A stretch of 48,207 nt of DNA, from the NCBI GenBank assembly GCA_048940925.1, contig JBHLOC010000032.1, forward strand, positions 1-48,207, in the 5' to 3' direction. The notes under the pieces are model-generated. The model ran no database searches and was not told the DNA's origin. It saw only the letters and a list, made by a program, of their open reading frames with translations. Both the position numbers and the translations under genes were made by a program. The DNA comes from Promethearchaeota archaeon (GTDB taxonomy: Archaea; Asgardarchaeota; Lokiarchaeia; Sigyniarchaeales; SOKP01). How positions within the stretch are numbered: the first letter of the stretch is position 1; every line of letters begins with the position of its first letter. Below are positions 1-48,207 of the stretch, piece by piece.

Positions 1-130
1 TTTTTAATATCTCTTTTTTATACTTCTAAACCTGCTATTCAAAAAATCTAAAAGTTATAAATGTGATATCATTTCCCATTTCAGCGTTTAGAAATAAAAA
101 AGAAAAAGGAATTTATACATAGAATTTGGA

Positions 131-1981
131 TTATATCGATTTTCGGCGGTTTTCCATAATAATTACAAAAGCTATACCAATAATAGTAAATACTAAGTAA
201 TAACTTTCAAATGGAATAGCACGCTCTTTTCTTGGTTTTATAGTGACAATAACAGTATCAGGAGTGCCGAACTGATTATGATTATCAAAAAATTCAATAG
301 TATAATTATAGATTCCGGGTATAGTCCGGTTAATTGGAACATCTAGTGAAGTATTAATTGTCCATGAGGTCCAATCCTTCCAGACATAGAAATTACTTGC
401 GGAATTATTAGATAATACACGATATTCTCCTCCACCCGAATCATCAGATAATATCCAATTAATAGCCTCTGAGCTGCTAGTAGAGGTGTTTATAGAGCTT
501 GGATGGTTTGAAGTTGGAAAGGCACTTCTGATATTCATAGCATAAATATCACAATTTCCATTCCTTTCATCAACCCACGTAATAATTACGCCCTCTGTTC
601 CATCACTCACAAGTTGAGGTTCCCATTGAGCATTAATTTCTGTGCAGACTGAGGTACCGTCTACCGCCCATTGGATATCACCGTTAGAATTAACTTTTTG
701 AGTGTAAATATCATAATGATTTTTGTTTCTGTAATCCTGCCATGTAATTATAGCACCTCCCGATCCATCGCTCTCAATTTGAGGACTTAATTGACCGCCA
801 CTTGCTGCGCAGATTGCAACTCCGTTCACAGACCATTGGATTATACCATTAGAGTTAATCCTTTGGGCATAAATATGGTATATACCTTTTTCACTTCTTT
901 CATCCAGCCACGTAATAATAGCACCTCCTTCTCCATCACTGATAAGTTGAGGAGAATTTTGATCTCCACTTTCTGAACAGATCGTGATACCGTTTATATC
1001 CCATTGGACAATACCGTTTGAATTGATTCTTTGGGCATAGATGTCAATATTTCCATTTCTACTATCCTGCCACGTAATAATTGCACCATTTGCTCCATCA
1101 CTCACAAGTTGAGGAAATTCTTGGGTATTACTTGCTGTGCAAATTACGGTACCATTTGCATCCCATTGAACTTCACCGTTAGCAATAATCCTCTGAGCAT
1201 AAATATCATTATTTCCATCTCTGTGATCCTGCCATGTAATAATTGATCCACCTGCTTCATCACTTACAAGCTGAGGGTATATTTGACTTTCACTAGCATT
1301 ACATATAACGGTTCCATTCTCGATCCATTGGATAACGCCATTAGAATTAATTTTTTGTGCATAGATATCATTATTCCAAGCTCTGCTATCCTGCCATGTA
1401 ATAATTGCCCCCATTGCTCCATCACTTACGATTCGAGAATAATATTGCTCACCGTCTCCTGTGCAGATTGCGATACCATTAGAAGTCCATAATATATTTC
1501 CATACGAGTCAATTCTTTGAGCAAAAATATCATCTACATATATTGGATTTCTTTCATCACACCACGTAATTATCGCACCACCTGATTTATCACTACAGAT
1601 TTGAATGGTGTGAGGTTCTACATCTGAGTTACATATTAACTCTCCATTAGTTGTCCATTTCACATTACCATTTGAGTCAATTCTTTGAACAAAAGTATTA
1701 TATTTCAAATCTCCACTTCTTTCATCAGACCATGTAACTATTGCGCCCCCTAATCCATCGCTACAGATTTGAGGGTAAATTTGTGAATTATTTGCTAAAC
1801 ATATTGCATTACCATTAGATAACCATTTATAAGTAGTAGAAGGTGCGTGTAATTTTATTTTTGACAACGAAAATTCAGCTGGAAAGATGTTCTCATATGT
1901 TGAAACTACTAAAATGCCAGGAAACATTGTTAAAATTAAAAGTATTGATATTGTTATTAAAGCTAAATTGCATTTTTTCAT
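131..1981 (-). CDS. Secreted/cell-surface 8-repeat beta-propeller-like protein with C-terminal Ig-like domain and membrane anchor (Loki-CTERM-like)
   Basis: N-terminal signal peptide; eight ~55-aa repeats PQIxSDGxGGAIITWxDxR...DIYAQxIxSNG..QW..NG..IC; C-terminal AIPFESYY + hydrophobic helix + RRK tail. Confidence 0.8.
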   Translation of the reverse strand: MKKCNLALITISILLILTMFPGILVVSTYENIFPAEFSLSKIKLHAPSTTYKWLSNGNAICLANNSQIYPQICSDGLGGAIVTWSDERSGDLKYNTFVQRIDSNGNVKWTTNGELICNSDVEPHTIQICSDKSGGAIITWCDERNPIYVDDIFAQRIDSYGNILWTSNGIAICTGDGEQYYSRIVSDGAMGAIITWQDSRAWNNDIYAQKINSNGVIQWIENGTVICNASESQIYPQLVSDEAGGSIITWQDHRDGNNDIYAQRIIANGEVQWDANGTVICTASNTQEFPQLVSDGANGAIITWQDSRNGNIDIYAQRINSNGIVQWDINGITICSESGDQNSPQLISDGEGGAIITWLDERSEKGIYHIYAQRINSNGIIQWSVNGVAICAASGGQLSPQIESDGSGGAIITWQDYRNKNHYDIYTQKVNSNGDIQWAVDGTSVCTEINAQWEPQLVSDGTEGVIITWVDERNGNCDIYAMNIRSAFPTSNHPSSINTSTSSSEAINWILSDDSGGGEYRVLSNNSASNFYVWKDWTSWTINTSLDVPINRTIPGIYNYTIEFFDNHNQFGTPDTVIVTIKPRKERAIPFESYYLVFTIIGIAFVIIMENRRKSI

Positions 1982-2169
1982 AAAATTTCGCCAAAAGTGT
2001 ATAGATTTGAATAAAAAATAAGTTAAGGTTAAATTTAATAATTTTGTAATCTCTACGATCCAAATATTAATAATACTATATTTTTAAAAGTTTTAAAATT
2101 AAAGTTAAGAAAAAAAACTATATTCGATGCACTTACAACTAATATAATAGTTAAAGAGATGTGAAGTGA

Positions 2170-2886
2170 ATGTTTTGTAAAATTAATGGAGTAAATATTC
2201 CGCTTGTATCGATGGGAACTTCACCTTTTTTTGGCCCCCCTACATTTGGAAACAGAGCTGATGCTTACCGAAAGAGATTTATGACGAACGCAGATGCTAT
2301 GCTGGAAATTATGGAAGCCTGCTATGAAGCAGGTGGACGAGGGATTGAAGCAGTTCCTGGAGGTGCTGTCTGTAAGGCCATTAAAATAATGAAAGAAACA
2401 CATGCAGATTATGTGGTGACTGGGTCTACTTTACCAGGACCCAATCCTAATATTGAAGACTTAATTGATCTAGATGCGAAAATAATTTTTATCCATGGTG
2501 CCTACTCAGATCAAAAAGATGCAAGACTTCTTAAATTATTAGATGATATTTCCTCTAGTGGGATCATCCCAGGAGTAGCTACTCATAATCCTTTATCTAC
2601 AATAGATTTTATTTTTGAAAATGCTCCTGAAGTTAAAGCATTTCTGATCCCCTTCAATGCTAATGGATTTATGATGAGAAGAAAAAGTGTTTTAGAGGAA
2701 ATAGTTGATACACATAAAGATCATTACTTTATTGGCATGAAAACCCTGGACACTGGGCGATTAAATCCGAAAATAGCATTTGATTATATTTCTCAACATA
2801 ATATCTGTGCAGTAGCAATAGGTATGGTAGAGGTTAAGGAAGCTCAAGATGCAACCAAAATTGCTTTAAACGCTTTAGAAAAGTAA
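2170..2886 (+). CDS. Aldo/keto-reductase-like TIM-barrel protein (conserved archaeal hypothetical)
   Basis: 238-aa ORF; MGTSPF start, IFIHG, PGVATHNP, LIPFN and IGMKTL motifs resemble AKR-fold proteins. Confidence 0.55.
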   Translation: MFCKINGVNIPLVSMGTSPFFGPPTFGNRADAYRKRFMTNADAMLEIMEACYEAGGRGIEAVPGGAVCKAIKIMKETHADYVVTGSTLPGPNPNIEDLIDLDAKIIFIHGAYSDQKDARLLKLLDDISSSGIIPGVATHNPLSTIDFIFENAPEVKAFLIPFNANGFMMRRKSVLEEIVDTHKDHYFIGMKTLDTGRLNPKIAFDYISQHNICAVAIGMVEVKEAQDATKIALNALEK

Positions 2887-3054
2887 TTCAAACCTAAAAA
2901 ATTTTCTAATTATTTTAACTAATCCATTTCTTTCTTTACAATTGGTATAATTAAAAAAATTTGACTTTTATTTATATCAAAATTTGGACTCCTTTTCTTT
3001 TATTAGAATTATTAGATTTAAGTTATCAAAATAATAATTCTTAAAAAAAATAAG

Positions 3055-3825
3055 GTGAAAATTAAAACGGTAGAAAAAGAAGTTTTAAGAGACTTTAAAG
3101 AATTTGGTTCATACATACAAATTGTTGCTATTTTATCTATCTTAAGTTTTATATTTCCCTTCACAGGATTTATTCAATTAATCTTTATATTTTTAGCATT
3201 AAGTGCTATTAAAAAAGTCTGTCGGGTATTACCTAATCTTGATTTAATGGAATTCCGTTCAAGATACATCATTTCCTTCATTACACTCCTATTTGGGCTT
3301 TCTATGATGGGTACAGGAATTGCATCTATGATGCTGCTAATGTTTGGATTTAGATTTCGAATTTTCTTACCTTCTATCATAGCGATGGCATTGGTTATCC
3401 TAATCGGATTGATTGTTCTTGTGATTAGCGGAGTTATACAATACAGAGCTTGGAATAGTCTATCTAAATTCTTTGAAGAAAATAAGACAATGTTCCCAGA
3501 ATCAATTGGAAAGGATGCATTAAAAGGTTCTAATAATGTAAAATATGGTATTATTCTTACAATGACTCTTATCCTTGCAATTGTTGGAATCATATTGATA
3601 ATTGTAGGATATTTCCAAATAGCATCTTTGAAAAAAATCAACAATGAATATGATCAACCTGTTGTTGTTCGTCAAAATACTGCTTCACCATATACTCAAA
3701 CTCAAACTATTCAATTAATTCAAAAAACACCTAGAGCTTCCAAGAATTTCTGTCCTCGGTGTGGAACAAAATTAGAAGATATAGCAAGCTTCTGTCCTAT
3801 GTGTGGATTATCTCTTGAAAACTAA
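3055..3825 (+). CDS. Multi-pass membrane protein with C-terminal zinc ribbon
   Basis: About 4-5 hydrophobic helices; C-terminal CPRCG...FCPMCG; GTG start. Confidence 0.75.
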   Translation: MKIKTVEKEVLRDFKEFGSYIQIVAILSILSFIFPFTGFIQLIFIFLALSAIKKVCRVLPNLDLMEFRSRYIISFITLLFGLSMMGTGIASMMLLMFGFRFRIFLPSIIAMALVILIGLIVLVISGVIQYRAWNSLSKFFEENKTMFPESIGKDALKGSNNVKYGIILTMTLILAIVGIILIIVGYFQIASLKKINNEYDQPVVVRQNTASPYTQTQTIQLIQKTPRASKNFCPRCGTKLEDIASFCPMCGLSLEN

Positions 3826-3890
3826 ACGATTAATCAGTAAATATATTATAAAAAAACATTTTTTCTCAGTAAATCTTAAAATTTTATTTT

Positions 3891-3950
3891 GTTCTTTTTT
3901 TTTTTTTTAAAACAAGTTAAACTTTCTATAGGTTCTTTTTTTTTTTTTTT
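3891..3950 (+). terminator. Duplicated GTTC-poly(T) tracts, probable archaeal oligo-T terminator
   Basis: Two GTTC(T)n runs of about 14-16 T downstream of the 3055-3825 gene. Confidence 0.4.
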
Positions 3951-4050
3951 ACTAAAAGGTGATTTAATATTAGTATAATTTTAAATATTAAATTATATAA
4001 TTTATAATATAATCTATAATCCAAATCTATCAGCATAATTTAAGAAAAAA

Positions 4051-5883
4051 ATGGTGGAATTTATACAATTGAAAATAAATAAAATTAAATTAATATTGAC
4101 ATTTACTATTGCCTTATTATTCTTTCAATCAACTTTTCCATTTATAGTGGCAGATACCACAGATGGTCCCTTAGAAATATCTACTCTACAAAATTCATAT
4201 ACGGTCAGTATTGGTAATAGTGTTACAATAACTTGGAGCTTTAGTGTGCCTACTCATGAATATGCTGTTTATTGGGAAATTATAGGACACGGAGTCAATA
4301 AAAGTGGATGGGGTATAACAGCAAATTGTACAACTCCAACTATTACTGCCTATGATACTGAATGGATTTATAATTGTAGCGGGTATTATGCAAGATATCA
4401 TGTATGGCAAACTGTAACTGTCAAAAGTCCAGAAATAGGAGATGATGGGATTTATGCTCAGAATCTTAATTCATACGGTGTAACCCAATGGACTGCGAAT
4501 GGTACTGCAATTAATATTGCGGGTGTTGATCAAAAAAATCCTCAAATTTGCAGTGATGGAGCAGGGGGTGCAATAATTACTTGGGAGGATTCAGATATTT
4601 ATGCTCAAAAAATTGATTCTAATGGTGTGAATCAGTGGACTACAAACGGTATCGTAATTTGTATGGAAAGTGATGTTCAAAAAGACCCTCAAATCTGCAG
4701 TGATGGAGCAGGAGGTGCCATTATTACATGGCAAGATCACAGAGACGGAAATAATGATATTTATGCTCAGAGGATTAATGCTAACGGTGTTAACCAATGG
4801 GATCCGAATGGTACTGCAATTTGTACTGAAAGTGGTGGTCAAGTATCTCCTCAAATCGTAAGTGATGGAGCAAATGGCGCAATTATTACGTGGCAGGATA
4901 GTAGGAGTGGAAATAATGATATTTATGCCCAAAGAATTAATGCTAATGGCGTTAACCAATGGGTTCCGAATGGTACTGAAATTAGCACCGAAATTGATGG
5001 TCAAGTATCTCCTCAAATCGTGAGTGATGGCGCAAATGGTGCAATTATTACGTGGCAGGATAGTAGGAGTGGAAATAATGATATCTACGCTCAAAAAATT
5101 GACTCTAATGGTAATTACCAATGGGTTCCGAATGGTACTGCAATTTGCACCGAAATTGGTGATCAACTATTTCCTCAAATCATTAATGATGGCGCAAATG
5201 GCGCAATTATTACGTGGCAGGATAGTAGGAGTGGAAATAATGATATCTACGCTCAAAAAATTGACTCTAATGGTAATTACCAATGGGATGTCGCGATCTG
5301 TACTGCAATTGATGGACAAAAAAATCCTCAAATTTGCAGTGATGGCGCAAACGGCGCAATTATTACCTGGCAGGATAACAGAGGTGGAAATAATGATATC
5401 TATATTCAAAAAGTCAATTCTAGTGGCGATATCCAATGGAATTTGAACGGTAAAGCAATCTGTGCAGCCAGTAATATTCAAACAAAACCCCGAATTGTGA
5501 GTGATGGAGTTAATGGATCAATTATCACGTGGGAAGATTACAGAGACCTAAATGGCGATATATATGCTCAAAAAATCAATTCTAAGGGTGCTGTGCAATG
5601 GGTTTCGAATGGTAGAGCAATTTGCACAGAAAATGGTGATCAATTAGTACCTCAAATTGTAAGTGATGGAGCAGAAGGAGCTATTATTACATGGGATGAT
5701 AACAGAATTCCAATCGTAGTTGGAGATGGAAATGGTGATGGAGATGGAGATGGAAATGGTGGACCACCCACTGCTATCCAAGGATTCCCTCCATATCTAG
5801 TTATAGCCATATCTTCAATTTGTGCGATCATTATAATTTTAAGATTTGATAAAAGTAGAAAAAACAAAAATTCAAAAAATTAA
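4051..5883 (+). CDS. Cell-surface protein: N-terminal Ig-like domain + 8-repeat beta-propeller + GDG linker + membrane anchor (Loki-CTERM-like); paralog of 131-1981
   Basis: Signal peptide; same repeat as 131-1981 eight times; GDGNGDGDGDGNGG linker; AIQGFPPY + TM helix + basic tail. Confidence 0.8.
   Translation: MVEFIQLKINKIKLILTFTIALLFFQSTFPFIVADTTDGPLEISTLQNSYTVSIGNSVTITWSFSVPTHEYAVYWEIIGHGVNKSGWGITANCTTPTITAYDTEWIYNCSGYYARYHVWQTVTVKSPEIGDDGIYAQNLNSYGVTQWTANGTAINIAGVDQKNPQICSDGAGGAIITWEDSDIYAQKIDSNGVNQWTTNGIVICMESDVQKDPQICSDGAGGAIITWQDHRDGNNDIYAQRINANGVNQWDPNGTAICTESGGQVSPQIVSDGANGAIITWQDSRSGNNDIYAQRINANGVNQWVPNGTEISTEIDGQVSPQIVSDGANGAIITWQDSRSGNNDIYAQKIDSNGNYQWVPNGTAICTEIGDQLFPQIINDGANGAIITWQDSRSGNNDIYAQKIDSNGNYQWDVAICTAIDGQKNPQICSDGANGAIITWQDNRGGNNDIYIQKVNSSGDIQWNLNGKAICAASNIQTKPRIVSDGVNGSIITWEDYRDLNGDIYAQKINSKGAVQWVSNGRAICTENGDQLVPQIVSDGAEGAIITWDDNRIPIVVGDGNGDGDGDGNGGPPTAIQGFPPYLVIAISSICAIIIILRFDKSRKNKNSKN
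4720..5400 (+). repeat. Near-identical 162-bp coding tandem repeats within the propeller gene
   Basis: gcaattattacgtggcaggatagtaggagtggaaataatgatat recurs at 4879, 5041 and 5203 (162-bp period). Confidence 0.9.
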
Positions 5884-5895
5884 TATTCTAATCTG

Positions 5896-6441
5896 ATGAA
5901 AATGGTTAATCTAATAAAAAGAAATAGTATACGAATAAAAATGATACTTGTGTTTATAGTTGCAATACTATTTTCTCAACTCTATATAAATCAAGTTGTA
6001 GCTGATGAAGATCAGATAAAAGATGGTGCTCTTGAGATAAATAGTGGAGATTGGATTAATATATTAATTGGTACAAATGCTACAATATCGTGGCAATTTC
6101 AAGTTGATACAAATGAGCGTGCAATATACTGGGAAATAAAGGAGGATAATATTTTGTTTTTTAAAAGTGGATGGGGTCCTAATGCAAATTGTACAACACC
6201 TGTTTTAAATGATACAAAATCTAGACTTGAATTTGTATGTCATGGTTATTATGCAAAATATCATGTATGGAGCACTATAATTGTTACTTGTACAAAAACA
6301 GGTCAACCAAAAGGAGGAGGAAATAATGGCTTTGATCCAATAATCTTTCTTTCCATAGGAATTCCTGTTGTTTCTGTAGTTGTAATTGCTTCAGTCATCT
6401 TAATCTATTTAAGACGTAAAAAAAAGAAAGAATTCTTTTAG
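5896..6441 (+). CDS. Single Ig-like-domain type I membrane protein, homologous to the N-terminal domain of 4051-5883
   Basis: Shared motifs DGxLEI, YWEI, KSGWG, ANCTTP and CxGYYAxYHVW; signal peptide; C-terminal TM helix + RRKKKKE. Confidence 0.75.
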   Translation: MKMVNLIKRNSIRIKMILVFIVAILFSQLYINQVVADEDQIKDGALEINSGDWINILIGTNATISWQFQVDTNERAIYWEIKEDNILFFKSGWGPNANCTTPVLNDTKSRLEFVCHGYYAKYHVWSTIIVTCTKTGQPKGGGNNGFDPIIFLSIGIPVVSVVVIASVILIYLRRKKKKEFF

Positions 6442-6525
6442 TCCAACGGAACAGTGAATTATAAAATTTTGATTACCATAATAAATATTAAATTTCAACT
6501 AGCCTTTAGCAATAAAAAACTAAAA

Positions 6526-7959
6526 TTAATCTCTCAAAATTTCTTGATATAACTTAGTAATAAAATCAGAAAAATTGTTTTTAGAAAACTGGGTATTCAA
6601 TAATGGGGTTAAAAGAGCAGGTATATATTTTTCATCTTCGTATACAGGAACGATTTTAAGTAATTTTTTTTTTCTCAATTGAAATGCTGCTTGCCATTCA
6701 TCTGTAACAGCCTGAGACTTAATACTATTTGGAGAACAAAAAAGTACAAATACATTACATTTTTTAAGAGTTTTTTCCATATATTCCACTATATTCTCTC
6801 CACTATCCTCCTCCCAATAGAAAATTTCATCAATTTCAGGATAAATTTCTAATGATTCAGCTATCTCAGGGATTTGAAAATAGGGCGAGTCAAGTGTAGA
6901 ATAACTTAGAAAGACTCTAATTCCTTTCTCTTTATCAAAATTCAATACCTTAATATGACTTTTATCTAAGGTTTGGACTTCCTCCTTCAGAAAAAATATC
7001 CTATTTTTTTCTATTTTTGCATTAATTTGTTTATTGAGAATCATATCTTCAAGTAATATCCTAAGATCTTCTAAGTCAATCTCTATTTTTGATTGGATAA
7101 CTTCAATTGATAATTCATCATAAATTGTTGCTAATTTCTTAATATATGTGATTACTTCTCTTTCCTTTTCTTCTTCTTTCCAAGAGTAATTAACAATCTC
7201 TTGTACTTTCTGATTATAATAACGAGAACCAAACATTTTTTTAAGATCTTTTTCAATTGGATTTTTAAATAACCCTAATTGATTTAATTTATTTAGCCGC
7301 GATAGACCTGAAATTTTAGTAATCTCATTTGCTGTAAGATTAAGAAAAAGTAAATTTTCTAAAGTTTCTAAACCTTCAATTTGACTAAATTTATTATAAG
7401 AAAGATTTAACTCTTTTAAACTTAAGAGCTTTTCTAAGCCCTGAATTTTATTAATTGAATTTCTTGATAAATTTAACGTTTCTAAATTAGTTAAATAATC
7501 TAAACCGTCAATTAGCATAATTTTATTTTCATTTAAGAACAATTCATTTAAAATTGGTAAGTTATTTAGTCCCTCTATCTCATAGATATTGTTATTCTGT
7601 AGTTTTAATAATTTTAAATTAATATTTGTATCTAATCCTTCTATTTTGTGTATCATATTGTTATTTAGATTTAAAATTTGTAGACTTGATAAAGAACCAA
7701 GACCTTTTATTTTTGTTATTAAATTATTTTGAAGGTTAAGAGCTTTTAACTCAGTTAAATTTTCGAATCCCCTTATTTCATTAATTTGATTGTGAGATAA
7801 ATCTAGAACTTCTAAATTTTCTAGTTTATCAAGGCCTATGACTTCTTTAATATCATGAATTTTTTTATTATTGATACGGAGCGTAGTTACTTTTCCATTG
7901 AAAAACTCTATATAATTCTTTTCCATAAAAAATTCTTTATTTTTGTATCTTACTGACAT
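6526..7959 (-). CDS. LRR - PCI-like winged helix - TIR domain protein
   Basis: About 9-10 SDS22-like 22-aa LRRs (LxxLxLxxNxIxxIxGL); IYDELSI...LEDMILNKQINAKIE PCI-like segment; TIR motifs VFLSYS, FVLFCSPNS, AVTDEWQAA, IVPVY. Confidence 0.85.
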   Translation of the reverse strand: MSVRYKNKEFFMEKNYIEFFNGKVTTLRINNKKIHDIKEVIGLDKLENLEVLDLSHNQINEIRGFENLTELKALNLQNNLITKIKGLGSLSSLQILNLNNNMIHKIEGLDTNINLKLLKLQNNNIYEIEGLNNLPILNELFLNENKIMLIDGLDYLTNLETLNLSRNSINKIQGLEKLLSLKELNLSYNKFSQIEGLETLENLLFLNLTANEITKISGLSRLNKLNQLGLFKNPIEKDLKKMFGSRYYNQKVQEIVNYSWKEEEKEREVITYIKKLATIYDELSIEVIQSKIEIDLEDLRILLEDMILNKQINAKIEKNRIFFLKEEVQTLDKSHIKVLNFDKEKGIRVFLSYSTLDSPYFQIPEIAESLEIYPEIDEIFYWEEDSGENIVEYMEKTLKKCNVFVLFCSPNSIKSQAVTDEWQAAFQLRKKKLLKIVPVYEDEKYIPALLTPLLNTQFSKNNFSDFITKLYQEILRD

Positions 7960-8217
7960 TGGAGACTCTGCTTTTTTAATGAATTCTTAAAAAGATTAAT
8001 ATGAGGCTGTTGGATACTTCTTTTATTATTATATCTAAAGGCTTACCTTACATTAATACTTTTTTACAATATAGGTTATTATTAACAATCTATTGTTTTT
8101 TAAGCATCACATTAATTATAATTGAAAAAATGATTATAACTACTCAAAATAATAGAAAACTACTTTTAAGATATTAAACGAAGGGAAAGATATTTTTAAT
8201 ACCTTATAAACTCATAA

Positions 8218-9783
8218 CTAATCAGGAATAGCTTCTGGAATCAGTATAATAAAATTACTTCCCTTAGAATATTCTCCTTTAACTTTATTCTCAACCCAAA
8301 TTGTCCCATCAATGTTCTTTAATATCTTTTTAACTAACGATAAACCAATTCCCATACCTTTTGTGCCTTTTAATTCTCTATTTCCACGTTTAAAAATTAT
8401 TTCTTTTCTCTCATCAGGAACTCCAATTCCATTATCAATAAATTCTATTCTTATGAAACTTCTATGATCAACAATAACTTTATTGAGCTGGATAAGAATC
8501 TCTACAGGCAGATTTTCATTATACTTTATAGCATTAATGAGAATATTATCGAATACTTCTCGTAAGAGTTGATTAGCATTGACTTGTATTTTCCCTCCAT
8601 TCGATTCTAACCGGATTTTTATGTTTCTATCTTTAAAGGAATTTCTTATAAATGATATTGAATTATCCAATAGAGCATCAATTTCAATACGCTCATAAAA
8701 ATCCTTGTGTTCTTCAAGATCAGAGAGTATATTTACATTTGATACTAGTTTTGCACCTCTCTCGACTTGTTTTTTAACTATATTTCTTATATTTTTGATA
8801 TTTTTTGAGTGTTCGGACTCACCACAATAAAAAGAAATGAGTTCTGCTGAGGAATTAATAACTGCTAAAATATTACTCATATCATGGACAAATAAATCTT
8901 TATAGAATTGTGCTCGATTATATGCTTTACGGTATTTTGCTTCAGATTCTTTTAATCTTTCCTCAGCTTTTTTACGGTCAGTGATATCTCTAGAAATGAT
9001 GAGAGCTTTCATTTCTCCATCGATATCATAAAATGTCTGACCTTTTGCTTCAATCCATACCCAATATCCTTTATTATGCCTAAATCTTAGCTCTGCTTGC
9101 CCAAATCCTTGCTTAAATCCTTCAAATAATGTTTGTGCTATATAAGATAAATCATCGGGATGGATAAACTTTAAAGCAGATTTTTCAATAATATCTTGAT
9201 TTGTGTAGCCTAAAATTTTCTGAAAAGCATTTTTATTCACATACTCAAATTTGAACCTTTTATTTAACACCCCTATCAAATCATAAGCTGTTTCAGCAAT
9301 TAATCGATATTTTTCTTCTGATTCTTTTAATTTGCTTTCCATTTCTTTTCTTTCTGTTATGTCTCTCGAGATAATTAGTGTTTTTGGCTGGTTATTTACG
9401 TCAACAAACCTTTTCCCTTTGACTTCTAACCAGATATAATGACCATCCTTATGTATTGCTCTCAGTTCTATTTTTTCCTCTCCCATTCTAATTGCTTTTT
9501 TATAATTTTCGAATACTCTCTTAATATCATCCGGATGAATCAAGTGATAGGCGTCTAACCCTACCAAATCATGATTTAAATAACCTAAATGTTTTCTGTG
9601 AAATTCTTCATTTATATATTCAAATTTAAGGTTTTTATCTAACACACCAATGAAATCATTAACATTTTCGGTAATTAATGCATATCTTTTGTTAAATTCT
9701 TGAAGTTTCTTTTTTAACTGTTTTTGCTCTATAAAAAGACTTCTAAATCTATCTTCTACTTCAAAATTAGTATTTTTTGCCAT
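8218..9783 (-). CDS. Soluble PAS-PAS sensor histidine kinase
   Basis: Two PAS/PAC domains (IHPDD, ISRDIT); H-box FVHDMSN; N-box FDNILINAIKY; DNGIG; GMGIGL. Confidence 0.92.
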   Translation of the reverse strand: MAKNTNFEVEDRFRSLFIEQKQLKKKLQEFNKRYALITENVNDFIGVLDKNLKFEYINEEFHRKHLGYLNHDLVGLDAYHLIHPDDIKRVFENYKKAIRMGEEKIELRAIHKDGHYIWLEVKGKRFVDVNNQPKTLIISRDITERKEMESKLKESEEKYRLIAETAYDLIGVLNKRFKFEYVNKNAFQKILGYTNQDIIEKSALKFIHPDDLSYIAQTLFEGFKQGFGQAELRFRHNKGYWVWIEAKGQTFYDIDGEMKALIISRDITDRKKAEERLKESEAKYRKAYNRAQFYKDLFVHDMSNILAVINSSAELISFYCGESEHSKNIKNIRNIVKKQVERGAKLVSNVNILSDLEEHKDFYERIEIDALLDNSISFIRNSFKDRNIKIRLESNGGKIQVNANQLLREVFDNILINAIKYNENLPVEILIQLNKVIVDHRSFIRIEFIDNGIGVPDERKEIIFKRGNRELKGTKGMGIGLSLVKKILKNIDGTIWVENKVKGEYSKGSNFIILIPEAIPD

Positions 9784-10173
9784 CTTTATCGCTCCATTAA
9801 TTATATTTTTAAGTTAATGTTAAAGAAGATAAATGCTCGATTACATTTTCTTTATTTTCTCAAAGAAATAGGATTTTATTTTTAGAAATTAATATATGCA
9901 AAATCTAACAAAAATGTGCTTTTTTATTAAATAATATGTTAAACCTTTTTAAACATATTCTTTTTATACCTTTATACAAATTTAGCATAAAAAAATTAAA
10001 TATTAAGTATAATACACACTCAAGAACAATTTAAAAATATACTTTAAAGCAATATAAAAGAAATTTAATTAAAAGAGTTCTATATTAATATTCTTTTTTT
10101 TTCAGAATATTAAAAAATAAGTTCTTTCATGTTATACTAAGAAAATTATATTCATTACGAAAAATAGAAAATA

Positions 10174-13100
10174 TTGGTTTTGAAATTGAAAGATCTTTTA
10201 AAATCCTTTAATCTCTCTGAGGAAGCAATAAAGATATATCTTGAGTGTGCTGGGGATATTCCATATACTTTCAGGGAATTTCAGAAAATCATACCAGATT
10301 CTTCTGAAGAAAAAGTTAAGGAGATCCTAGAGGAGTTGATTGAAAAAAAATTAGTTTTATTAATCACTCCAAAATATTCAGAATCCATTCCTCATTATAT
10401 AATTATTCCACCATTCTCGGCAATATTGAATAGTATTATAGAATTAACTAATATTCCTGAAGATGAGAATATTGAAGACACAAAAAGAAATCCTCAACTA
10501 GATAAATTTCAGGATGATTTATATAAAGATCTTGAAATAATTAGTCAAGAATTAATTGATGCTATTGGTTCCCAAGAAAATTCGAATCAAACGACGGAAA
10601 TCTTGTCTGAGGTTGAAGGAAATGTAAAAAAATTCGGTCAAATAATATTAAACGATGTCATTGAAATGATCTCCCAGCTTAAAAGACAATACACATTCGA
10701 TGGGGATGATCTTAAAGTATTAATTAATTCAGTCAAAGAAAAAATTACTGAGTCTGAAGAAATTGTCGCTAATATGTTTTCTCAATTTAGAAATATTGTT
10801 AATGAAATGAGTTCTCCTGATACAATCAGTCAGGTTGAAGCCTTTAAAACATTTATAAGAAAATTGGGTGAATCAATTGATAAAAGAACACAAGAACTAT
10901 CTCTTGGTAGGGGATCTCTTCCTCAAAATAAAATTGATGATATTGAAAATTCATTATATAGCGCTATTTCAAATTACATCAGTAAAAATAAAGATTCCTT
11001 GAAAAAATTTTGGAGTATTAATAGTGTTGAAAAAATAAAAGAAATACTTTCCGTACTTTTAGAAAAATGTACAGATGATTTAACTATCATCGTTCCTAAT
11101 ATAGAATATTTTATACCTTTAGAGAAATTTAATTTGGATTATTCAGAAGATCTTAGTGAAGTTCACAAAAATCAAAATTCTACATCCAAAAAGTCCCTTG
11201 CAAAAAAATCCTTGAATTCAAGACCATCAATCACTAAAAAACAAAAAAAAGAGCTCACAGAAAAATTTGACCTTGCAGCTAAAAAGGTAGCAGAGCTAAA
11301 GGGTTTTGAATTAAGTCATAATATTACTGACCTTTTAGCATTTATTTCTGAAATCAATCCAGATTCTACTGTTATTGAAAGCATACAAGGGTGGTTAAAT
11401 AGGCTTTTAATTATCAGGAAGCATCTTGATTCGAATACTCAATATTTACTTTTAGAAGCTATTGAAAAATGGAAAAAAGACTACTATAAAGTTAAGAAAA
11501 AGGAAGAACAACCGGAAGCAGAATTAGTTGATGAGTCGAATGCTAAGTTATCTGAAAAAAAATCTTTAATAGAAAAAGATAAAGGAGAAGGAATTCCTGC
11601 TACAGGATTGTCTATAAAAATAATTGCTTCAGATTCTCATGATAATAAACATGCTCTTGCATTCTCTAATAAGGTGAATATTGAGTATCGTCAGCTTAAA
11701 AACAATGACTTCTTAGCTGTTATAGGTGATAATTCATATTTAATCTTTGGAATTTGTCTTAAAACTAGTAATAAATCAAAGTTTGAAATAAGTGGCTTTT
11801 TTTCAACTTATAAACCTTTAATTGAATTAGTAAAACCCTTGATTGCTGAACAAATTAATAATGCAAAATTGCCTAAGGAAATTGAAATCAATAGGGATTT
11901 TAATGAAATTATCGAAAATATAAATGATTTTACAGGTAGAAAAATTAGTAAGAAACTGAAAAGGTTAATAGATGTTGCTTTTGAAAAAGATGGAATCTCT
12001 CTTAATATTTTAGAGTTAAAATTATTAACAGGGAAACTAGAAAAACTGTACACCCCATTGAATGATGAAATGAAAAAATATGTAATAAAAGAACTAGATC
12101 AATTGAATAACGAGTTTTCTACTTTGGAATTAGAATATCCTCCAGAATTTAGACCACCAATTGTGGAAGAAGAAAAAGGAGACTTAGAGCAAGAGATGAA
12201 ATTTGATGAAATTGAGATTGAACCAGTTGAAACAGAGAAAATCAATAATTTATTTGAAATTCTTATTGAAAAAGTTGATGAACTTAAAGGAGTAGAAATT
12301 GGAGAACAAATCGATAAATTTATTGAAATAATCTTAAAATTACAAGGATTTTCAAATATCATCAAATGGAAGGATACTTTAGCAACAGTTAATGAAACAC
12401 TAGAGGAACCGTTTAAAGAAAAATTAAAGGAAGATCTTCAACGTTGGAAACTATGCATATTAAAGCAAGCATTATCTCCCTCCCAACCATTAAAAGAAAA
12501 ACATCCTGAAAATTATGAAGATTCATATAGTACATCACCACAAGAAAGTACATTCTCAATTTTAGAGGAAACATATATAAGCCCAGGGTTAACTCAATCA
12601 CAGTTTCCAGCTGAAGAAGAATCTCATTCAGTTGGTATTGAAGGAAAAAAAGATCCTAAAACAGAAATGAAAGAATTATTTAAAGAAATCCAAACAAAAC
12701 TAGGAGAGCTAAGTGGCACTGAAATTAGTAAAAAATTACAGAATATTGTTGATGTTATATTGGAAACAGAGGGTTATTCTATTGCACTCAAAGGAATAAA
12801 AGATTGGATAAGTAAACTTCGGATGATTAGAGGGTTACTTGAAAGCGAAATTAAAGAGGATTTTGATTTAGAATTTCAAAAGTGGAAAGAAAAGTATTCT
12901 GCTGAAGAAAATAGAATTAATTTAAATTTCAGTCCATCATTAGAAGTAGCAGGAGATAGTACGGTAGAAACTGAAGATGGAATTGGAGTATCTTTGGATG
13001 ATAGATTCAATAGTCTAATTCAAAATGTTCATAACCTCAAAGGTGATGAATTAAGCAATGAGTTACAGGGTGTTGCTGATGTGTTGTTACAATCCCATGG

Positions 13101-13227
13101 AGCAGTAGCAGTTAATGTAATAAGACAATGGATAAGTAAATTGAGATCTATAAAAGAGCTATTAGGAGATGAAATAAAAGAAGAATTTTTAGCTGAACTA
13201 GAAATTTGGAAGGAAAAATATTCTTAA
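10174..13227 (+). CDS. Large TrmB-like protein: N-terminal wHTH, helical region, PLD-fold-like segment and five ~78-aa helical repeats
   Basis: LKSFNLSEEAIKIYL...LEELIEKKLV...PP TrmB-type HTH; LTIIVP / IKIIAS / FLAVIGDNSYLIFG strands; recurring ELxGxEIS...WISKLR...WKEKY unit; TTG start. Confidence 0.55.
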   Translation: MVLKLKDLLKSFNLSEEAIKIYLECAGDIPYTFREFQKIIPDSSEEKVKEILEELIEKKLVLLITPKYSESIPHYIIIPPFSAILNSIIELTNIPEDENIEDTKRNPQLDKFQDDLYKDLEIISQELIDAIGSQENSNQTTEILSEVEGNVKKFGQIILNDVIEMISQLKRQYTFDGDDLKVLINSVKEKITESEEIVANMFSQFRNIVNEMSSPDTISQVEAFKTFIRKLGESIDKRTQELSLGRGSLPQNKIDDIENSLYSAISNYISKNKDSLKKFWSINSVEKIKEILSVLLEKCTDDLTIIVPNIEYFIPLEKFNLDYSEDLSEVHKNQNSTSKKSLAKKSLNSRPSITKKQKKELTEKFDLAAKKVAELKGFELSHNITDLLAFISEINPDSTVIESIQGWLNRLLIIRKHLDSNTQYLLLEAIEKWKKDYYKVKKKEEQPEAELVDESNAKLSEKKSLIEKDKGEGIPATGLSIKIIASDSHDNKHALAFSNKVNIEYRQLKNNDFLAVIGDNSYLIFGICLKTSNKSKFEISGFFSTYKPLIELVKPLIAEQINNAKLPKEIEINRDFNEIIENINDFTGRKISKKLKRLIDVAFEKDGISLNILELKLLTGKLEKLYTPLNDEMKKYVIKELDQLNNEFSTLELEYPPEFRPPIVEEEKGDLEQEMKFDEIEIEPVETEKINNLFEILIEKVDELKGVEIGEQIDKFIEIILKLQGFSNIIKWKDTLATVNETLEEPFKEKLKEDLQRWKLCILKQALSPSQPLKEKHPENYEDSYSTSPQESTFSILEETYISPGLTQSQFPAEEESHSVGIEGKKDPKTEMKELFKEIQTKLGELSGTEISKKLQNIVDVILETEGYSIALKGIKDWISKLRMIRGLLESEIKEDFDLEFQKWKEKYSAEENRINLNFSPSLEVAGDSTVETEDGIGVSLDDRFNSLIQNVHNLKGDELSNELQGVADVLLQSHGAVAVNVIRQWISKLRSIKELLGDEIKEEFLAELEIWKEKYS

Positions 13228-13370
13228 ATTAGCTAACTAAACCTTTAACATGACACAGATTTTCTAAGAAAAATCCAGATATTTTTAAAATAATAGAAAT
13301 AATTATTATTTTAATATTAATAATATGTTTTTTATAGCACTTATATAATCCTAAGTTAAAATGATTAAGA

Positions 13371-15215
13371 ATGACTGATCCAAATGCGATTGAGAATAAT
13401 CCTTTTAAGGAATTGGGAGCAATTCCAGAACTCAAGTATTCTGGCGAATATGAAATCCAAAACATCTTTATAACTGTAAGAGATGGAATAAAAATTGCCG
13501 CAACCATTGTTCTTCCTAAAGATTTACCTCAAGACACAAAAATACCTACTGTTTTAACCCAAACACGATACTGGCGAGCTCGACGATTGAGAATTCCTTT
13601 CAGATGGATATTGGATGAATTATCGACCGATATACCAAATCCTGAAATTATCACTAGTCGTGGTTATGCATATATCATCACGGATGTAAGAGGAACTGGA
13701 GCATCTTTCGGTACTAGAATTATTCCATTTTCCGACGAAGAAGTGAAAGATGGCGCTGACATTGTTGACTGGATTATAAAACAACCTTGGTCGGATGGTA
13801 ATGTGGTTGCTAAAGGAATTTCATATACAGGAACCTCCGCAGAATTGTTAGCTTCCAACAATCATCCTGCAATTAAAGCTGTGATTCCCGGTCACGGTTT
13901 TTGGGATCCATATACCGATGTTGCGTTCCCTGGAGGTGTATATGATAATGCGTTCATGCAATTATGGTCATTTCTAGGAAGAAATCTAGATCTAAATAAT
14001 CCTAAAGTCTTCAGAGAAATAATGCCAGAAGCTTGGCTATTTGTAGAAAACGTTCAACCCGTCGATAGCGATATAAGTCTCATTCAATTAAATAAAGTTG
14101 TTGAAATTCATAAACAAAATCAGTATGTACATGAAAATACCATTGATAAAGATTATAGGGATGATAAATTACCAAGAGGACAATCAATTTACGACGTTAG
14201 TGTCTTCAAGCGTCAAAAACTTATTGAAAAGTCGGGAATTCCAATATTAGCATGGTGTTCATGGTATGATTCAGGATATGTGGATGCAATTATTCACCGT
14301 TTTATTAATTACAATAATCCTATTATCGCTATTCTTGGTGATTGGACTCATGGAGCACATGAAGAAGCGAATCAATTCTTTCCCGAAAGAAATGAAGTTT
14401 GTCCATCTCCAAGAGAGAGAATACATACTTGGATGAATTTCTTTGATATATGCATCTTTGGTGAAGGTTGGAATAAAAGAGTCTTATATTATTATACAAT
14501 GGTAGAAGAACAATGGAAAAAAACTACAGTATGGCCCCCTAAAGGTCATAAATATCAACGTTGGTATTTTTCAGAAAATTTGACAATAACTAGAAACGAG
14601 CCGAATGAAAATATTGGAAAGGATGACTATAAAATAAATTTTAGAGCAACAACAAAAAGGAATAATCGATGGTGGGCTTTATTAGCATTTCCTATCATCT
14701 ATAATGATAGAGATAAGATGGATGAAAAACTTTTATGTTATAATAGTATTCCCTTCCAAGAAGATGTAGAAATTACAGGTCAGGTGATAGTATGCTTGTA
14801 TTTATCATCATCTCATGAAGATGGAGCAATTTTTATATATCTTGAAGATATTGATGAAAACGGAAATGTAATATATATTACCGATGGAGAATTTAGACTC
14901 ATTCACAGGAAGATTTCAGATAAAAAACATCCCTATAATTTACTTATCCCTTATCACACTTATGAAAAAGAAGATGCTGCTCCTCTAACTCCTGAAGAAA
15001 TCACAGAAATAAAATTTAGTATGCATACTACATCAGTATTAATCAAGAAAGGACATCGAATTAGAATTGCTATAGCAGGGGGAGATAAAGACACCTTTAA
15101 AAAGTATCCCAAGGACGGCAGACCAGTGATTTCAATTTCACGAAACAACTTGCACGCTTCATATATCGATATCCCAATTATAAAGAATGAGAATAAAACA
15201 AAAGGAGGAAGATAA
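13371..15215 (+). CDS. CocE/NonD family serine hydrolase (peptidase S15-like)
   Basis: VRDGIKIA, TRYWR, DVRGTGASFG, QPWSDGNV, nucleophile elbow GISYTG, GDWTHG, KKGHRIRIAI. Confidence 0.93.
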   Translation: MTDPNAIENNPFKELGAIPELKYSGEYEIQNIFITVRDGIKIAATIVLPKDLPQDTKIPTVLTQTRYWRARRLRIPFRWILDELSTDIPNPEIITSRGYAYIITDVRGTGASFGTRIIPFSDEEVKDGADIVDWIIKQPWSDGNVVAKGISYTGTSAELLASNNHPAIKAVIPGHGFWDPYTDVAFPGGVYDNAFMQLWSFLGRNLDLNNPKVFREIMPEAWLFVENVQPVDSDISLIQLNKVVEIHKQNQYVHENTIDKDYRDDKLPRGQSIYDVSVFKRQKLIEKSGIPILAWCSWYDSGYVDAIIHRFINYNNPIIAILGDWTHGAHEEANQFFPERNEVCPSPRERIHTWMNFFDICIFGEGWNKRVLYYYTMVEEQWKKTTVWPPKGHKYQRWYFSENLTITRNEPNENIGKDDYKINFRATTKRNNRWWALLAFPIIYNDRDKMDEKLLCYNSIPFQEDVEITGQVIVCLYLSSSHEDGAIFIYLEDIDENGNVIYITDGEFRLIHRKISDKKHPYNLLIPYHTYEKEDAAPLTPEEITEIKFSMHTTSVLIKKGHRIRIAIAGGDKDTFKKYPKDGRPVISISRNNLHASYIDIPIIKNENKTKGGR

Positions 15216-15217
15216 TA

Positions 15218-15577
15218 ATGGAAGAAATAATTCCACTTTTAAAAGATATGTTAAAGGAAGCGATTAAGATTAATTTTGATGAATCGAATCTAACAATAAC
15301 ATTACATATTAAATCTAAAGTACGTGGAAATCTCGCTACTCCTGAAGAGATTCTCGTGATGCTTAAGATGTTTGGTGGAATGAAAGAAAAAATACCGATG
15401 GATATTTCAATTAATAGCGAAATCCAAACAATTAATTTGAAATTGCAGAATTCAAATGATTTTACAAAACTAAAGGAAATTATGGATACAATCTGGGATG
15501 ACGCTGTTAACATGCTCAAAAGCGTTATGGAGGGAGATTTTACTCCCATTAAAGATATACCTAATATTGATGATTAA
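15218..15577 (+). CDS. Hypothetical protein, translationally coupled to the CocE/NonD gene
   Basis: 119-aa ORF starting 2 nt after the upstream stop; GGAGG SD-like motif just upstream. Confidence 0.7.
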   Translation: MEEIIPLLKDMLKEAIKINFDESNLTITLHIKSKVRGNLATPEEILVMLKMFGGMKEKIPMDISINSEIQTINLKLQNSNDFTKLKEIMDTIWDDAVNMLKSVMEGDFTPIKDIPNIDD

Positions 15578-15702
15578 TCTCTTTATTTTTTTTACTATTC
15601 TTAGTAAGTTCAATTTTATCTTTTAGATTAAAAGAGTAATTAAGATACTATTTCAATTTTTATCTTAATTTTTATCTTTAATAGCCTTAGTTTTAAAAAG
15701 TA

Positions 15703-16851
15703 TTAATAAAAAGGATTGTGATATTTTGGATCTTTTTTCTTATATAAAGTCTTTAATTTAATTTCTTTATCTATAAGACCTTCAATATGGCATAGGTATT
15801 CATACTCATCTTTTAAACATAATGTAATAGCAACACCTTTTTTATTCATCCTTGATGTACGCCCTATTCGATGTACATAATTATCTGGAAACTTTGGCAC
15901 ATCATAATTTATAACATGAGAAATATTTTCTATATCAAGACCCCTAGCTGCTACATCAGTAGCTATAAGTAAATTAATTTTATGGGTCCTAAACTGATGT
16001 AATATTTTTTCTCTCTGAAATTGTGTTAATTTGCCTGAAATGATGCCTACTCTAAATTGAAAATCTCTTTGGGATTTTAGTTTCTTAAACAGCCAAGATG
16101 CGGTTTTTCTCGTATTTACAAACACTAATACATGTTTAGGGTTTTCTTTCTTTAAGATTTTTATAAATGTTCTGAATTTTTCTTGATACCGATCAATTAA
16201 GTAATAAAACTGCCTAGTATTTCCGACAGTTAAACTATCTCGACTTAAATTTAAAAATTCAAATTTATTTTTTGTATATTTTTTAACTAATTGTCGCATA
16301 TCATAATCCAAAGTTGCTGAAAACAACATAAATTGGTATTCTGTGTGAATCTTACTCAAAATATATTTCACATCTGGGGCAAAACCCATATCCCATAAGC
16401 GATCTCCCTCATCTAAAACAACAAATCGAATATTTCTGAAGGAAAGTTCCTTTCTTTTAAAAAGATCAATAACTCTACCCGGTGTTCCTACAATGATATG
16501 AACGCCATTCTCTAATTTCTGAATTTGGTTATTAATAGAAACACCGCCATATATGGTCATTGATTTAACTCTTGGATTTCTTAAATCCTTGATAACAGTA
16601 TTAATCTGTTTGGCAAGTTCTCTGGTCGGAACTAAAATCAAGACTTCATTATTTATATATTTTAACTGCTCAAAAATGGGTAATAAAAAAGCTAAAGTTT
16701 TTCCAGTACCCGTTTTAGATTGAGTCATTAAATGATGGCCCTCTATAATTAGAGGGATCGCTTTTTTTTGAACAGGTGTAGGATATATAATATTTAATTC
16801 TTTTAAAGCGAAAGTGTTTCTTTCGCTAATACCTAAATCTTCAAAACTCAA
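15703..16851 (-). CDS. DEAD-box RNA helicase (DEGD variant, minimal core)
   Basis: Q motif PTPVQ, SKTGTGKT, PTRELA, GTPGR, DEGD, SAT, ARGLD, HRIGRTSR. Confidence 0.95.
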   Translation of the reverse strand: MSFEDLGISERNTFALKELNIIYPTPVQKKAIPLIIEGHHLMTQSKTGTGKTLAFLLPIFEQLKYINNEVLILVPTRELAKQINTVIKDLRNPRVKSMTIYGGVSINNQIQKLENGVHIIVGTPGRVIDLFKRKELSFRNIRFVVLDEGDRLWDMGFAPDVKYILSKIHTEYQFMLFSATLDYDMRQLVKKYTKNKFEFLNLSRDSLTVGNTRQFYYLIDRYQEKFRTFIKILKKENPKHVLVFVNTRKTASWLFKKLKSQRDFQFRVGIISGKLTQFQREKILHQFRTHKINLLIATDVAARGLDIENISHVINYDVPKFPDNYVHRIGRTSRMNKKGVAITLCLKDEYEYLCHIEGLIDKEIKLKTLYKKKDPKYHNPFY

Positions 16852-16937
16852 TTTTAATATTCACTAACAACTTTCTTTTTTTACGCTCTTCTTCATTTAA
16901 GAAAATAATTTTATAAAGATAAAGTTTTATATTATAT

Positions 16938-19130
16938 TTATTCAAAAATCACTTGGTTAGTTAACTTATCCAATTTTATCAATTTCTGATTTATGATAAT
17001 CCTGACTTTTTTCGAATTAATTTTAGGATTATTTAGGAATAAATCTTGTACTATTGTGTGATATTTTTTTGCCTTCTTCGCTAATTCCTTATGCAACCCA
17101 TTATTTTTATTATAGAGAGGAATAGGGAAAATAAATGGCCTTTTATGAATATGCCTTGAACTTTTTACTAATTTAATATTTTTTGATAAAATAGGTGCAT
17201 TAAAAATAGCTGATAAGAAATTAGCTTCATTTTCAGAATCAGTAGAATAATAATAGTTTTCTGATCCAATAATAACTCTTTGTTCCTTATTATTTATCAC
17301 AGCAGATTTTAAATTCGAACCACTTGCATTGTAAACAACCAAATAAGATTTAGTATACACCTGTTTTTTTAATTTATCCCAATAATTCAAGTTTGCAAAT
17401 AATGTGTTGATATCGCTAGTTTCTTTTTTATGCCTTTGATAAAATGTATTTATCTCCTTGTAAAAACTCATTGCTCTTGGATATTTTTGAAGGAATAAAG
17501 GATCAAAATCAAATTGCTTATTGATTGGTAAAAAAACATCTTTTAAACTTTTAATATAAAAAGGAATGAGATCAATATTCAAAAATGATTTAAAATGAAA
17601 AATCTCTTCAAATTCTTTATCTTCAAAGGTATATTTCCAATTTTTTTTTGCTCTGGACATAACATCAGGATCAGAAGATACCACAAGAAATCCATCTTTT
17701 TTTTCTTTTATTTGGAAAAATACTAGTGTTCTAGGAACTAACGTAGCACCTTGGAAGAATTTATCTTTATAAGGGCTTTTTGCCATTTTATTAATTGCCT
17801 TTAATTGATTATTAGGCAGTAATAATTTTGCTCCATCTTCTTCAATTTTTAAACTTGAGTAGAATATTTCTTGGAGTAACTCTAATTTATCATTTAATAT
17901 CTTAGTTTTAATTGGATATTTTTGAAATATTGTGATTGGACTATCTGGACCAATATATTGAGCTTTCAGACAAACATGGTTAACATTAAAAAAGTAATTA
18001 TTAGGAAAATCCCAGATTTCCAAGTTTTTATTAAAAATTGAAAAAGCTCTAAACTTATAACAGTGGTCTCCATTCAATACACTCTTAGGCATTACAAAAA
18101 AAATAGTACCTCCCTTTTTTAAAAATTTTATAGGTATAGCATAAAAGAAAATTGTTGCTAATTCGATATGTGTAATATATTGGCTTAAAGGTTTTATTCC
18201 TAATTTATCAGATAATATCCGTATTTGGGATTGATATTCTTTATCAAACAAATCTTTATATGTGAGCCACGGAGGATTTCCTATCACTAAATCAAATGAA
18301 TTATACAGTTTATTAATTTCTTTATTTAATTGATTAGTACAATTATCTGGAAATAGAGAATCGCAGAGGTAAATATTGAGTTTTTGGAAATCTATATATT
18401 CTAATTTAAAATATTCTAAAAGAAATAAGGAGATGTTAACTTTTGTTGAAATAATGGCTAAAGGATTTATATCAAATCCAAAAACTTGATGAAAAGCTTT
18501 AAGTTTTGAAGAAAAAGAATTCTGGGATTCAAAAATCTTTAAGAGTATATTGACTATAAAACTCCCAGAACCACATGAAGGATCTAATATCTTTAAACCA
18601 AACTCATATACGTCTCCAACCATTTTTTTTACAAGGTGCAATGGTGTAAAGAATTCCCCCTTTTTATGTCTAATCTCAGAAATAAAGATTTGTTGATATA
18701 TTTCACTAAAAAGGTCTTCCTTAACAAATCTAGCGTTCTCAATTTTATCAAATATTTTACGATATAGTTGTTTTTCTATAGGCGCCCAAAAAAAATATTC
18801 GAATTCAAAGATTTTATATTTTTTTAACTCAATTTCGATATCTTTTTCATCTAAATCTTCAAAATTAAGATTTTTAATTAATTTTATTTTATGAAAGAAT
18901 AGAATCTTTAATAATTGAGTAAAATAAGTATGTTTAAGATATAATTCTAAAGAGACATTTTTGCCATAGATTTTATAGAATGCAATCTTCCACTTTTTAA
19001 AACTTTTTTCGAAATTCTTTTCGGAGATTGATTTCTTTTTAAAGTATCTAATAAATTCATTGTGGATATCTGAATCCAGTCCAAAAATCCTTGTTATTGT
19101 TTCGCAATTAACTATTTTTTCTTTTCCCAT
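16938..19130 (-). CDS. N6-adenine DNA methyltransferase (Type IIG/Eco57I-like MTase + TRD), no nuclease domain evident
   Basis: GEFFTP, LDPSCGSGSF (motif I), GFDINP, VIGNPPW (motif IV); C-terminal TRD-like region (EANFLSAIFNA). Confidence 0.88.
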   Translation of the reverse strand: MGKEKIVNCETITRIFGLDSDIHNEFIRYFKKKSISEKNFEKSFKKWKIAFYKIYGKNVSLELYLKHTYFTQLLKILFFHKIKLIKNLNFEDLDEKDIEIELKKYKIFEFEYFFWAPIEKQLYRKIFDKIENARFVKEDLFSEIYQQIFISEIRHKKGEFFTPLHLVKKMVGDVYEFGLKILDPSCGSGSFIVNILLKIFESQNSFSSKLKAFHQVFGFDINPLAIISTKVNISLFLLEYFKLEYIDFQKLNIYLCDSLFPDNCTNQLNKEINKLYNSFDLVIGNPPWLTYKDLFDKEYQSQIRILSDKLGIKPLSQYITHIELATIFFYAIPIKFLKKGGTIFFVMPKSVLNGDHCYKFRAFSIFNKNLEIWDFPNNYFFNVNHVCLKAQYIGPDSPITIFQKYPIKTKILNDKLELLQEIFYSSLKIEEDGAKLLLPNNQLKAINKMAKSPYKDKFFQGATLVPRTLVFFQIKEKKDGFLVVSSDPDVMSRAKKNWKYTFEDKEFEEIFHFKSFLNIDLIPFYIKSLKDVFLPINKQFDFDPLFLQKYPRAMSFYKEINTFYQRHKKETSDINTLFANLNYWDKLKKQVYTKSYLVVYNASGSNLKSAVINNKEQRVIIGSENYYYSTDSENEANFLSAIFNAPILSKNIKLVKSSRHIHKRPFIFPIPLYNKNNGLHKELAKKAKKYHTIVQDLFLNNPKINSKKVRIIINQKLIKLDKLTNQVIFE

Positions 19131-19179
19131 TTTAAAGATCTAGATTATCATATAAAAAAATTGAAGATAAAAAAGTAGC

Positions 19180-19719
19180 TTATTTTCTCATAAAGCTGGG
19201 CAGCATTAGTGAGAATATTTGTGAAATTTTCCTTAACTTTGATTTTTCTCTAACTGAGGTAACTATTAAAATTGCATTAGCTAATTCTTCTTTAACTAAA
19301 GAACTTCCTGCATAAACCGCTTGTTCACTATTAAACAATAAAAGAAATCTTACATTAGGATTATTAATCATACTAATTCCTTCTGTAAGCTTCAAATCGT
19401 CATATATAGGGCGATATTCTTTCGGAATATCTGCTCTATCGTTAGAAATAAGAATAATAGGTATTCCTCTTTGAACAAGTTTTTTCAATTCTTTAGCGTA
19501 AAAGTCATCAATCTTGGGAGTTACTATATTCAATTGTTCTTTTGTTGAATTAATTAAATTTAATATTTGATCGTTGAGAAAATTTTTTCTTGAAGGGTCA
19601 CCGGATGATTCAATGTCAAACATTCCCACTAAAGTTAAAATTTTATTTTCTAACGCAGTAATTTGTTCTTTAAGTCTTTTATTTTCGATTCTTAACTCAA
19701 GGACTCGAGGATCTGACAA
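19180..19719 (-). CDS. Coiled-coil + PLD-fold-like protein lacking the HKD motif
   Basis: Leucine-zipper N-terminus (LRIENKRLKEQITALENKIL); LINSTKEQLNIVTPKI, RGIPIILISN, and NVRFLLLFNSEQAVYAGSSL in place of HxKxxxxD...GSxN. Confidence 0.65.
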   Translation of the reverse strand: MSDPRVLELRIENKRLKEQITALENKILTLVGMFDIESSGDPSRKNFLNDQILNLINSTKEQLNIVTPKIDDFYAKELKKLVQRGIPIILISNDRADIPKEYRPIYDDLKLTEGISMINNPNVRFLLLFNSEQAVYAGSSLVKEELANAILIVTSVREKSKLRKISQIFSLMLPSFMRK

Positions 19720-19822
19720 TTTATATCAACTTCGCTCTTTTTTATTATTTTTATAATTATTGTAAATTAAATCACTATTATTAATTTTTATTCATAAAAT
19801 CCTTCTAATAATGATTATAAAA

Positions 19823-22408
19823 TTAAGACTTTAATTTTCTCCAAGGTTGACCAAAAAGTAAATAGCTTGATACGGCTAAACTACTTCTTAGATCTATTCT
19901 TCTAACACCTTGCAATGTATTCGATTCTTTTATCTGTTGTTCTACCATATTTTCTAGTTTTTGAGATATACAAGTTTGACGAGCTTTAAGAAGTGATACC
20001 CCTTGACTATTATTATTTAATAAATTTATAAAGAACTCGGACATTATTTGTTTTGTTTCATCATTAAATAAAGGATAAGTTCTTCCAATAATACCAATAA
20101 TTTGTTCTTGATTAAATTGTGATATTATATCCCCCAATATTCTAGGAACATTCCTTAACTTTTGACCCTCGATATTAAAGATTTGGGCATCAACAAACAA
20201 TAAAGGCTGAGTTTTAGATTCTTTTAAACAGTTGTTAATCTCATTAAATGTGATTATCTCTTGATCATTTGTAATAAAATAACTAGCTTTAGGACTCAAT
20301 TTAGAATAGAAGATATTACCTACAAAAATAATAATATGATAAATTCCGTTAGATAGTGTTGATATTATATTTTCGCGGGTAGAATTAGCACCAATCAGTG
20401 AATTGAACTGTTTAATTTCAGTCCTACCATTAAAGAAATCTAATATATAATTTAATTCATTAGCTCCAGCAGAAAATGGAAATATAAATTCTTTTTGTTT
20501 AGTATTTTCGTTCCATTTTAAAGGTCCTTTTGAATTTATCAAATCGATTATTAAGACTTCAAATGCATTGCTTATTGGTTCAAGAGTAAGTTCTTGAGGA
20601 TTCTCGGTTTCAAATGAGATCCCCCCTAAAGGAACTTCACCAATTTTGTAACCACTTGAATATTTTAACAAGAAAAAATTATTATCATAAATTAAATCAA
20701 AGGGGATAGTCATATTATCTACAATAAAGTAAATCTGGGGGATTACATTCAAACTCTCGATTTTAAATAATTTAAAAAAATCTCTTATCACTTTTGGCAA
20801 AAATATATATAATAATTCACCAAAATCAGTTAAATTAAAATTAAATTTTCTCTTTTCGGGCTCATAAAAGATTTCATTATATATCTCAAGAATCTGAGTA
20901 TCATTCCAAAATTCATTTGCGATAACACCCTCAATTATTTTATTTTCAATAGAAATCATTCGATATGAAATCATACCGTTTGAATTGATTCTTATAACTA
21001 TTTGTTTGATCGTAAAACTATCTTTATCTAATTCTGGAACTTTACTCCCATCATCGAATGAATATATTTGAGATCTTATTGGCTCTATTTCATTATATAA
21101 TGAGAAAAGGTCAATTAGGATATTTGCAAAATCTTTATCTAAATAAGGTACGATTTTCTGGGCTAGACTAAAATTTTTTTCTTCAAAAAGAGCTCGATAG
21201 AACATCATTCTCCAAAAATCACGTTGTTCTAAAGAAAAAAATAATGACTTAAATTTCCATAAAATATTACAAGTATAAAAATAATGAAATATTTGAGGGC
21301 TCGTCTGAGGTAATTTTAAATGGGTATCGAGTTTTTCTAAAGATTGTAATAGGAACTTTTTCTCTTTCATATCAACAAATTTTTTACATGCTTCAACCCA
21401 TAGTTCAATTAAAAGATTATCATAAGAAAGATCAGTCTGATAAATAAATAAATCCTCTAAAAAATCATAAATCTCAAATGCCATTTCAAAACGGTTTCGG
21501 TTAATAGCAAAATTAATGAATTTTCTGATATAAGTGACTGCATCGCCATAAGACTGAAATTTAAGGATTTTTGAGAAAATATTTTTAATAATTATGATAA
21601 TCCAAGAATATTCACCGATATTATTCAAATAATATATTAAGTCCTCTAGATCTGCCAGGATTGTATTAAAGCTTCTTTCATTGATAGAAATCCTGCTAAT
21701 GTAGCTAAACTCATTCTTGAGATATACAGGAAGTCTATTAATTAATATTTTATTAATGATTCTAACAAATTCAGAAGAATCTTCCATAAAATTATATTTA
21801 ATACATACATTTTCCAATACCATATAAATAAATAAAGATCTTTTCGCAGGTTCTAAATTGAATATTGTTCTTCCTAATTTTTCTAAACCTGAAGTGAAAT
21901 ATTCTGAAGGAGTAACTGACTTCCTCAAAAACATTAATAATATTTGCAATTCAATTAACTTCTGAAATTCTTTTCTTTCTAATAATTTTGCAGAAATAGA
22001 ATTAACAAATTTAGTAATTCCAATTTGAGATAAATCTTCATTTTTTAGGAATTCTTTTAGAAGATTAAAGCTAAAATTGTCAAATAAATAAAAATCTTCT
22101 AATTTAGATAAAAATGAGAAAAACCGTTTATATGCATCAATATATCTGATTAAATCGATTTTTACTTTTCCTTCTTCTCGTTTTACAAGTGAATTTAAAT
22201 ACATCCACCATGAATTTGAAATGATCATTACTAGTTGATGCTTCTTCTGAACATCTATCCAATCACTTTTCTCAATTACCATAGCTAAATTATCAAGAAT
22301 TTTTCCAGCCCATTGATGATTTGAAGCAAATAATAATTTTCGGGCAATAATTATCTTATTCTGGAAATTAGTTAAAAATTCCTTCTTTAATTCTAAATCA
22401 ACAGTCAT
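19823..22408 (-). CDS. Alpha-solenoid (TPR-like) + CHAT (caspase-fold) domain protein with a degenerate catalytic dyad
   Basis: CHAT hallmarks IPFDLIYD, STRENII, YHIIIFVGN (cf. IHFAGH), LLFVDAQ (cf. VFLNAC), GVSLLKAR, SYLLFGQP; all-helical N-terminal ~450 aa. Confidence 0.78.
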   Translation of the reverse strand: MTVDLELKKEFLTNFQNKIIIARKLLFASNHQWAGKILDNLAMVIEKSDWIDVQKKHQLVMIISNSWWMYLNSLVKREEGKVKIDLIRYIDAYKRFFSFLSKLEDFYLFDNFSFNLLKEFLKNEDLSQIGITKFVNSISAKLLERKEFQKLIELQILLMFLRKSVTPSEYFTSGLEKLGRTIFNLEPAKRSLFIYMVLENVCIKYNFMEDSSEFVRIINKILINRLPVYLKNEFSYISRISINERSFNTILADLEDLIYYLNNIGEYSWIIIIIKNIFSKILKFQSYGDAVTYIRKFINFAINRNRFEMAFEIYDFLEDLFIYQTDLSYDNLLIELWVEACKKFVDMKEKKFLLQSLEKLDTHLKLPQTSPQIFHYFYTCNILWKFKSLFFSLEQRDFWRMMFYRALFEEKNFSLAQKIVPYLDKDFANILIDLFSLYNEIEPIRSQIYSFDDGSKVPELDKDSFTIKQIVIRINSNGMISYRMISIENKIIEGVIANEFWNDTQILEIYNEIFYEPEKRKFNFNLTDFGELLYIFLPKVIRDFFKLFKIESLNVIPQIYFIVDNMTIPFDLIYDNNFFLLKYSSGYKIGEVPLGGISFETENPQELTLEPISNAFEVLIIDLINSKGPLKWNENTKQKEFIFPFSAGANELNYILDFFNGRTEIKQFNSLIGANSTRENIISTLSNGIYHIIIFVGNIFYSKLSPKASYFITNDQEIITFNEINNCLKESKTQPLLFVDAQIFNIEGQKLRNVPRILGDIISQFNQEQIIGIIGRTYPLFNDETKQIMSEFFINLLNNNSQGVSLLKARQTCISQKLENMVEQQIKESNTLQGVRRIDLRSSLAVSSYLLFGQPWRKLKS

Positions 22409-22444
22409 AACTTGTTAAATGCTCTTTCTAACTTGTTTAATATA

Positions 22445-23623
22445 TTAATTACTGGACTGATTTTCTTGGCTTTCTTCAGAGATTTTAGGATTATATTCCC
22501 ATCCTTTATTTAACTTTTTTTGTATCCATAACACACTCGTACCAACCCAACTAATATTATCTCTTCCTGAAGCAGCCACTACTTTTACTTGATCTCTAAT
22601 CTTTTCTGAGAAATGTTTTGCAATCTCAACATTTAATCTCTTTTCCAAACCAGGAATTAAACTTGCTCCTCCTGCGAGTATAATATTAGGTAATAATTCA
22701 CCCCAATCCTCTCTATCCCATGTTTTAATAACCTTAGCTATTACCTCTGGTAACCCTATATAGTCAATATGAATTAATGAAGGATCAAATAAAGGTTCTA
22801 CAAGTTGAAATCTCTCTGCATTAATCTCTAGTTTTGAACCATCAGGTAAATCAATCGTACTATTATATTTTGTAAATCCATCTTTAATTCGCCTAAATTC
22901 TCCCTCGGGATCAGTGATACATATGGAAAGTTTTTCTTTGATCTCCTTTGTTATCCTTTTATCAAGATATTCAACTCTTTCAGCACTTCTTCTCTTTAGT
23001 AATAAATTGAGAAGATAATTTGTTAAATCGCTCCCTGCTATCGGGTATGTGTCCCTTGCCATAATATTAGTGAAACCATGAAGGAACGATGTGATATATG
23101 TATTCTCTTCTCCCATATTGACTATCAATGCACTAGTTTTTTGTAATGCAGATAAGATACCTTGACTATCAGGAAGAAAAAGTAGAGCGGGAAATTCAAA
23201 AACATTATAAAAAATATCTCTTAATTTAGTTTTTTCTAAATCAGACATAAAAAATGGTGTTATAATAATAATGGGCTGTTTAAACTGATTTTCATTCGAA
23301 ATTTCTAATTGTTTATAATAATAATGAAAAAATTTCATCATTACATTGTAGTCAGAATGTTTTTTAATTTCCCTGATCTTAAGAATATTTGAATAGCTTA
23401 AAGCATCTTGTCCAAATAAGTGGGGTTCTACATCTTTTTCAGTAATAAAGATATCTTCTAAACCATCGATTACATCTGAAGCAAATAAATAATCAGTCCT
23501 AACAACATAAACACTAGGAGCAATAATATCTGGATAATCATTTCCCGCCCAACCTAAACGGAAATTATCATTCCCAATATCTAAGATTAATGGACGTAAT
23601 TGATTATTGCTCTTAAACGACAT
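22445..23623 (-). CDS. Divergent actin-family (actin-related) protein
   Basis: LILDIG..RLGWAG..P, EFPAL, IAGSDLTNYL, IKEK, DLPDG...ERF..EPLFDPS, ILAGGASLIPGLEKRL and SWVGTSVL are collinear with actin. Confidence 0.93.
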   Translation of the reverse strand: MSFKSNNQLRPLILDIGNDNFRLGWAGNDYPDIIAPSVYVVRTDYLFASDVIDGLEDIFITEKDVEPHLFGQDALSYSNILKIREIKKHSDYNVMMKFFHYYYKQLEISNENQFKQPIIIITPFFMSDLEKTKLRDIFYNVFEFPALLFLPDSQGILSALQKTSALIVNMGEENTYITSFLHGFTNIMARDTYPIAGSDLTNYLLNLLLKRRSAERVEYLDKRITKEIKEKLSICITDPEGEFRRIKDGFTKYNSTIDLPDGSKLEINAERFQLVEPLFDPSLIHIDYIGLPEVIAKVIKTWDREDWGELLPNIILAGGASLIPGLEKRLNVEIAKHFSEKIRDQVKVVAASGRDNISWVGTSVLWIQKKLNKGWEYNPKISEESQENQSSN

Positions 23624-23677
23624 TTCTCTATGGTTAAATTGATTTAATTACATTGTTTATAAAATAGATAAAAGTAA

Positions 23678-24550
23678 TCATGAATATGATGTTTGATGAA
23701 TTAAGTTATCAGTTTCTCGCTTCAGTTGATATTCCTTGATTTGTAATTCCAATAACCCCAAAACTCTTTTGAATTCACTAGACATGGACTCTATGTCAAC
23801 TTCAGCTATTCTTTCTACTTCATCTCGCTTTACTTTAAATAATTCTAAATCAGCTTGGATCTTTTTATATAAATTATTTATAGATACAACTAAATCTTCT
23901 GTATTTTTCTTAGTAATCTTCCGCATCTTCCTTAATATTGCTAAAATATTAGAAATTGAATTTTCCCATCTTTCGTACCTTTTATTATATCCTTTTAATA
24001 ACTCCTCAAAAAATTGCGTTAACTTAGCGTATATATTTTCCTGTTTATCCTTAAGGAAAGAAGGTTTTTCTACACTAACGGGAGGAGTTATTTGTGCAGG
24101 AGACGAAATTTCTTCAATTTCCTGAGGAGGTGGGACTACAGGCCTTGCGTCAGGGTGTGCTTTAGAAGCCACCTCTTCCTTCTTTTTTGGAGGAACTTTC
24201 GTTTTTTCTTTCCTTTTTAATTCTTTTGAAGGTTTCTCTCGATCTTTAACTGAAACCCTTTCAGATAATGGTACATCTTCTAAAATGAATTCTTCTGCAA
24301 TTTTACTCCTAGATTCATGAGATAAATGAGGTAAAACCTTTTCTTCTTCCTCACTTGGACGAACAAATCTCTGCTCTTCTGATACACCTTTTAATAACGT
24401 TTGTAATGTCGTTTCTGTTTTTTTTACCGAATGTAAAGCACCATTTAATGAATATTCTTGAACTTCTTTAATCTCAGAAACTACTTCTTCCTTAGGTTCT
24501 TCCTCTTTTTTTCTCTTTTGAGTCTTTTCTTTTTTCTTCTTTTTTGGCAT
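23678..24550 (-). CDS. Hypothetical protein: K/E-rich disordered N-terminus, Pro-rich linker, C-terminal coiled-coil bundle
   Basis: MPKKKKKE start; RPVVPPPQ; heptad-patterned C-terminal ~115 aa. Confidence 0.75.
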   Translation of the reverse strand: MPKKKKKEKTQKRKKEEEPKEEVVSEIKEVQEYSLNGALHSVKKTETTLQTLLKGVSEEQRFVRPSEEEEKVLPHLSHESRSKIAEEFILEDVPLSERVSVKDREKPSKELKRKEKTKVPPKKKEEVASKAHPDARPVVPPPQEIEEISSPAQITPPVSVEKPSFLKDKQENIYAKLTQFFEELLKGYNKRYERWENSISNILAILRKMRKITKKNTEDLVVSINNLYKKIQADLELFKVKRDEVERIAEVDIESMSSEFKRVLGLLELQIKEYQLKRETDNLIHQTSYS

Positions 24551-24602
24551 TATTAGCCCTTTTAAATTAATTCAATTAGTTAGATATAATAAAATAGTAA
24601 CT

Positions 24603-25016
24603 TCACTGAAATGCTATAACCTCAACTTTAACTGCTTGACCTTTATTAACAAGTTCTTCCTGAAGTTTATCCATGGTTATATCCTGCGGAGTTGGGCTTA
24701 TCACCGTCCAAATCGCTGTTTTGTCTTTTTCGATTACCACACTTTCACCATACATTAGAGAAATTCCCAAATCTCCAAAAACCGTAGCGATTTTAGCTAA
24801 AGAGCCAGGTGCATCTTTGATTGTAATCTTAAACTTTATTGGTCTCTGATCCTCTGAAATTCCTACAGGTGTAATCCTTATTTCTTTTGTCTCAGAATCA
24901 CTTACCAACAATAGTTGGGAATTTGTTGTAAGACCGAGATTCTTCCTAGTCACCAAAGGGAGCACAATTCTCCCGCGATTATCAATTGAAATTATCTTGA
25001 CATCTTTAATTATCAA
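24603..25016 (-). CDS. AbrB/MazE/SpoVT-type DNA-binding domain fused to an ACT domain
   Basis: SIDNRGRIVLP..RKNLGL (AbrB); IKDAPGSLAKIATVFGDLGISL (ACT). Confidence 0.88.
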   Translation of the reverse strand: MIIKDVKIISIDNRGRIVLPLVTRKNLGLTTNSQLLLVSDSETKEIRITPVGISEDQRPIKFKITIKDAPGSLAKIATVFGDLGISLMYGESVVIEKDKTAIWTVISPTPQDITMDKLQEELVNKGQAVKVEVIAFQ

Positions 25017-25272
25017 CCGCCTCTTTTATACATTTTTACATTTTTTTCAATGTTCATATTTTTTACTATTGTTTTACTGCTATAAATTTCTAACTATAAT
25101 TGATGGAGATATTCTTCTTATAATGATTAACAAAATTATTATTAATAATTTTAATGAAATCTATAGATTTGAAATATGAATGAGGATTTGAAAATGATAA
25201 GATTAAAAAAAATTTGTTTATAATAATACTTATTTAACAATTTAATTCTGTTTGACAGGTTTAGTTTTATTA

Positions 25273-26385
25273 TTATTGACTTTTTAAATCTTGTTTCTTC
25301 ACTAAAATTTCAGTGTAAAGCTTTTCGGGAGTTGAAGGTGGTTTCATTTCCTCATCTTTTCTAACTAGATGTATCGCTTCCTCAGGACATGATACCACAC
25401 AATTACCACATCCAATACATTTTCTAAGATTTATCTTAGATTTTTCTTTTCTTATCTTAATAGCTCTTACTTGACAGCGTTCAGCACATGTTCCACATCC
25501 AGTACATAATTCCAAATCTACCTCCGCAAAATGATTTGATGGTAATAGTTCAGCAGTGTTAGGCATATATTTTAAATTATTTAAAACATCACAACAACAT
25601 CCACAACAACTACAAATGAAATGTGGTGAGATAGCGTTTCCAACCTCAAACACCAATCCATCTTCTTGATTCTTTCTTAAAATATCTAGTGCCTCCTCTT
25701 TATTAATTTCTCTACCCCATTCATTATCAATGTAAAGTTGTGCCAAATGCCCTAAAGATATACAATTTTCAAGTAAAGATGTTTTCTTGCAAGGAGTACC
25801 TAACAAAACCATCCCCTTACGACAGATACAAGTTTGCACAGAAATAGGACCTTCTAAATCTTCAATAATTTTTGTTAATTCATCATAAGTAGGGATATGA
25901 TGTTCTGGTGTAACACTTTGTTCAACTGGAACTATCCGAAATTGAGAAATATTAGTGCTTAACATTTCTTTAGCAAATCCTTCGTTGATATACTGTTTAA
26001 ATGCATCTACATAATCCTTGGTAATTTTATTAACTCTATGCTCATGCATTCCCAAGACGTAAATTTCGTTTCCATAATATTTTTTGCCATCTTTTTTTTT
26101 GAAATTGATAGATCCTTTCTTAACCATAACATCTAATGACTTTTCAAGTTCTTCCTTAGCTTTACCTAAATCTTTCGTATTTTCATAAATCTCATCTAAA
26201 GTTTGGAGAGTGTATTTCAATTTTGATGCTATTTTTGCCTCTTCTGGAGTAAAAAGGAAGAATAATAGTTTGAGTTCCACACCTGATTGAGTAGCTGGAA
26301 AACCAATCGGTAATTCATCAAGATGTTGTTGAAGCTCTCGATATATTTTCGTCTCATCTTCATTTAATTCTTGCCTTGTTTCCAT
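25273..26385 (-). CDS. 4Fe-4S dicluster protein with N-terminal wHTH-like region
   Basis: CICRKG, CSCCGCCC, CTGCGTCAERC, CIGCGNCVVSCP; start moved from 26478 to the ATG at 26385 (METRQ). Confidence 0.85.
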   Translation of the reverse strand: METRQELNEDETKIYRELQQHLDELPIGFPATQSGVELKLLFFLFTPEEAKIASKLKYTLQTLDEIYENTKDLGKAKEELEKSLDVMVKKGSINFKKKDGKKYYGNEIYVLGMHEHRVNKITKDYVDAFKQYINEGFAKEMLSTNISQFRIVPVEQSVTPEHHIPTYDELTKIIEDLEGPISVQTCICRKGMVLLGTPCKKTSLLENCISLGHLAQLYIDNEWGREINKEEALDILRKNQEDGLVFEVGNAISPHFICSCCGCCCDVLNNLKYMPNTAELLPSNHFAEVDLELCTGCGTCAERCQVRAIKIRKEKSKINLRKCIGCGNCVVSCPEEAIHLVRKDEEMKPPSTPEKLYTEILVKKQDLKSQ

Positions 26386-26625
26386 ATTTGTTAACACTTT
26401 TTTAAAAATTTTTGGAAATCTATAACATAGATTTAAGATATTAACAGTTTTAAGTCTTTCATAAATATATATTGACATTTAGGTCAAATTTACTATTACA
26501 AAAATGTCTAGCAGAAATTTTAATTAAGAAATAAGTAGAATAAGAAGATGAAATTGTTACAAAATAGACTTTTTATCCTTATAAAATCAGCTCAATTTAT
26601 TAAAAATAATGGTCTAAAATACCTA

Positions 26626-28788
26626 TTATTCCTTATGAGCTTTTAATTTCACAGTGAGATCTCGAGCTCGTTTTGAATACCATACTAGTAGTTCTCCAGC
26701 ATCTTCAGGTTTGAAATACTCCCCACCACACAGAGTCGCGGCGCGTGCCATTAATTCATCGTCAGGATTTCCTAATCCCACTATATAGATAACAACATTA
26801 GGGTTTTCAGAGAATTTTCTAATTTCATTGAAAAAAGCATCACCATCAGTTGGAATCCCGTCAGTAAGTAAGACTATCATCGTTGGTTGATCGGGATTCA
26901 TTTTCTGAAATTCATCTAAGACTTGATGAGCATTTGTCATTGCAGATCCCATGTTGGTCGCTTGTCCATACGCGTTTCCTATCCTATCTACAATCATCCT
27001 AGCAGCATCTTCGAGAACTCCCTTTTTACCACTTGCAGAATCCATATAAAAACTCCCACCGAACGGGAGCACTTGGGCTTCGTCTGCAAAGCGAATTACC
27101 GAGACTTTTTCACCGAATCCTCTTCCTACTTTTTCACTTAGAAACAGCACGGCAGCAAAAGCAGCTGATATCCTGCGTGGTATCATAATTCCATCTTTAA
27201 AATGCTTTAGAAATTCTTGAATTTCTCGAGATTCCATAGCTGCTTTAATTCCCTCGATTGCGGGGGCTATGTTTGTAACAAAAACATCTCTCGCCATCAT
27301 GGACCGGCTAATATCAATAATTAAAATAGCATTAAAGGGGACTAAGCCTACAGGACTTAAGCTTAATGTTGTATTTTCAGTGACAGTGGCGAAGATATCG
27401 CCAGTAAGATCAGGAACAGTAGTTAGAACTGAGCAAGCAATATTAACAGCAGTCCATCTTAACTTTATCCCTTTGAAAATGATATAGTTAGATATCCAAC
27501 CTTTCATGGAGGTAACATTTTCTCTTGCTGTACTTATTATCTCCCACATATTTTCACCAGAGATTGGTGATATTCCGAGTGAAATGCTTTGTAGGGGAAT
27601 AATTGTTCTTGGATTCTTATAGACTTTTACTTCAAAACTTCCAATACCTGAAGCTTCGAGAATTTCACTATCAATAACAATAACATTATCTGGAGTTTCT
27701 TCTACAATATCCACTTTTCCTGCCCCCATAGCACCTGTGAGTTCATCTTCAAAAGCAAGTATGTCATTTTGATTAATAGAAAGAGAATGTTGAGTTCTTG
27801 CGCTTACTAAAGCATATCCCATCAAATTTGGTTGTGATTGGACCTCTAACATCATTTCAGAAACCTTTTGAATAGGAGGTTCTGTGGAAAAAACAACTAC
27901 TTTTTCCGCTTGAACATTAGTATCTTCATATGTATCCCTACTCATTTTTATTTCATTACTACCAATGTTCGCTTGGTCGATTCTTGCTGATCCCCTTGAT
28001 CTGGTCAAGGGATCTTCCCATCCTATCAACATCCCTTGACCTAAACCCAATTGTTGCAAAATAGTGGGACTTAACTGGACTCTTCCGCCTTCAATATTAT
28101 TATCCACTGTAGCAGTAAGAATAATCCCTTTTATTTGACTTTGTAACATTTTTATATCTATTTTATTAGGATATGGTTCAGTTGGAGCAATTTCTTGAGA
28201 AATAGGTTGTTCTATTGTAGGTTGAGGTGGACGAGTAGGCATAGGAGATAAACTGGGTTGAGGTGCAGGAGTAGGCTGAGGACTTGGTGGAGGTGTAAAT
28301 GTTGGTTGAGGTGCGGGAGTAGGTTGAGGCATAGGTGTAGGTCGAGTTGATGGTGAAGGTGTTAGGGATGGTTGAGGTTCTGGAGTGGGTTGAGGTATTG
28401 GTTGAGTCGCGGGAGGAGGTGTAGGTAATGGAGATAATGAAGGTTGGGTTCCTGGTGCAGGAGTTGGTGCTTGTCTTTTTGTTGGAACCTTTGGTACTTT
28501 TAATTCTGGTTGAAGGGTTGGAGTTGCAGTTTTAGTTCCAGGACGTACTATTAATTCTACTCCTGAAAATTGTAAATCATCCAAAATATTTTTAGCAAAT
28601 TGTCCAGCAAAATCTAACATATCATCAGAAATTTCTACTATTGCTGTTTTTTTTAGATTATTGTCACTATTTACAACATCTACTGGATCCCCATTCTTTA
28701 TTCCTAATTTATCAGCATTAGATTTACAAATTATTACTTTATTTGTTATTTCTGGATTACCATCAACAAATAGTTTAATCTCAGGCAT
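26626..28788 (-). CDS. Cdc48/NSF-N-like double-psi beta-barrel domains + Pro-rich linker + vWA domain protein
   Basis: Three barrel-like units (ADKLGIKNGDPV; LQQLGLGQGML; QHSLSINQNDIL); Nc-like subdomain ending ATVTENTTLSL; MIDAS DISRS...ATNM...LLTDG; IYIVGLG. Confidence 0.8.
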   Translation of the reverse strand: MPEIKLFVDGNPEITNKVIICKSNADKLGIKNGDPVDVVNSDNNLKKTAIVEISDDMLDFAGQFAKNILDDLQFSGVELIVRPGTKTATPTLQPELKVPKVPTKRQAPTPAPGTQPSLSPLPTPPPATQPIPQPTPEPQPSLTPSPSTRPTPMPQPTPAPQPTFTPPPSPQPTPAPQPSLSPMPTRPPQPTIEQPISQEIAPTEPYPNKIDIKMLQSQIKGIILTATVDNNIEGGRVQLSPTILQQLGLGQGMLIGWEDPLTRSRGSARIDQANIGSNEIKMSRDTYEDTNVQAEKVVVFSTEPPIQKVSEMMLEVQSQPNLMGYALVSARTQHSLSINQNDILAFEDELTGAMGAGKVDIVEETPDNVIVIDSEILEASGIGSFEVKVYKNPRTIIPLQSISLGISPISGENMWEIISTARENVTSMKGWISNYIIFKGIKLRWTAVNIACSVLTTVPDLTGDIFATVTENTTLSLSPVGLVPFNAILIIDISRSMMARDVFVTNIAPAIEGIKAAMESREIQEFLKHFKDGIMIPRRISAAFAAVLFLSEKVGRGFGEKVSVIRFADEAQVLPFGGSFYMDSASGKKGVLEDAARMIVDRIGNAYGQATNMGSAMTNAHQVLDEFQKMNPDQPTMIVLLTDGIPTDGDAFFNEIRKFSENPNVVIYIVGLGNPDDELMARAATLCGGEYFKPEDAGELLVWYSKRARDLTVKLKAHKE
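28200..28470 (-). repeat. Coding Pro/Gln/Thr-rich repeats (PQPTPAPQP)
   Basis: Repeated ggttgaggt motifs; translation PQPTPEPQPSL / PQPTPAPQPTF / PQPTPAPQPSL. Confidence 0.85.
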
Positions 28789-28922
28789 AATGACTCATTT
28801 GGGTTTTAAATTTATTTTGATATAAAATTCTTTATTAACCTTTATTTGATGATTTATTTTTGAAATTACTTTATAAATTTTATATTAATATCTATATAGG
28901 ATTAATTAATTTCAATTATTTT

Positions 28923-29315
28923 TTATGACATTTGTGGATAGCGTTTACTAATTTCCTGCGAATAATACCTAAAAATCTTTACAACTTTTCCTAAATCTGC
29001 GATTTGTCTTGAAGCACCCATCAGAAAAAACCTTCCTGCAACACTAAGTATTATAAATCCATTGTCACCTCTTAAAACGACTTCAAGCATGTTAGTATAT
29101 CCTAGAGCAGCGATCGCATCAGTACCGCTCTGAACGACTACTGCACTTAAGCTTGAAAATAAATCGGGATCAATATTATATCCTGGAATACATGAAAAAG
29201 CTAATCTCAATCCTTCACGAGTAACTAAGGCTAGTGCTTCTAAATCTGAATATTCTGTTATACTCCCTAAGAATTTTGAGAGAGAGGCAGCCTCTTCTGG
29301 TGTGAGATCTGACAC
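28923..29315 (-). CDS. Roadblock/LC7 domain protein
   Basis: EALALVTREGL, FSSLSA, EVVLRGDNGFIILSVAG and LGKV motifs; GTG start. Confidence 0.9.
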   Translation of the reverse strand: MSDLTPEEAASLSKFLGSITEYSDLEALALVTREGLRLAFSCIPGYNIDPDLFSSLSAVVVQSGTDAIAALGYTNMLEVVLRGDNGFIILSVAGRFFLMGASRQIADLGKVVKIFRYYSQEISKRYPQMS

Positions 29316-29517
29316 TTTTAGCAGTTAAGAATTTTTTTTCAATTAATAATAATTAAATAATTTATCCTTAAAAATTTATATTTCTAATTTTGACTCATTA
29401 CTTTAAATCAAGAGCTATCTATTATTATTAAAGATAATAAAAAAAGAAAGGCTTCAAAGTAAGGCCGAACGGCTTATAATTATAAGATAAATAAAATAAA
29501 ATTGAAATAATGTAATT

Positions 29518-30345
29518 TTAAGTGCTTCCTAACTGTTCTTTGATTTGCTCTTTTAAAATTTCTCTTTTAGATTTACTTTCCACGGGCTTTGTTGTTGTAC
29601 CTGTGCGTTTAAGAAACTCAATAGCTAAAATTTTACCATTTTCACTAAAGATTCTAGGACTATAATCAGCTGCGAAGAAGATTCCTTCGGGAATTGCGCC
29701 CACCTTCGAGATTTCTTTCGTAACTTCTTTTTTACCAAGAAATTGTTGAACTTTCTCTACAACTGAATATGCCTGATTTCCAATTATAATTAATTCTCTT
29801 TCAAATCCTTCTGGCATCTGAATTTCTTCAAGTTTTGACATAACTTCCTGAAAATTAACTGGGGTTTCTTCTGGCATGTAGGTTCCCATTGATGCTTCTC
29901 CTCTATATAACGGACCTATGTTTTCAGCTTCTCGATCTCTGCTTCCTGCTATATTCATACCTTCTGCTGGCTCTGGAGTTCCAAAAATATTTCTTTGTCT
30001 TAAAGGATGACCAGTGGGAGGAGAGACTGCTTCAGCTTTTATCTCCTGTGCGATACCTGCCTCCGTTTTTCCGCCAATCAACTTTATAAACTCAGCATCT
30101 TCTTCACCCTCATCAAGAGGGATTACACTATAATGCATTCCGACTTGCCCTCGGATTTCTTGAGATCTTTTTGCTCCAATGAATTTTGATCTCACACTAC
30201 TTTTAATCCCTTTCCATAGAAAAACTTTTCTTACATCGTCTGATACAAGAACATAGCATTCTTCAGTTTTTAATAAATCCTTGATTGGGCCTTCAGATGT
30301 GAGCTCTGAAGTCGTCCCATCGGGGTTGATTAAAAATAACTGCAT
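29518..30345 (-). CDS. Gelsolin-domain protein with C-terminal domain X (Asgard 1DGelX-like)
   Basis: Gelsolin repeat LKTEECYVLV...VFLWKG..SS...DEGEEDAEF; flexible linker; second domain PEGFERELIIIGN...PRIFSENGKILAIEFLK. Confidence 0.8.
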   Translation of the reverse strand: MQLFLINPDGTTSELTSEGPIKDLLKTEECYVLVSDDVRKVFLWKGIKSSVRSKFIGAKRSQEIRGQVGMHYSVIPLDEGEEDAEFIKLIGGKTEAGIAQEIKAEAVSPPTGHPLRQRNIFGTPEPAEGMNIAGSRDREAENIGPLYRGEASMGTYMPEETPVNFQEVMSKLEEIQMPEGFERELIIIGNQAYSVVEKVQQFLGKKEVTKEISKVGAIPEGIFFAADYSPRIFSENGKILAIEFLKRTGTTTKPVESKSKREILKEQIKEQLGST

Positions 30346-30560
30346 AATTCGTTTGATCTCCTTGATTGAATTTTAGTTTTGGGTTAGTTGAGTTATAATA
30401 TTTGAATATTCTATTTTAATAAATTTTAAACCTCAACAATTAATATGATAACTAGTTTAATAATATAATAAATTAAAAATTAATAAATCTTTATCAATTA
30501 ATTTATTCTCGTTCTGACATCTCTTATATGAGTATCTATAAATATATAATTTTTGTAAAG

Positions 30561-32126
30561 CTAAAAGTTAAATATACTTTTAATTGTTTCATTAATACTA
30601 TAAATCATTTCTAAAGGTGTAAAGCGAGGACCTATATTATCTTTGCAATATTCACCAAGTACGCCATTTAGAAAGGCTGCAGAGCATGCCGATTTGAAAG
30701 AGTCATTCTTAGTTGCCATAAAGCTAGCACATAAACCCGCTAATACGTCACCTGTTCCTCCTATACTCATTTCTGGACATCCAGTTCTATTGATTTTTAA
30801 CAATTTACCATCTGAAATATAATCATATGGACCCTTTACTAATAATGTTGCATCTAACTTCTTTGCCAAATCACGGATAATCTTTCCACGTTCCTCAATA
30901 TTACCATATGGAGGTAAATCTATATCAGTCATGATTTTTAGTTCTCCTTCATGAGGAGTTAAGATAACCTGTAAACCTTTAAGAAGGTCAAGATGATCCT
31001 TCACTAACTTTAAAGCATCTGCGTCTAAAACCAATGATTTATTTTCGTCTTTTACCTTTTCCAACAATTTAACCAATAAATCTTCGGTTTCTTTTTCTAA
31101 ACCGATACCTGGTCCAATCAAAATAGTATCTGCCCATTCTATTAACCTACAGATCTCTTTTAATGCTTCAAGGTTTAACCAATCTCCAGGACTTGTTCTT
31201 ACAATCATATTGGGTGAAAAATTTCTGATAACATCTCCCACTACATCAGGAGTATATGTAATCACCAGATCAATGCCAAAATTAATTGCGGTCATAGATG
31301 AATAAGCAGGAGCTCCAGAGTAATTCTTTGATCCCCCAATGATTAATATTCTTCCAAATTCTCCTTTATGATTATCTATATTTCTTATTTTTAAAGTCGG
31401 TAATAAATCTCCTGTCCCAACAAAAAGATTTGCTTCATAAGGGATTCCAATGGATCTAACAACAATTTCATTTATATACTCACTTTTTATATCTAAACCT
31501 TTTTTTATTCGATGAAGTGATATGACTAAATCTGCTTTAATGGCCTTATGAAGAACTTCTCCTGTATTTGGATTAATTCCAGAAGGTAAATCAATTGATA
31601 CAACCTCAATCTTCTTTTCTTCTCTTATTTTATTTATTATGTCTATCGCTGTAGAAATTGGTTCTCTAATATTCCCTACTATTCCCGTTCCTAGCAAACC
31701 ATCAACAATTAAACTCAAACTTTTTATGTCTTTATTTAATAATTTAATCTTCGCAAAATCCGTAGAATCAGATATTACTACTGTTTCCACCAAATAATTC
31801 ACTTTATTGTTAATTATCTCCCAATTAAACCGAGAAGCATCTGTTCTTATTTTTTCTGGAACACCAACAAGAATGACTAACGTTCTAACGTTAAATGCCG
31901 CTAACTGTCTTGCAACTACAAAACCATCTCCACCATTATTACCTGTACCGCAAAAAATGGCAACAGTAGATTTTTTACTGAAACTATACCTTTTTATAAT
32001 CTCATCAGCTATAGAATACCCCGCACACTCCATTAGGTGGATTAATGGAATCCCTAACCATTGAGCATTATTGTCTGCAATTGCAACATCTTCCGATGTA
32101 ACTCTTTCTGAATTAAATGGATTCAT
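30561..32126 (-). CDS. nnr: Bifunctional NAD(P)H-hydrate epimerase/dehydratase
   Basis: LMECAG, CGTGNNGGDG, DGLLGTG, SIDLPSG, HKGEFG, GPGIG, LDADAL, LTPHEGE, GGTGDVLAG; start set at ATG 32126. Confidence 0.95.
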   Translation of the reverse strand: MNPFNSERVTSEDVAIADNNAQWLGIPLIHLMECAGYSIADEIIKRYSFSKKSTVAIFCGTGNNGGDGFVVARQLAAFNVRTLVILVGVPEKIRTDASRFNWEIINNKVNYLVETVVISDSTDFAKIKLLNKDIKSLSLIVDGLLGTGIVGNIREPISTAIDIINKIREEKKIEVVSIDLPSGINPNTGEVLHKAIKADLVISLHRIKKGLDIKSEYINEIVVRSIGIPYEANLFVGTGDLLPTLKIRNIDNHKGEFGRILIIGGSKNYSGAPAYSSMTAINFGIDLVITYTPDVVGDVIRNFSPNMIVRTSPGDWLNLEALKEICRLIEWADTILIGPGIGLEKETEDLLVKLLEKVKDENKSLVLDADALKLVKDHLDLLKGLQVILTPHEGELKIMTDIDLPPYGNIEERGKIIRDLAKKLDATLLVKGPYDYISDGKLLKINRTGCPEMSIGGTGDVLAGLCASFMATKNDSFKSACSAAFLNGVLGEYCKDNIGPRFTPLEMIYSINETIKSIFNF

Positions 32127-32285
32127 AACAATTATTTTTAAGGTATAGATATAAAAAAATTTTGAGTTTAAAAATATCAAAAAAAAACTGAAAGATGAGA
32201 AAGGTAAAAAATGGAAAAGTTATAAATTAAAAAACTACAAAATAAATCTAAAAAACAATATTATAGAATAATTCAAGTAAATAAT

Positions 32286-33533
32286 ATGGATCTGGTAAAA
32301 GAAGATATTGTTGAAGCAAAAGAAAGGTTAAAAGCATGGTGGGATCATGAAATCATTGATCGCCCTGTTATTTCATACTACCTTCCGCGAGAAGGAGGTT
32401 CAATCACAGGACTTATTGATATTTTTGGATTTAATTGGGATTTAGCTAAAAATCCAGATGAAATCAAGCAGACTATAGATAATTTTGAAGAAAGAATACC
32501 TGATTTAGTTTTTGGAGCAGAGAGTATTCCTTCTTTTTTTCCAAACTATGGAGCTGGAATTATGGCAGCAGTTTTTGGCGTTACACCAAAGTACCAAACC
32601 CGCACGGTGTGGTTTAACCGTCCTACTTCTCCTGATGATATTGTCTCTCTTCTTGAAAGTGTTAAATTGAATAGCGACAATCCATGGTATTCACGATTGC
32701 TCCACATAACTGAATATGCAGCAAAACATTCTGAAGGTAAGTATCAAGTATCAATGACAGATTTAGGTGGAATTTTAGACATTTTATCTTCTTTTTTAGG
32801 ACCCAAAAACATTATCCTCACAATGAAACGACGACCTGTTATCATAGATACTTGTCGTGCGATAATTTTAGAGAAGACTCTCAATGTATATGATGATCTT
32901 CAAAATATAATCGAAAAATATAATGATGGATGTAATGCCTGGCTTAATGTGTGGAGTGAAAAAAGATGGTATCCGATTCAGTGTGATTTCAGTGCAATGC
33001 TTAATCCTAAATGGTTTAAAAGATTTGCATTACCAGATATTATTGCTCAAGCAGCTCATATGGACTATTCAATCTATCATTTAGATGGCCCTTTAGCAAT
33101 CCCTCATTTGGATGATATATTGTCAATTCCAGAACTTACAGGAATACAATGGGTGCCTGGAGATGGTCGAGAGCCAATGGGACATGAAAAATGGTATCCG
33201 CTCTATAAGAAGATTCAAAAAGCGGGTAAAAATATTGTTAATACTGTAACACCTAGCCATATTTCTCATATGTATCGAAATTTCGATCCAAAGGGATTAT
33301 ATATTCGGACTATATTTTTTGATGAACACCTTGCCCAATTCTATTTACCAGACTTTATAGGGGGTGATGGGGGTGAAATTATAGAAAAAGCTATCAATTG
33401 GGCGAAACAAAAAGGTTTGAATCGAATTTCAAAAATAGCATTCGAAAATTTCCTACAAGAAAGCAATTTAAATCTAAAAAATAGAAATCCGAGGAATTTA
33501 ACTAAGGAAATTAATAGAAAATTAAAAAGATAA
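32286..33533 (+). CDS. Uroporphyrinogen-decarboxylase/MtaA-fold protein (corrinoid methyltransferase-like)
   Basis: DRPVI, PNYGAG, TDLGGILD, QCDFSAM, YHLDG, IQWVPG motifs. Confidence 0.7.
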   Translation: MDLVKEDIVEAKERLKAWWDHEIIDRPVISYYLPREGGSITGLIDIFGFNWDLAKNPDEIKQTIDNFEERIPDLVFGAESIPSFFPNYGAGIMAAVFGVTPKYQTRTVWFNRPTSPDDIVSLLESVKLNSDNPWYSRLLHITEYAAKHSEGKYQVSMTDLGGILDILSSFLGPKNIILTMKRRPVIIDTCRAIILEKTLNVYDDLQNIIEKYNDGCNAWLNVWSEKRWYPIQCDFSAMLNPKWFKRFALPDIIAQAAHMDYSIYHLDGPLAIPHLDDILSIPELTGIQWVPGDGREPMGHEKWYPLYKKIQKAGKNIVNTVTPSHISHMYRNFDPKGLYIRTIFFDEHLAQFYLPDFIGGDGGEIIEKAINWAKQKGLNRISKIAFENFLQESNLNLKNRNPRNLTKEINRKLKR

Positions 33534-33577
33534 AATTAAATTGGTAAAAATTATAAGAAATTCATTAGTGATAAAAT

Positions 33578-34390
33578 ATGAATGATGAAATAGACAAATT
33601 CTCAAATTATGGAAAAATTTTTGAGAAATATATAAGGCCTGCGACTTTTCCTCTTGCTATAAAGTTAATAAAAAAATTGAATGAGATACCTGAAGGAACT
33701 AAAAGACCAAATAAAGATTTAAAAATTCAAAATTTTCTCTGCCAGAATTTCAAGATGTCTCGTAGTTATGGGTGGACTATCGCAATATTAAATGAGGATT
33801 GCAGCTGTAAAGTAGCTCGAGGACTATATAAATGGGATCTCCTTAATGAAGAATCAAAAGAATTTTCTGACAAATTTAGTGTAGGGCTTTATGCAAAAGA
33901 TATTGAGACTTCAGAGAAATTTATGGAAAACTTCTATTTTTTACCAGATGATTATATTGGTCTTGTGGTATCTCCCTTAACAAGAACAAAAGTTGTTCCT
34001 GATATAGTTCAAATTTACTGTACACCTGCTCAAGTTATGAGGTTAATTCAGAGTTATTTATATATTGAGGGAGGTGTTATGGAGTTTACCGCTGCTGGGA
34101 GAGTGGGCTCTTGTCATGAAGGTGTGATAAAACCATTTCTTACCAAAAAACCTCAGTTAGTAATGTTAGGAAATGGTGATAGAGTTTGGGGAGGCGCTGA
34201 AGAATCAGAAGTAATGTTTGCAATTCCGAATGGTAAATTGGATGTAATAAAAGAAGGGTTAGAAGCTACTCATAAAGCAGGCTTGAGATATCCAATCCCT
34301 AAATATATGAATTATGAACCAGGTTTTCAATCCGAATTTAAGCTAAGAGCAGAAAAAAGAGCTGGTGGAACAATTATTAAAGAAAAATAG
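33578..34390 (+). CDS. DUF169 family protein
   Basis: PLAIKL, FLCQ, PDIVQIYCTPAQVMRL, SCHEG, LGNGDR, EVMFAIP. Confidence 0.8.
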   Translation: MNDEIDKFSNYGKIFEKYIRPATFPLAIKLIKKLNEIPEGTKRPNKDLKIQNFLCQNFKMSRSYGWTIAILNEDCSCKVARGLYKWDLLNEESKEFSDKFSVGLYAKDIETSEKFMENFYFLPDDYIGLVVSPLTRTKVVPDIVQIYCTPAQVMRLIQSYLYIEGGVMEFTAAGRVGSCHEGVIKPFLTKKPQLVMLGNGDRVWGGAEESEVMFAIPNGKLDVIKEGLEATHKAGLRYPIPKYMNYEPGFQSEFKLRAEKRAGGTIIKEK

Positions 34391-34440
34391 CTTTATTTCA
34401 TTTAAAAAGGAAAAAAAAGTAATTAAAATATAGTTATTAA

Positions 34441-34773
34441 TTATTCTGGCATTAACATGCCGACTAGAGACATCGCATCTACTCCAGAAAGATATGTAAA
34501 TATTTTAAATTTCACTCCTTCAATGTCAAAGTATTCCATATTTACTTTAGAAAGATGTTTCATAAATTCATTATATTTACCCTCTTTTACTTCAGTAATC
34601 GATATCGTTTCTATACCGTCTTCCACAACTCTTGCCGCCATTCTTAATATAGGTTTTTCTAAATCTCTATTTGGAGGTATTCTTTTGGAGACTTCAATGT
34701 ATCTCTCAGCAATTTCTTTCCCTTTACTATATGGAAATGTTGTAATTGAAACCACAATAACCATTTTATCCAC
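34441..34773 (-). CDS. Small hypothetical alpha/beta protein
   Basis: 110-aa ORF with protein-like composition; GTG start. Confidence 0.65.
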   Translation of the reverse strand: MDKMVIVVSITTFPYSKGKEIAERYIEVSKRIPPNRDLEKPILRMAARVVEDGIETISITEVKEGKYNEFMKHLSKVNMEYFDIEGVKFKIFTYLSGVDAMSLVGMLMPE

Positions 34774-34877
34774 CTTCTTTAATTTTTTAATTGAATTCGC
34801 AGTAAATTACATAATTTAGTTATTATATTTAAGGTTTTACAATTTAGTCAAGTTAAATTTAAATTAAAAAAAGTAAA

Positions 34878-34995
34878 TGCCGGTGGGGGGATTCGAGCCC
34901 CCGACCTCCAGATTATGAGTCCAGCACTTTCAGTCTGACCCTTGTTTTCAGAATGAGCGTGTGTCTGGCGCTATAACCAACTAAGCCACACCGGC
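34878..34995 (-). tRNA. tRNA-Met(CAT), elongator type, with 44-nt intron at position 32/33 (34919-34962)
   Basis: Acceptor GCCGGTG/CACCGGC-A; anticodon stem CCAGA/TCTGG; spliced loop CTCATAA; BHB central helix CCAG/CTGG with bulges ACA and ACT; spliced length 74 nt; no encoded CCA. Confidence 0.9.
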
Positions 34996-35010
34996 ATGGT
35001 TTTCCAATAA

Positions 35011-35113
35011 AGCCCCCGGCGGGATTTGAACCCGCGGCCTATAAGTCCTTAAGGATATCTTCCTTACGAATTGCCTTACCAAGGCAACGCTCTACCACCT
35101 AAGCAACGGAGGC
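35011..35113 (-). tRNA. tRNA-Thr(GGT) with ~30-nt insertion/intron at the anticodon stem-variable loop junction (about 35041-35070)
   Basis: Acceptor GCCTCCG/CGGGGGC-T; anticodon arm TTGCC-TTGGTAA-GGCAA; T arm GCGGG-TTCAAAT-CCCGC; removing 30 nt gives a 73-nt cloverleaf. Confidence 0.88.
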
Positions 35114-35268
35114 GTATTTTATAGTTCTAACAAACAAAGTAATTATTATTAAATTAAAAATTTTTTTACCAAATAAATCAAAATTGAAAAAAGGTTAGTT
35201 ATTTTTTTATCATTTATAATTAGAGGCTAACTAATGCAGCTAAAGAAATATAGAATAAGCTACTTAAA

Positions 35269-36084
35269 CTACAATTTCGACGCTTTTAAGGTGAAAAGAA
35301 GAGGAATCTTAGCTTTTTGATTTTTTAATCTATAATATCCATCGGAACCTTTTTCTGAAAAGGCGTATAATTTGTAAGTCGTAAAAGGATATTCATTAAA
35401 GAATTCAATTTTTAACCCTGCTTGTATTAATGAATTGATAATATCTGATAGACTATGATCCCATTCATATTCTTTATGCGGATTCATATGAGCTTTATTT
35501 GATGCATAAGATCCTTCGGCAATAAATTCTATTGGTTCTGATCTATGGAAATAATCATATTTTAGTTGTAATTCGTCTGGATGTTCATTATCAAACATTT
35601 TTGAGACGGGGTGTCCTTCTGCAATATAGAAGAATCCTCCTGATTTTAAGAATTGAGCGATAATTTCAGCCCATTTCTTGAGATCATTAAGCCAGCACAA
35701 AACCCCTATAGAAGTATATATTATATCAAATTTCTCAGAAAGCACTTTGGGTAAATCATAGAGGTTTGTTTGGATAAACTTTCCTATAAGATTGGTTTTG
35801 CCAGCTAATACTTTTGCCAACCTTATAGCTTCACCTGAAAAATCAATACCAGTCACAATTGCCCCCTCTCGGGCCCAAGAAAGAGTGTCTAATCCAAAAT
35901 GACATTGAAGATGTAATAACTTCTTACCCTTAACATTACCTATTTCTTTTAGTTCAAATTGTCTTAATGAAGTCTTTCCTTCAAGAAATGCCTTTACACT
36001 ATAAAATTCATTTTCAATTTGAAAATGTTCTTTCGCAAATTCATCCCACAACTTCTGATTTGCTTTAAAATATTTTTCTTCCAT
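35269..36084 (-). CDS. Class I SAM-dependent methyltransferase
   Basis: LLHLQCHFGLDT, VTGIDFS, FDIIYTSIG, LKSGGFFY. Confidence 0.92.
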   Translation of the reverse strand: MEEKYFKANQKLWDEFAKEHFQIENEFYSVKAFLEGKTSLRQFELKEIGNVKGKKLLHLQCHFGLDTLSWAREGAIVTGIDFSGEAIRLAKVLAGKTNLIGKFIQTNLYDLPKVLSEKFDIIYTSIGVLCWLNDLKKWAEIIAQFLKSGGFFYIAEGHPVSKMFDNEHPDELQLKYDYFHRSEPIEFIAEGSYASNKAHMNPHKEYEWDHSLSDIINSLIQAGLKIEFFNEYPFTTYKLYAFSEKGSDGYYRLKNQKAKIPLLFTLKASKL

Positions 36085-36151
36085 TTTTTACACTTCATAT
36101 AATCAATGAAGTTAAATAAAAAAGAATGAGAAGTTATTTTTATTTTTGGGT

Positions 36152-36835
36152 TTATAACAGAGCTGTAAAATAAAATCCTAATGTAATATAGAATTGAGCC
36201 ATAATATAAGTGGTCATAATGATAAGTCTTGCGTGGGTGACCTCCACATCCCATTTATTTACTGCTATTATAGAATCAGAAAATAAAAAAGAAATCGAAC
36301 CGATATAAACTAAAATAAATGGTAAACCTTGAAGCCTTGGATCTGCTAAACGTAATAGAGCTGCTACATGCATTAAAAATATTGCAGTAATATATACTAC
36401 AACTGGGATCTTCATGTCTCCTGTTTTGTTAATAAACCTTGGGACCGTAAAAACGAGTATTAAAATTGCAGGACCTAGCAAGAATAATCCCCATGAATCA
36501 AATGCTGAGTATTCTCTTATAGATACGAAGAACGAAATAATATAGAATATCTGGTTAATCAAAAAAGAACCCATGCCAAATAAGAACCATTTATCTTGAT
36601 CCTCAAGCATTAAGAAGATATCTCCTGCACATCCACCTAATAACGCAATAATAATGAACCAGTTAACTCTAGCTATTGACGCATTCTCGATAACTCCAAA
36701 AGTATAAAATAAAATCAACAAGGGCATTAATAGTGGTTTAGTACAGTATTCAATTTTTTTGTTATCCTTAAATTCACCAAATATTTCTACTATAGCAATT
36801 ATAAAGAATAGAACTAAGAAGATGTATTCAATCAT
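36152..36835 (-). CDS. YhhN/lysoplasmalogenase family membrane protein
   Basis: TKPLLMP, AGDIFL, FLFGMGSF, FLFSDSIIA, TTYIMAQ; about 8 TM helices. Confidence 0.88.
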   Translation of the reverse strand: MIEYIFLVLFFIIAIVEIFGEFKDNKKIEYCTKPLLMPLLILFYTFGVIENASIARVNWFIIIALLGGCAGDIFLMLEDQDKWFLFGMGSFLINQIFYIISFFVSIREYSAFDSWGLFLLGPAILILVFTVPRFINKTGDMKIPVVVYITAIFLMHVAALLRLADPRLQGLPFILVYIGSISFLFSDSIIAVNKWDVEVTHARLIIMTTYIMAQFYITLGFYFTALL

Positions 36836-36947
36836 AGTTTTTCAATTAAGAAATGTGTAATTTAGTGTTATCCTATTAATTAATATATAATTAAATAGTT
36901 TTAGTATATTTATTACAGATTTGTGATTCCGCCTTTATTATATTTAG

Positions 36948-37173
36948 ATTCTTTTTTTTTATAATTCTAAGATATACCATCCATTGCGTAATATACATAA
37001 AATATATATTTTAAGCCTGTTTAATATCACTAATCCAATTTTAATTAAAATTCAATATAATATTTGATGTAATTCTTTAAAACAGTTAAGATTTGAAATT
37101 TATAATTTTCTTTTTAAACCTGATTAAGATTAGAAAAATAAGAACATATATTAAATGATATAATTTGAAGATT
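36948..37173 (+). repeat. Intergenic repeat copy 1: block A (36948-37059) then block B (37070-37173)
   Basis: A = attctttttttttataattctaagatataccatcc...ttaattaaaattc; B = taattctttaaaaca.ttaagatt...gaagatt. Confidence 0.85.
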
Positions 37174-37311
37174 TACTAAAAGCTAGAAGAAATATCAAAT
37201 AAATCAGGGCTTTAGTAGAATTTATACTATAAAATTCTACTTTACTATTTAGCAAAAAATATAAACTAGATTGTTATTTTTTATCTTAATTCATCTAAGA
37301 GTGAAATTAAA

Positions 37312-38049
37312 ATGATAAAATTCAAAAAAGTATTTTTACTATATTCAACAGTAATAGGCTTTTTCTTATCTTTAGCATTGATTTCACCAAGTATAGCACA
37401 ACCAAATGACATAGAATGGAGTATAAAAGAAGGAGATTCCTATACATGGATTGTAAAATCTAGTGAACCTGATTCTGGATTTCCTCCGGTGAATTCTAAA
37501 TTTACTATTAATGTAGCTTATATACAATATTTCGCACCCTCTACAAAAGGTAATGCTTCAAGAATATACGCCACAATCACATATTATGATCCAACTGATA
37601 AAACAACTTATACAAATTTGGATAATTCTACTTTTACCTTTTTTAATCATACATATACTTACTCGCATAACGTAAGCTTCTATTCAGCAAATGTAAAATA
37701 TCATGGATTTTTTGCACCCCTTACTTATGGATTTGAATATGAAGATGGTCTCAGTAATTGGTTTTCTGATCATGGATCTACTGGGAGTGGTTCTACATTG
37801 AAACAATCGGGTGAATTATTATACTTTTCGGCAAGAGAAGGGTCAACTAATTTTACATACGCCTGGAATTTCAAGAATTGTATCTCTTATAGACTTAGAG
37901 TTCATGATGTTGAAGATAATACATTGTATTTAGTATTATTAGAGGGTTATACTGATGAACATGCTATCTCTTACGGAATTTTCTTTTTAATTTTTTCGGG
38001 AGTCGCGATTCTTTCACTGATTTATCTGTATATGAAAAAGATTAAGTAA
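37312..38049 (+). CDS. Secreted surface protein with C-terminal membrane anchor (Loki-CTERM-like)
   Basis: Signal peptide; WSIKEGDSYTW; several N-x-S/T sequons; AISYG + TM helix + KKIK. Confidence 0.75.
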   Translation: MIKFKKVFLLYSTVIGFFLSLALISPSIAQPNDIEWSIKEGDSYTWIVKSSEPDSGFPPVNSKFTINVAYIQYFAPSTKGNASRIYATITYYDPTDKTTYTNLDNSTFTFFNHTYTYSHNVSFYSANVKYHGFFAPLTYGFEYEDGLSNWFSDHGSTGSGSTLKQSGELLYFSAREGSTNFTYAWNFKNCISYRLRVHDVEDNTLYLVLLEGYTDEHAISYGIFFLIFSGVAILSLIYLYMKKIK

Positions 38050-38193
38050 ATTTAATTAAAAAAAATTTTTTTTACTTTTTTTCTGTGAATTGTTTTTCCA
38101 TGATAGATTTTAATACTTACTGTATTACTGTTGAATAAAATTCAGAATCTTTCTAAGAGAAGTAAAATTATTTATCAAACTGTGAATTTGAGT

Positions 38194-38418
38194 TAATTCT
38201 TTAAAACACTTAAGATTAAAAATTTTCAATTTTCTTTATAAAACCCGATTAAGGTTAAAAAGATAAGAAAGAATCTAACTTTATCTAAATGATTTTGTTT
38301 GAAGATTATTCTTTTTTTTATAATTCTAAGATATACCATCCCTAGCGTAAAATACGTAAAATATATATTTTAAGCATGTTTAATATCAATAATCCAATTT
38401 TAATTAAAATTCGATATA
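38194..38418 (+). repeat. Intergenic repeat copy 2: block B (38194-38307) then block A (38308-38418)
   Basis: Same two blocks as 36948-37173, same strand, order swapped. Confidence 0.85.
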
Positions 38419-38445
38419 TTAGAAATCCTAAAAGGAGGTTTTAAA

Positions 38446-38721
38446 ATGCCTAAATATTTTGTAATTCATCCAATAAAAAAAAGTGTAATAGAAGCGATGG
38501 TAAACCTTCCCCCTGAAAAAAATAAAATGTTTAGAGATTTGAAGGCAAATTGCACGAGTGATGCTGATTGGTTAAGAAGTTGGGCTGTGCCAGATCAAGA
38601 AAAGTTCTATTGTGAATGGGATGCTAAAGACCCTGAATTAATTCGTAAAATACTTGGAGAAAGTATTGAAATAGAAGCAATCTATGAAATGCATGTGCTA
38701 GAAGGAAAAGATTACGAGTAG
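38446..38721 (+). CDS. DUF4242-like small protein
   Basis: MPKYFVIH start; WLRSW...KFYCEWDAKDPELIR; GGAGG at 38434-38438. Confidence 0.65.
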   Translation: MPKYFVIHPIKKSVIEAMVNLPPEKNKMFRDLKANCTSDADWLRSWAVPDQEKFYCEWDAKDPELIRKILGESIEIEAIYEMHVLEGKDYE

Positions 38722-38871
38722 AAGGTTTTAGCTGGAGCAGTTCAATCTTAATTCTTTGCTATTAATTTATGAACTTTCGAATGAAAAATTCATCACCCAA
38801 AATAAATTAAATTTTTTTTATATTCCTTTCTTTATCGTTCTATCCATCTTTTCAGTTTGACAAATTATTAA

Positions 38872-39129
38872 GATTTTGATGAAGAAGATAAGATTCCTTT
38901 TCGTCTTAAAAATGCTAAGAAAAAAGTTGCGGAACTACGCAAAGGACGGGGTGAGTGGGTTTTATTCGGATCAACATTATTCATCATTGATCGCATTCAG
39001 CAGTATATAGATGTAGACGCGGAAGGGATCATATTTGGAGGGATACCCTCTAAACCGAAACTGTTTAAGGATTATTTTTCATTCTTATTTTTAAATTCAC
39101 TATTCGAAAAATGGGACCTTATATGGTAG
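38872..39129 (+). pseudogene. Start-less remnant resembling the C-terminus of an LLM-class (luciferase-like) flavin/F420 oxidoreductase
   Basis: Open frame after TAA with no suitable start: DFDEEDKIPFRLKNAKKKVAELRKGRGEWVLFGSTLFIIDRIQQYIDVDAEGIIFGGIPSKPKL; locally higher GC. Confidence 0.5.
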
Positions 39130-39369
39130 AACATGTTAATGTTGTTGAGTATGAACTTCATTAAATAGCAGTGGAATTTAATATTTTCCCTTGATGCATA
39201 AAGTTTAATTGTAACATAAAGTTTAATTATAAATTCAACAAATTTATAATATATTATAAAAATACGAAATCTATTCAAGAATATTGAATCATAAGAACTT
39301 TATAATAAAAATGTGAAATCTTATTAAAAATATTCTGATTTAGGAACACAACTTAAATAAAGGATAAAA

Positions 39370-41067
39370 ATGACAGAAAAAAAAGCAAAAAAAGAACCCC
39401 CGAAGAAGAAATTTCCTAAATTTGCAGAAATGAAGAAACCTGTAATAATTAGTGGTGTAATCATTACTATCGCGGTAGCAGGTATTATAATAGGGATTAA
39501 TCTTTACTCAAAATCTACACAATTTGGGGGTGATTTATACTATTGGGGCTATGGTTTTCCATTTACTTTTGATCCAATTGATGTTATGGATTTAGTTGAT
39601 GCAGAAGTCATTAATCAAGTTGCTGAAAGTCTATTTAGTATTGATGAGAATTCAGAAATAATTTATGGTCTTGCAACATATCATGAATGGAGCATCGATG
39701 GCTTAAATCTTACTTGCACACTTAGAAAGCATGTAAAATTCCATGATGGAACACCATTTAATGCTACAGCTGTTAAATGGAACATCGATAGAGCATATAG
39801 ACTTATTGACATTATACCATTTTCTTTTCTATGGTTACTCCCTGATGGTACGCCTATTATTAATGAAACTCAAGTTTTAGACGAATATACTGTTAAATTC
39901 ATATTGAACGCTCCATATGCTCCTCTCCTGAGTTTATTTGCATCGACTTATTCATCTATATTATCCCCTAGCGCTACACCTCCAGATGATTTCATTAATA
40001 TGGAAACTGGAGATCTTGTAGGGACAGGACCTTTTAAATATGATTTTTATGTGCCGGACGATAACCTTACACTGTCTAGAAATCCATATTACTGGGGTCC
40101 CAAACCAAAAATCGATAAGTTAATTTTCCTTCTACCAAAAAGATCGATAGATAAGGCATTAAAATCAGGTGAAATTCACATGAAGAAAAGTGTTTGGTTC
40201 AATGAATCAACACTCAATTCCTTTATAAGTAATCGTTCGTTTACTGTATCAGATCCAATACATCTTCCAAATCTGGATTTTATCGTAATGAACAACAAAT
40301 TGATTAATATCACCATGAGAAAATCAATCTCCTATGCTTTTAATTATTCTAACTATCTCTTATATCCTTGGTTTGTTAGCGCAAAAGGACCCATTCCAGA
40401 AAGTATCTTATATCATAATATCTCAGGCATTAAGGTACCCTATTACAATATTACAATAGCGAGACAAACACTAAAAGATGGAAATTGGCCTGGAACAGAA
40501 AACTTGACTGTAAATGAAGATATCAGTCCTGGGAATGAATGGGAACTGTTAGCAAATAGCCCAACACCCCTCGCAACTTACAATTATTCAGCCTGTTATA
40601 ATTGGCCGAGAAGTATATTGTATGGGGATCGAATTGTTGAAGACCTTAAGCAAATTGGAGTAAAAATAGAACCTTATAATTTAACTCTTACAGAATGGTA
40701 TTATATAGCCTATGAATTGGAAGGTCATCATAGAAACATGATTGAACTTGGTTTTAGTTTCTGGTACGCGGATTATAACGACCCTAGCAACTTTATTAAT
40801 GAATTTTATACAAATAAGAAGATTGGGGAGAACATGGGACAAGTTAATGATACTCAAGTGCAAGAATGGTTTGAAAAAGCTGTATTTGAAATCGATCCCA
40901 ATGCTAGAAAACAATTATATTATAAAATTCAAAAACGTCTTATTGAGGAAGTCTTTCCGAATGTTTGGCTTACTTCTCGGACACGCACAGATATTTATGT
41001 ATCAAATTTAAGAGGTTGGTATCCACACGCATTTATAGATTCATTCAAATCCGTTAAATTTGTTTAA
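39370..41067 (+). CDS. ABC transporter substrate-binding protein, family 5 (Dpp/Opp), N-terminal membrane anchor
   Basis: LRKHVKFHDGTPFNATAVKWN, VGTGPFKY, RNPYYWG, MRKSISYAFNY, WYADYNDP, RKQLYYKIQ. Confidence 0.93.
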   Translation: MTEKKAKKEPPKKKFPKFAEMKKPVIISGVIITIAVAGIIIGINLYSKSTQFGGDLYYWGYGFPFTFDPIDVMDLVDAEVINQVAESLFSIDENSEIIYGLATYHEWSIDGLNLTCTLRKHVKFHDGTPFNATAVKWNIDRAYRLIDIIPFSFLWLLPDGTPIINETQVLDEYTVKFILNAPYAPLLSLFASTYSSILSPSATPPDDFINMETGDLVGTGPFKYDFYVPDDNLTLSRNPYYWGPKPKIDKLIFLLPKRSIDKALKSGEIHMKKSVWFNESTLNSFISNRSFTVSDPIHLPNLDFIVMNNKLINITMRKSISYAFNYSNYLLYPWFVSAKGPIPESILYHNISGIKVPYYNITIARQTLKDGNWPGTENLTVNEDISPGNEWELLANSPTPLATYNYSACYNWPRSILYGDRIVEDLKQIGVKIEPYNLTLTEWYYIAYELEGHHRNMIELGFSFWYADYNDPSNFINEFYTNKKIGENMGQVNDTQVQEWFEKAVFEIDPNARKQLYYKIQKRLIEEVFPNVWLTSRTRTDIYVSNLRGWYPHAFIDSFKSVKFV

Positions 41068-41125
41068 ATTAGTATTAATTTTTAACTCAATATAATTTAT
41101 TAAACAGATAAACTTTAGCTACTTT

Positions 41126-42163
41126 CTAATCACTGTGAAGTGCTATATTGCGACATCTAGTACAGGGATTTGTGATATAAAGTGTCAGATTATAATTATT
41201 TATAGTAGGAAAATCAGAAGAAATAAGCCATGTCTTTTCACTTTGGAAAGTGATATTAAATCCCTCCTGAGGTAAAATGGGATTACCGGACATTAAAGGG
41301 AAAAAAAAATATGCTCCAATATTTTCACTAATGTCTTTATAAAAAAGATCTAGCATGCCATCAATTATCCAAGCAGTGCAGGTTACGTTAGCACCCATCT
41401 CTTTATATTGAGAAATTTCAACGTTCATATCACCGTTATTATTAAGTATCCAATTACAGTTTTGAGTATATTCTACATTATATGATTTTAACACTAAATC
41501 TCCTTCTCTTGTTATTCCAGTTATGTTACCACCGATGGTACAACGATCAAAATTATAGAAAATATCTCCTTCATTTACATCTACAGCTACATTGCCTTCA
41601 ATTGTACCGCACTTAAAATCATATGAAATATTTCCATTAGAGACATTTGTTAATAGATTACCAGTAGTAACTGCCCAAGGAACTGATATTTCATAGTTAC
41701 CTTCAGCAAGTCTTGTTATAATATCAAAAACAACATCTGATCTAATAGATACTGATATATCCACATTTCTCGAGACCCATAGTTTATCATCAAACCAACT
41801 TTGCGATGATAGCTCCACTGTGAGATATGCTGAAGTATTAGTAGTATGCCAAATAATATTAAAAAAATCTGAATGATTTTTACCCGTTAAATTTAAGCCG
41901 CTCAATTCAAAACTCATGTCTATCTTCACTAAATAATCAACACGAGGTTCAATATATCTTATTTCAATATCACCGAACTCAATATTAATATATAATTTTT
42001 CAACTGAAGATGGTGAACTTGGTTCATAAATGAATGACTCAGACTCATCAATGATATCATATGATGAGATATTAACTGAGAGTATAGCAATTGGAATGTA
42101 AATTATAAGACTGAAACTAATCATTATTATTAGTACAAATAAAATTATCCCTTTTTTACCCAT
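41126..42163 (-). CDS. Membrane-anchored extracellular beta-rich protein (DUF4097/adhesin-like solenoid)
   Basis: N-terminal TM helix; repeated xxGDI/GNI strands (FGDIEI, EGNYEI, NGNISY, EGDIFY, EGDLVL, NGDMNV). Confidence 0.6.
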   Translation of the reverse strand: MGKKGIILFVLIIMISFSLIIYIPIAILSVNISSYDIIDESESFIYEPSSPSSVEKLYINIEFGDIEIRYIEPRVDYLVKIDMSFELSGLNLTGKNHSDFFNIIWHTTNTSAYLTVELSSQSWFDDKLWVSRNVDISVSIRSDVVFDIITRLAEGNYEISVPWAVTTGNLLTNVSNGNISYDFKCGTIEGNVAVDVNEGDIFYNFDRCTIGGNITGITREGDLVLKSYNVEYTQNCNWILNNNGDMNVEISQYKEMGANVTCTAWIIDGMLDLFYKDISENIGAYFFFPLMSGNPILPQEGFNITFQSEKTWLISSDFPTINNYNLTLYITNPCTRCRNIALHSD

Positions 42164-42486
42164 ATTTGAATACTCTCAAAATGATCTCAATTACGTCTAA
42201 TTATTTAGATAAGAGCGGTTTTTATTTAAATTAATCCATTTAAACAATATGTGTAAGGTTGAGATTAAAAGAATTACTTTCATTTCGATAGAAATCGGCA
42301 GAGAAATATTTTTTTATTTGATTGGTTTTTCTTTTTTTATTATAAATCTAAACTGTTTGAACTTATTAATTAAGAGATTCTATCTGTATTCAACTGAACA
42401 TTTATCTTCATCATTTATTTTGAGATTCTAAAAAAGAATCAAAATTCTTTTTTTCAATATTGAGATATAGGTCTCATAACATAACA

Positions 42487-42551
42487 TTTAAATATGAAAG
42501 AGTTTTATTGTTTTATATGGAACGTTCGATATCGAACATTCGATCTCAAAC
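42487..42551 (+). promoter_or_regulatory. TATA box plus tandem palindromic operator, probably for the downstream MarR
   Basis: TTTAAATA at 42487-42494; perfect palindrome GTTCGATATCGAAC at 42524-42537; adjacent 11/14 copy ATTCGATCTCAAAC at 42538-42551. Confidence 0.65.
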
Positions 42552-42712
42552 AAACTAAAAAAAAATAAAAAAAATAAAAGAATAAAGTATGAATACACTT
42601 GATCTTCATTTTGGAATTCATGATTTGAGACGTGAGAGACCTATTATTATCCAAAAAGAAGAGGAAAACAGATATAAGCCTTTCATTGAATTTAGTTATA
42701 TTAAATTTATAA

Positions 42713-43297
42713 ATGAGAGTGAGAAAAATAAATAAAGTTAAAACAGGATGGAAATTACCATTATTGCCTTTACCAGTATGCCTATTAGGGGTTCATGTTG
42801 ATGGCAAACCCAATTTCAATACAATTGTTTGGTTTAATATGCTACATGACAATCCTCCACTAATCGGGATTGCAATGTCAAAAAAACATTATACTAATAA
42901 AGGCATCAAGGAAAACAGGTCGTTTAGTGTTAATATTCCCACTGATGATATGGTTATTGTAACAGATTACTGCGGGTTACATTCAGGTTCTAAAGTTGAT
43001 AAAGCAAAAGAGTTTGAACTCTTTTATGGAGACCTTAAAACAGCCCCAATGATTAAAGAATGCAGTTTAAATATCGAGTGTAAGTTAGTGAATGTTAAAG
43101 AATTTAAGAACACTGAGTTATTTATTGGAGAAATTGTCGATATATATTCGGATGAGAAATATGTATCAGAGAATAAACCAAGTGCTAAGAATTTTGATTC
43201 ATTTATTTTTTTAATGCCAAATGGGCCATATTTGAAAATTGGGGATTATTTAGCTGAAGCATACGAAGTGGGACATAGTTATAAACCTAAAAAATAA
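42713..43297 (+). CDS. Flavin reductase family (flavoredoxin-like) protein
   Basis: PLPVCLLG, GKPNF, HYTNKGIKEN.SFSVNIP, DYCGLHSG, APMIKECSLNIECK, FIGEIV. Confidence 0.92.
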   Translation: MRVRKINKVKTGWKLPLLPLPVCLLGVHVDGKPNFNTIVWFNMLHDNPPLIGIAMSKKHYTNKGIKENRSFSVNIPTDDMVIVTDYCGLHSGSKVDKAKEFELFYGDLKTAPMIKECSLNIECKLVNVKEFKNTELFIGEIVDIYSDEKYVSENKPSAKNFDSFIFLMPNGPYLKIGDYLAEAYEVGHSYKPKK

Positions 43298-43354
43298 ATT
43301 TCATTTAAATTAAAATTAAAAAGTTAAAAAAAAATCAACAGAGGTTATGAAAAT

Positions 43355-43693
43355 ATGGAGAAAATTATTGCTTATTGCGGACTTAATTGTTCGGATTGTC
43401 CTGCATATTTAGCCACTCAAAAAGATGATTATGAAGAACTTAAAAAGATAGCTAAACAATGGTCAAATGAATTGATGTCTTTTAAAGCTGAAGATATTTA
43501 TTGCGATGGGTGTAATATGGATGGTAGATTTTTCAGTTGGTGCAGCGAATGTGAAATAAGGAATTGTTGTCTGGATAAACAAATCGATAATTGTGCGTAT
43601 TGTGAAGAGTATTATTGTGATTTATTAAAGAAGCCATTTGAAAGCGACCCTTCAGCCAAAGAAAGACTGGATGAAATTAGGAAGAATTTATAA
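43355..43693 (+). CDS. DUF3795 Cys-rich protein
   Basis: AYCGLNCSDCPAY, CDGC, CSECEIRNCC, NCAYCEEYYC. Confidence 0.88.
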   Translation: MEKIIAYCGLNCSDCPAYLATQKDDYEELKKIAKQWSNELMSFKAEDIYCDGCNMDGRFFSWCSECEIRNCCLDKQIDNCAYCEEYYCDLLKKPFESDPSAKERLDEIRKNL

Positions 43694-43727
43694 AATTAAG
43701 TTAAAATCAAATGCAGTGATATGAGAA

Positions 43728-44189
43728 ATGGAACTAGAAGAGGCAAAGAAGCTAAGCTTGAAGTTAATGGAAACCTCTAAAGCAGCCTATCTCACAACAA
43801 TTGACTCTGAAGGGTATCCTATAACTAGAGCTATGTTTAATTTGAGAAATAAAGAGCAATTTCCAGAATTTTCTGAGTTCTTTTCACAACAAGAAAATGA
43901 ATTTGTAATTTATATATCTACAAATACTTCGTCATCAAAAATCAGTCATATTAAAAATAATCCAAAAATTGCGGTCTATTTCTGCGATCCTGAAGATTTT
44001 AAAGGTGTTATGTTTGGAGGTGTTGTTGAAATTATAGAGGATATGAATATAAAGCGAAATGTATGGCTGGATTGGTGGACAAGGTATTATCTAGAAGGAT
44101 TAGAAGATCCGGACTATACATTACTTCAGTTACTTCCAAAGACGGCACAATTTTATTATAGATTACAAAAAGTTCAATTTGAACCGTGA
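43728..44189 (+). CDS. Pyridoxamine 5'-phosphate oxidase (general stress protein 26-like) family protein
   Basis: LTTIDSEGYPITRAM, STNTSSSKISHIKNNPK, YYLEGLEDPDY. Confidence 0.88.
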   Translation: MELEEAKKLSLKLMETSKAAYLTTIDSEGYPITRAMFNLRNKEQFPEFSEFFSQQENEFVIYISTNTSSSKISHIKNNPKIAVYFCDPEDFKGVMFGGVVEIIEDMNIKRNVWLDWWTRYYLEGLEDPDYTLLQLLPKTAQFYYRLQKVQFEP

Positions 44190-44202
44190 GTTGAATTGAA
44201 TA

Positions 44203-44652
44203 ATGGAGCGGGTGAGAGAAGGAGGATTTTTGATTTCAAAGATTAAACAGTTATCAGACAGAATATTTTCAAAACTCCTCCGTGAATATGAAACTATTGA
44301 GATAAACCCAGCTCAAGGAAGAGTTATGTTTCCACTCTGGCGTCAGGATAATATATCATTCCATGAACTTAGAAAAAAAACCTTATTGAGCAAAGCAACA
44401 TTATCTCACATGTTAGATAAACTTGAAGAAGCTGGCTATATTAAACGGATACCCTCCCAGAAAGATAAACGAACCATTAATATACAACTAACAGAAAAGA
44501 GTAAAAAACTAATGAATAGATATCTTCAAGTATCTAATGAAATGAAAGAAATTTTTTATAAAGATTTTACTGTAAATGAAATCGATGAATTTGAAGATAA
44601 TTTAAGACGACTCCTGAACAATCTTACCAACTTTAGCAAAAAATCTCAATAA
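44203..44652 (+). CDS. MarR family transcriptional regulator
   Basis: INPAQGRVMFPLW, LSKATLSHMLDKLEEAGYIKR, DKR..IQLT. Confidence 0.93.
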   Translation: MERVREGGFLISKIKQLSDRIFSKLLREYETIEINPAQGRVMFPLWRQDNISFHELRKKTLLSKATLSHMLDKLEEAGYIKRIPSQKDKRTINIQLTEKSKKLMNRYLQVSNEMKEIFYKDFTVNEIDEFEDNLRRLLNNLTNFSKKSQ

Positions 44653-44991
44653 ATCTCAATAATAACAGATTTTATTTTTTTTTTTCATTAATTAGTTTAA
44701 TTAGTTATAACAGGAAACAATATTGATAACAGAATAAATACTAACCATTTAAGGAAGCAAGAATAACTAGCCTTTAATCCAGTATTTTTAACCTTACTAT
44801 TTCATATATGTATAATGAATTGATTTGTATTAAATTTATGACATCAAGCTGCTAAAAGTATCAAAAATAGAAAGATAACAATACAAATAGTGATTCCTAA
44901 TCACACAAATTAAGGATTTAATTATTGTAATAGCACTTTCTTTTAATTAGATTTGAAAATGTTTTATAATATTGATTTAATTTAGTTTTAA

Positions 44992-45225
44992 TTATAAACC
45001 CATTCCTTTAAGCAACATTATAAAAAAAATCGGTAGTAACATAAACAAAAAACTTAGTACAAAGTAAAGAAGATAAGTTAAAACTCGTTTAGGCTTTATT
45101 TTGAATCTTTTGTATAGCCACGTATTTTTGGTACTTTTTTTATTGGCATGTAATGAACCTTTTCTTTTTTTTGTTGGGTCTTCAAATATCACAATCCTTT
45201 CTAATACATCTTCTTTTTCACTCAA
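44992..45225 (-). CDS. Small tail-anchored membrane protein
   Basis: 77 aa; basic N-terminus; C-terminal hydrophobic helix; TTG start. Confidence 0.55.
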   Translation of the reverse strand: MSEKEDVLERIVIFEDPTKKRKGSLHANKKSTKNTWLYKRFKIKPKRVLTYLLYFVLSFLFMLLPIFFIMLLKGMGL

Positions 45226-45283
45226 TTTTATATCAAGTCTTCATTTTTATTAACTTCTTGCTCATATCTACTAAAAAATATGG

Positions 45284-46162
45284 TTAATCGTCTCTATTTT
45301 TAACATATTTTGGTAAATGAACTTTCAACTTTGGAACGTGTATTTTTGGTACTTGAATTTTAAGTGGCGTTAATTGAAGCCTATTACTGGTTTTTTTAAG
45401 AAGAGATTGAAATTCATCATCTTGAACTTTTAATAGATCATCTTCTTCTATAGGAATAGAATTTTTTTCTTCATTAAGTATTACTTCTTCATTTATTTTA
45501 TTTTCATCTAGTTCTTTCTTCAATTCTTCGAGATGTTTGTTTAGTTGTTGAATTTTTTTCTCTATTATCCCTTCATAAATTTTATTAAAATTCTCAAGAG
45601 AATCTAAATCTTTAAATTCGTCATAATTAAGGACCCAACCAGTGTTAGTATCATATAACATTCCTGTGATTTCAATTTCTGGAAATAGATCCTGAACTGT
45701 TTGCAAACTTTTAATTTGCTCTATTATATTTTTAATTTCATTACTAAATGGTAGAAAGAAGTTTCTTAATTCAGAAAAAACATTTACATTATTTTTTGAA
45801 AGACGTGAAAGAAATTCAGATGGTAATTTCATTCTTAACTCAGTTAAGTTTATCTTTTTCATACCACAATCTAAATGACCTAAAATGATAATATATTTTA
45901 TTTTATAGTTAACAATTGCCAATAGGATAGATCTCATAATATCTAAAGTAAAGACATTGCCAGCATTTCTTAATATAAATAAATCTCCTGGATTAAGTTG
46001 AAAGATACGATGGATATCTATTCTAGGATCCATACAAGTTAGAATTAAAACTGGATATTTTGGAAAACTATCTTCAGTTTGTGCTTTTTCAAATTCTTGA
46101 ATAAATTTACTTTTATATTTTAAATTACCTTCAATTAAAATATCTTTAATATCATCTAACAA
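45284..46162 (-). CDS. Beta-class carbonic anhydrase (Cab-type) with C-terminal extension
   Basis: ILTCMDPRI, LRNAGN, GHLDCGM (Zn ligands intact), GMLYDTNTG. Confidence 0.88.
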   Translation of the reverse strand: MLDDIKDILIEGNLKYKSKFIQEFEKAQTEDSFPKYPVLILTCMDPRIDIHRIFQLNPGDLFILRNAGNVFTLDIMRSILLAIVNYKIKYIIILGHLDCGMKKINLTELRMKLPSEFLSRLSKNNVNVFSELRNFFLPFSNEIKNIIEQIKSLQTVQDLFPEIEITGMLYDTNTGWVLNYDEFKDLDSLENFNKIYEGIIEKKIQQLNKHLEELKKELDENKINEEVILNEEKNSIPIEEDDLLKVQDDEFQSLLKKTSNRLQLTPLKIQVPKIHVPKLKVHLPKYVKNRDD

Positions 46163-46243
46163 GATTCTATTCTCTTGAATTATTATAACACCTTTCTTTG
46201 TCTATTTGAAATAAATATAAAATATATAGAAAAAAAATATAAA

Positions 46244-47413
46244 CTATTTTTTGACTAACATTTCCTTTAACTTTTTAGATCCTCCATTGTTAAAAAAATC
46301 CTTGATTTTATCCGAATACTCCGGTAATAATTGTAAGAACGGCATAATTGCTTTTGAAAGTGAACTAAATGTCTCATTTCCATCTCCCATGATAAACATT
46401 TTGTCAGGACTTAAATTTTTAAATATTTCTGGCAAAATATTTGTTAATTGAACTGCTAAGAATCTTTCATCAGCACTGCCCATTGCTTCAACTTGTTTTT
46501 TAAAACCTTCAGCTTGAGCCAACATTTGTTGTTTTATATTCTCAGCTTCACCTTCAGCTTGTGCAATTAGTTTTTTCTTAATTTTCTGAGCTTCAGCATC
46601 GATTTCAATAAGCTTCTTTTGTCTATCACCATCAGCTTCTATTTTTTTGCGTTCTCTTTCTTGATCAGCAATAGCAATTTCTTTTTCCTTACGTCGCAAT
46701 TCAATTTCTTTTTCAACTTGTTGATTTTGAATCCCAATCTCATTTTGGACTTCTAATTCTTTTAATCTTGATTCTCTTTCAGCATCTGCTTTAGCTATTC
46801 TAGCTTTTCTTGCTTCAACTGCTTGTTTTACAGCTTCCATATTCTTTTTCAATCCGGGTTCAAGAATATTTACTTCTCTTATTTCAATTGATTCTATAAT
46901 ACATCCCCAATCTGCCGTCAATTCATGTAATTCTTTGCTTACAATATTTATTATTTCTCTACGCTCTCGAATTATTTTTTCAATTGGCATATTCGCACAG
47001 GTAGTACGTATAATTGCTTCTGCTGCATTTTTAAGAATCTTTTCAACATAATTAACATCTCCAGGAAGCCATGAGATTGCACTAAAAGCTTTTTCTGGAT
47101 CTATGACCTTCCAAATCAGCATTCCTACAATTGAAATGTTTTGATATTCCATTGAAACAACTTGTTCATGAGCTTCTAAGGTAGTTTGAATGCTTGTTGT
47201 AGGAATAACAATATATTCGTCAATTAAAGGTAAAAGCCACAAACTACCCCCTAATCCTGCACTTTTTACTTTACCATTACGTAGGTGTATTACGAATTGA
47301 TTTGTCTTAAACTTTCTATATCTTGTAGCCATGAAAATCAAAAATAAAAACACGACAATTATTAATGCTATTACTAATCCGGTAATCCAAGGATATAATT
47401 GCTGAAACAACAT
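46244..47413 (-). CDS. SPFH/flotillin family protein
   Basis: N-terminal TM helix; SPFH domain (WKVIDPEKAF, WGCIIESIEIREV); AE/EA-rich coiled coil. Confidence 0.92.
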   Translation of the reverse strand: MLFQQLYPWITGLVIALIIVVFLFLIFMATRYRKFKTNQFVIHLRNGKVKSAGLGGSLWLLPLIDEYIVIPTTSIQTTLEAHEQVVSMEYQNISIVGMLIWKVIDPEKAFSAISWLPGDVNYVEKILKNAAEAIIRTTCANMPIEKIIRERREIINIVSKELHELTADWGCIIESIEIREVNILEPGLKKNMEAVKQAVEARKARIAKADAERESRLKELEVQNEIGIQNQQVEKEIELRRKEKEIAIADQERERKKIEADGDRQKKLIEIDAEAQKIKKKLIAQAEGEAENIKQQMLAQAEGFKKQVEAMGSADERFLAVQLTNILPEIFKNLSPDKMFIMGDGNETFSSLSKAIMPFLQLLPEYSDKIKDFFNNGGSKKLKEMLVKK

Positions 47414-47590
47414 TTTATTTTTCTAAACCTCCTTATTTTCAATTTTTTATAGATTTTTAATTTTTTTTCATTTTTTTTTAAATTCAATAAAATTTTTGTT
47501 TAATTCTTAGGAATATACTTTTCAAATCTTTATGAACTTTATTTTTATAATTTGAAAATTTTTGTTCAATACTTTTTATATCCTAATTTA

Positions 47591-48205
47591 TCATCTCCTA
47601 TATCTAATCGACTTAATATCATTGTCAATTAAAAAGTAACCATCTTTCACATCACAAATATATACTTTTGCTCCTTCTTCAAAATTTGACTCAGGATTTA
47701 ATGGTTTTACATGGACTTTTTCAAATTTCATTGGTGTGTAGGAATTGATTTTAATAATGCCACCTTTTTCATCTACATCCAATACAACTACTCCCTTGAC
47801 ACCAATTAAATTTTTTGTGGAAGAAATATTATAAAATCGGGATTTCGCTAACTTTTTCCAAGTGGTGGAAATTAATTTTGTAATTATATAGGTTATTGAA
47901 ACTGTAGTAAAAAATATGAGGAATTGTAGCTTTGTTGCAAAAATATAAAAAAATAATATACCTATTATACCAAACAATAATAACGATGTTGAAAATAATA
48001 ACATAAATGGAGCAGGAGTCGTATCATTAATATGATCTACATGATCAATATGGTCTAGCTGATCTGCATGATCAATATGGTCAAACTGATCTACGTGGTC
48101 AACATGGTCAAACTGATCTACGTGGTCAACATGATCAAACTGATCTACGTGGTCAATATGATCAAACTGATCTACGTGGTCAACATGATCTACGTGGTCA
48201 ACATG
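47591..48205 (-). CDS. NfeD-like membrane protein with His/Asp repeat region (5'-truncated by the window edge)
   Basis: Frame stays open from the ATG at 48004 to the window end; TM helices, then OB-fold NLIGVKGVV...EEGAKVYI; lies directly upstream of the flotillin gene. Confidence 0.82.
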   Translation of the reverse strand, partial: HVDHVDHVDHVDQFDHIDHVDQFDHVDHVDQFDHVDHVDQFDHIDHADQLDHIDHVDHINDTTPAPFMLLFSTSLLLFGIIGILFFYIFATKLQFLIFFTTVSITYIITKLISTTWKKLAKSRFYNISSTKNLIGVKGVVVLDVDEKGGIIKINSYTPMKFEKVHVKPLNPESNFEEGAKVYICDVKDGYFLIDNDIKSIRYRR

Positions 48206-48207
48206 GT
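48030..48207 (-). repeat. Coding tandem repeat, 9-bp sub-units in a 27-bp unit, encoding DH(V/I)DHVDQF
   Basis: Recurrent aactgatctacgtggtcaa(c/t)atg on the + strand. Confidence 0.92.

Follow-up and report, generated by a model that had tools for sequence, protein, structure and literature searches.

A conserved lokiarchaeal gene cluster joining a divergent actin-related gene to genes for degenerate CHAT- and PLD-fold proteins

Beyond Lokiactin, Asgard genomes carry several further actin paralogs, and we know of no partner or function for any of them. A Promethearchaeota sequence of 48,207 nucleotides (GCA_048940925.1, JBHLOC010000032.1:1-48207; the whole stretch is hereafter the window) encodes one divergent actin-related protein (ARP) within a compact gene cluster, raising the question of whether this ARP works with the products of its neighbours. 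ORF calling recovers the five adjacent, co-oriented genes that a first-pass annotation had described, all on the minus strand at 19180-25016 and separated by gaps of 52, 54, 36 and 103 bp. Full-length orthologs of all five occur in many genomes, so these are real genes. The co-oriented run in the window comprises 12 genes (15703-32180), and co-orientation alone therefore cannot fix the borders of the unit. From the sequence, we place these at T-runs 3' of the last gene, which encodes a PLD-fold protein, and upstream of the first, an AbrB-ACT gene. The AT-rich, 256-bp region upstream of the first gene (25017..25272, minus strand) contains a T8 run at which the preceding Fe-S gene probably terminates, and then what we presume to be the unit's promoter. 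Immediately 3' of the PLD stop codon, T6 and T7 runs (19131..19179, minus strand) form a probable archaeal terminator that would close the unit ahead of a methylase gene.

Gene 1 (24603..25016, minus strand) encodes a 137-aa protein that is probably a ligand-sensing regulator heading the unit. It matches ACT (3.7e-5; 23.8 bits against a cut-off of 27), weakly MazE/AbrB (0.029; 14.8 bits against 24.7), TIGR01439 AbrB (0.0025) and, over its full length, NCBIfam PRK08577 (1.8e-22; 79.8 bits against 140); its top PDB matches are AbrB N-domains (E 0.2). The AbrB, ACT and PRK08577 matches all fall under the curated cut-offs, agree with one another and together cover the full length. In families f1 and f3, and within f2 in genus g5, gene 2 is immediately preceded by the AbrB-ACT gene. 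Other regulators replace it in part of the order, for example a receiver-HTH protein and an ArsR in the cultured Lokiarchaeum ossiferum.

The ARP (gene 3, 22445..23623, minus strand, 392 aa) matches Pfam Actin over residues 9-373 (PF00022, 8.9e-48; 163.3 bits against a cut-off of 27). Among solved structures, Asgard and yeast actins are closest to it (1e-37 to 1e-32), and it is the most divergent of the five actin-family genes in the window's genome. The Lokiactins of this genome retain the motifs of a competent actin, DxGxG in the P1 and P2 loops and the catalytic residues Q137 and H161, whereas the ARP departs from them. Its P1 loop reads DIGNDNFR versus DNGSGMCK in actin, and its P2 loop NMGEENTY versus DSGDG-TH. 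In the alignment, the second glycines of the P-loops (G15 and G158) and H161 are lost in all ARP orthologs, position 161 being Y in the window protein and variable in the others, and Q137 is not conserved. ATP hydrolysis has probably been lost. The ARPs of the cluster are monophyletic (SH-aLRT 98), and the topology of their clade, which is fast-evolving and specific to one lokiarchaeal order, mirrors the order of the families.

The solenoid and CHAT fold that had been proposed for gene 4 (19823..22408, minus strand, 861 aa) are both evident in its AF2 model (pLDDT 84.6), in which an alpha-solenoid (residues 1-448) precedes a separase/TPR-CHAT-like domain (466-861). The CHAT match is 0.006 in the window protein and reaches 3e-6 in one ortholog. 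The model aligns with the TPR-CHAT protein Csx29 (Z 17.9, rmsd 3.6 Å over 285 residues), the separase protease domain (Z 15.4) and gingipain R (Z 13.3), and Foldseek retrieves Csx29 (2e-10) and separase (2.5e-8). A family-specific insertion carries invariant N625, P629 and W632. Reading the catalytic positions by alignment with five intact Asgard CHAT proteins, we find the His/Cys dyad replaced in five representatives from three families, His by N or I and Cys by Q, K, L, H or R. The other Asgard classes sampled yielded no CHAT-type protein of full length.

Gene 5 (19180..19719, minus strand, 179 aa) likewise has the predicted make-up of a coiled coil and a PLD fold: an N-terminal leucine zipper is followed by a Nuc-like PLD domain. 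PLDc_2 is matched at 7e-4 in the window protein (19.8 bits against the Pfam cut-off of 27) and by 13 of 20 orthologs (best 3e-6), and the Atlas model gives a TM of 0.83 to a PLDc_2 cluster over 174 residues, with further PLDc_2 clusters down to 0.67. The aligned orthologs have no HxK(x)4D motif and no conserved His or Lys in its place; the equivalent stretch reads NPNV(K/R/T/H). Altered catalytic motifs in the actin, CHAT and PLD proteins, first read from the window, thus recur by alignment in every family sampled. The catalytic residues are gone in all representatives of the three proteins, yet the ORFs remain full-length. Three adjacent genes that keep an enzyme fold and lose catalysis are an unusual case, which argues for scaffold or sensor roles.

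Gene 2 (23678..24550, minus strand, 290 aa) is an orphan. Its product opens with a Lys run, continues through about 170 disordered residues with short conserved motifs and ends in a C-terminal hairpin of two helices, 173-249 (77 residues) and 253-289 (37 residues), predicted by AF2 with pLDDT >95. The Lys run (in most orthologs) and the hairpin are its conserved traits. The label "Pro-rich" in the first-pass annotation has to be dropped as a family trait, Pro ranging from 1.6 to 13% among orthologs and amounting to 5.9% in the window protein. The protein belongs to a closed family with 91 representatives among 1.84 billion proteins, and has no match in the PDB by sequence profile or by fold (Foldseek, E <= 0.001). 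A WH2/thymosin-like KKTET motif in a helix at 35-57 is a lead only: it is lost in families f2 and f3, and no WH2 or thymosin family is among the 25 most frequent of 62 families matched (E up to 10). Little signal can be expected in the sequence of one long helix, a point that bears on the search of gene 2 for an HSA helix.

The cluster occurs in one order of Loki-type Asgard archaea that includes L. ossiferum. A lack of conserved gene order had been named beforehand as one ground for refuting the unit. The survey does not bear this out and finds gene order conserved far beyond the genus with differing flanks: the order gene 2-ARP-CHAT-PLD and the shared strand are kept in three families at 23-46% identity while flanking genes turn over. 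In family f3, the five-gene unit is flanked by opposite-strand genes, and a membrane protein specific to f2 has no match in the window's genome (one query). Across the order, gene 2 is present in 131/154 genomes (single copy, except for three with short-fragment second matches), the PLD gene in 125/154 and the CHAT gene in 126/153. These three genes are absent from all four genomes of family f4, and the cluster was not found outside the order in 400 sampled Asgard genomes. In several lineages, 4 nt are shared between the end of ARP and the start of CHAT, or the two are separated by 1-3 nt; the median gap is 21 bp.

The pattern of loss divides the cluster. Genera g2 and g5 have neither ARP nor CHAT, and there gene 2 sits beside the PLD gene. 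Five genomes (92-99% complete) are without CHAT, PLD and gene 2, and the three of these searched for ARP do not have it either. PLD is never found without gene 2, and the two genes are neighbours in all loci examined except in one rearranged f2 genome, where CHAT is followed by gene 2 and PLD lies on another contig. The cluster is thus modular, with a gene 2 and PLD pair separable from an ARP and CHAT pair, and because the former persists without the latter, the products do not form an obligate four-subunit complex.

In L. ossiferum, the ARP ortholog is UYP47647.1, which falls in the same clade as the window's ARP; published RT-qPCR primers match inside the cluster's ARP gene. UYP47647.1 is one of three non-Lokiactin actin homologues of this organism, and its transcript was found by RT-qPCR at a low level relative to Lokiactin; the protein was placed among Asgard and eukaryotic ARPs with no class given (Rodrigues-Oliveira et al. 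2023, PMC9834061). That report treats UYP47647.1 singly and names no neighbours or partners; the cluster, its dead CHAT and PLD proteins and their modular distribution do not appear in it. As the first-pass annotation had supposed, we found no prior description of the cluster in the searchable literature. Single contigs of two low-depth L. ossiferum RNA libraries bridge the receiver-HTH, ArsR, gene 2, ARP and CHAT genes, with the PLD gene represented by separate contigs. Downstream of the PLD stop there is a T8 run, at which RNA-library contigs end (positions 6497 and 6507 of locus L076), and contig ends from three RNA runs fall <=6 nt from positions 12784-12789 of the same locus. The high-depth runs X1 and X2 yield contigs of 11-14 kb that span genes of both strands; these are therefore uninformative on transcript borders and make DNA carry-over possible in the libraries. 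Such contigs cannot prove a single transcript.

We read the locus as a vertically inherited, regulator-headed Lokiarchaeia operon whose products, non-enzymatic descendants of enzyme folds, work as a modular protein assembly, and we put the probability of this reading at roughly 55%. Its core pair would be gene 2, with its Lys tip, disordered region and long hairpin, and the dimeric zipper/dead-PLD protein. The accessory pair would be the ARP, with ATP hydrolysis probably lost, and the solenoid/dead-CHAT protein, which by analogy with separase and Csx29 may serve as a peptide- or protein-clamping scaffold and not as a protease. The proteins may bind one another, most likely ARP to CHAT and gene 2 to PLD, and we infer that they would come together physically as the non-catalytic Arp-containing scaffold first suggested for the locus. 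Complex prediction for the ARP with CHAT residues 256-861, run on their own alignments and without controls, scored 0.00, which speaks neither for nor against binding. The assembly could act on or with the Lokiactin cytoskeleton, its expression set by the ligand-sensing regulator. The link to actin filaments is confined to the ARP itself and a nearby gelsolin-domain gene, which in the window lies 4.5 kb upstream and in genus g5 immediately follows PLD. A nucleic-acid role would be equally compatible with the basic PLD protein, the Lys run of gene 2 and the DNA enzymes encoded nearby.

A fuller version of this reading is tentative, and we would sooner bet against it than for it. It envisages the first archaeal ARP-containing heteromeric assembly, in which the pseudo-protease clamps a non-hydrolysing ARP and couples it to the dead-PLD dimer and the Lys-tipped helical adaptor. 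Under the ligand-sensing regulator, this assembly would anchor, cap or nucleate Lokiactin filaments at the membrane or another site. If true, the eukaryote-like use of dead actin folds as complex subunits would have been invented independently in Lokiarchaeia.

The strongest alternative, which we consider unlikely, is a pathway for regulation or sensing in which no stable complex forms and ACT, a TrmB-like dead PLD domain and the CHAT groove act as separate, co-regulated ligand or peptide sensors. A regulator gene heads the unit everywhere, even as its type varies, and modular loss implies that the parts can function apart. FilR1_middle, a regulator domain, is matched by five PLD orthologs, and some Atlas structural neighbours of the PLD protein are clusters carrying Regulator_TrmB. 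However, the PLD protein has no HTH, and a relationship to a neighbouring 1017-aa TrmB-like protein was rejected (hhalign probability 0.1%). The overlapping ARP stop and CHAT start and the tight spacing are typical of stoichiometric partners, and these two genes are lost strictly together.

Somewhat less probable again is a nucleic-acid or chromatin module, which would still be an assembly with another target. Gene 2 and the basic dead-PLD dimer would bind DNA, and the 77-residue helix of gene 2, which we take to be about as long as an HSA helix, would hold the ARP as HSA helices do in INO80, SWR1 and BAF. The PLD protein is indeed basic (median pI 9.2, and 9.1 for the PLD domain), with the nuclease NucT as its nearest solved relative (E 0.0045), and the Lys run could contact DNA, although it suits acidic membranes as well. 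By language-model features (Atlas), the ARP lies close to divergent clusters of eukaryotic actin domains, plant ARP7 among them, which is a lead only. DNA enzymes adjoin the cluster, namely a type IIG-like methylase and a DEAD helicase in f1 and Hef (an ERCC4 helicase) and a PHP protein in f2, but they vary by family and are not conserved with it. Nor does any HSA, SANT or Snf2 family appear among the 25 most frequent of 62 families matched by 19 gene 2 orthologs (E up to 10). Forkhead, PBC and MbeD matches in gene 2 each span one helix only and were judged spurious.

A defence or conflict system, with a TPR-CHAT protease, a PLD nuclease, an antitoxin-like AbrB-type regulator and an adjoining restriction-modification methylase, is disfavoured and very improbable. 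TPR-CHAT proteins and PLD nucleases are common in defence, and the closest solved relative of gene 4 is Csx29 of Craspase. Yet neither catalytic site is intact in any lineage sampled, and all five proteins match 0 families in PADLOC-DB (E 0.01). The methylase that follows the cluster in f1 is sometimes inverted there and is not conserved with it elsewhere. Defence islands are patchy, whereas the cluster is near-universal across the order, effectively in single copy, and is inherited vertically. Chance neighbours in a slowly rearranging region are barely credible: the whole 16-kb neighbourhood is syntenic within the genus, which makes gene order at that level uninformative, but across families only the cluster genes stay together as flanks turn over, and they are lost jointly and in pairs.

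The modular assembly we favour would share its logic with eukaryotic complexes, although homologs of their partner subunits were not detected. Arp2/3, HSA helices with Arp4-actin or Arp7-Arp9, and Arp1/Arp11 of dynactin use divergent actin folds as structural subunits, some with impaired ATPase and often held by a long helix. The weight of the cluster for eukaryogenesis is limited because it is confined to one lokiarchaeal order and its ARP clade is fast-evolving. The operon names three candidate partners for one ARP clade, split into two separable pairs, and its presence in cultured L. ossiferum makes pull-downs, localisation and in-vitro actin assays feasible.

The crenactin arcade cluster of Thermoproteales (crenactin and arcadins 1-4) likewise keeps an archaeal actin-family gene with partner genes, and inferring binding from neighbourhood proved right there (PMC5173319). 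Arcadin-2 uses a conserved peptide at its C-terminus to bind the hydrophobic groove of crenactin, and arcadin-1 is a weak binder (Izore et al. 2016, PMC5173319). Unlike the ARP, whose nucleotide loops are degenerate, crenactin is an ATPase that polymerises and has intact motifs. By their published descriptions, the arcadins (a small protein, a Rad50-like protein and a novel fold) are also unrelated to CHAT, PLD and gene 2 (PMC5173319).

Gene 4 offers a prokaryotic separase-like pseudo-protease for study. It has the same architecture as Csx29 of the type III-E CRISPR Craspase and separase, a solenoid followed by a substrate-binding caspase-like CHAT domain; along solenoid and groove, Csx29 clamps Cas7-11 and separase clamps securin. 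Gene 4 differs in its replaced dyad, its own N/P/W insertion, the lack of CRISPR or cohesin context and the ARP as its coupled partner gene. Gene 5 shares its fold with the single-HKD nucleases Nuc/NucT and TrmB-type PLD-like effector domains, and in TrmB a dimerising helix also precedes the PLD-like domain. It differs from these in having neither HKD nor DNA-binding HTH and in its own, near-invariant C-terminal tail, LP(S/T)F(M/L)R. The idea that this Arg-ending tail docks as a pseudo-substrate in the dead CHAT groove is weakened by its equal conservation in genera without CHAT and ARP. The tail could belong to the fold itself, or have gene 2 or another actin as its binding partner.

The five genes at 19180-25016 on the minus strand form a functional module of non-enzymatic proteins: a probable AbrB-ACT regulator (gene 1), a helical protein (gene 2), a divergent actin-related protein (ARP, gene 3), a CHAT-type protein (gene 4) and a PLD-fold protein (gene 5). 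ORF calling reproduced exactly the five co-oriented genes and the gaps of 52, 54, 36 and 103 bp reported in the first-pass annotation. The cluster is embedded in a longer same-strand run (15703-32180), so orientation alone cannot set its borders. A 256-bp AT-rich stretch with a T8 run lies upstream of gene 1, and shorter T-runs (T6, T7) come after the gene 5 stop, ahead of a methylase gene. The Pfam match to Actin is strong (gene 3, 8.9e-48); those to ACT, AbrB/MazE, CHAT and PLDc_2 are weak for the window proteins and have other evidence behind them.

Gene 3 (392 aa) is the most divergent of the five actin-family genes in its genome. Where yeast actin has DNGSGMCK in the P1 loop and DSGDG-TH in the P2 loop, it has DIGNDNFR and NMGEENTY. 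G15, G158 and H161 are replaced in every cluster-ARP ortholog aligned, from three families, and Q137 is variable; the Lokiactins of the same genome retain all four. In a quick tree, the cluster ARPs form a single clade (SH-aLRT 98) separate from Lokiactin and two further ARP clades, with a branching order that matches the families and branch lengths many times those seen in Lokiactin. Two Lokiactin-type genes occur in this genome (contigs C40 and C7, loci L001 and L002; Pfam Actin scores of 441 and 430 bits), and a single one in each of five further genomes of the order used for comparison, Ca. Lokiarchaeum ossiferum among them.

Gene 4 (861 aa; AF2 pLDDT 84.6) combines a solenoid (1-448) with an alpha/beta domain (466-861). 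Structural alignment of that domain gives Z 17.9 to the TPR-CHAT protein Csx29 (rmsd 3.6 A over 285 residues), Z 15.4 to the protease domain of separase and Z 13.3 to gingipain R. By alignment to intact CHAT proteins of other Asgard genomes, 5/5 representatives have N/I in place of the catalytic His and Q/K/L/H/R in place of the Cys. N625, P629 and W632 are invariant in a family-specific insertion. Other Asgard classes encode a Ras/Roc/Arf-type small GTPase fused to an intact CHAT protease domain (L098 742-2439; L101 684-2369; Ras 6e-32, CHAT 1e-30) with the aligned His and Cys retained.

The gene 5 product (179 aa) begins with a leucine zipper that leads into a Nuc-like PLD fold (NucT match 0.0045; Atlas model TM 0.83), and 13/20 orthologs match PLDc_2. 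Where the HKD motif would lie, aligned orthologs have no conserved His or Lys; their C-terminal LP(S/T)F(M/L)R hardly varies. The altered motifs read from the single sequence in the actin phosphate loops, the CHAT dyad and the PLD HKD thus hold throughout the orthologs compared.

Gene 2 (290 aa) is an orphan with just 91 relatives in a profile search among 1.84 billion representatives and no PDB match by sequence or fold. In its AF2 model, a disordered stretch of ~170 residues precedes two helices, of 77 and 37 residues, with pLDDT >95. It had been called Pro-rich, which is no family trait, since proline varies from 1.6-13% among orthologs; a Lys run at the N-terminus is. Gene 1 (137 aa) matches ACT, the AbrB clan and, across its full length, NCBIfam PRK08577 (1.8e-22), all under curated cut-offs.

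Within the genus the entire 16-kb neighbourhood is syntenic, so gene order at that level is uninformative and the cross-family comparison is the informative one. When looked for in related genomes, the order gene 2-ARP-CHAT-PLD and its strand recur in genomes of two other families at 23-46% identity with changed flanks, and chance synteny is a negligible explanation. In family f3 the five genes are an island flanked by opposite-strand genes. Among 400 sampled Asgard genomes, the full-length solenoid-CHAT protein is confined to the order Sigyniarchaeales (118/134 genomes of f1, the family of the window genome, 7/14 of f2, 1/1 of f3 and 0/4 of f4). Gene 2 occurs in 131/154 genomes of the order (38/39 high-quality ones) and the PLD gene in 125/154 (36/39).

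Losses are paired. In two f2 genera (g2 and g5), gene 2 directly adjoins the PLD gene, and the CHAT protein and cluster ARP are missing; the ARP-specific profile matches only other actin paralogs there and scores 437 bits in L. ossiferum. Five genomes of 92-99% completeness lack CHAT, PLD and gene 2, and the three of these searched for the ARP also lack it. ARP-CHAT is the tightest-spaced pair (median gap 21 bp), with a 4-nt overlap or 1-3 nt gap in several lineages. From this paired presence and absence and the ARP-CHAT spacing, the cluster appears to be made up of two co-inherited pairs, gene 2 with PLD as the core and ARP with CHAT as the accessory pair. This modularity is new relative to the first-pass annotation. 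The head regulator also varies: AbrB-ACT in f1, f3 and g5, and a receiver-HTH protein with an ArsR-type HTH in L. ossiferum.

In g5, AbrB-ACT is followed by the gene 2-PLD pair and a gelsolin-like gene, which gives the core pair a second actin-related connection. At 29518-30345 (minus strand) the window encodes a protein of 275 aa with a gelsolin domain at its N-terminus (8.7e-9 to Lokiarchaeota gelsolin 2DGel 7whg_G, 0.02 to Pfam Gelsolin), and its g5 homolog (5e-19; L103 7979-8929) lies directly 3' of the pair.

Published RT-qPCR primers for UYP47647.1, the L. ossiferum ortholog, match exactly within the cluster ARP gene, whose transcripts are reported to be several-fold lower than those of Lokiactin (PMC9834061). 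The L. ossiferum locus (L076) was found in four metatranscriptome libraries of one study. Single contigs from two low-depth libraries (L076 7223-12788 and 9337-12784) start ~80 nt ahead of the receiver-HTH gene, cross ArsR, gene 2 and ARP, and then reach into CHAT or span it; such contigs are no proof of a single transcript, and DNA carry-over is possible. Contig ends of three runs coincide within 6 nt (L076 12784-12789). In the low-depth libraries the PLD gene is on contigs of its own, which end just past a T8 run.

We suggest, with a probability of about 0.55, that the products form a modular assembly. The dead separase-like gene 4 protein would be a scaffold that holds the ARP, gene 2 and a PLD dimer would form the core, and the assembly may act on the Lokiactin system. 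Reading actin partners from an archaeal gene neighbourhood has a precedent in the crenactin arcade cluster, where biochemistry confirmed the inference (PMC5173319). A sensing pathway with no stable complex is a less probable reading of the same genes. Somewhat less probable still is a nucleic-acid-associated ARP module, to which the Lys run of gene 2 and the basic character of the PLD protein would point. A defence system is very improbable: the catalytic sites are dead, PADLOC matches none of the five products, and inheritance is vertical and near-universal. In line with the first-pass annotation, no paper describing the cluster was found in the literature searched, and the database name for the family is "hypothetical protein".

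In one rearranged genome (G170; L081, L104), a divergent CHAT-type protein precedes the sole gene 2 copy and an ORF of 834 aa that belongs to no known family, and the PLD gene sits on a separate contig. In a closed genome (G006, L031), the CHAT ortholog matches residues 1-782 only, and the PLD gene is missing both from the position after it and from the rest of the genome; the 3' end of the unit looks deleted. In f2, a polytopic membrane protein of ~380-410 aa is always encoded 3' of the PLD gene on the same strand, with or without ARP and CHAT (L076 5243-6388; homologs in L045, L077, L078, L102 and L105; 34-50% identity between genera). It matches no Pfam family, and one query found no match in the window genome.

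A vWA protein (720 aa) and a Roadblock/LC7 protein are encoded at 26626-29315 (minus strand), and the vWA, Roadblock/LC7, gelsolin and YjeF genes form a block upstream of the cluster across f1, not so in f2 or f3. Between the vWA and AbrB-ACT genes is a 4Fe-4S ferredoxin-domain gene (401 aa, 25273-26478, minus strand) that has no counterpart among 40 related loci compared and therefore appears to have been inserted recently in this lineage. The methylase is a type IIG-like N6-adenine enzyme (730 aa, 16938-19130, minus strand; PADLOC REase_MTase_IIG 2e-35). In most f1 genomes it comes 3' of the cluster; in some it is inverted or a ~1000-aa form takes its place, and f2 and f3 lack it at this site.

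Follow-up and report, generated by a model that had tools for sequence, protein, structure and literature searches.

A lineage-specific actin-related protein of Lokiarchaeia with a rebuilt nucleotide site is encoded beside a large CHAT-like protein

Results

An actin-like gene and its neighbors

The window analyzed here, the whole stretch of 48,207 nucleotides, carries on its reverse strand a gene for an actin-related protein (P0001, hereafter ARP), together with three further genes in close proximity. Positions are those of the window.

22445..23623, reverse strand: ARP coding sequence, 392 aa plus stop codon (open reading frame list and translation)
23656..23664, reverse strand: TATA-like TTTTATAAA, 33-41 nt upstream of the ARP start codon, read from the sequence; possibly a promoter of the gene's own
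23678..24550, reverse strand: upstream gene for a 290-aa protein, ending 54 nt before the ARP start
19823..22408, reverse strand: gene for an 861-aa protein with helical repeats and a C-terminal CHAT-like domain, downstream, 36 nt after the ARP stop
19180..19719, reverse strand: gene for a 179-aa protein with an N-terminal coiled coil and a PLD-like fold (Pfam PLDc_2, E 7e-4, below the cut-off)

ARP matches the Pfam Actin profile (PF00022) with 163.3 bits, against a cut-off of 27, and an E-value of 8.9e-48; the match spans residues 9-373 of the protein and positions 4-389 of the 410 in the profile, that is, the whole domain. The solved relatives closest by sequence are actins (9wc4_A, E 1.4e-37; yeast actin 1yvn_A, E 3.7e-32), while NCBIfam profiles gave only sub-threshold matches, to MamK, BeeR and salactin. 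An AF2 model built from an alignment of close orthologues reached a pLDDT of only 53.8; a deeper alignment produced a model with a pLDDT of 88.7 and a pTM of 0.86, which has the four subdomains of the actin fold (Foldseek TM about 0.8 to actins). Compared with actin (VIA), this model scores Z 39.4 over 339 residues at an rmsd of 2.3. Scores to the Arps are 35.5 for Arp3 and about 29-34 for Arp4, Arp6, Arp7, Arp8 and Arp11, those to Arp4, Arp7 and Arp8 (29-33) being lower than that to actin. The gene is under purifying selection, with a dN/dS of 0.145 measured against an orthologue of 85% identity. The actin-like gene is genuine, and it is strongly conserved in Loki-type Asgard archaea.

The nucleotide site

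Residue equivalences were taken from an alignment to yeast actin, with standard actin numbering, and conservation at each position was counted over 63 ARP orthologues. Three segments of the gene bear on the nucleotide site.

23558..23581, reverse strand: phosphate-1 loop, residues 15-22, DIGNDNFR, equivalent to actin D11-K18 (phmmer pairwise, MAFFT and hhalign alignments)
23096..23119, reverse strand: phosphate-2 loop, residues 169-176, NMGEENTY, equivalent to actin D154-H161 (the same three types of alignment)
23162..23170, reverse strand: D152-S153-Q154, in which D152 is the structural equivalent of actin Q137 and Q154 lies two residues further on (MAFFT, hhalign, start of a modeled helix)

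An initial annotation of this DNA had read both phosphate loops as remodeled, from DNGSGMCK to DIGNDNFR and from DSGDGVTH to NMGEENTY, and the alignments agree: D11-N-G-S-G-M-C-K18 of actin aligns with D15-I-G-N-D-N-F-R22 of ARP, and D154-S-G-D-G-V-T-H161 with N169-M-G-E-E-N-T-Y176. The tyrosine that it had assigned to the His161 equivalent is also present in this protein (H161 to Y176). Its description of acidic residues in place of the loop glycines holds for this protein (G15 to D19, G158 to E173), but does not extend to the family, where the acidic side chains are not conserved: position 19 is N, K, Q, S, D or H and position 173 is V, E, M, T, A or S. Neither is ever glycine, and it is this lack of glycine at both former glycine positions that is conserved. 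The H161 equivalent at position 176 is Y, N, T, I, S or F, and positions 19, 173 and 176 are the most variable of the loop positions. The family pattern of phosphate-1 is D-I-G-[SN]-x-[NFY]-F-R, with D15, G17 and R22 invariant or nearly so; that of phosphate-2 is [NS]-M-G-E-x-N-T-x, and the D154 equivalent is Asn in 40 orthologues, Ser in 19, His in two and Gln in two, never Asp.

The glutamine of the DSQG motif had been taken for a retained Gln137, a reading that the wider comparison overturns. Q154 falls opposite Q137 only in the phmmer pairwise alignment, with two compensating gaps of two residues each. The spacing from P130 to D154 in actin equals that from P145 to N169 in ARP, and D152 is placed at Q137 by MAFFT, by profile-profile hhalign and by the modeled helix, which starts at residue 152. 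Position 152 is Glu in 43 orthologues and Asp in 20; position 154 is Gln in 62 of 63. By analogy with bacterial actins, an acidic residue at the Q137 position could still act as a base.

The combination that characterizes an actin-type ATPase (phosphate-2 Asp, His161, and Gln137 or an equivalent) is lacking in ARP, and two of these three residues are gone family-wide (D154 to N or S, H161 variable). The prediction of weak or absent hydrolysis is sustained to this extent, for the part that concerns actin chemistry; the residues of actin-type hydrolysis are largely gone. The accompanying prediction of weak or no ATP binding is, as worded, unsupported: residues that contact the adenosine and the phosphates are invariant or nearly so, and divergent eukaryotic Arps have been solved with ATP. 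The phosphate-1 acidic/basic pair is kept, with D15 in 60 of 63 orthologues (Glu in three) and R22 in all 63. In the adenosine pocket, K229 (K213 in actin) and G318-G319 (G301-G302) occur in 63 of 63, position 230 (E214) is Glu in 34, Asp in 23 and Asn in five, and L322 and I323, at the M305 and Y306 positions, occur in 62 and 61. Altogether, conservation is complete or reaches at least 90% at D15, G17, R22, G171, E/D172, N174, T175, K229 and G318-G319, and is nearly complete at L322 and I323. Conservation of this kind could equally have a structural cause.

ParM, Hsp70, MreB and hexokinase have residues other than glycine at both of the lost-glycine positions, yet they bind and hydrolyze ATP. 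The phosphate-1 motif of ParM, Hsp70 and hexokinase is D-x-G-[ST]-[ST]-N-x-[KR]; that of ARP, D-I-G-[SN]-x-N-F-R, has the same spacing and the same lack of glycine at the actin G15 position. An acidic residue at the Q137 position is also found in ParM, MreB and Hsp70. The resemblance ends at phosphate-2, where ParM, Hsp70 and hexokinase keep the Asp and a small (G/T) hairpin, whereas ARP has Asn or Ser and a variable, often bulky hairpin tip. Very divergent eukaryotic Arps solved with ATP bound (3qb0, 4fo0, 5tgc) are among the structural matches to the ARP model.

Contact surfaces

Four further segments correspond to surfaces through which actin makes contacts, or mark the group to which ARP belongs.

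23423..23503, reverse strand: enlarged acidic-hydrophobic D-loop region, residues 41-67, with an insert of 10-12 residues (phmmer, MAFFT and hhalign alignments)
22745..22789, reverse strand: hydrophobic-plug equivalent, residues 279-293, FDPSLIHIDYIGLPE (conservation and alignment)
22712..22720, reverse strand: W302-D-R304, a signature of the whole ARP clade (residue comparison)
22448..22498, reverse strand: acidic C-terminal tail, residues 376-392, replacing the actin C-terminal helix (poorly conserved, 0.47)

The D-loop region is longer and acidic, as had been proposed: residues 43-64 read TDYLFASDVIDGLEDIFITEKD, the stretch between actin P32 and G55 exceeds its yeast actin counterpart by 12 residues and that in the Lokiactin of the same genome by 10, and residues 41-67 include eight acidic and two basic side chains. 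F47, S49, I52, G54 and L55 are invariant in the 63 orthologues; AF2 confidence is lower here (moderate), with a short helix at residues 55-59. The plug is the most conserved stretch of the protein, with F279, P281, H285, D287 and E293 invariant. Ranked by conservation within ARP, the two phosphate loops fall at the 30th and 22nd percentiles, the D-loop insert at the 93rd, with the plug at the 99th. The D-loop is the least conserved segment when a mixed set of actins is compared. By this pattern of conservation, the focus of selection in ARP has moved away from the phosphate loops and onto the contact surfaces.

W302 and R304 occur in 100% of the family and in all eight sister-group sequences, as against 0-2% of 56 other actins, and L55 of the D-loop insert is a further residue found clade-wide. 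ARP has all the features that mark the clade: W302-x-R304, L55, no glycine at the G15 position, a short sensor loop (three residues shorter in ARP) and no C-terminal helix. The barbed-end cleft is also unlike that of actin (Y143 to S/A, L349 to Q368, T351 to K370, M355 to G374). A polar cleft and a missing C-terminal helix are general in the clade, and ARP lacks the actin-like barbed-end face on which an Arp2/3-type nucleator templates the first actin subunits. In the tail, pLDDT falls below 50 for residues 384-392, and in the sister group the chain stops only a few residues from the W356 equivalent.

Phylogeny and distribution

Of the five actin genes in its genome, ARP diverges most. Orthologues (47-85% identity) are present in 61 of the 68 genomes of one GTDB family (f1) and in none of the 233 other genomes searched. 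We considered as Lokiactins those proteins that fall within the Lokiactin clade, at about 55-60% identity to eukaryotic actin, with canonical loops (DNG[ST]G..K and D.GDG..H) and Q137; ARP has neither these loops nor Q137. The tree places it in a clade of 20 rows (SH-aLRT 100) across the deepest split from the two Lokiactins of its own genome, other Asgard Lokiactins and eukaryotic actins. A position inside the Lokiactin clade, which would have contradicted the initial annotation, was looked for and is not seen, the separating branches having an SH-aLRT of 100; the view of ARP as an Arp-like paralogue rather than a Lokiactin is upheld. The clade is well supported and confined to Asgard archaea. 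Outside its own family, the nearest relatives of ARP are other Asgard ARPs and its best eukaryotic matches are actins; neither sequence nor tree revealed a specific affinity to any eukaryotic Arp class.

The Lokiactin of the same genome (contig C40, with a second copy on C7) shares the fold and 27% identity over the full length, and has in common with ARP the phosphate-1 Asp, K213, the GG motif, and the LPDG and ERF motifs. It differs in keeping DNGTGISK, DIGDGVSH, Q137, the sensor loop, the hydrophobic cleft and the C-terminal helix, in scoring 441 bits against Pfam Actin compared to 159-163 for ARP, and in branching with eukaryotic actin.

Among the members of the ARP clade is UYP47647.1 of 'Ca. 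Lokiarchaeum ossiferum', which is 29% identical to ARP and shorter (a 363-aa frame), with a shorter D-loop insert. It shares the lack of glycine at the G15 and G158 positions, the truncated C-terminus and the W-x-R signature, as well as a homologue of the 290-aa protein upstream and an 860-aa CHAT-like gene downstream. Unlike ARP, it retains Asp in phosphate-2, shows Asn at the Q137 position and carries a degraded adenosine motif (GQG); more generally, in the L. ossiferum branch the adenosine GG has become GQ, GN or GS and the E214 equivalent varies. UYP47647.1 is one of three L. ossiferum 'ARPs' described by Rodrigues-Oliveira et al. 2023 (PMC9834061), who give its position in a tree and a low transcript level, severalfold below that of Lokiactin, and no function (PMC9834061). 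The published qPCR primer 305F maps within its gene. A second L. ossiferum protein, UYP44711.1, was considered as an orthologue and rejected: its own primer falls in a 499-aa gene for an ARP of the zinc-ribbon type, with 25% identity.

A conserved cassette

Every member of the ARP clade that we examined is directly followed by a gene for a helical and CHAT-like protein of about 830-890 aa, and most are also flanked by genes for a basic/proline-rich helical protein and a small PLD-like protein. In the family of the 861-aa protein, Pfam CHAT matches eight of nine members (best E 6.8e-11), and the look-alikes of this protein in the atlas are CHAT and separin clusters; the alignments show no conserved His/Cys dyad. 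A sequence search of the PDB with its profile returned only designed helical repeats, at E 0.005. The alignment of the 290-aa protein shows an N-terminus rich in lysine, followed by a variable linker rich in Pro and Glu and, at the C-terminus, a conserved helical domain of about 115 aa. In the 179-aa protein the histidine of the HKD motif is absent and a C-terminal MLPSFMR is invariant.

In 12 of 12 family loci, and in every f1 genome in which both could be placed, ARP has the 860-aa gene as its immediate neighbor, although synteny inside one order can persist by descent. The adjacency recurs in a genome of another family (G288), with all four cassette genes at 26-39% identity, in a 'Ca. L. 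ossiferum'-like genome (G304) and on the contigs of P0132, P0138, P0130, P0131, P0271 and P0129. Homologues of the 290-aa gene lie upstream of ARP in f1, G288, G304 and the contigs of P0132, P0138 and P0130; the 179-aa gene follows the CHAT-like gene in f1, G288 and the contigs of P0132, P0138, P0130 and P0271. In many cases the ARP and 860-aa genes abut or share 4-8 nt, in line with translational coupling. Within f1, the 860-aa gene is found in 62-63 of the 68 genomes. The five that lack it (G099, G198, G231, G258, G267), two of them 99% complete, also lack ARP, although the joint loss of adjacent genes can be a single deletion. A search for longer, fused forms of ARP and its partner gave none at E <= 1e-20, a result of little weight.

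Beyond the cassette, genes for a type IIG-like N6-adenine methyltransferase and a DEAD-box helicase lie downstream in f1, and a Hef-type helicase-nuclease is encoded upstream in the L. ossiferum branch; the methyltransferase and helicase neighbors vary between lineages. PADLOC gave no match for ARP or for the 861-aa, 290-aa, 179-aa and 137-aa proteins. Profiles for the subunits ARPC4 and ARPC2 (PF05856, PF04045) and for HSA (PF07529) had no match in the genome that carries ARP, with control genomes equally silent for both, which makes these blanks uninformative.

Discussion

The strongest clue to the function of ARP, missed by the initial annotation, is its invariable pairing with the large CHAT-like gene. 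Given that ARP always lies beside this large, inactive protease-like gene and that its loops are rebuilt, we consider it probably a subunit of a protein complex and not a filament-forming actin. In full, our preferred reading, to which we give an even chance, is of a lineage-specific actin-related protein of Lokiarchaeia, working as a complex subunit beside a pseudo-CHAT scaffold, with nucleotide binding likely kept and fast actin-type hydrolysis lost. ARP retains the complete actin fold and would most likely bind a nucleotide as a structural cofactor or slow switch. The chemistry of fast hydrolysis would have been lost with the phosphate-2 Asp and the His161 equivalent and with the change of Gln137 to Glu or Asp, and the barbed-end cleft and C-terminal helix of actin are lost as well. 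The polymerization surfaces (the enlarged acidic-hydrophobic D-loop, the plug, the W-loop, and the clade-specific W-x-R on subdomain 3/4) are rebuilt and are the most conserved parts of the protein, presumably holding heterotypic contacts in place of a homopolymer. ARP would then be a roughly stoichiometric subunit, its core partner the putative scaffold encoded by the tightly coupled 860-aa gene downstream, and the predicted complex would usually also contain the basic/proline-rich helical protein and the coiled-coil pseudo-PLD protein. As to its target, our leading guess is that it acts on, or anchors, Lokiactin filaments.

Comparable proteins are the non-polymerizing Arps of eukaryotes (Arp2/3; nuclear Arp4, Arp5, Arp6, Arp7/9 and Arp8; dynactin Arp11), which, as ARP does, combine the actin fold with class-specific inserts, and which make heterotypic contacts in multi-subunit complexes, often with the nucleotide kept as a cofactor. 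Their partners are ARPC1-5 or an HSA helix, whereas the cassette of ARP encodes unrelated CHAT-like, PLD-like and basic/Pro-rich helical proteins.

The initial annotation offered a different account, in which ARP, nucleotide-free or nearly so and non-polymerizing, caps or nucleates Lokiactin filaments directly. In its favor are the change of D154 to N or S, the variable H161 equivalent, the lack of glycine at the G15 and G158 positions, the sensor loop shorter by three residues, and a place outside the Lokiactin clade; the hydrophobic, acidic, highly conserved D-loop insert could plug the barbed-end cleft of a Lokiactin subunit. We nevertheless regard this as unlikely. The adenosine- and phosphate-contacting residues are invariant; ParM, Hsp70 and hexokinase are active with other residues at both glycine positions, and divergent Arps have been solved with ATP; nucleation of the Arp2/3 type needs an actin-like barbed-end face, but the cleft of ARP is polar and the C-terminal helix missing; and the account takes no notice of the invariable partner genes. 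Somewhat more doubtful still is that ARP is a divergent actin that continues to polymerize with itself, as a second, specialized filament system. The acidic D-loop could make a homotypic head-to-tail contact with basic cleft residues K369, K370 and K373: the conserved D44, D50, D53, E56 and D57 face the conserved K370 and K373 of the cleft helix. The best conserved surfaces (D-loop, plug, W-loop and the subdomain 3/4 helix) are those through which actin polymerizes, Glu or Asp at the Q137 position is found in polymerizing bacterial actins, and even crenactin and MreB-like folds, which have the fold in common with ARP, polymerize. Yet tight one-to-one coupling with the 860-aa gene would be unusual for a bulk polymer, the phosphate-2 Asp has gone, and constraint on the phosphate loops is relaxed. 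In addition, only Lokiactin-type filaments have been reported in L. ossiferum cells (PMC9834061), and the low transcript level of UYP47647.1 (PMC9834061) fits a regulatory subunit better than a bulk polymer.

The neighborhood invites another interpretation, namely that the cassette is a conflict or defense system, or otherwise non-cytoskeletal, with the actin fold serving as an ATP-sensing or assembly module beside the CHAT-like and PLD-like proteins. CHAT and PLD folds are common in prokaryotic defense systems, and the methyltransferase and DEAD-box helicase that follow the cassette in f1, like the Hef-type helicase-nuclease upstream in the L. ossiferum branch, would be in keeping with this. 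However, the methyltransferase and helicase neighbors differ between lineages, PADLOC is silent on all four core proteins, neither the protease dyad nor the PLD histidine is conserved, and, unlike patchy mobile islands, the cassette is vertically kept at one syntenic place in nearly all f1 genomes. We hold this interpretation to be improbable. Returning to the preferred reading of a complex subunit, it can be taken further, into territory that is speculative and on balance unlikely: a dedicated Arp machine, found in Lokiarchaeia of this order, in which an Arp with a remodeled nucleotide site is joined by a pseudo-protease scaffold of separase/CHAT type, a coiled-coil subunit of pseudo-PLD type and an adaptor that is basic and rich in proline, and which would nucleate, cap or anchor Lokiactin filaments, docked on these or on the membrane. 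If true, this would be an archaeal counterpart, independent or ancestral, of eukaryotic Arp complexes such as Arp2/3 and the dynactin pointed-end complex.

That Asgard archaea encode 'ARPs' beside Lokiactin is already known. In the literature that we searched, these appear only as branches in trees, with no paper that names a partner, a role or a biochemical property for any of these proteins; searches on Asgard CHAT and actin, and on Asgard actin paralogs, found no description of this clade or cassette. One ARP clade is now defined by a rebuilt nucleotide site and rebuilt polymer-contact surfaces, and also by its obligatory partner genes, one for a large pseudo-protease-like scaffold and two for small proteins. 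The question of what an archaeal Arp does thereby becomes concrete, involving four named proteins and Lokiactin, and the host of UYP47647.1, 'Ca. L. ossiferum', is available in enrichment culture with antibodies and cryo-tomography established. If the complex acts on actin filaments, then control of actin by Arp complexes would be older than eukaryogenesis or would have arisen in parallel to it; otherwise, the actin fold would have been recruited in archaea as a structural subunit.

Actin fold and phylogenetic position

The actin-related protein (ARP) encoded at 22445..23623 on the minus strand of the window has 392 residues. The Pfam Actin match spans its whole domain (163 bits, E 8.9e-48), and the solved structures closest to it are those of actins ('HC1 actin' 9wc4_A, E 1.4e-37; yeast actin, E 3.7e-32). 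An AlphaFold model from close orthologues alone gave a pLDDT of 53.8; we used instead a run on 102 sequences that included distant actins (pLDDT 88.7, pTM 0.86). The top structural match of this model is actin (Z 39.4, rmsd 2.3, 339 residues), with further matches to Arp3 (Z 35.5), Arp4/6/7/8/11 (approximately 30–34), crenactin (31.4) and MreB (26). The dN/dS ratio, measured against an 85%-identical orthologue, is 0.145. On the basis of these data we conclude that the ARP is a genuine actin-fold gene under selection.

The genome to which the window belongs (4.8 Mb, 90 contigs) carries five actin-family genes, of which the window's ARP is the most divergent.

Actin-family genes in the window's own genome (gene; Pfam Actin score; features)
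Lokiactin-type gene, contig C40; 441 bits; phosphate loops DNGTGISK / DIGDGVSH
Lokiactin-type gene, contig C7; 430 bits; phosphate loops DNGTGISK / DIGDGVSH
373-aa ARP; 287 bits
508-aa ARP; 214 bits; zinc-ribbon insert
Window's ARP; 159 bits in the genome scan

Two of the paralogues have peculiarities of their own:
L002:1453-2613 (contig C7:31527-32636, plus strand): second Lokiactin-like gene, a 387-aa open frame whose first ATG/GTG/TTG falls at residue 54, past the phosphate-1 loop; either the start codon is non-standard or there is an assembly or annotation problem
L004:940-2463 (contig C18): 508-aa ARP, with an insert of approximately 125 residues carrying CxxC pairs (zinc ribbons)

A word-indexed search with the ARP returned 360 matches at E <= 0.001, with 64–85% identity among the best 120 clusters. 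A survey of 300 genomes drawn from across the phylum placed orthologues (E <= 1e-60; identity 47–85%) in 61 of 68 members of the window's GTDB family, and the 233 genomes from elsewhere had none. Five neighboring-family genomes, including a one-contig genome of 4.4 Mb, gave only matches of about 130 bits, scores that fall far short of the family orthologues and would fit ordinary actin paralogues. An exhaustive search showed a sharp gap in identity: one orthologue cluster lies at 60% and the next match at no more than 31%. Every named record of an orthologue is an uncultured Lokiarchaeia/Promethearchaeia MAG; the Loki's Castle sediment record LCGC14_0587260 carries an orthologue of 68% identity.

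In a 77-row maximum-likelihood tree the ARP family (SH-aLRT 100) falls inside a 20-row clade (SH-aLRT 100) together with eight other Asgard ARPs. Across the split lie the two Lokiactins of the same genome, the Lokiactins of other Asgard classes, eukaryotic actins and the genome's two other ARPs. The ARP therefore branches outside the Lokiactins, as the initial annotation had supposed. In every member of its clade the G15 position holds a residue other than Gly, the sensor loop is some three residues shorter, the D-loop is extended and actin's C-terminal helix is missing; W302-x-R304, L55, G249 and F338 are clade signatures absent from other actins.

Nucleotide site and D-loop

Residues were numbered against yeast actin, which carries the standard actin numbering. 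Both MAFFT and profile–profile alignment place actin D11–K18 opposite D15-I-G-N-D-N-F-R22, and D154–H161 opposite N169-M-G-E-E-N-T-Y176, so that both phosphate loops, including the replacement of His161 by Tyr, are as initially described. So too is the longer, acidic D-loop: the region exceeds that of yeast actin by 12 residues and that of the genome's own Lokiactin by 10, and residues 41–67 (the string originally singled out covers 43–64) include eight acidic and two basic side chains.

Essentially right as that description was, two corrections are needed. The DSQG glutamine had been taken for a retained Gln137; MAFFT, hhalign and the modelled helix, which starts at residue 152, place D152, not Q154, at that position, and the spacing from P130 to D154 in actin equals that from P145 to N169 in the ARP. 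Q154, kept in 62 of 63 orthologues, lies two residues C-terminal of it, and position 152 holds Glu in 43 of the 63 and Asp in the other 20. MreB, ParM and Hsp70 likewise have an acidic residue at this position. The second correction concerns the acidic residues said to replace the loop glycines, which is true of the window's ARP but not of the family: position 19 is N/K/Q/S/D/H, 173 is V/E/M/T/A/S, and 176, the H161 equivalent, is Y/N/T/I/S, these three being the most variable positions within the phosphate loops (63 orthologues). Constant across the family are the absence of Gly at the former glycines and N or S at the D154 equivalent.

A conserved four-gene cassette

The main new finding is the gene neighborhood, whose partner genes the initial annotation had missed. 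In the window a 290-aa gene lies 54 nt upstream of the ARP, and an 861-aa gene 36 nt downstream is followed by a 179-aa gene. In the 290-aa protein a Pro/Glu-rich linker joins a lysine-rich N-terminus to a C-terminal helical domain, which the alignment shows to be conserved. The 861-aa family joins a helical N-terminal part to a CHAT-like C-terminal domain; Pfam CHAT matches 8 of 9 members (best E 6.8e-11), and in the atlas it resembles clusters of CHAT and separin type. Alignments show H-F-x-x-N/Y in place of H-x-x-x-H-G and no conserved Cys; by our reading the caspase-type dyad His and Cys appear not to be conserved. The 179-aa protein has a coiled coil at its N-terminus and shows weak PLD-like similarity in which the HKD histidine is missing; at its C-terminus MLPSFMR is invariant. 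No fused ARP was found in a search for longer forms (E <= 1e-20).

Each of the 12 family loci inspected has the cassette, even where ARP identity falls to 47%, and a genome of another family (G288) has all four proteins at just 26–39% identity. On all six metagenomic contigs examined, the ARP is directly followed by a large gene. Its homology to the 861-aa gene is confirmed for P0131 (hhalign, 99.65%) and P0129 (BLASTP, E 1e-24); P0271 has an 879-aa product with a weak CHAT match, and for P0132, P0138 and P0130, whose products are rows of the 861-aa family alignment (A4), size and position point to homology. The ARP and the large gene frequently abut or overlap by 4–8 nt. The 861-aa profile occurs in 62–63 of the 68 genomes of the window's family, in two of seven genomes of the neighboring family and in none of 226 elsewhere in the phylum; the five family genomes without it, two of them 99% complete, also lack the ARP.

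The surroundings of the cassette in the window include:
24603-25016, minus strand: 137-aa protein, sub-threshold ACT-domain match
16938-19130, minus strand: 730-aa N6-adenine methyltransferase of type IIG/Eco57I kind, downstream
15703-16851, minus strand: 382-aa DEAD-box helicase, downstream
26626-30345, minus strand: block of a 720-aa VWA-domain protein, a 130-aa Roadblock/LC7 protein and a 275-aa protein without Pfam match

The 137-aa gene adjoins the 290-aa gene on its upstream side at 12 of 12 family loci and not in other lineages. Synteny of the methyltransferase and helicase with the cassette is confined to the family; their place in G288 and on the P0132, P0138 and P0130 contigs, which carry sister-group ARPs, is taken by a gene of approximately 381–411 aa. 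The VWA block is syntenic at most family loci. A few genes upstream of the cassette on those three contigs (L032, L033 and L034) lie a Hef-type helicase-nuclease (DEAD, Helicase_C, ERCC4, HhH; 3/3) and a histone-fold gene (3/3). In two genus-g3 genomes (G129:C20:13112-13783; G180:C513:4718-6100) the 861-aa gene is matched only in part, with stops in frame, and the ARP not at all, which may reflect cassette decay or contig ends.

A relative in 'Ca. L. ossiferum'

'Ca. L. ossiferum' is reported to have four actin-family genes (PMC9834061). Using the RT-qPCR primers of Rodrigues-Oliveira et al. 2023 (PMC9834061) we located a 6.0-Mb single-contig genome of a neighboring family (G304), which likewise has four. 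Primer 305F of UYP47647.1 maps into the fourth, a 363-aa frame 29% identical to the window's ARP and flanked by homologues of the 290-aa and 861-aa proteins. The closest described protein is therefore UYP47647.1, for which published data comprise a tree position and a transcript severalfold below Lokiactin (PMC9834061). UYP44711.1 was rejected as the counterpart: its primer 361F falls in a 499-aa ARP of G304 (L119:7804-9303) with only 25% identity, which, being similar in length to the 508-aa ARP, we take for its zinc-ribbon counterpart.

Proposed mode of action

Conservation across the 63 orthologues is comparatively low in the phosphate loops (30th and 22nd percentile). It is highest in the D-loop insert (93rd), in the plug equivalent FDPSLIHIDYIGLPE (99th), in the W-loop LHGFxN and around W302. 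In a mixed actin set no segment is less conserved than the D-loop, a contrast that is indicative only because that set is heterogeneous. Most positions that contact nucleotide either do not vary or are conserved to 90% or more (D15, G17, R22, G171, acidic 172, N174, T175, K229, G318-G319, L322, I323). The barbed-end cleft has become polar (Y143 to S/A, L349 to Q368, T351 to K370, M355 to G374) and the C-terminal helix is gone.

The initial annotation envisaged an Arp-like protein with weak or no ATP binding or hydrolysis. The Arp-like, non-Lokiactin character and the impaired catalysis stand, but loss of ATP binding was over-read, given the conserved contact positions. Judging from sequence, the pocket is probably still in use, most simply for a bound nucleotide, and actin-type hydrolysis is probably crippled; Arp4, Arp8 and Arp7/9, solved with ATP according to their structure titles, would be analogous. 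Actin's polymer contacts may have been turned into conserved heterotypic interfaces, and, with its gene so tightly coupled to the 860-aa gene, the ARP may well be part of a stoichiometric complex. We infer, rather than observe, nucleotide binding, the lack of self-polymerization and any action on Lokiactin.

That the ARP is instead a stand-alone capper or nucleator with little or no nucleotide, as first proposed, we consider unlikely: capping through the D-loop insert is possible, but Arp2/3-like nucleation is improbable because the barbed-end face is not actin-like. A homotypic contact could be made by the acidic D-loop opposite the newly basic cleft; even so, a divergent actin polymerizing with itself seems quite improbable. 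Very unlikely is a defense or other non-cytoskeletal role for the cassette, since database support is absent (none of the four proteins matched a known defense family in PADLOC) and inheritance is vertical and single-locus.

We favor the reading of a probably nucleotide-holding partner of the 860-aa protein. The window's ARP is one of the Asgard ARPs, a known but uncharacterized kind, and represents a separate variant among them, marked by signature residues of its own and by the conserved cassette of four genes.
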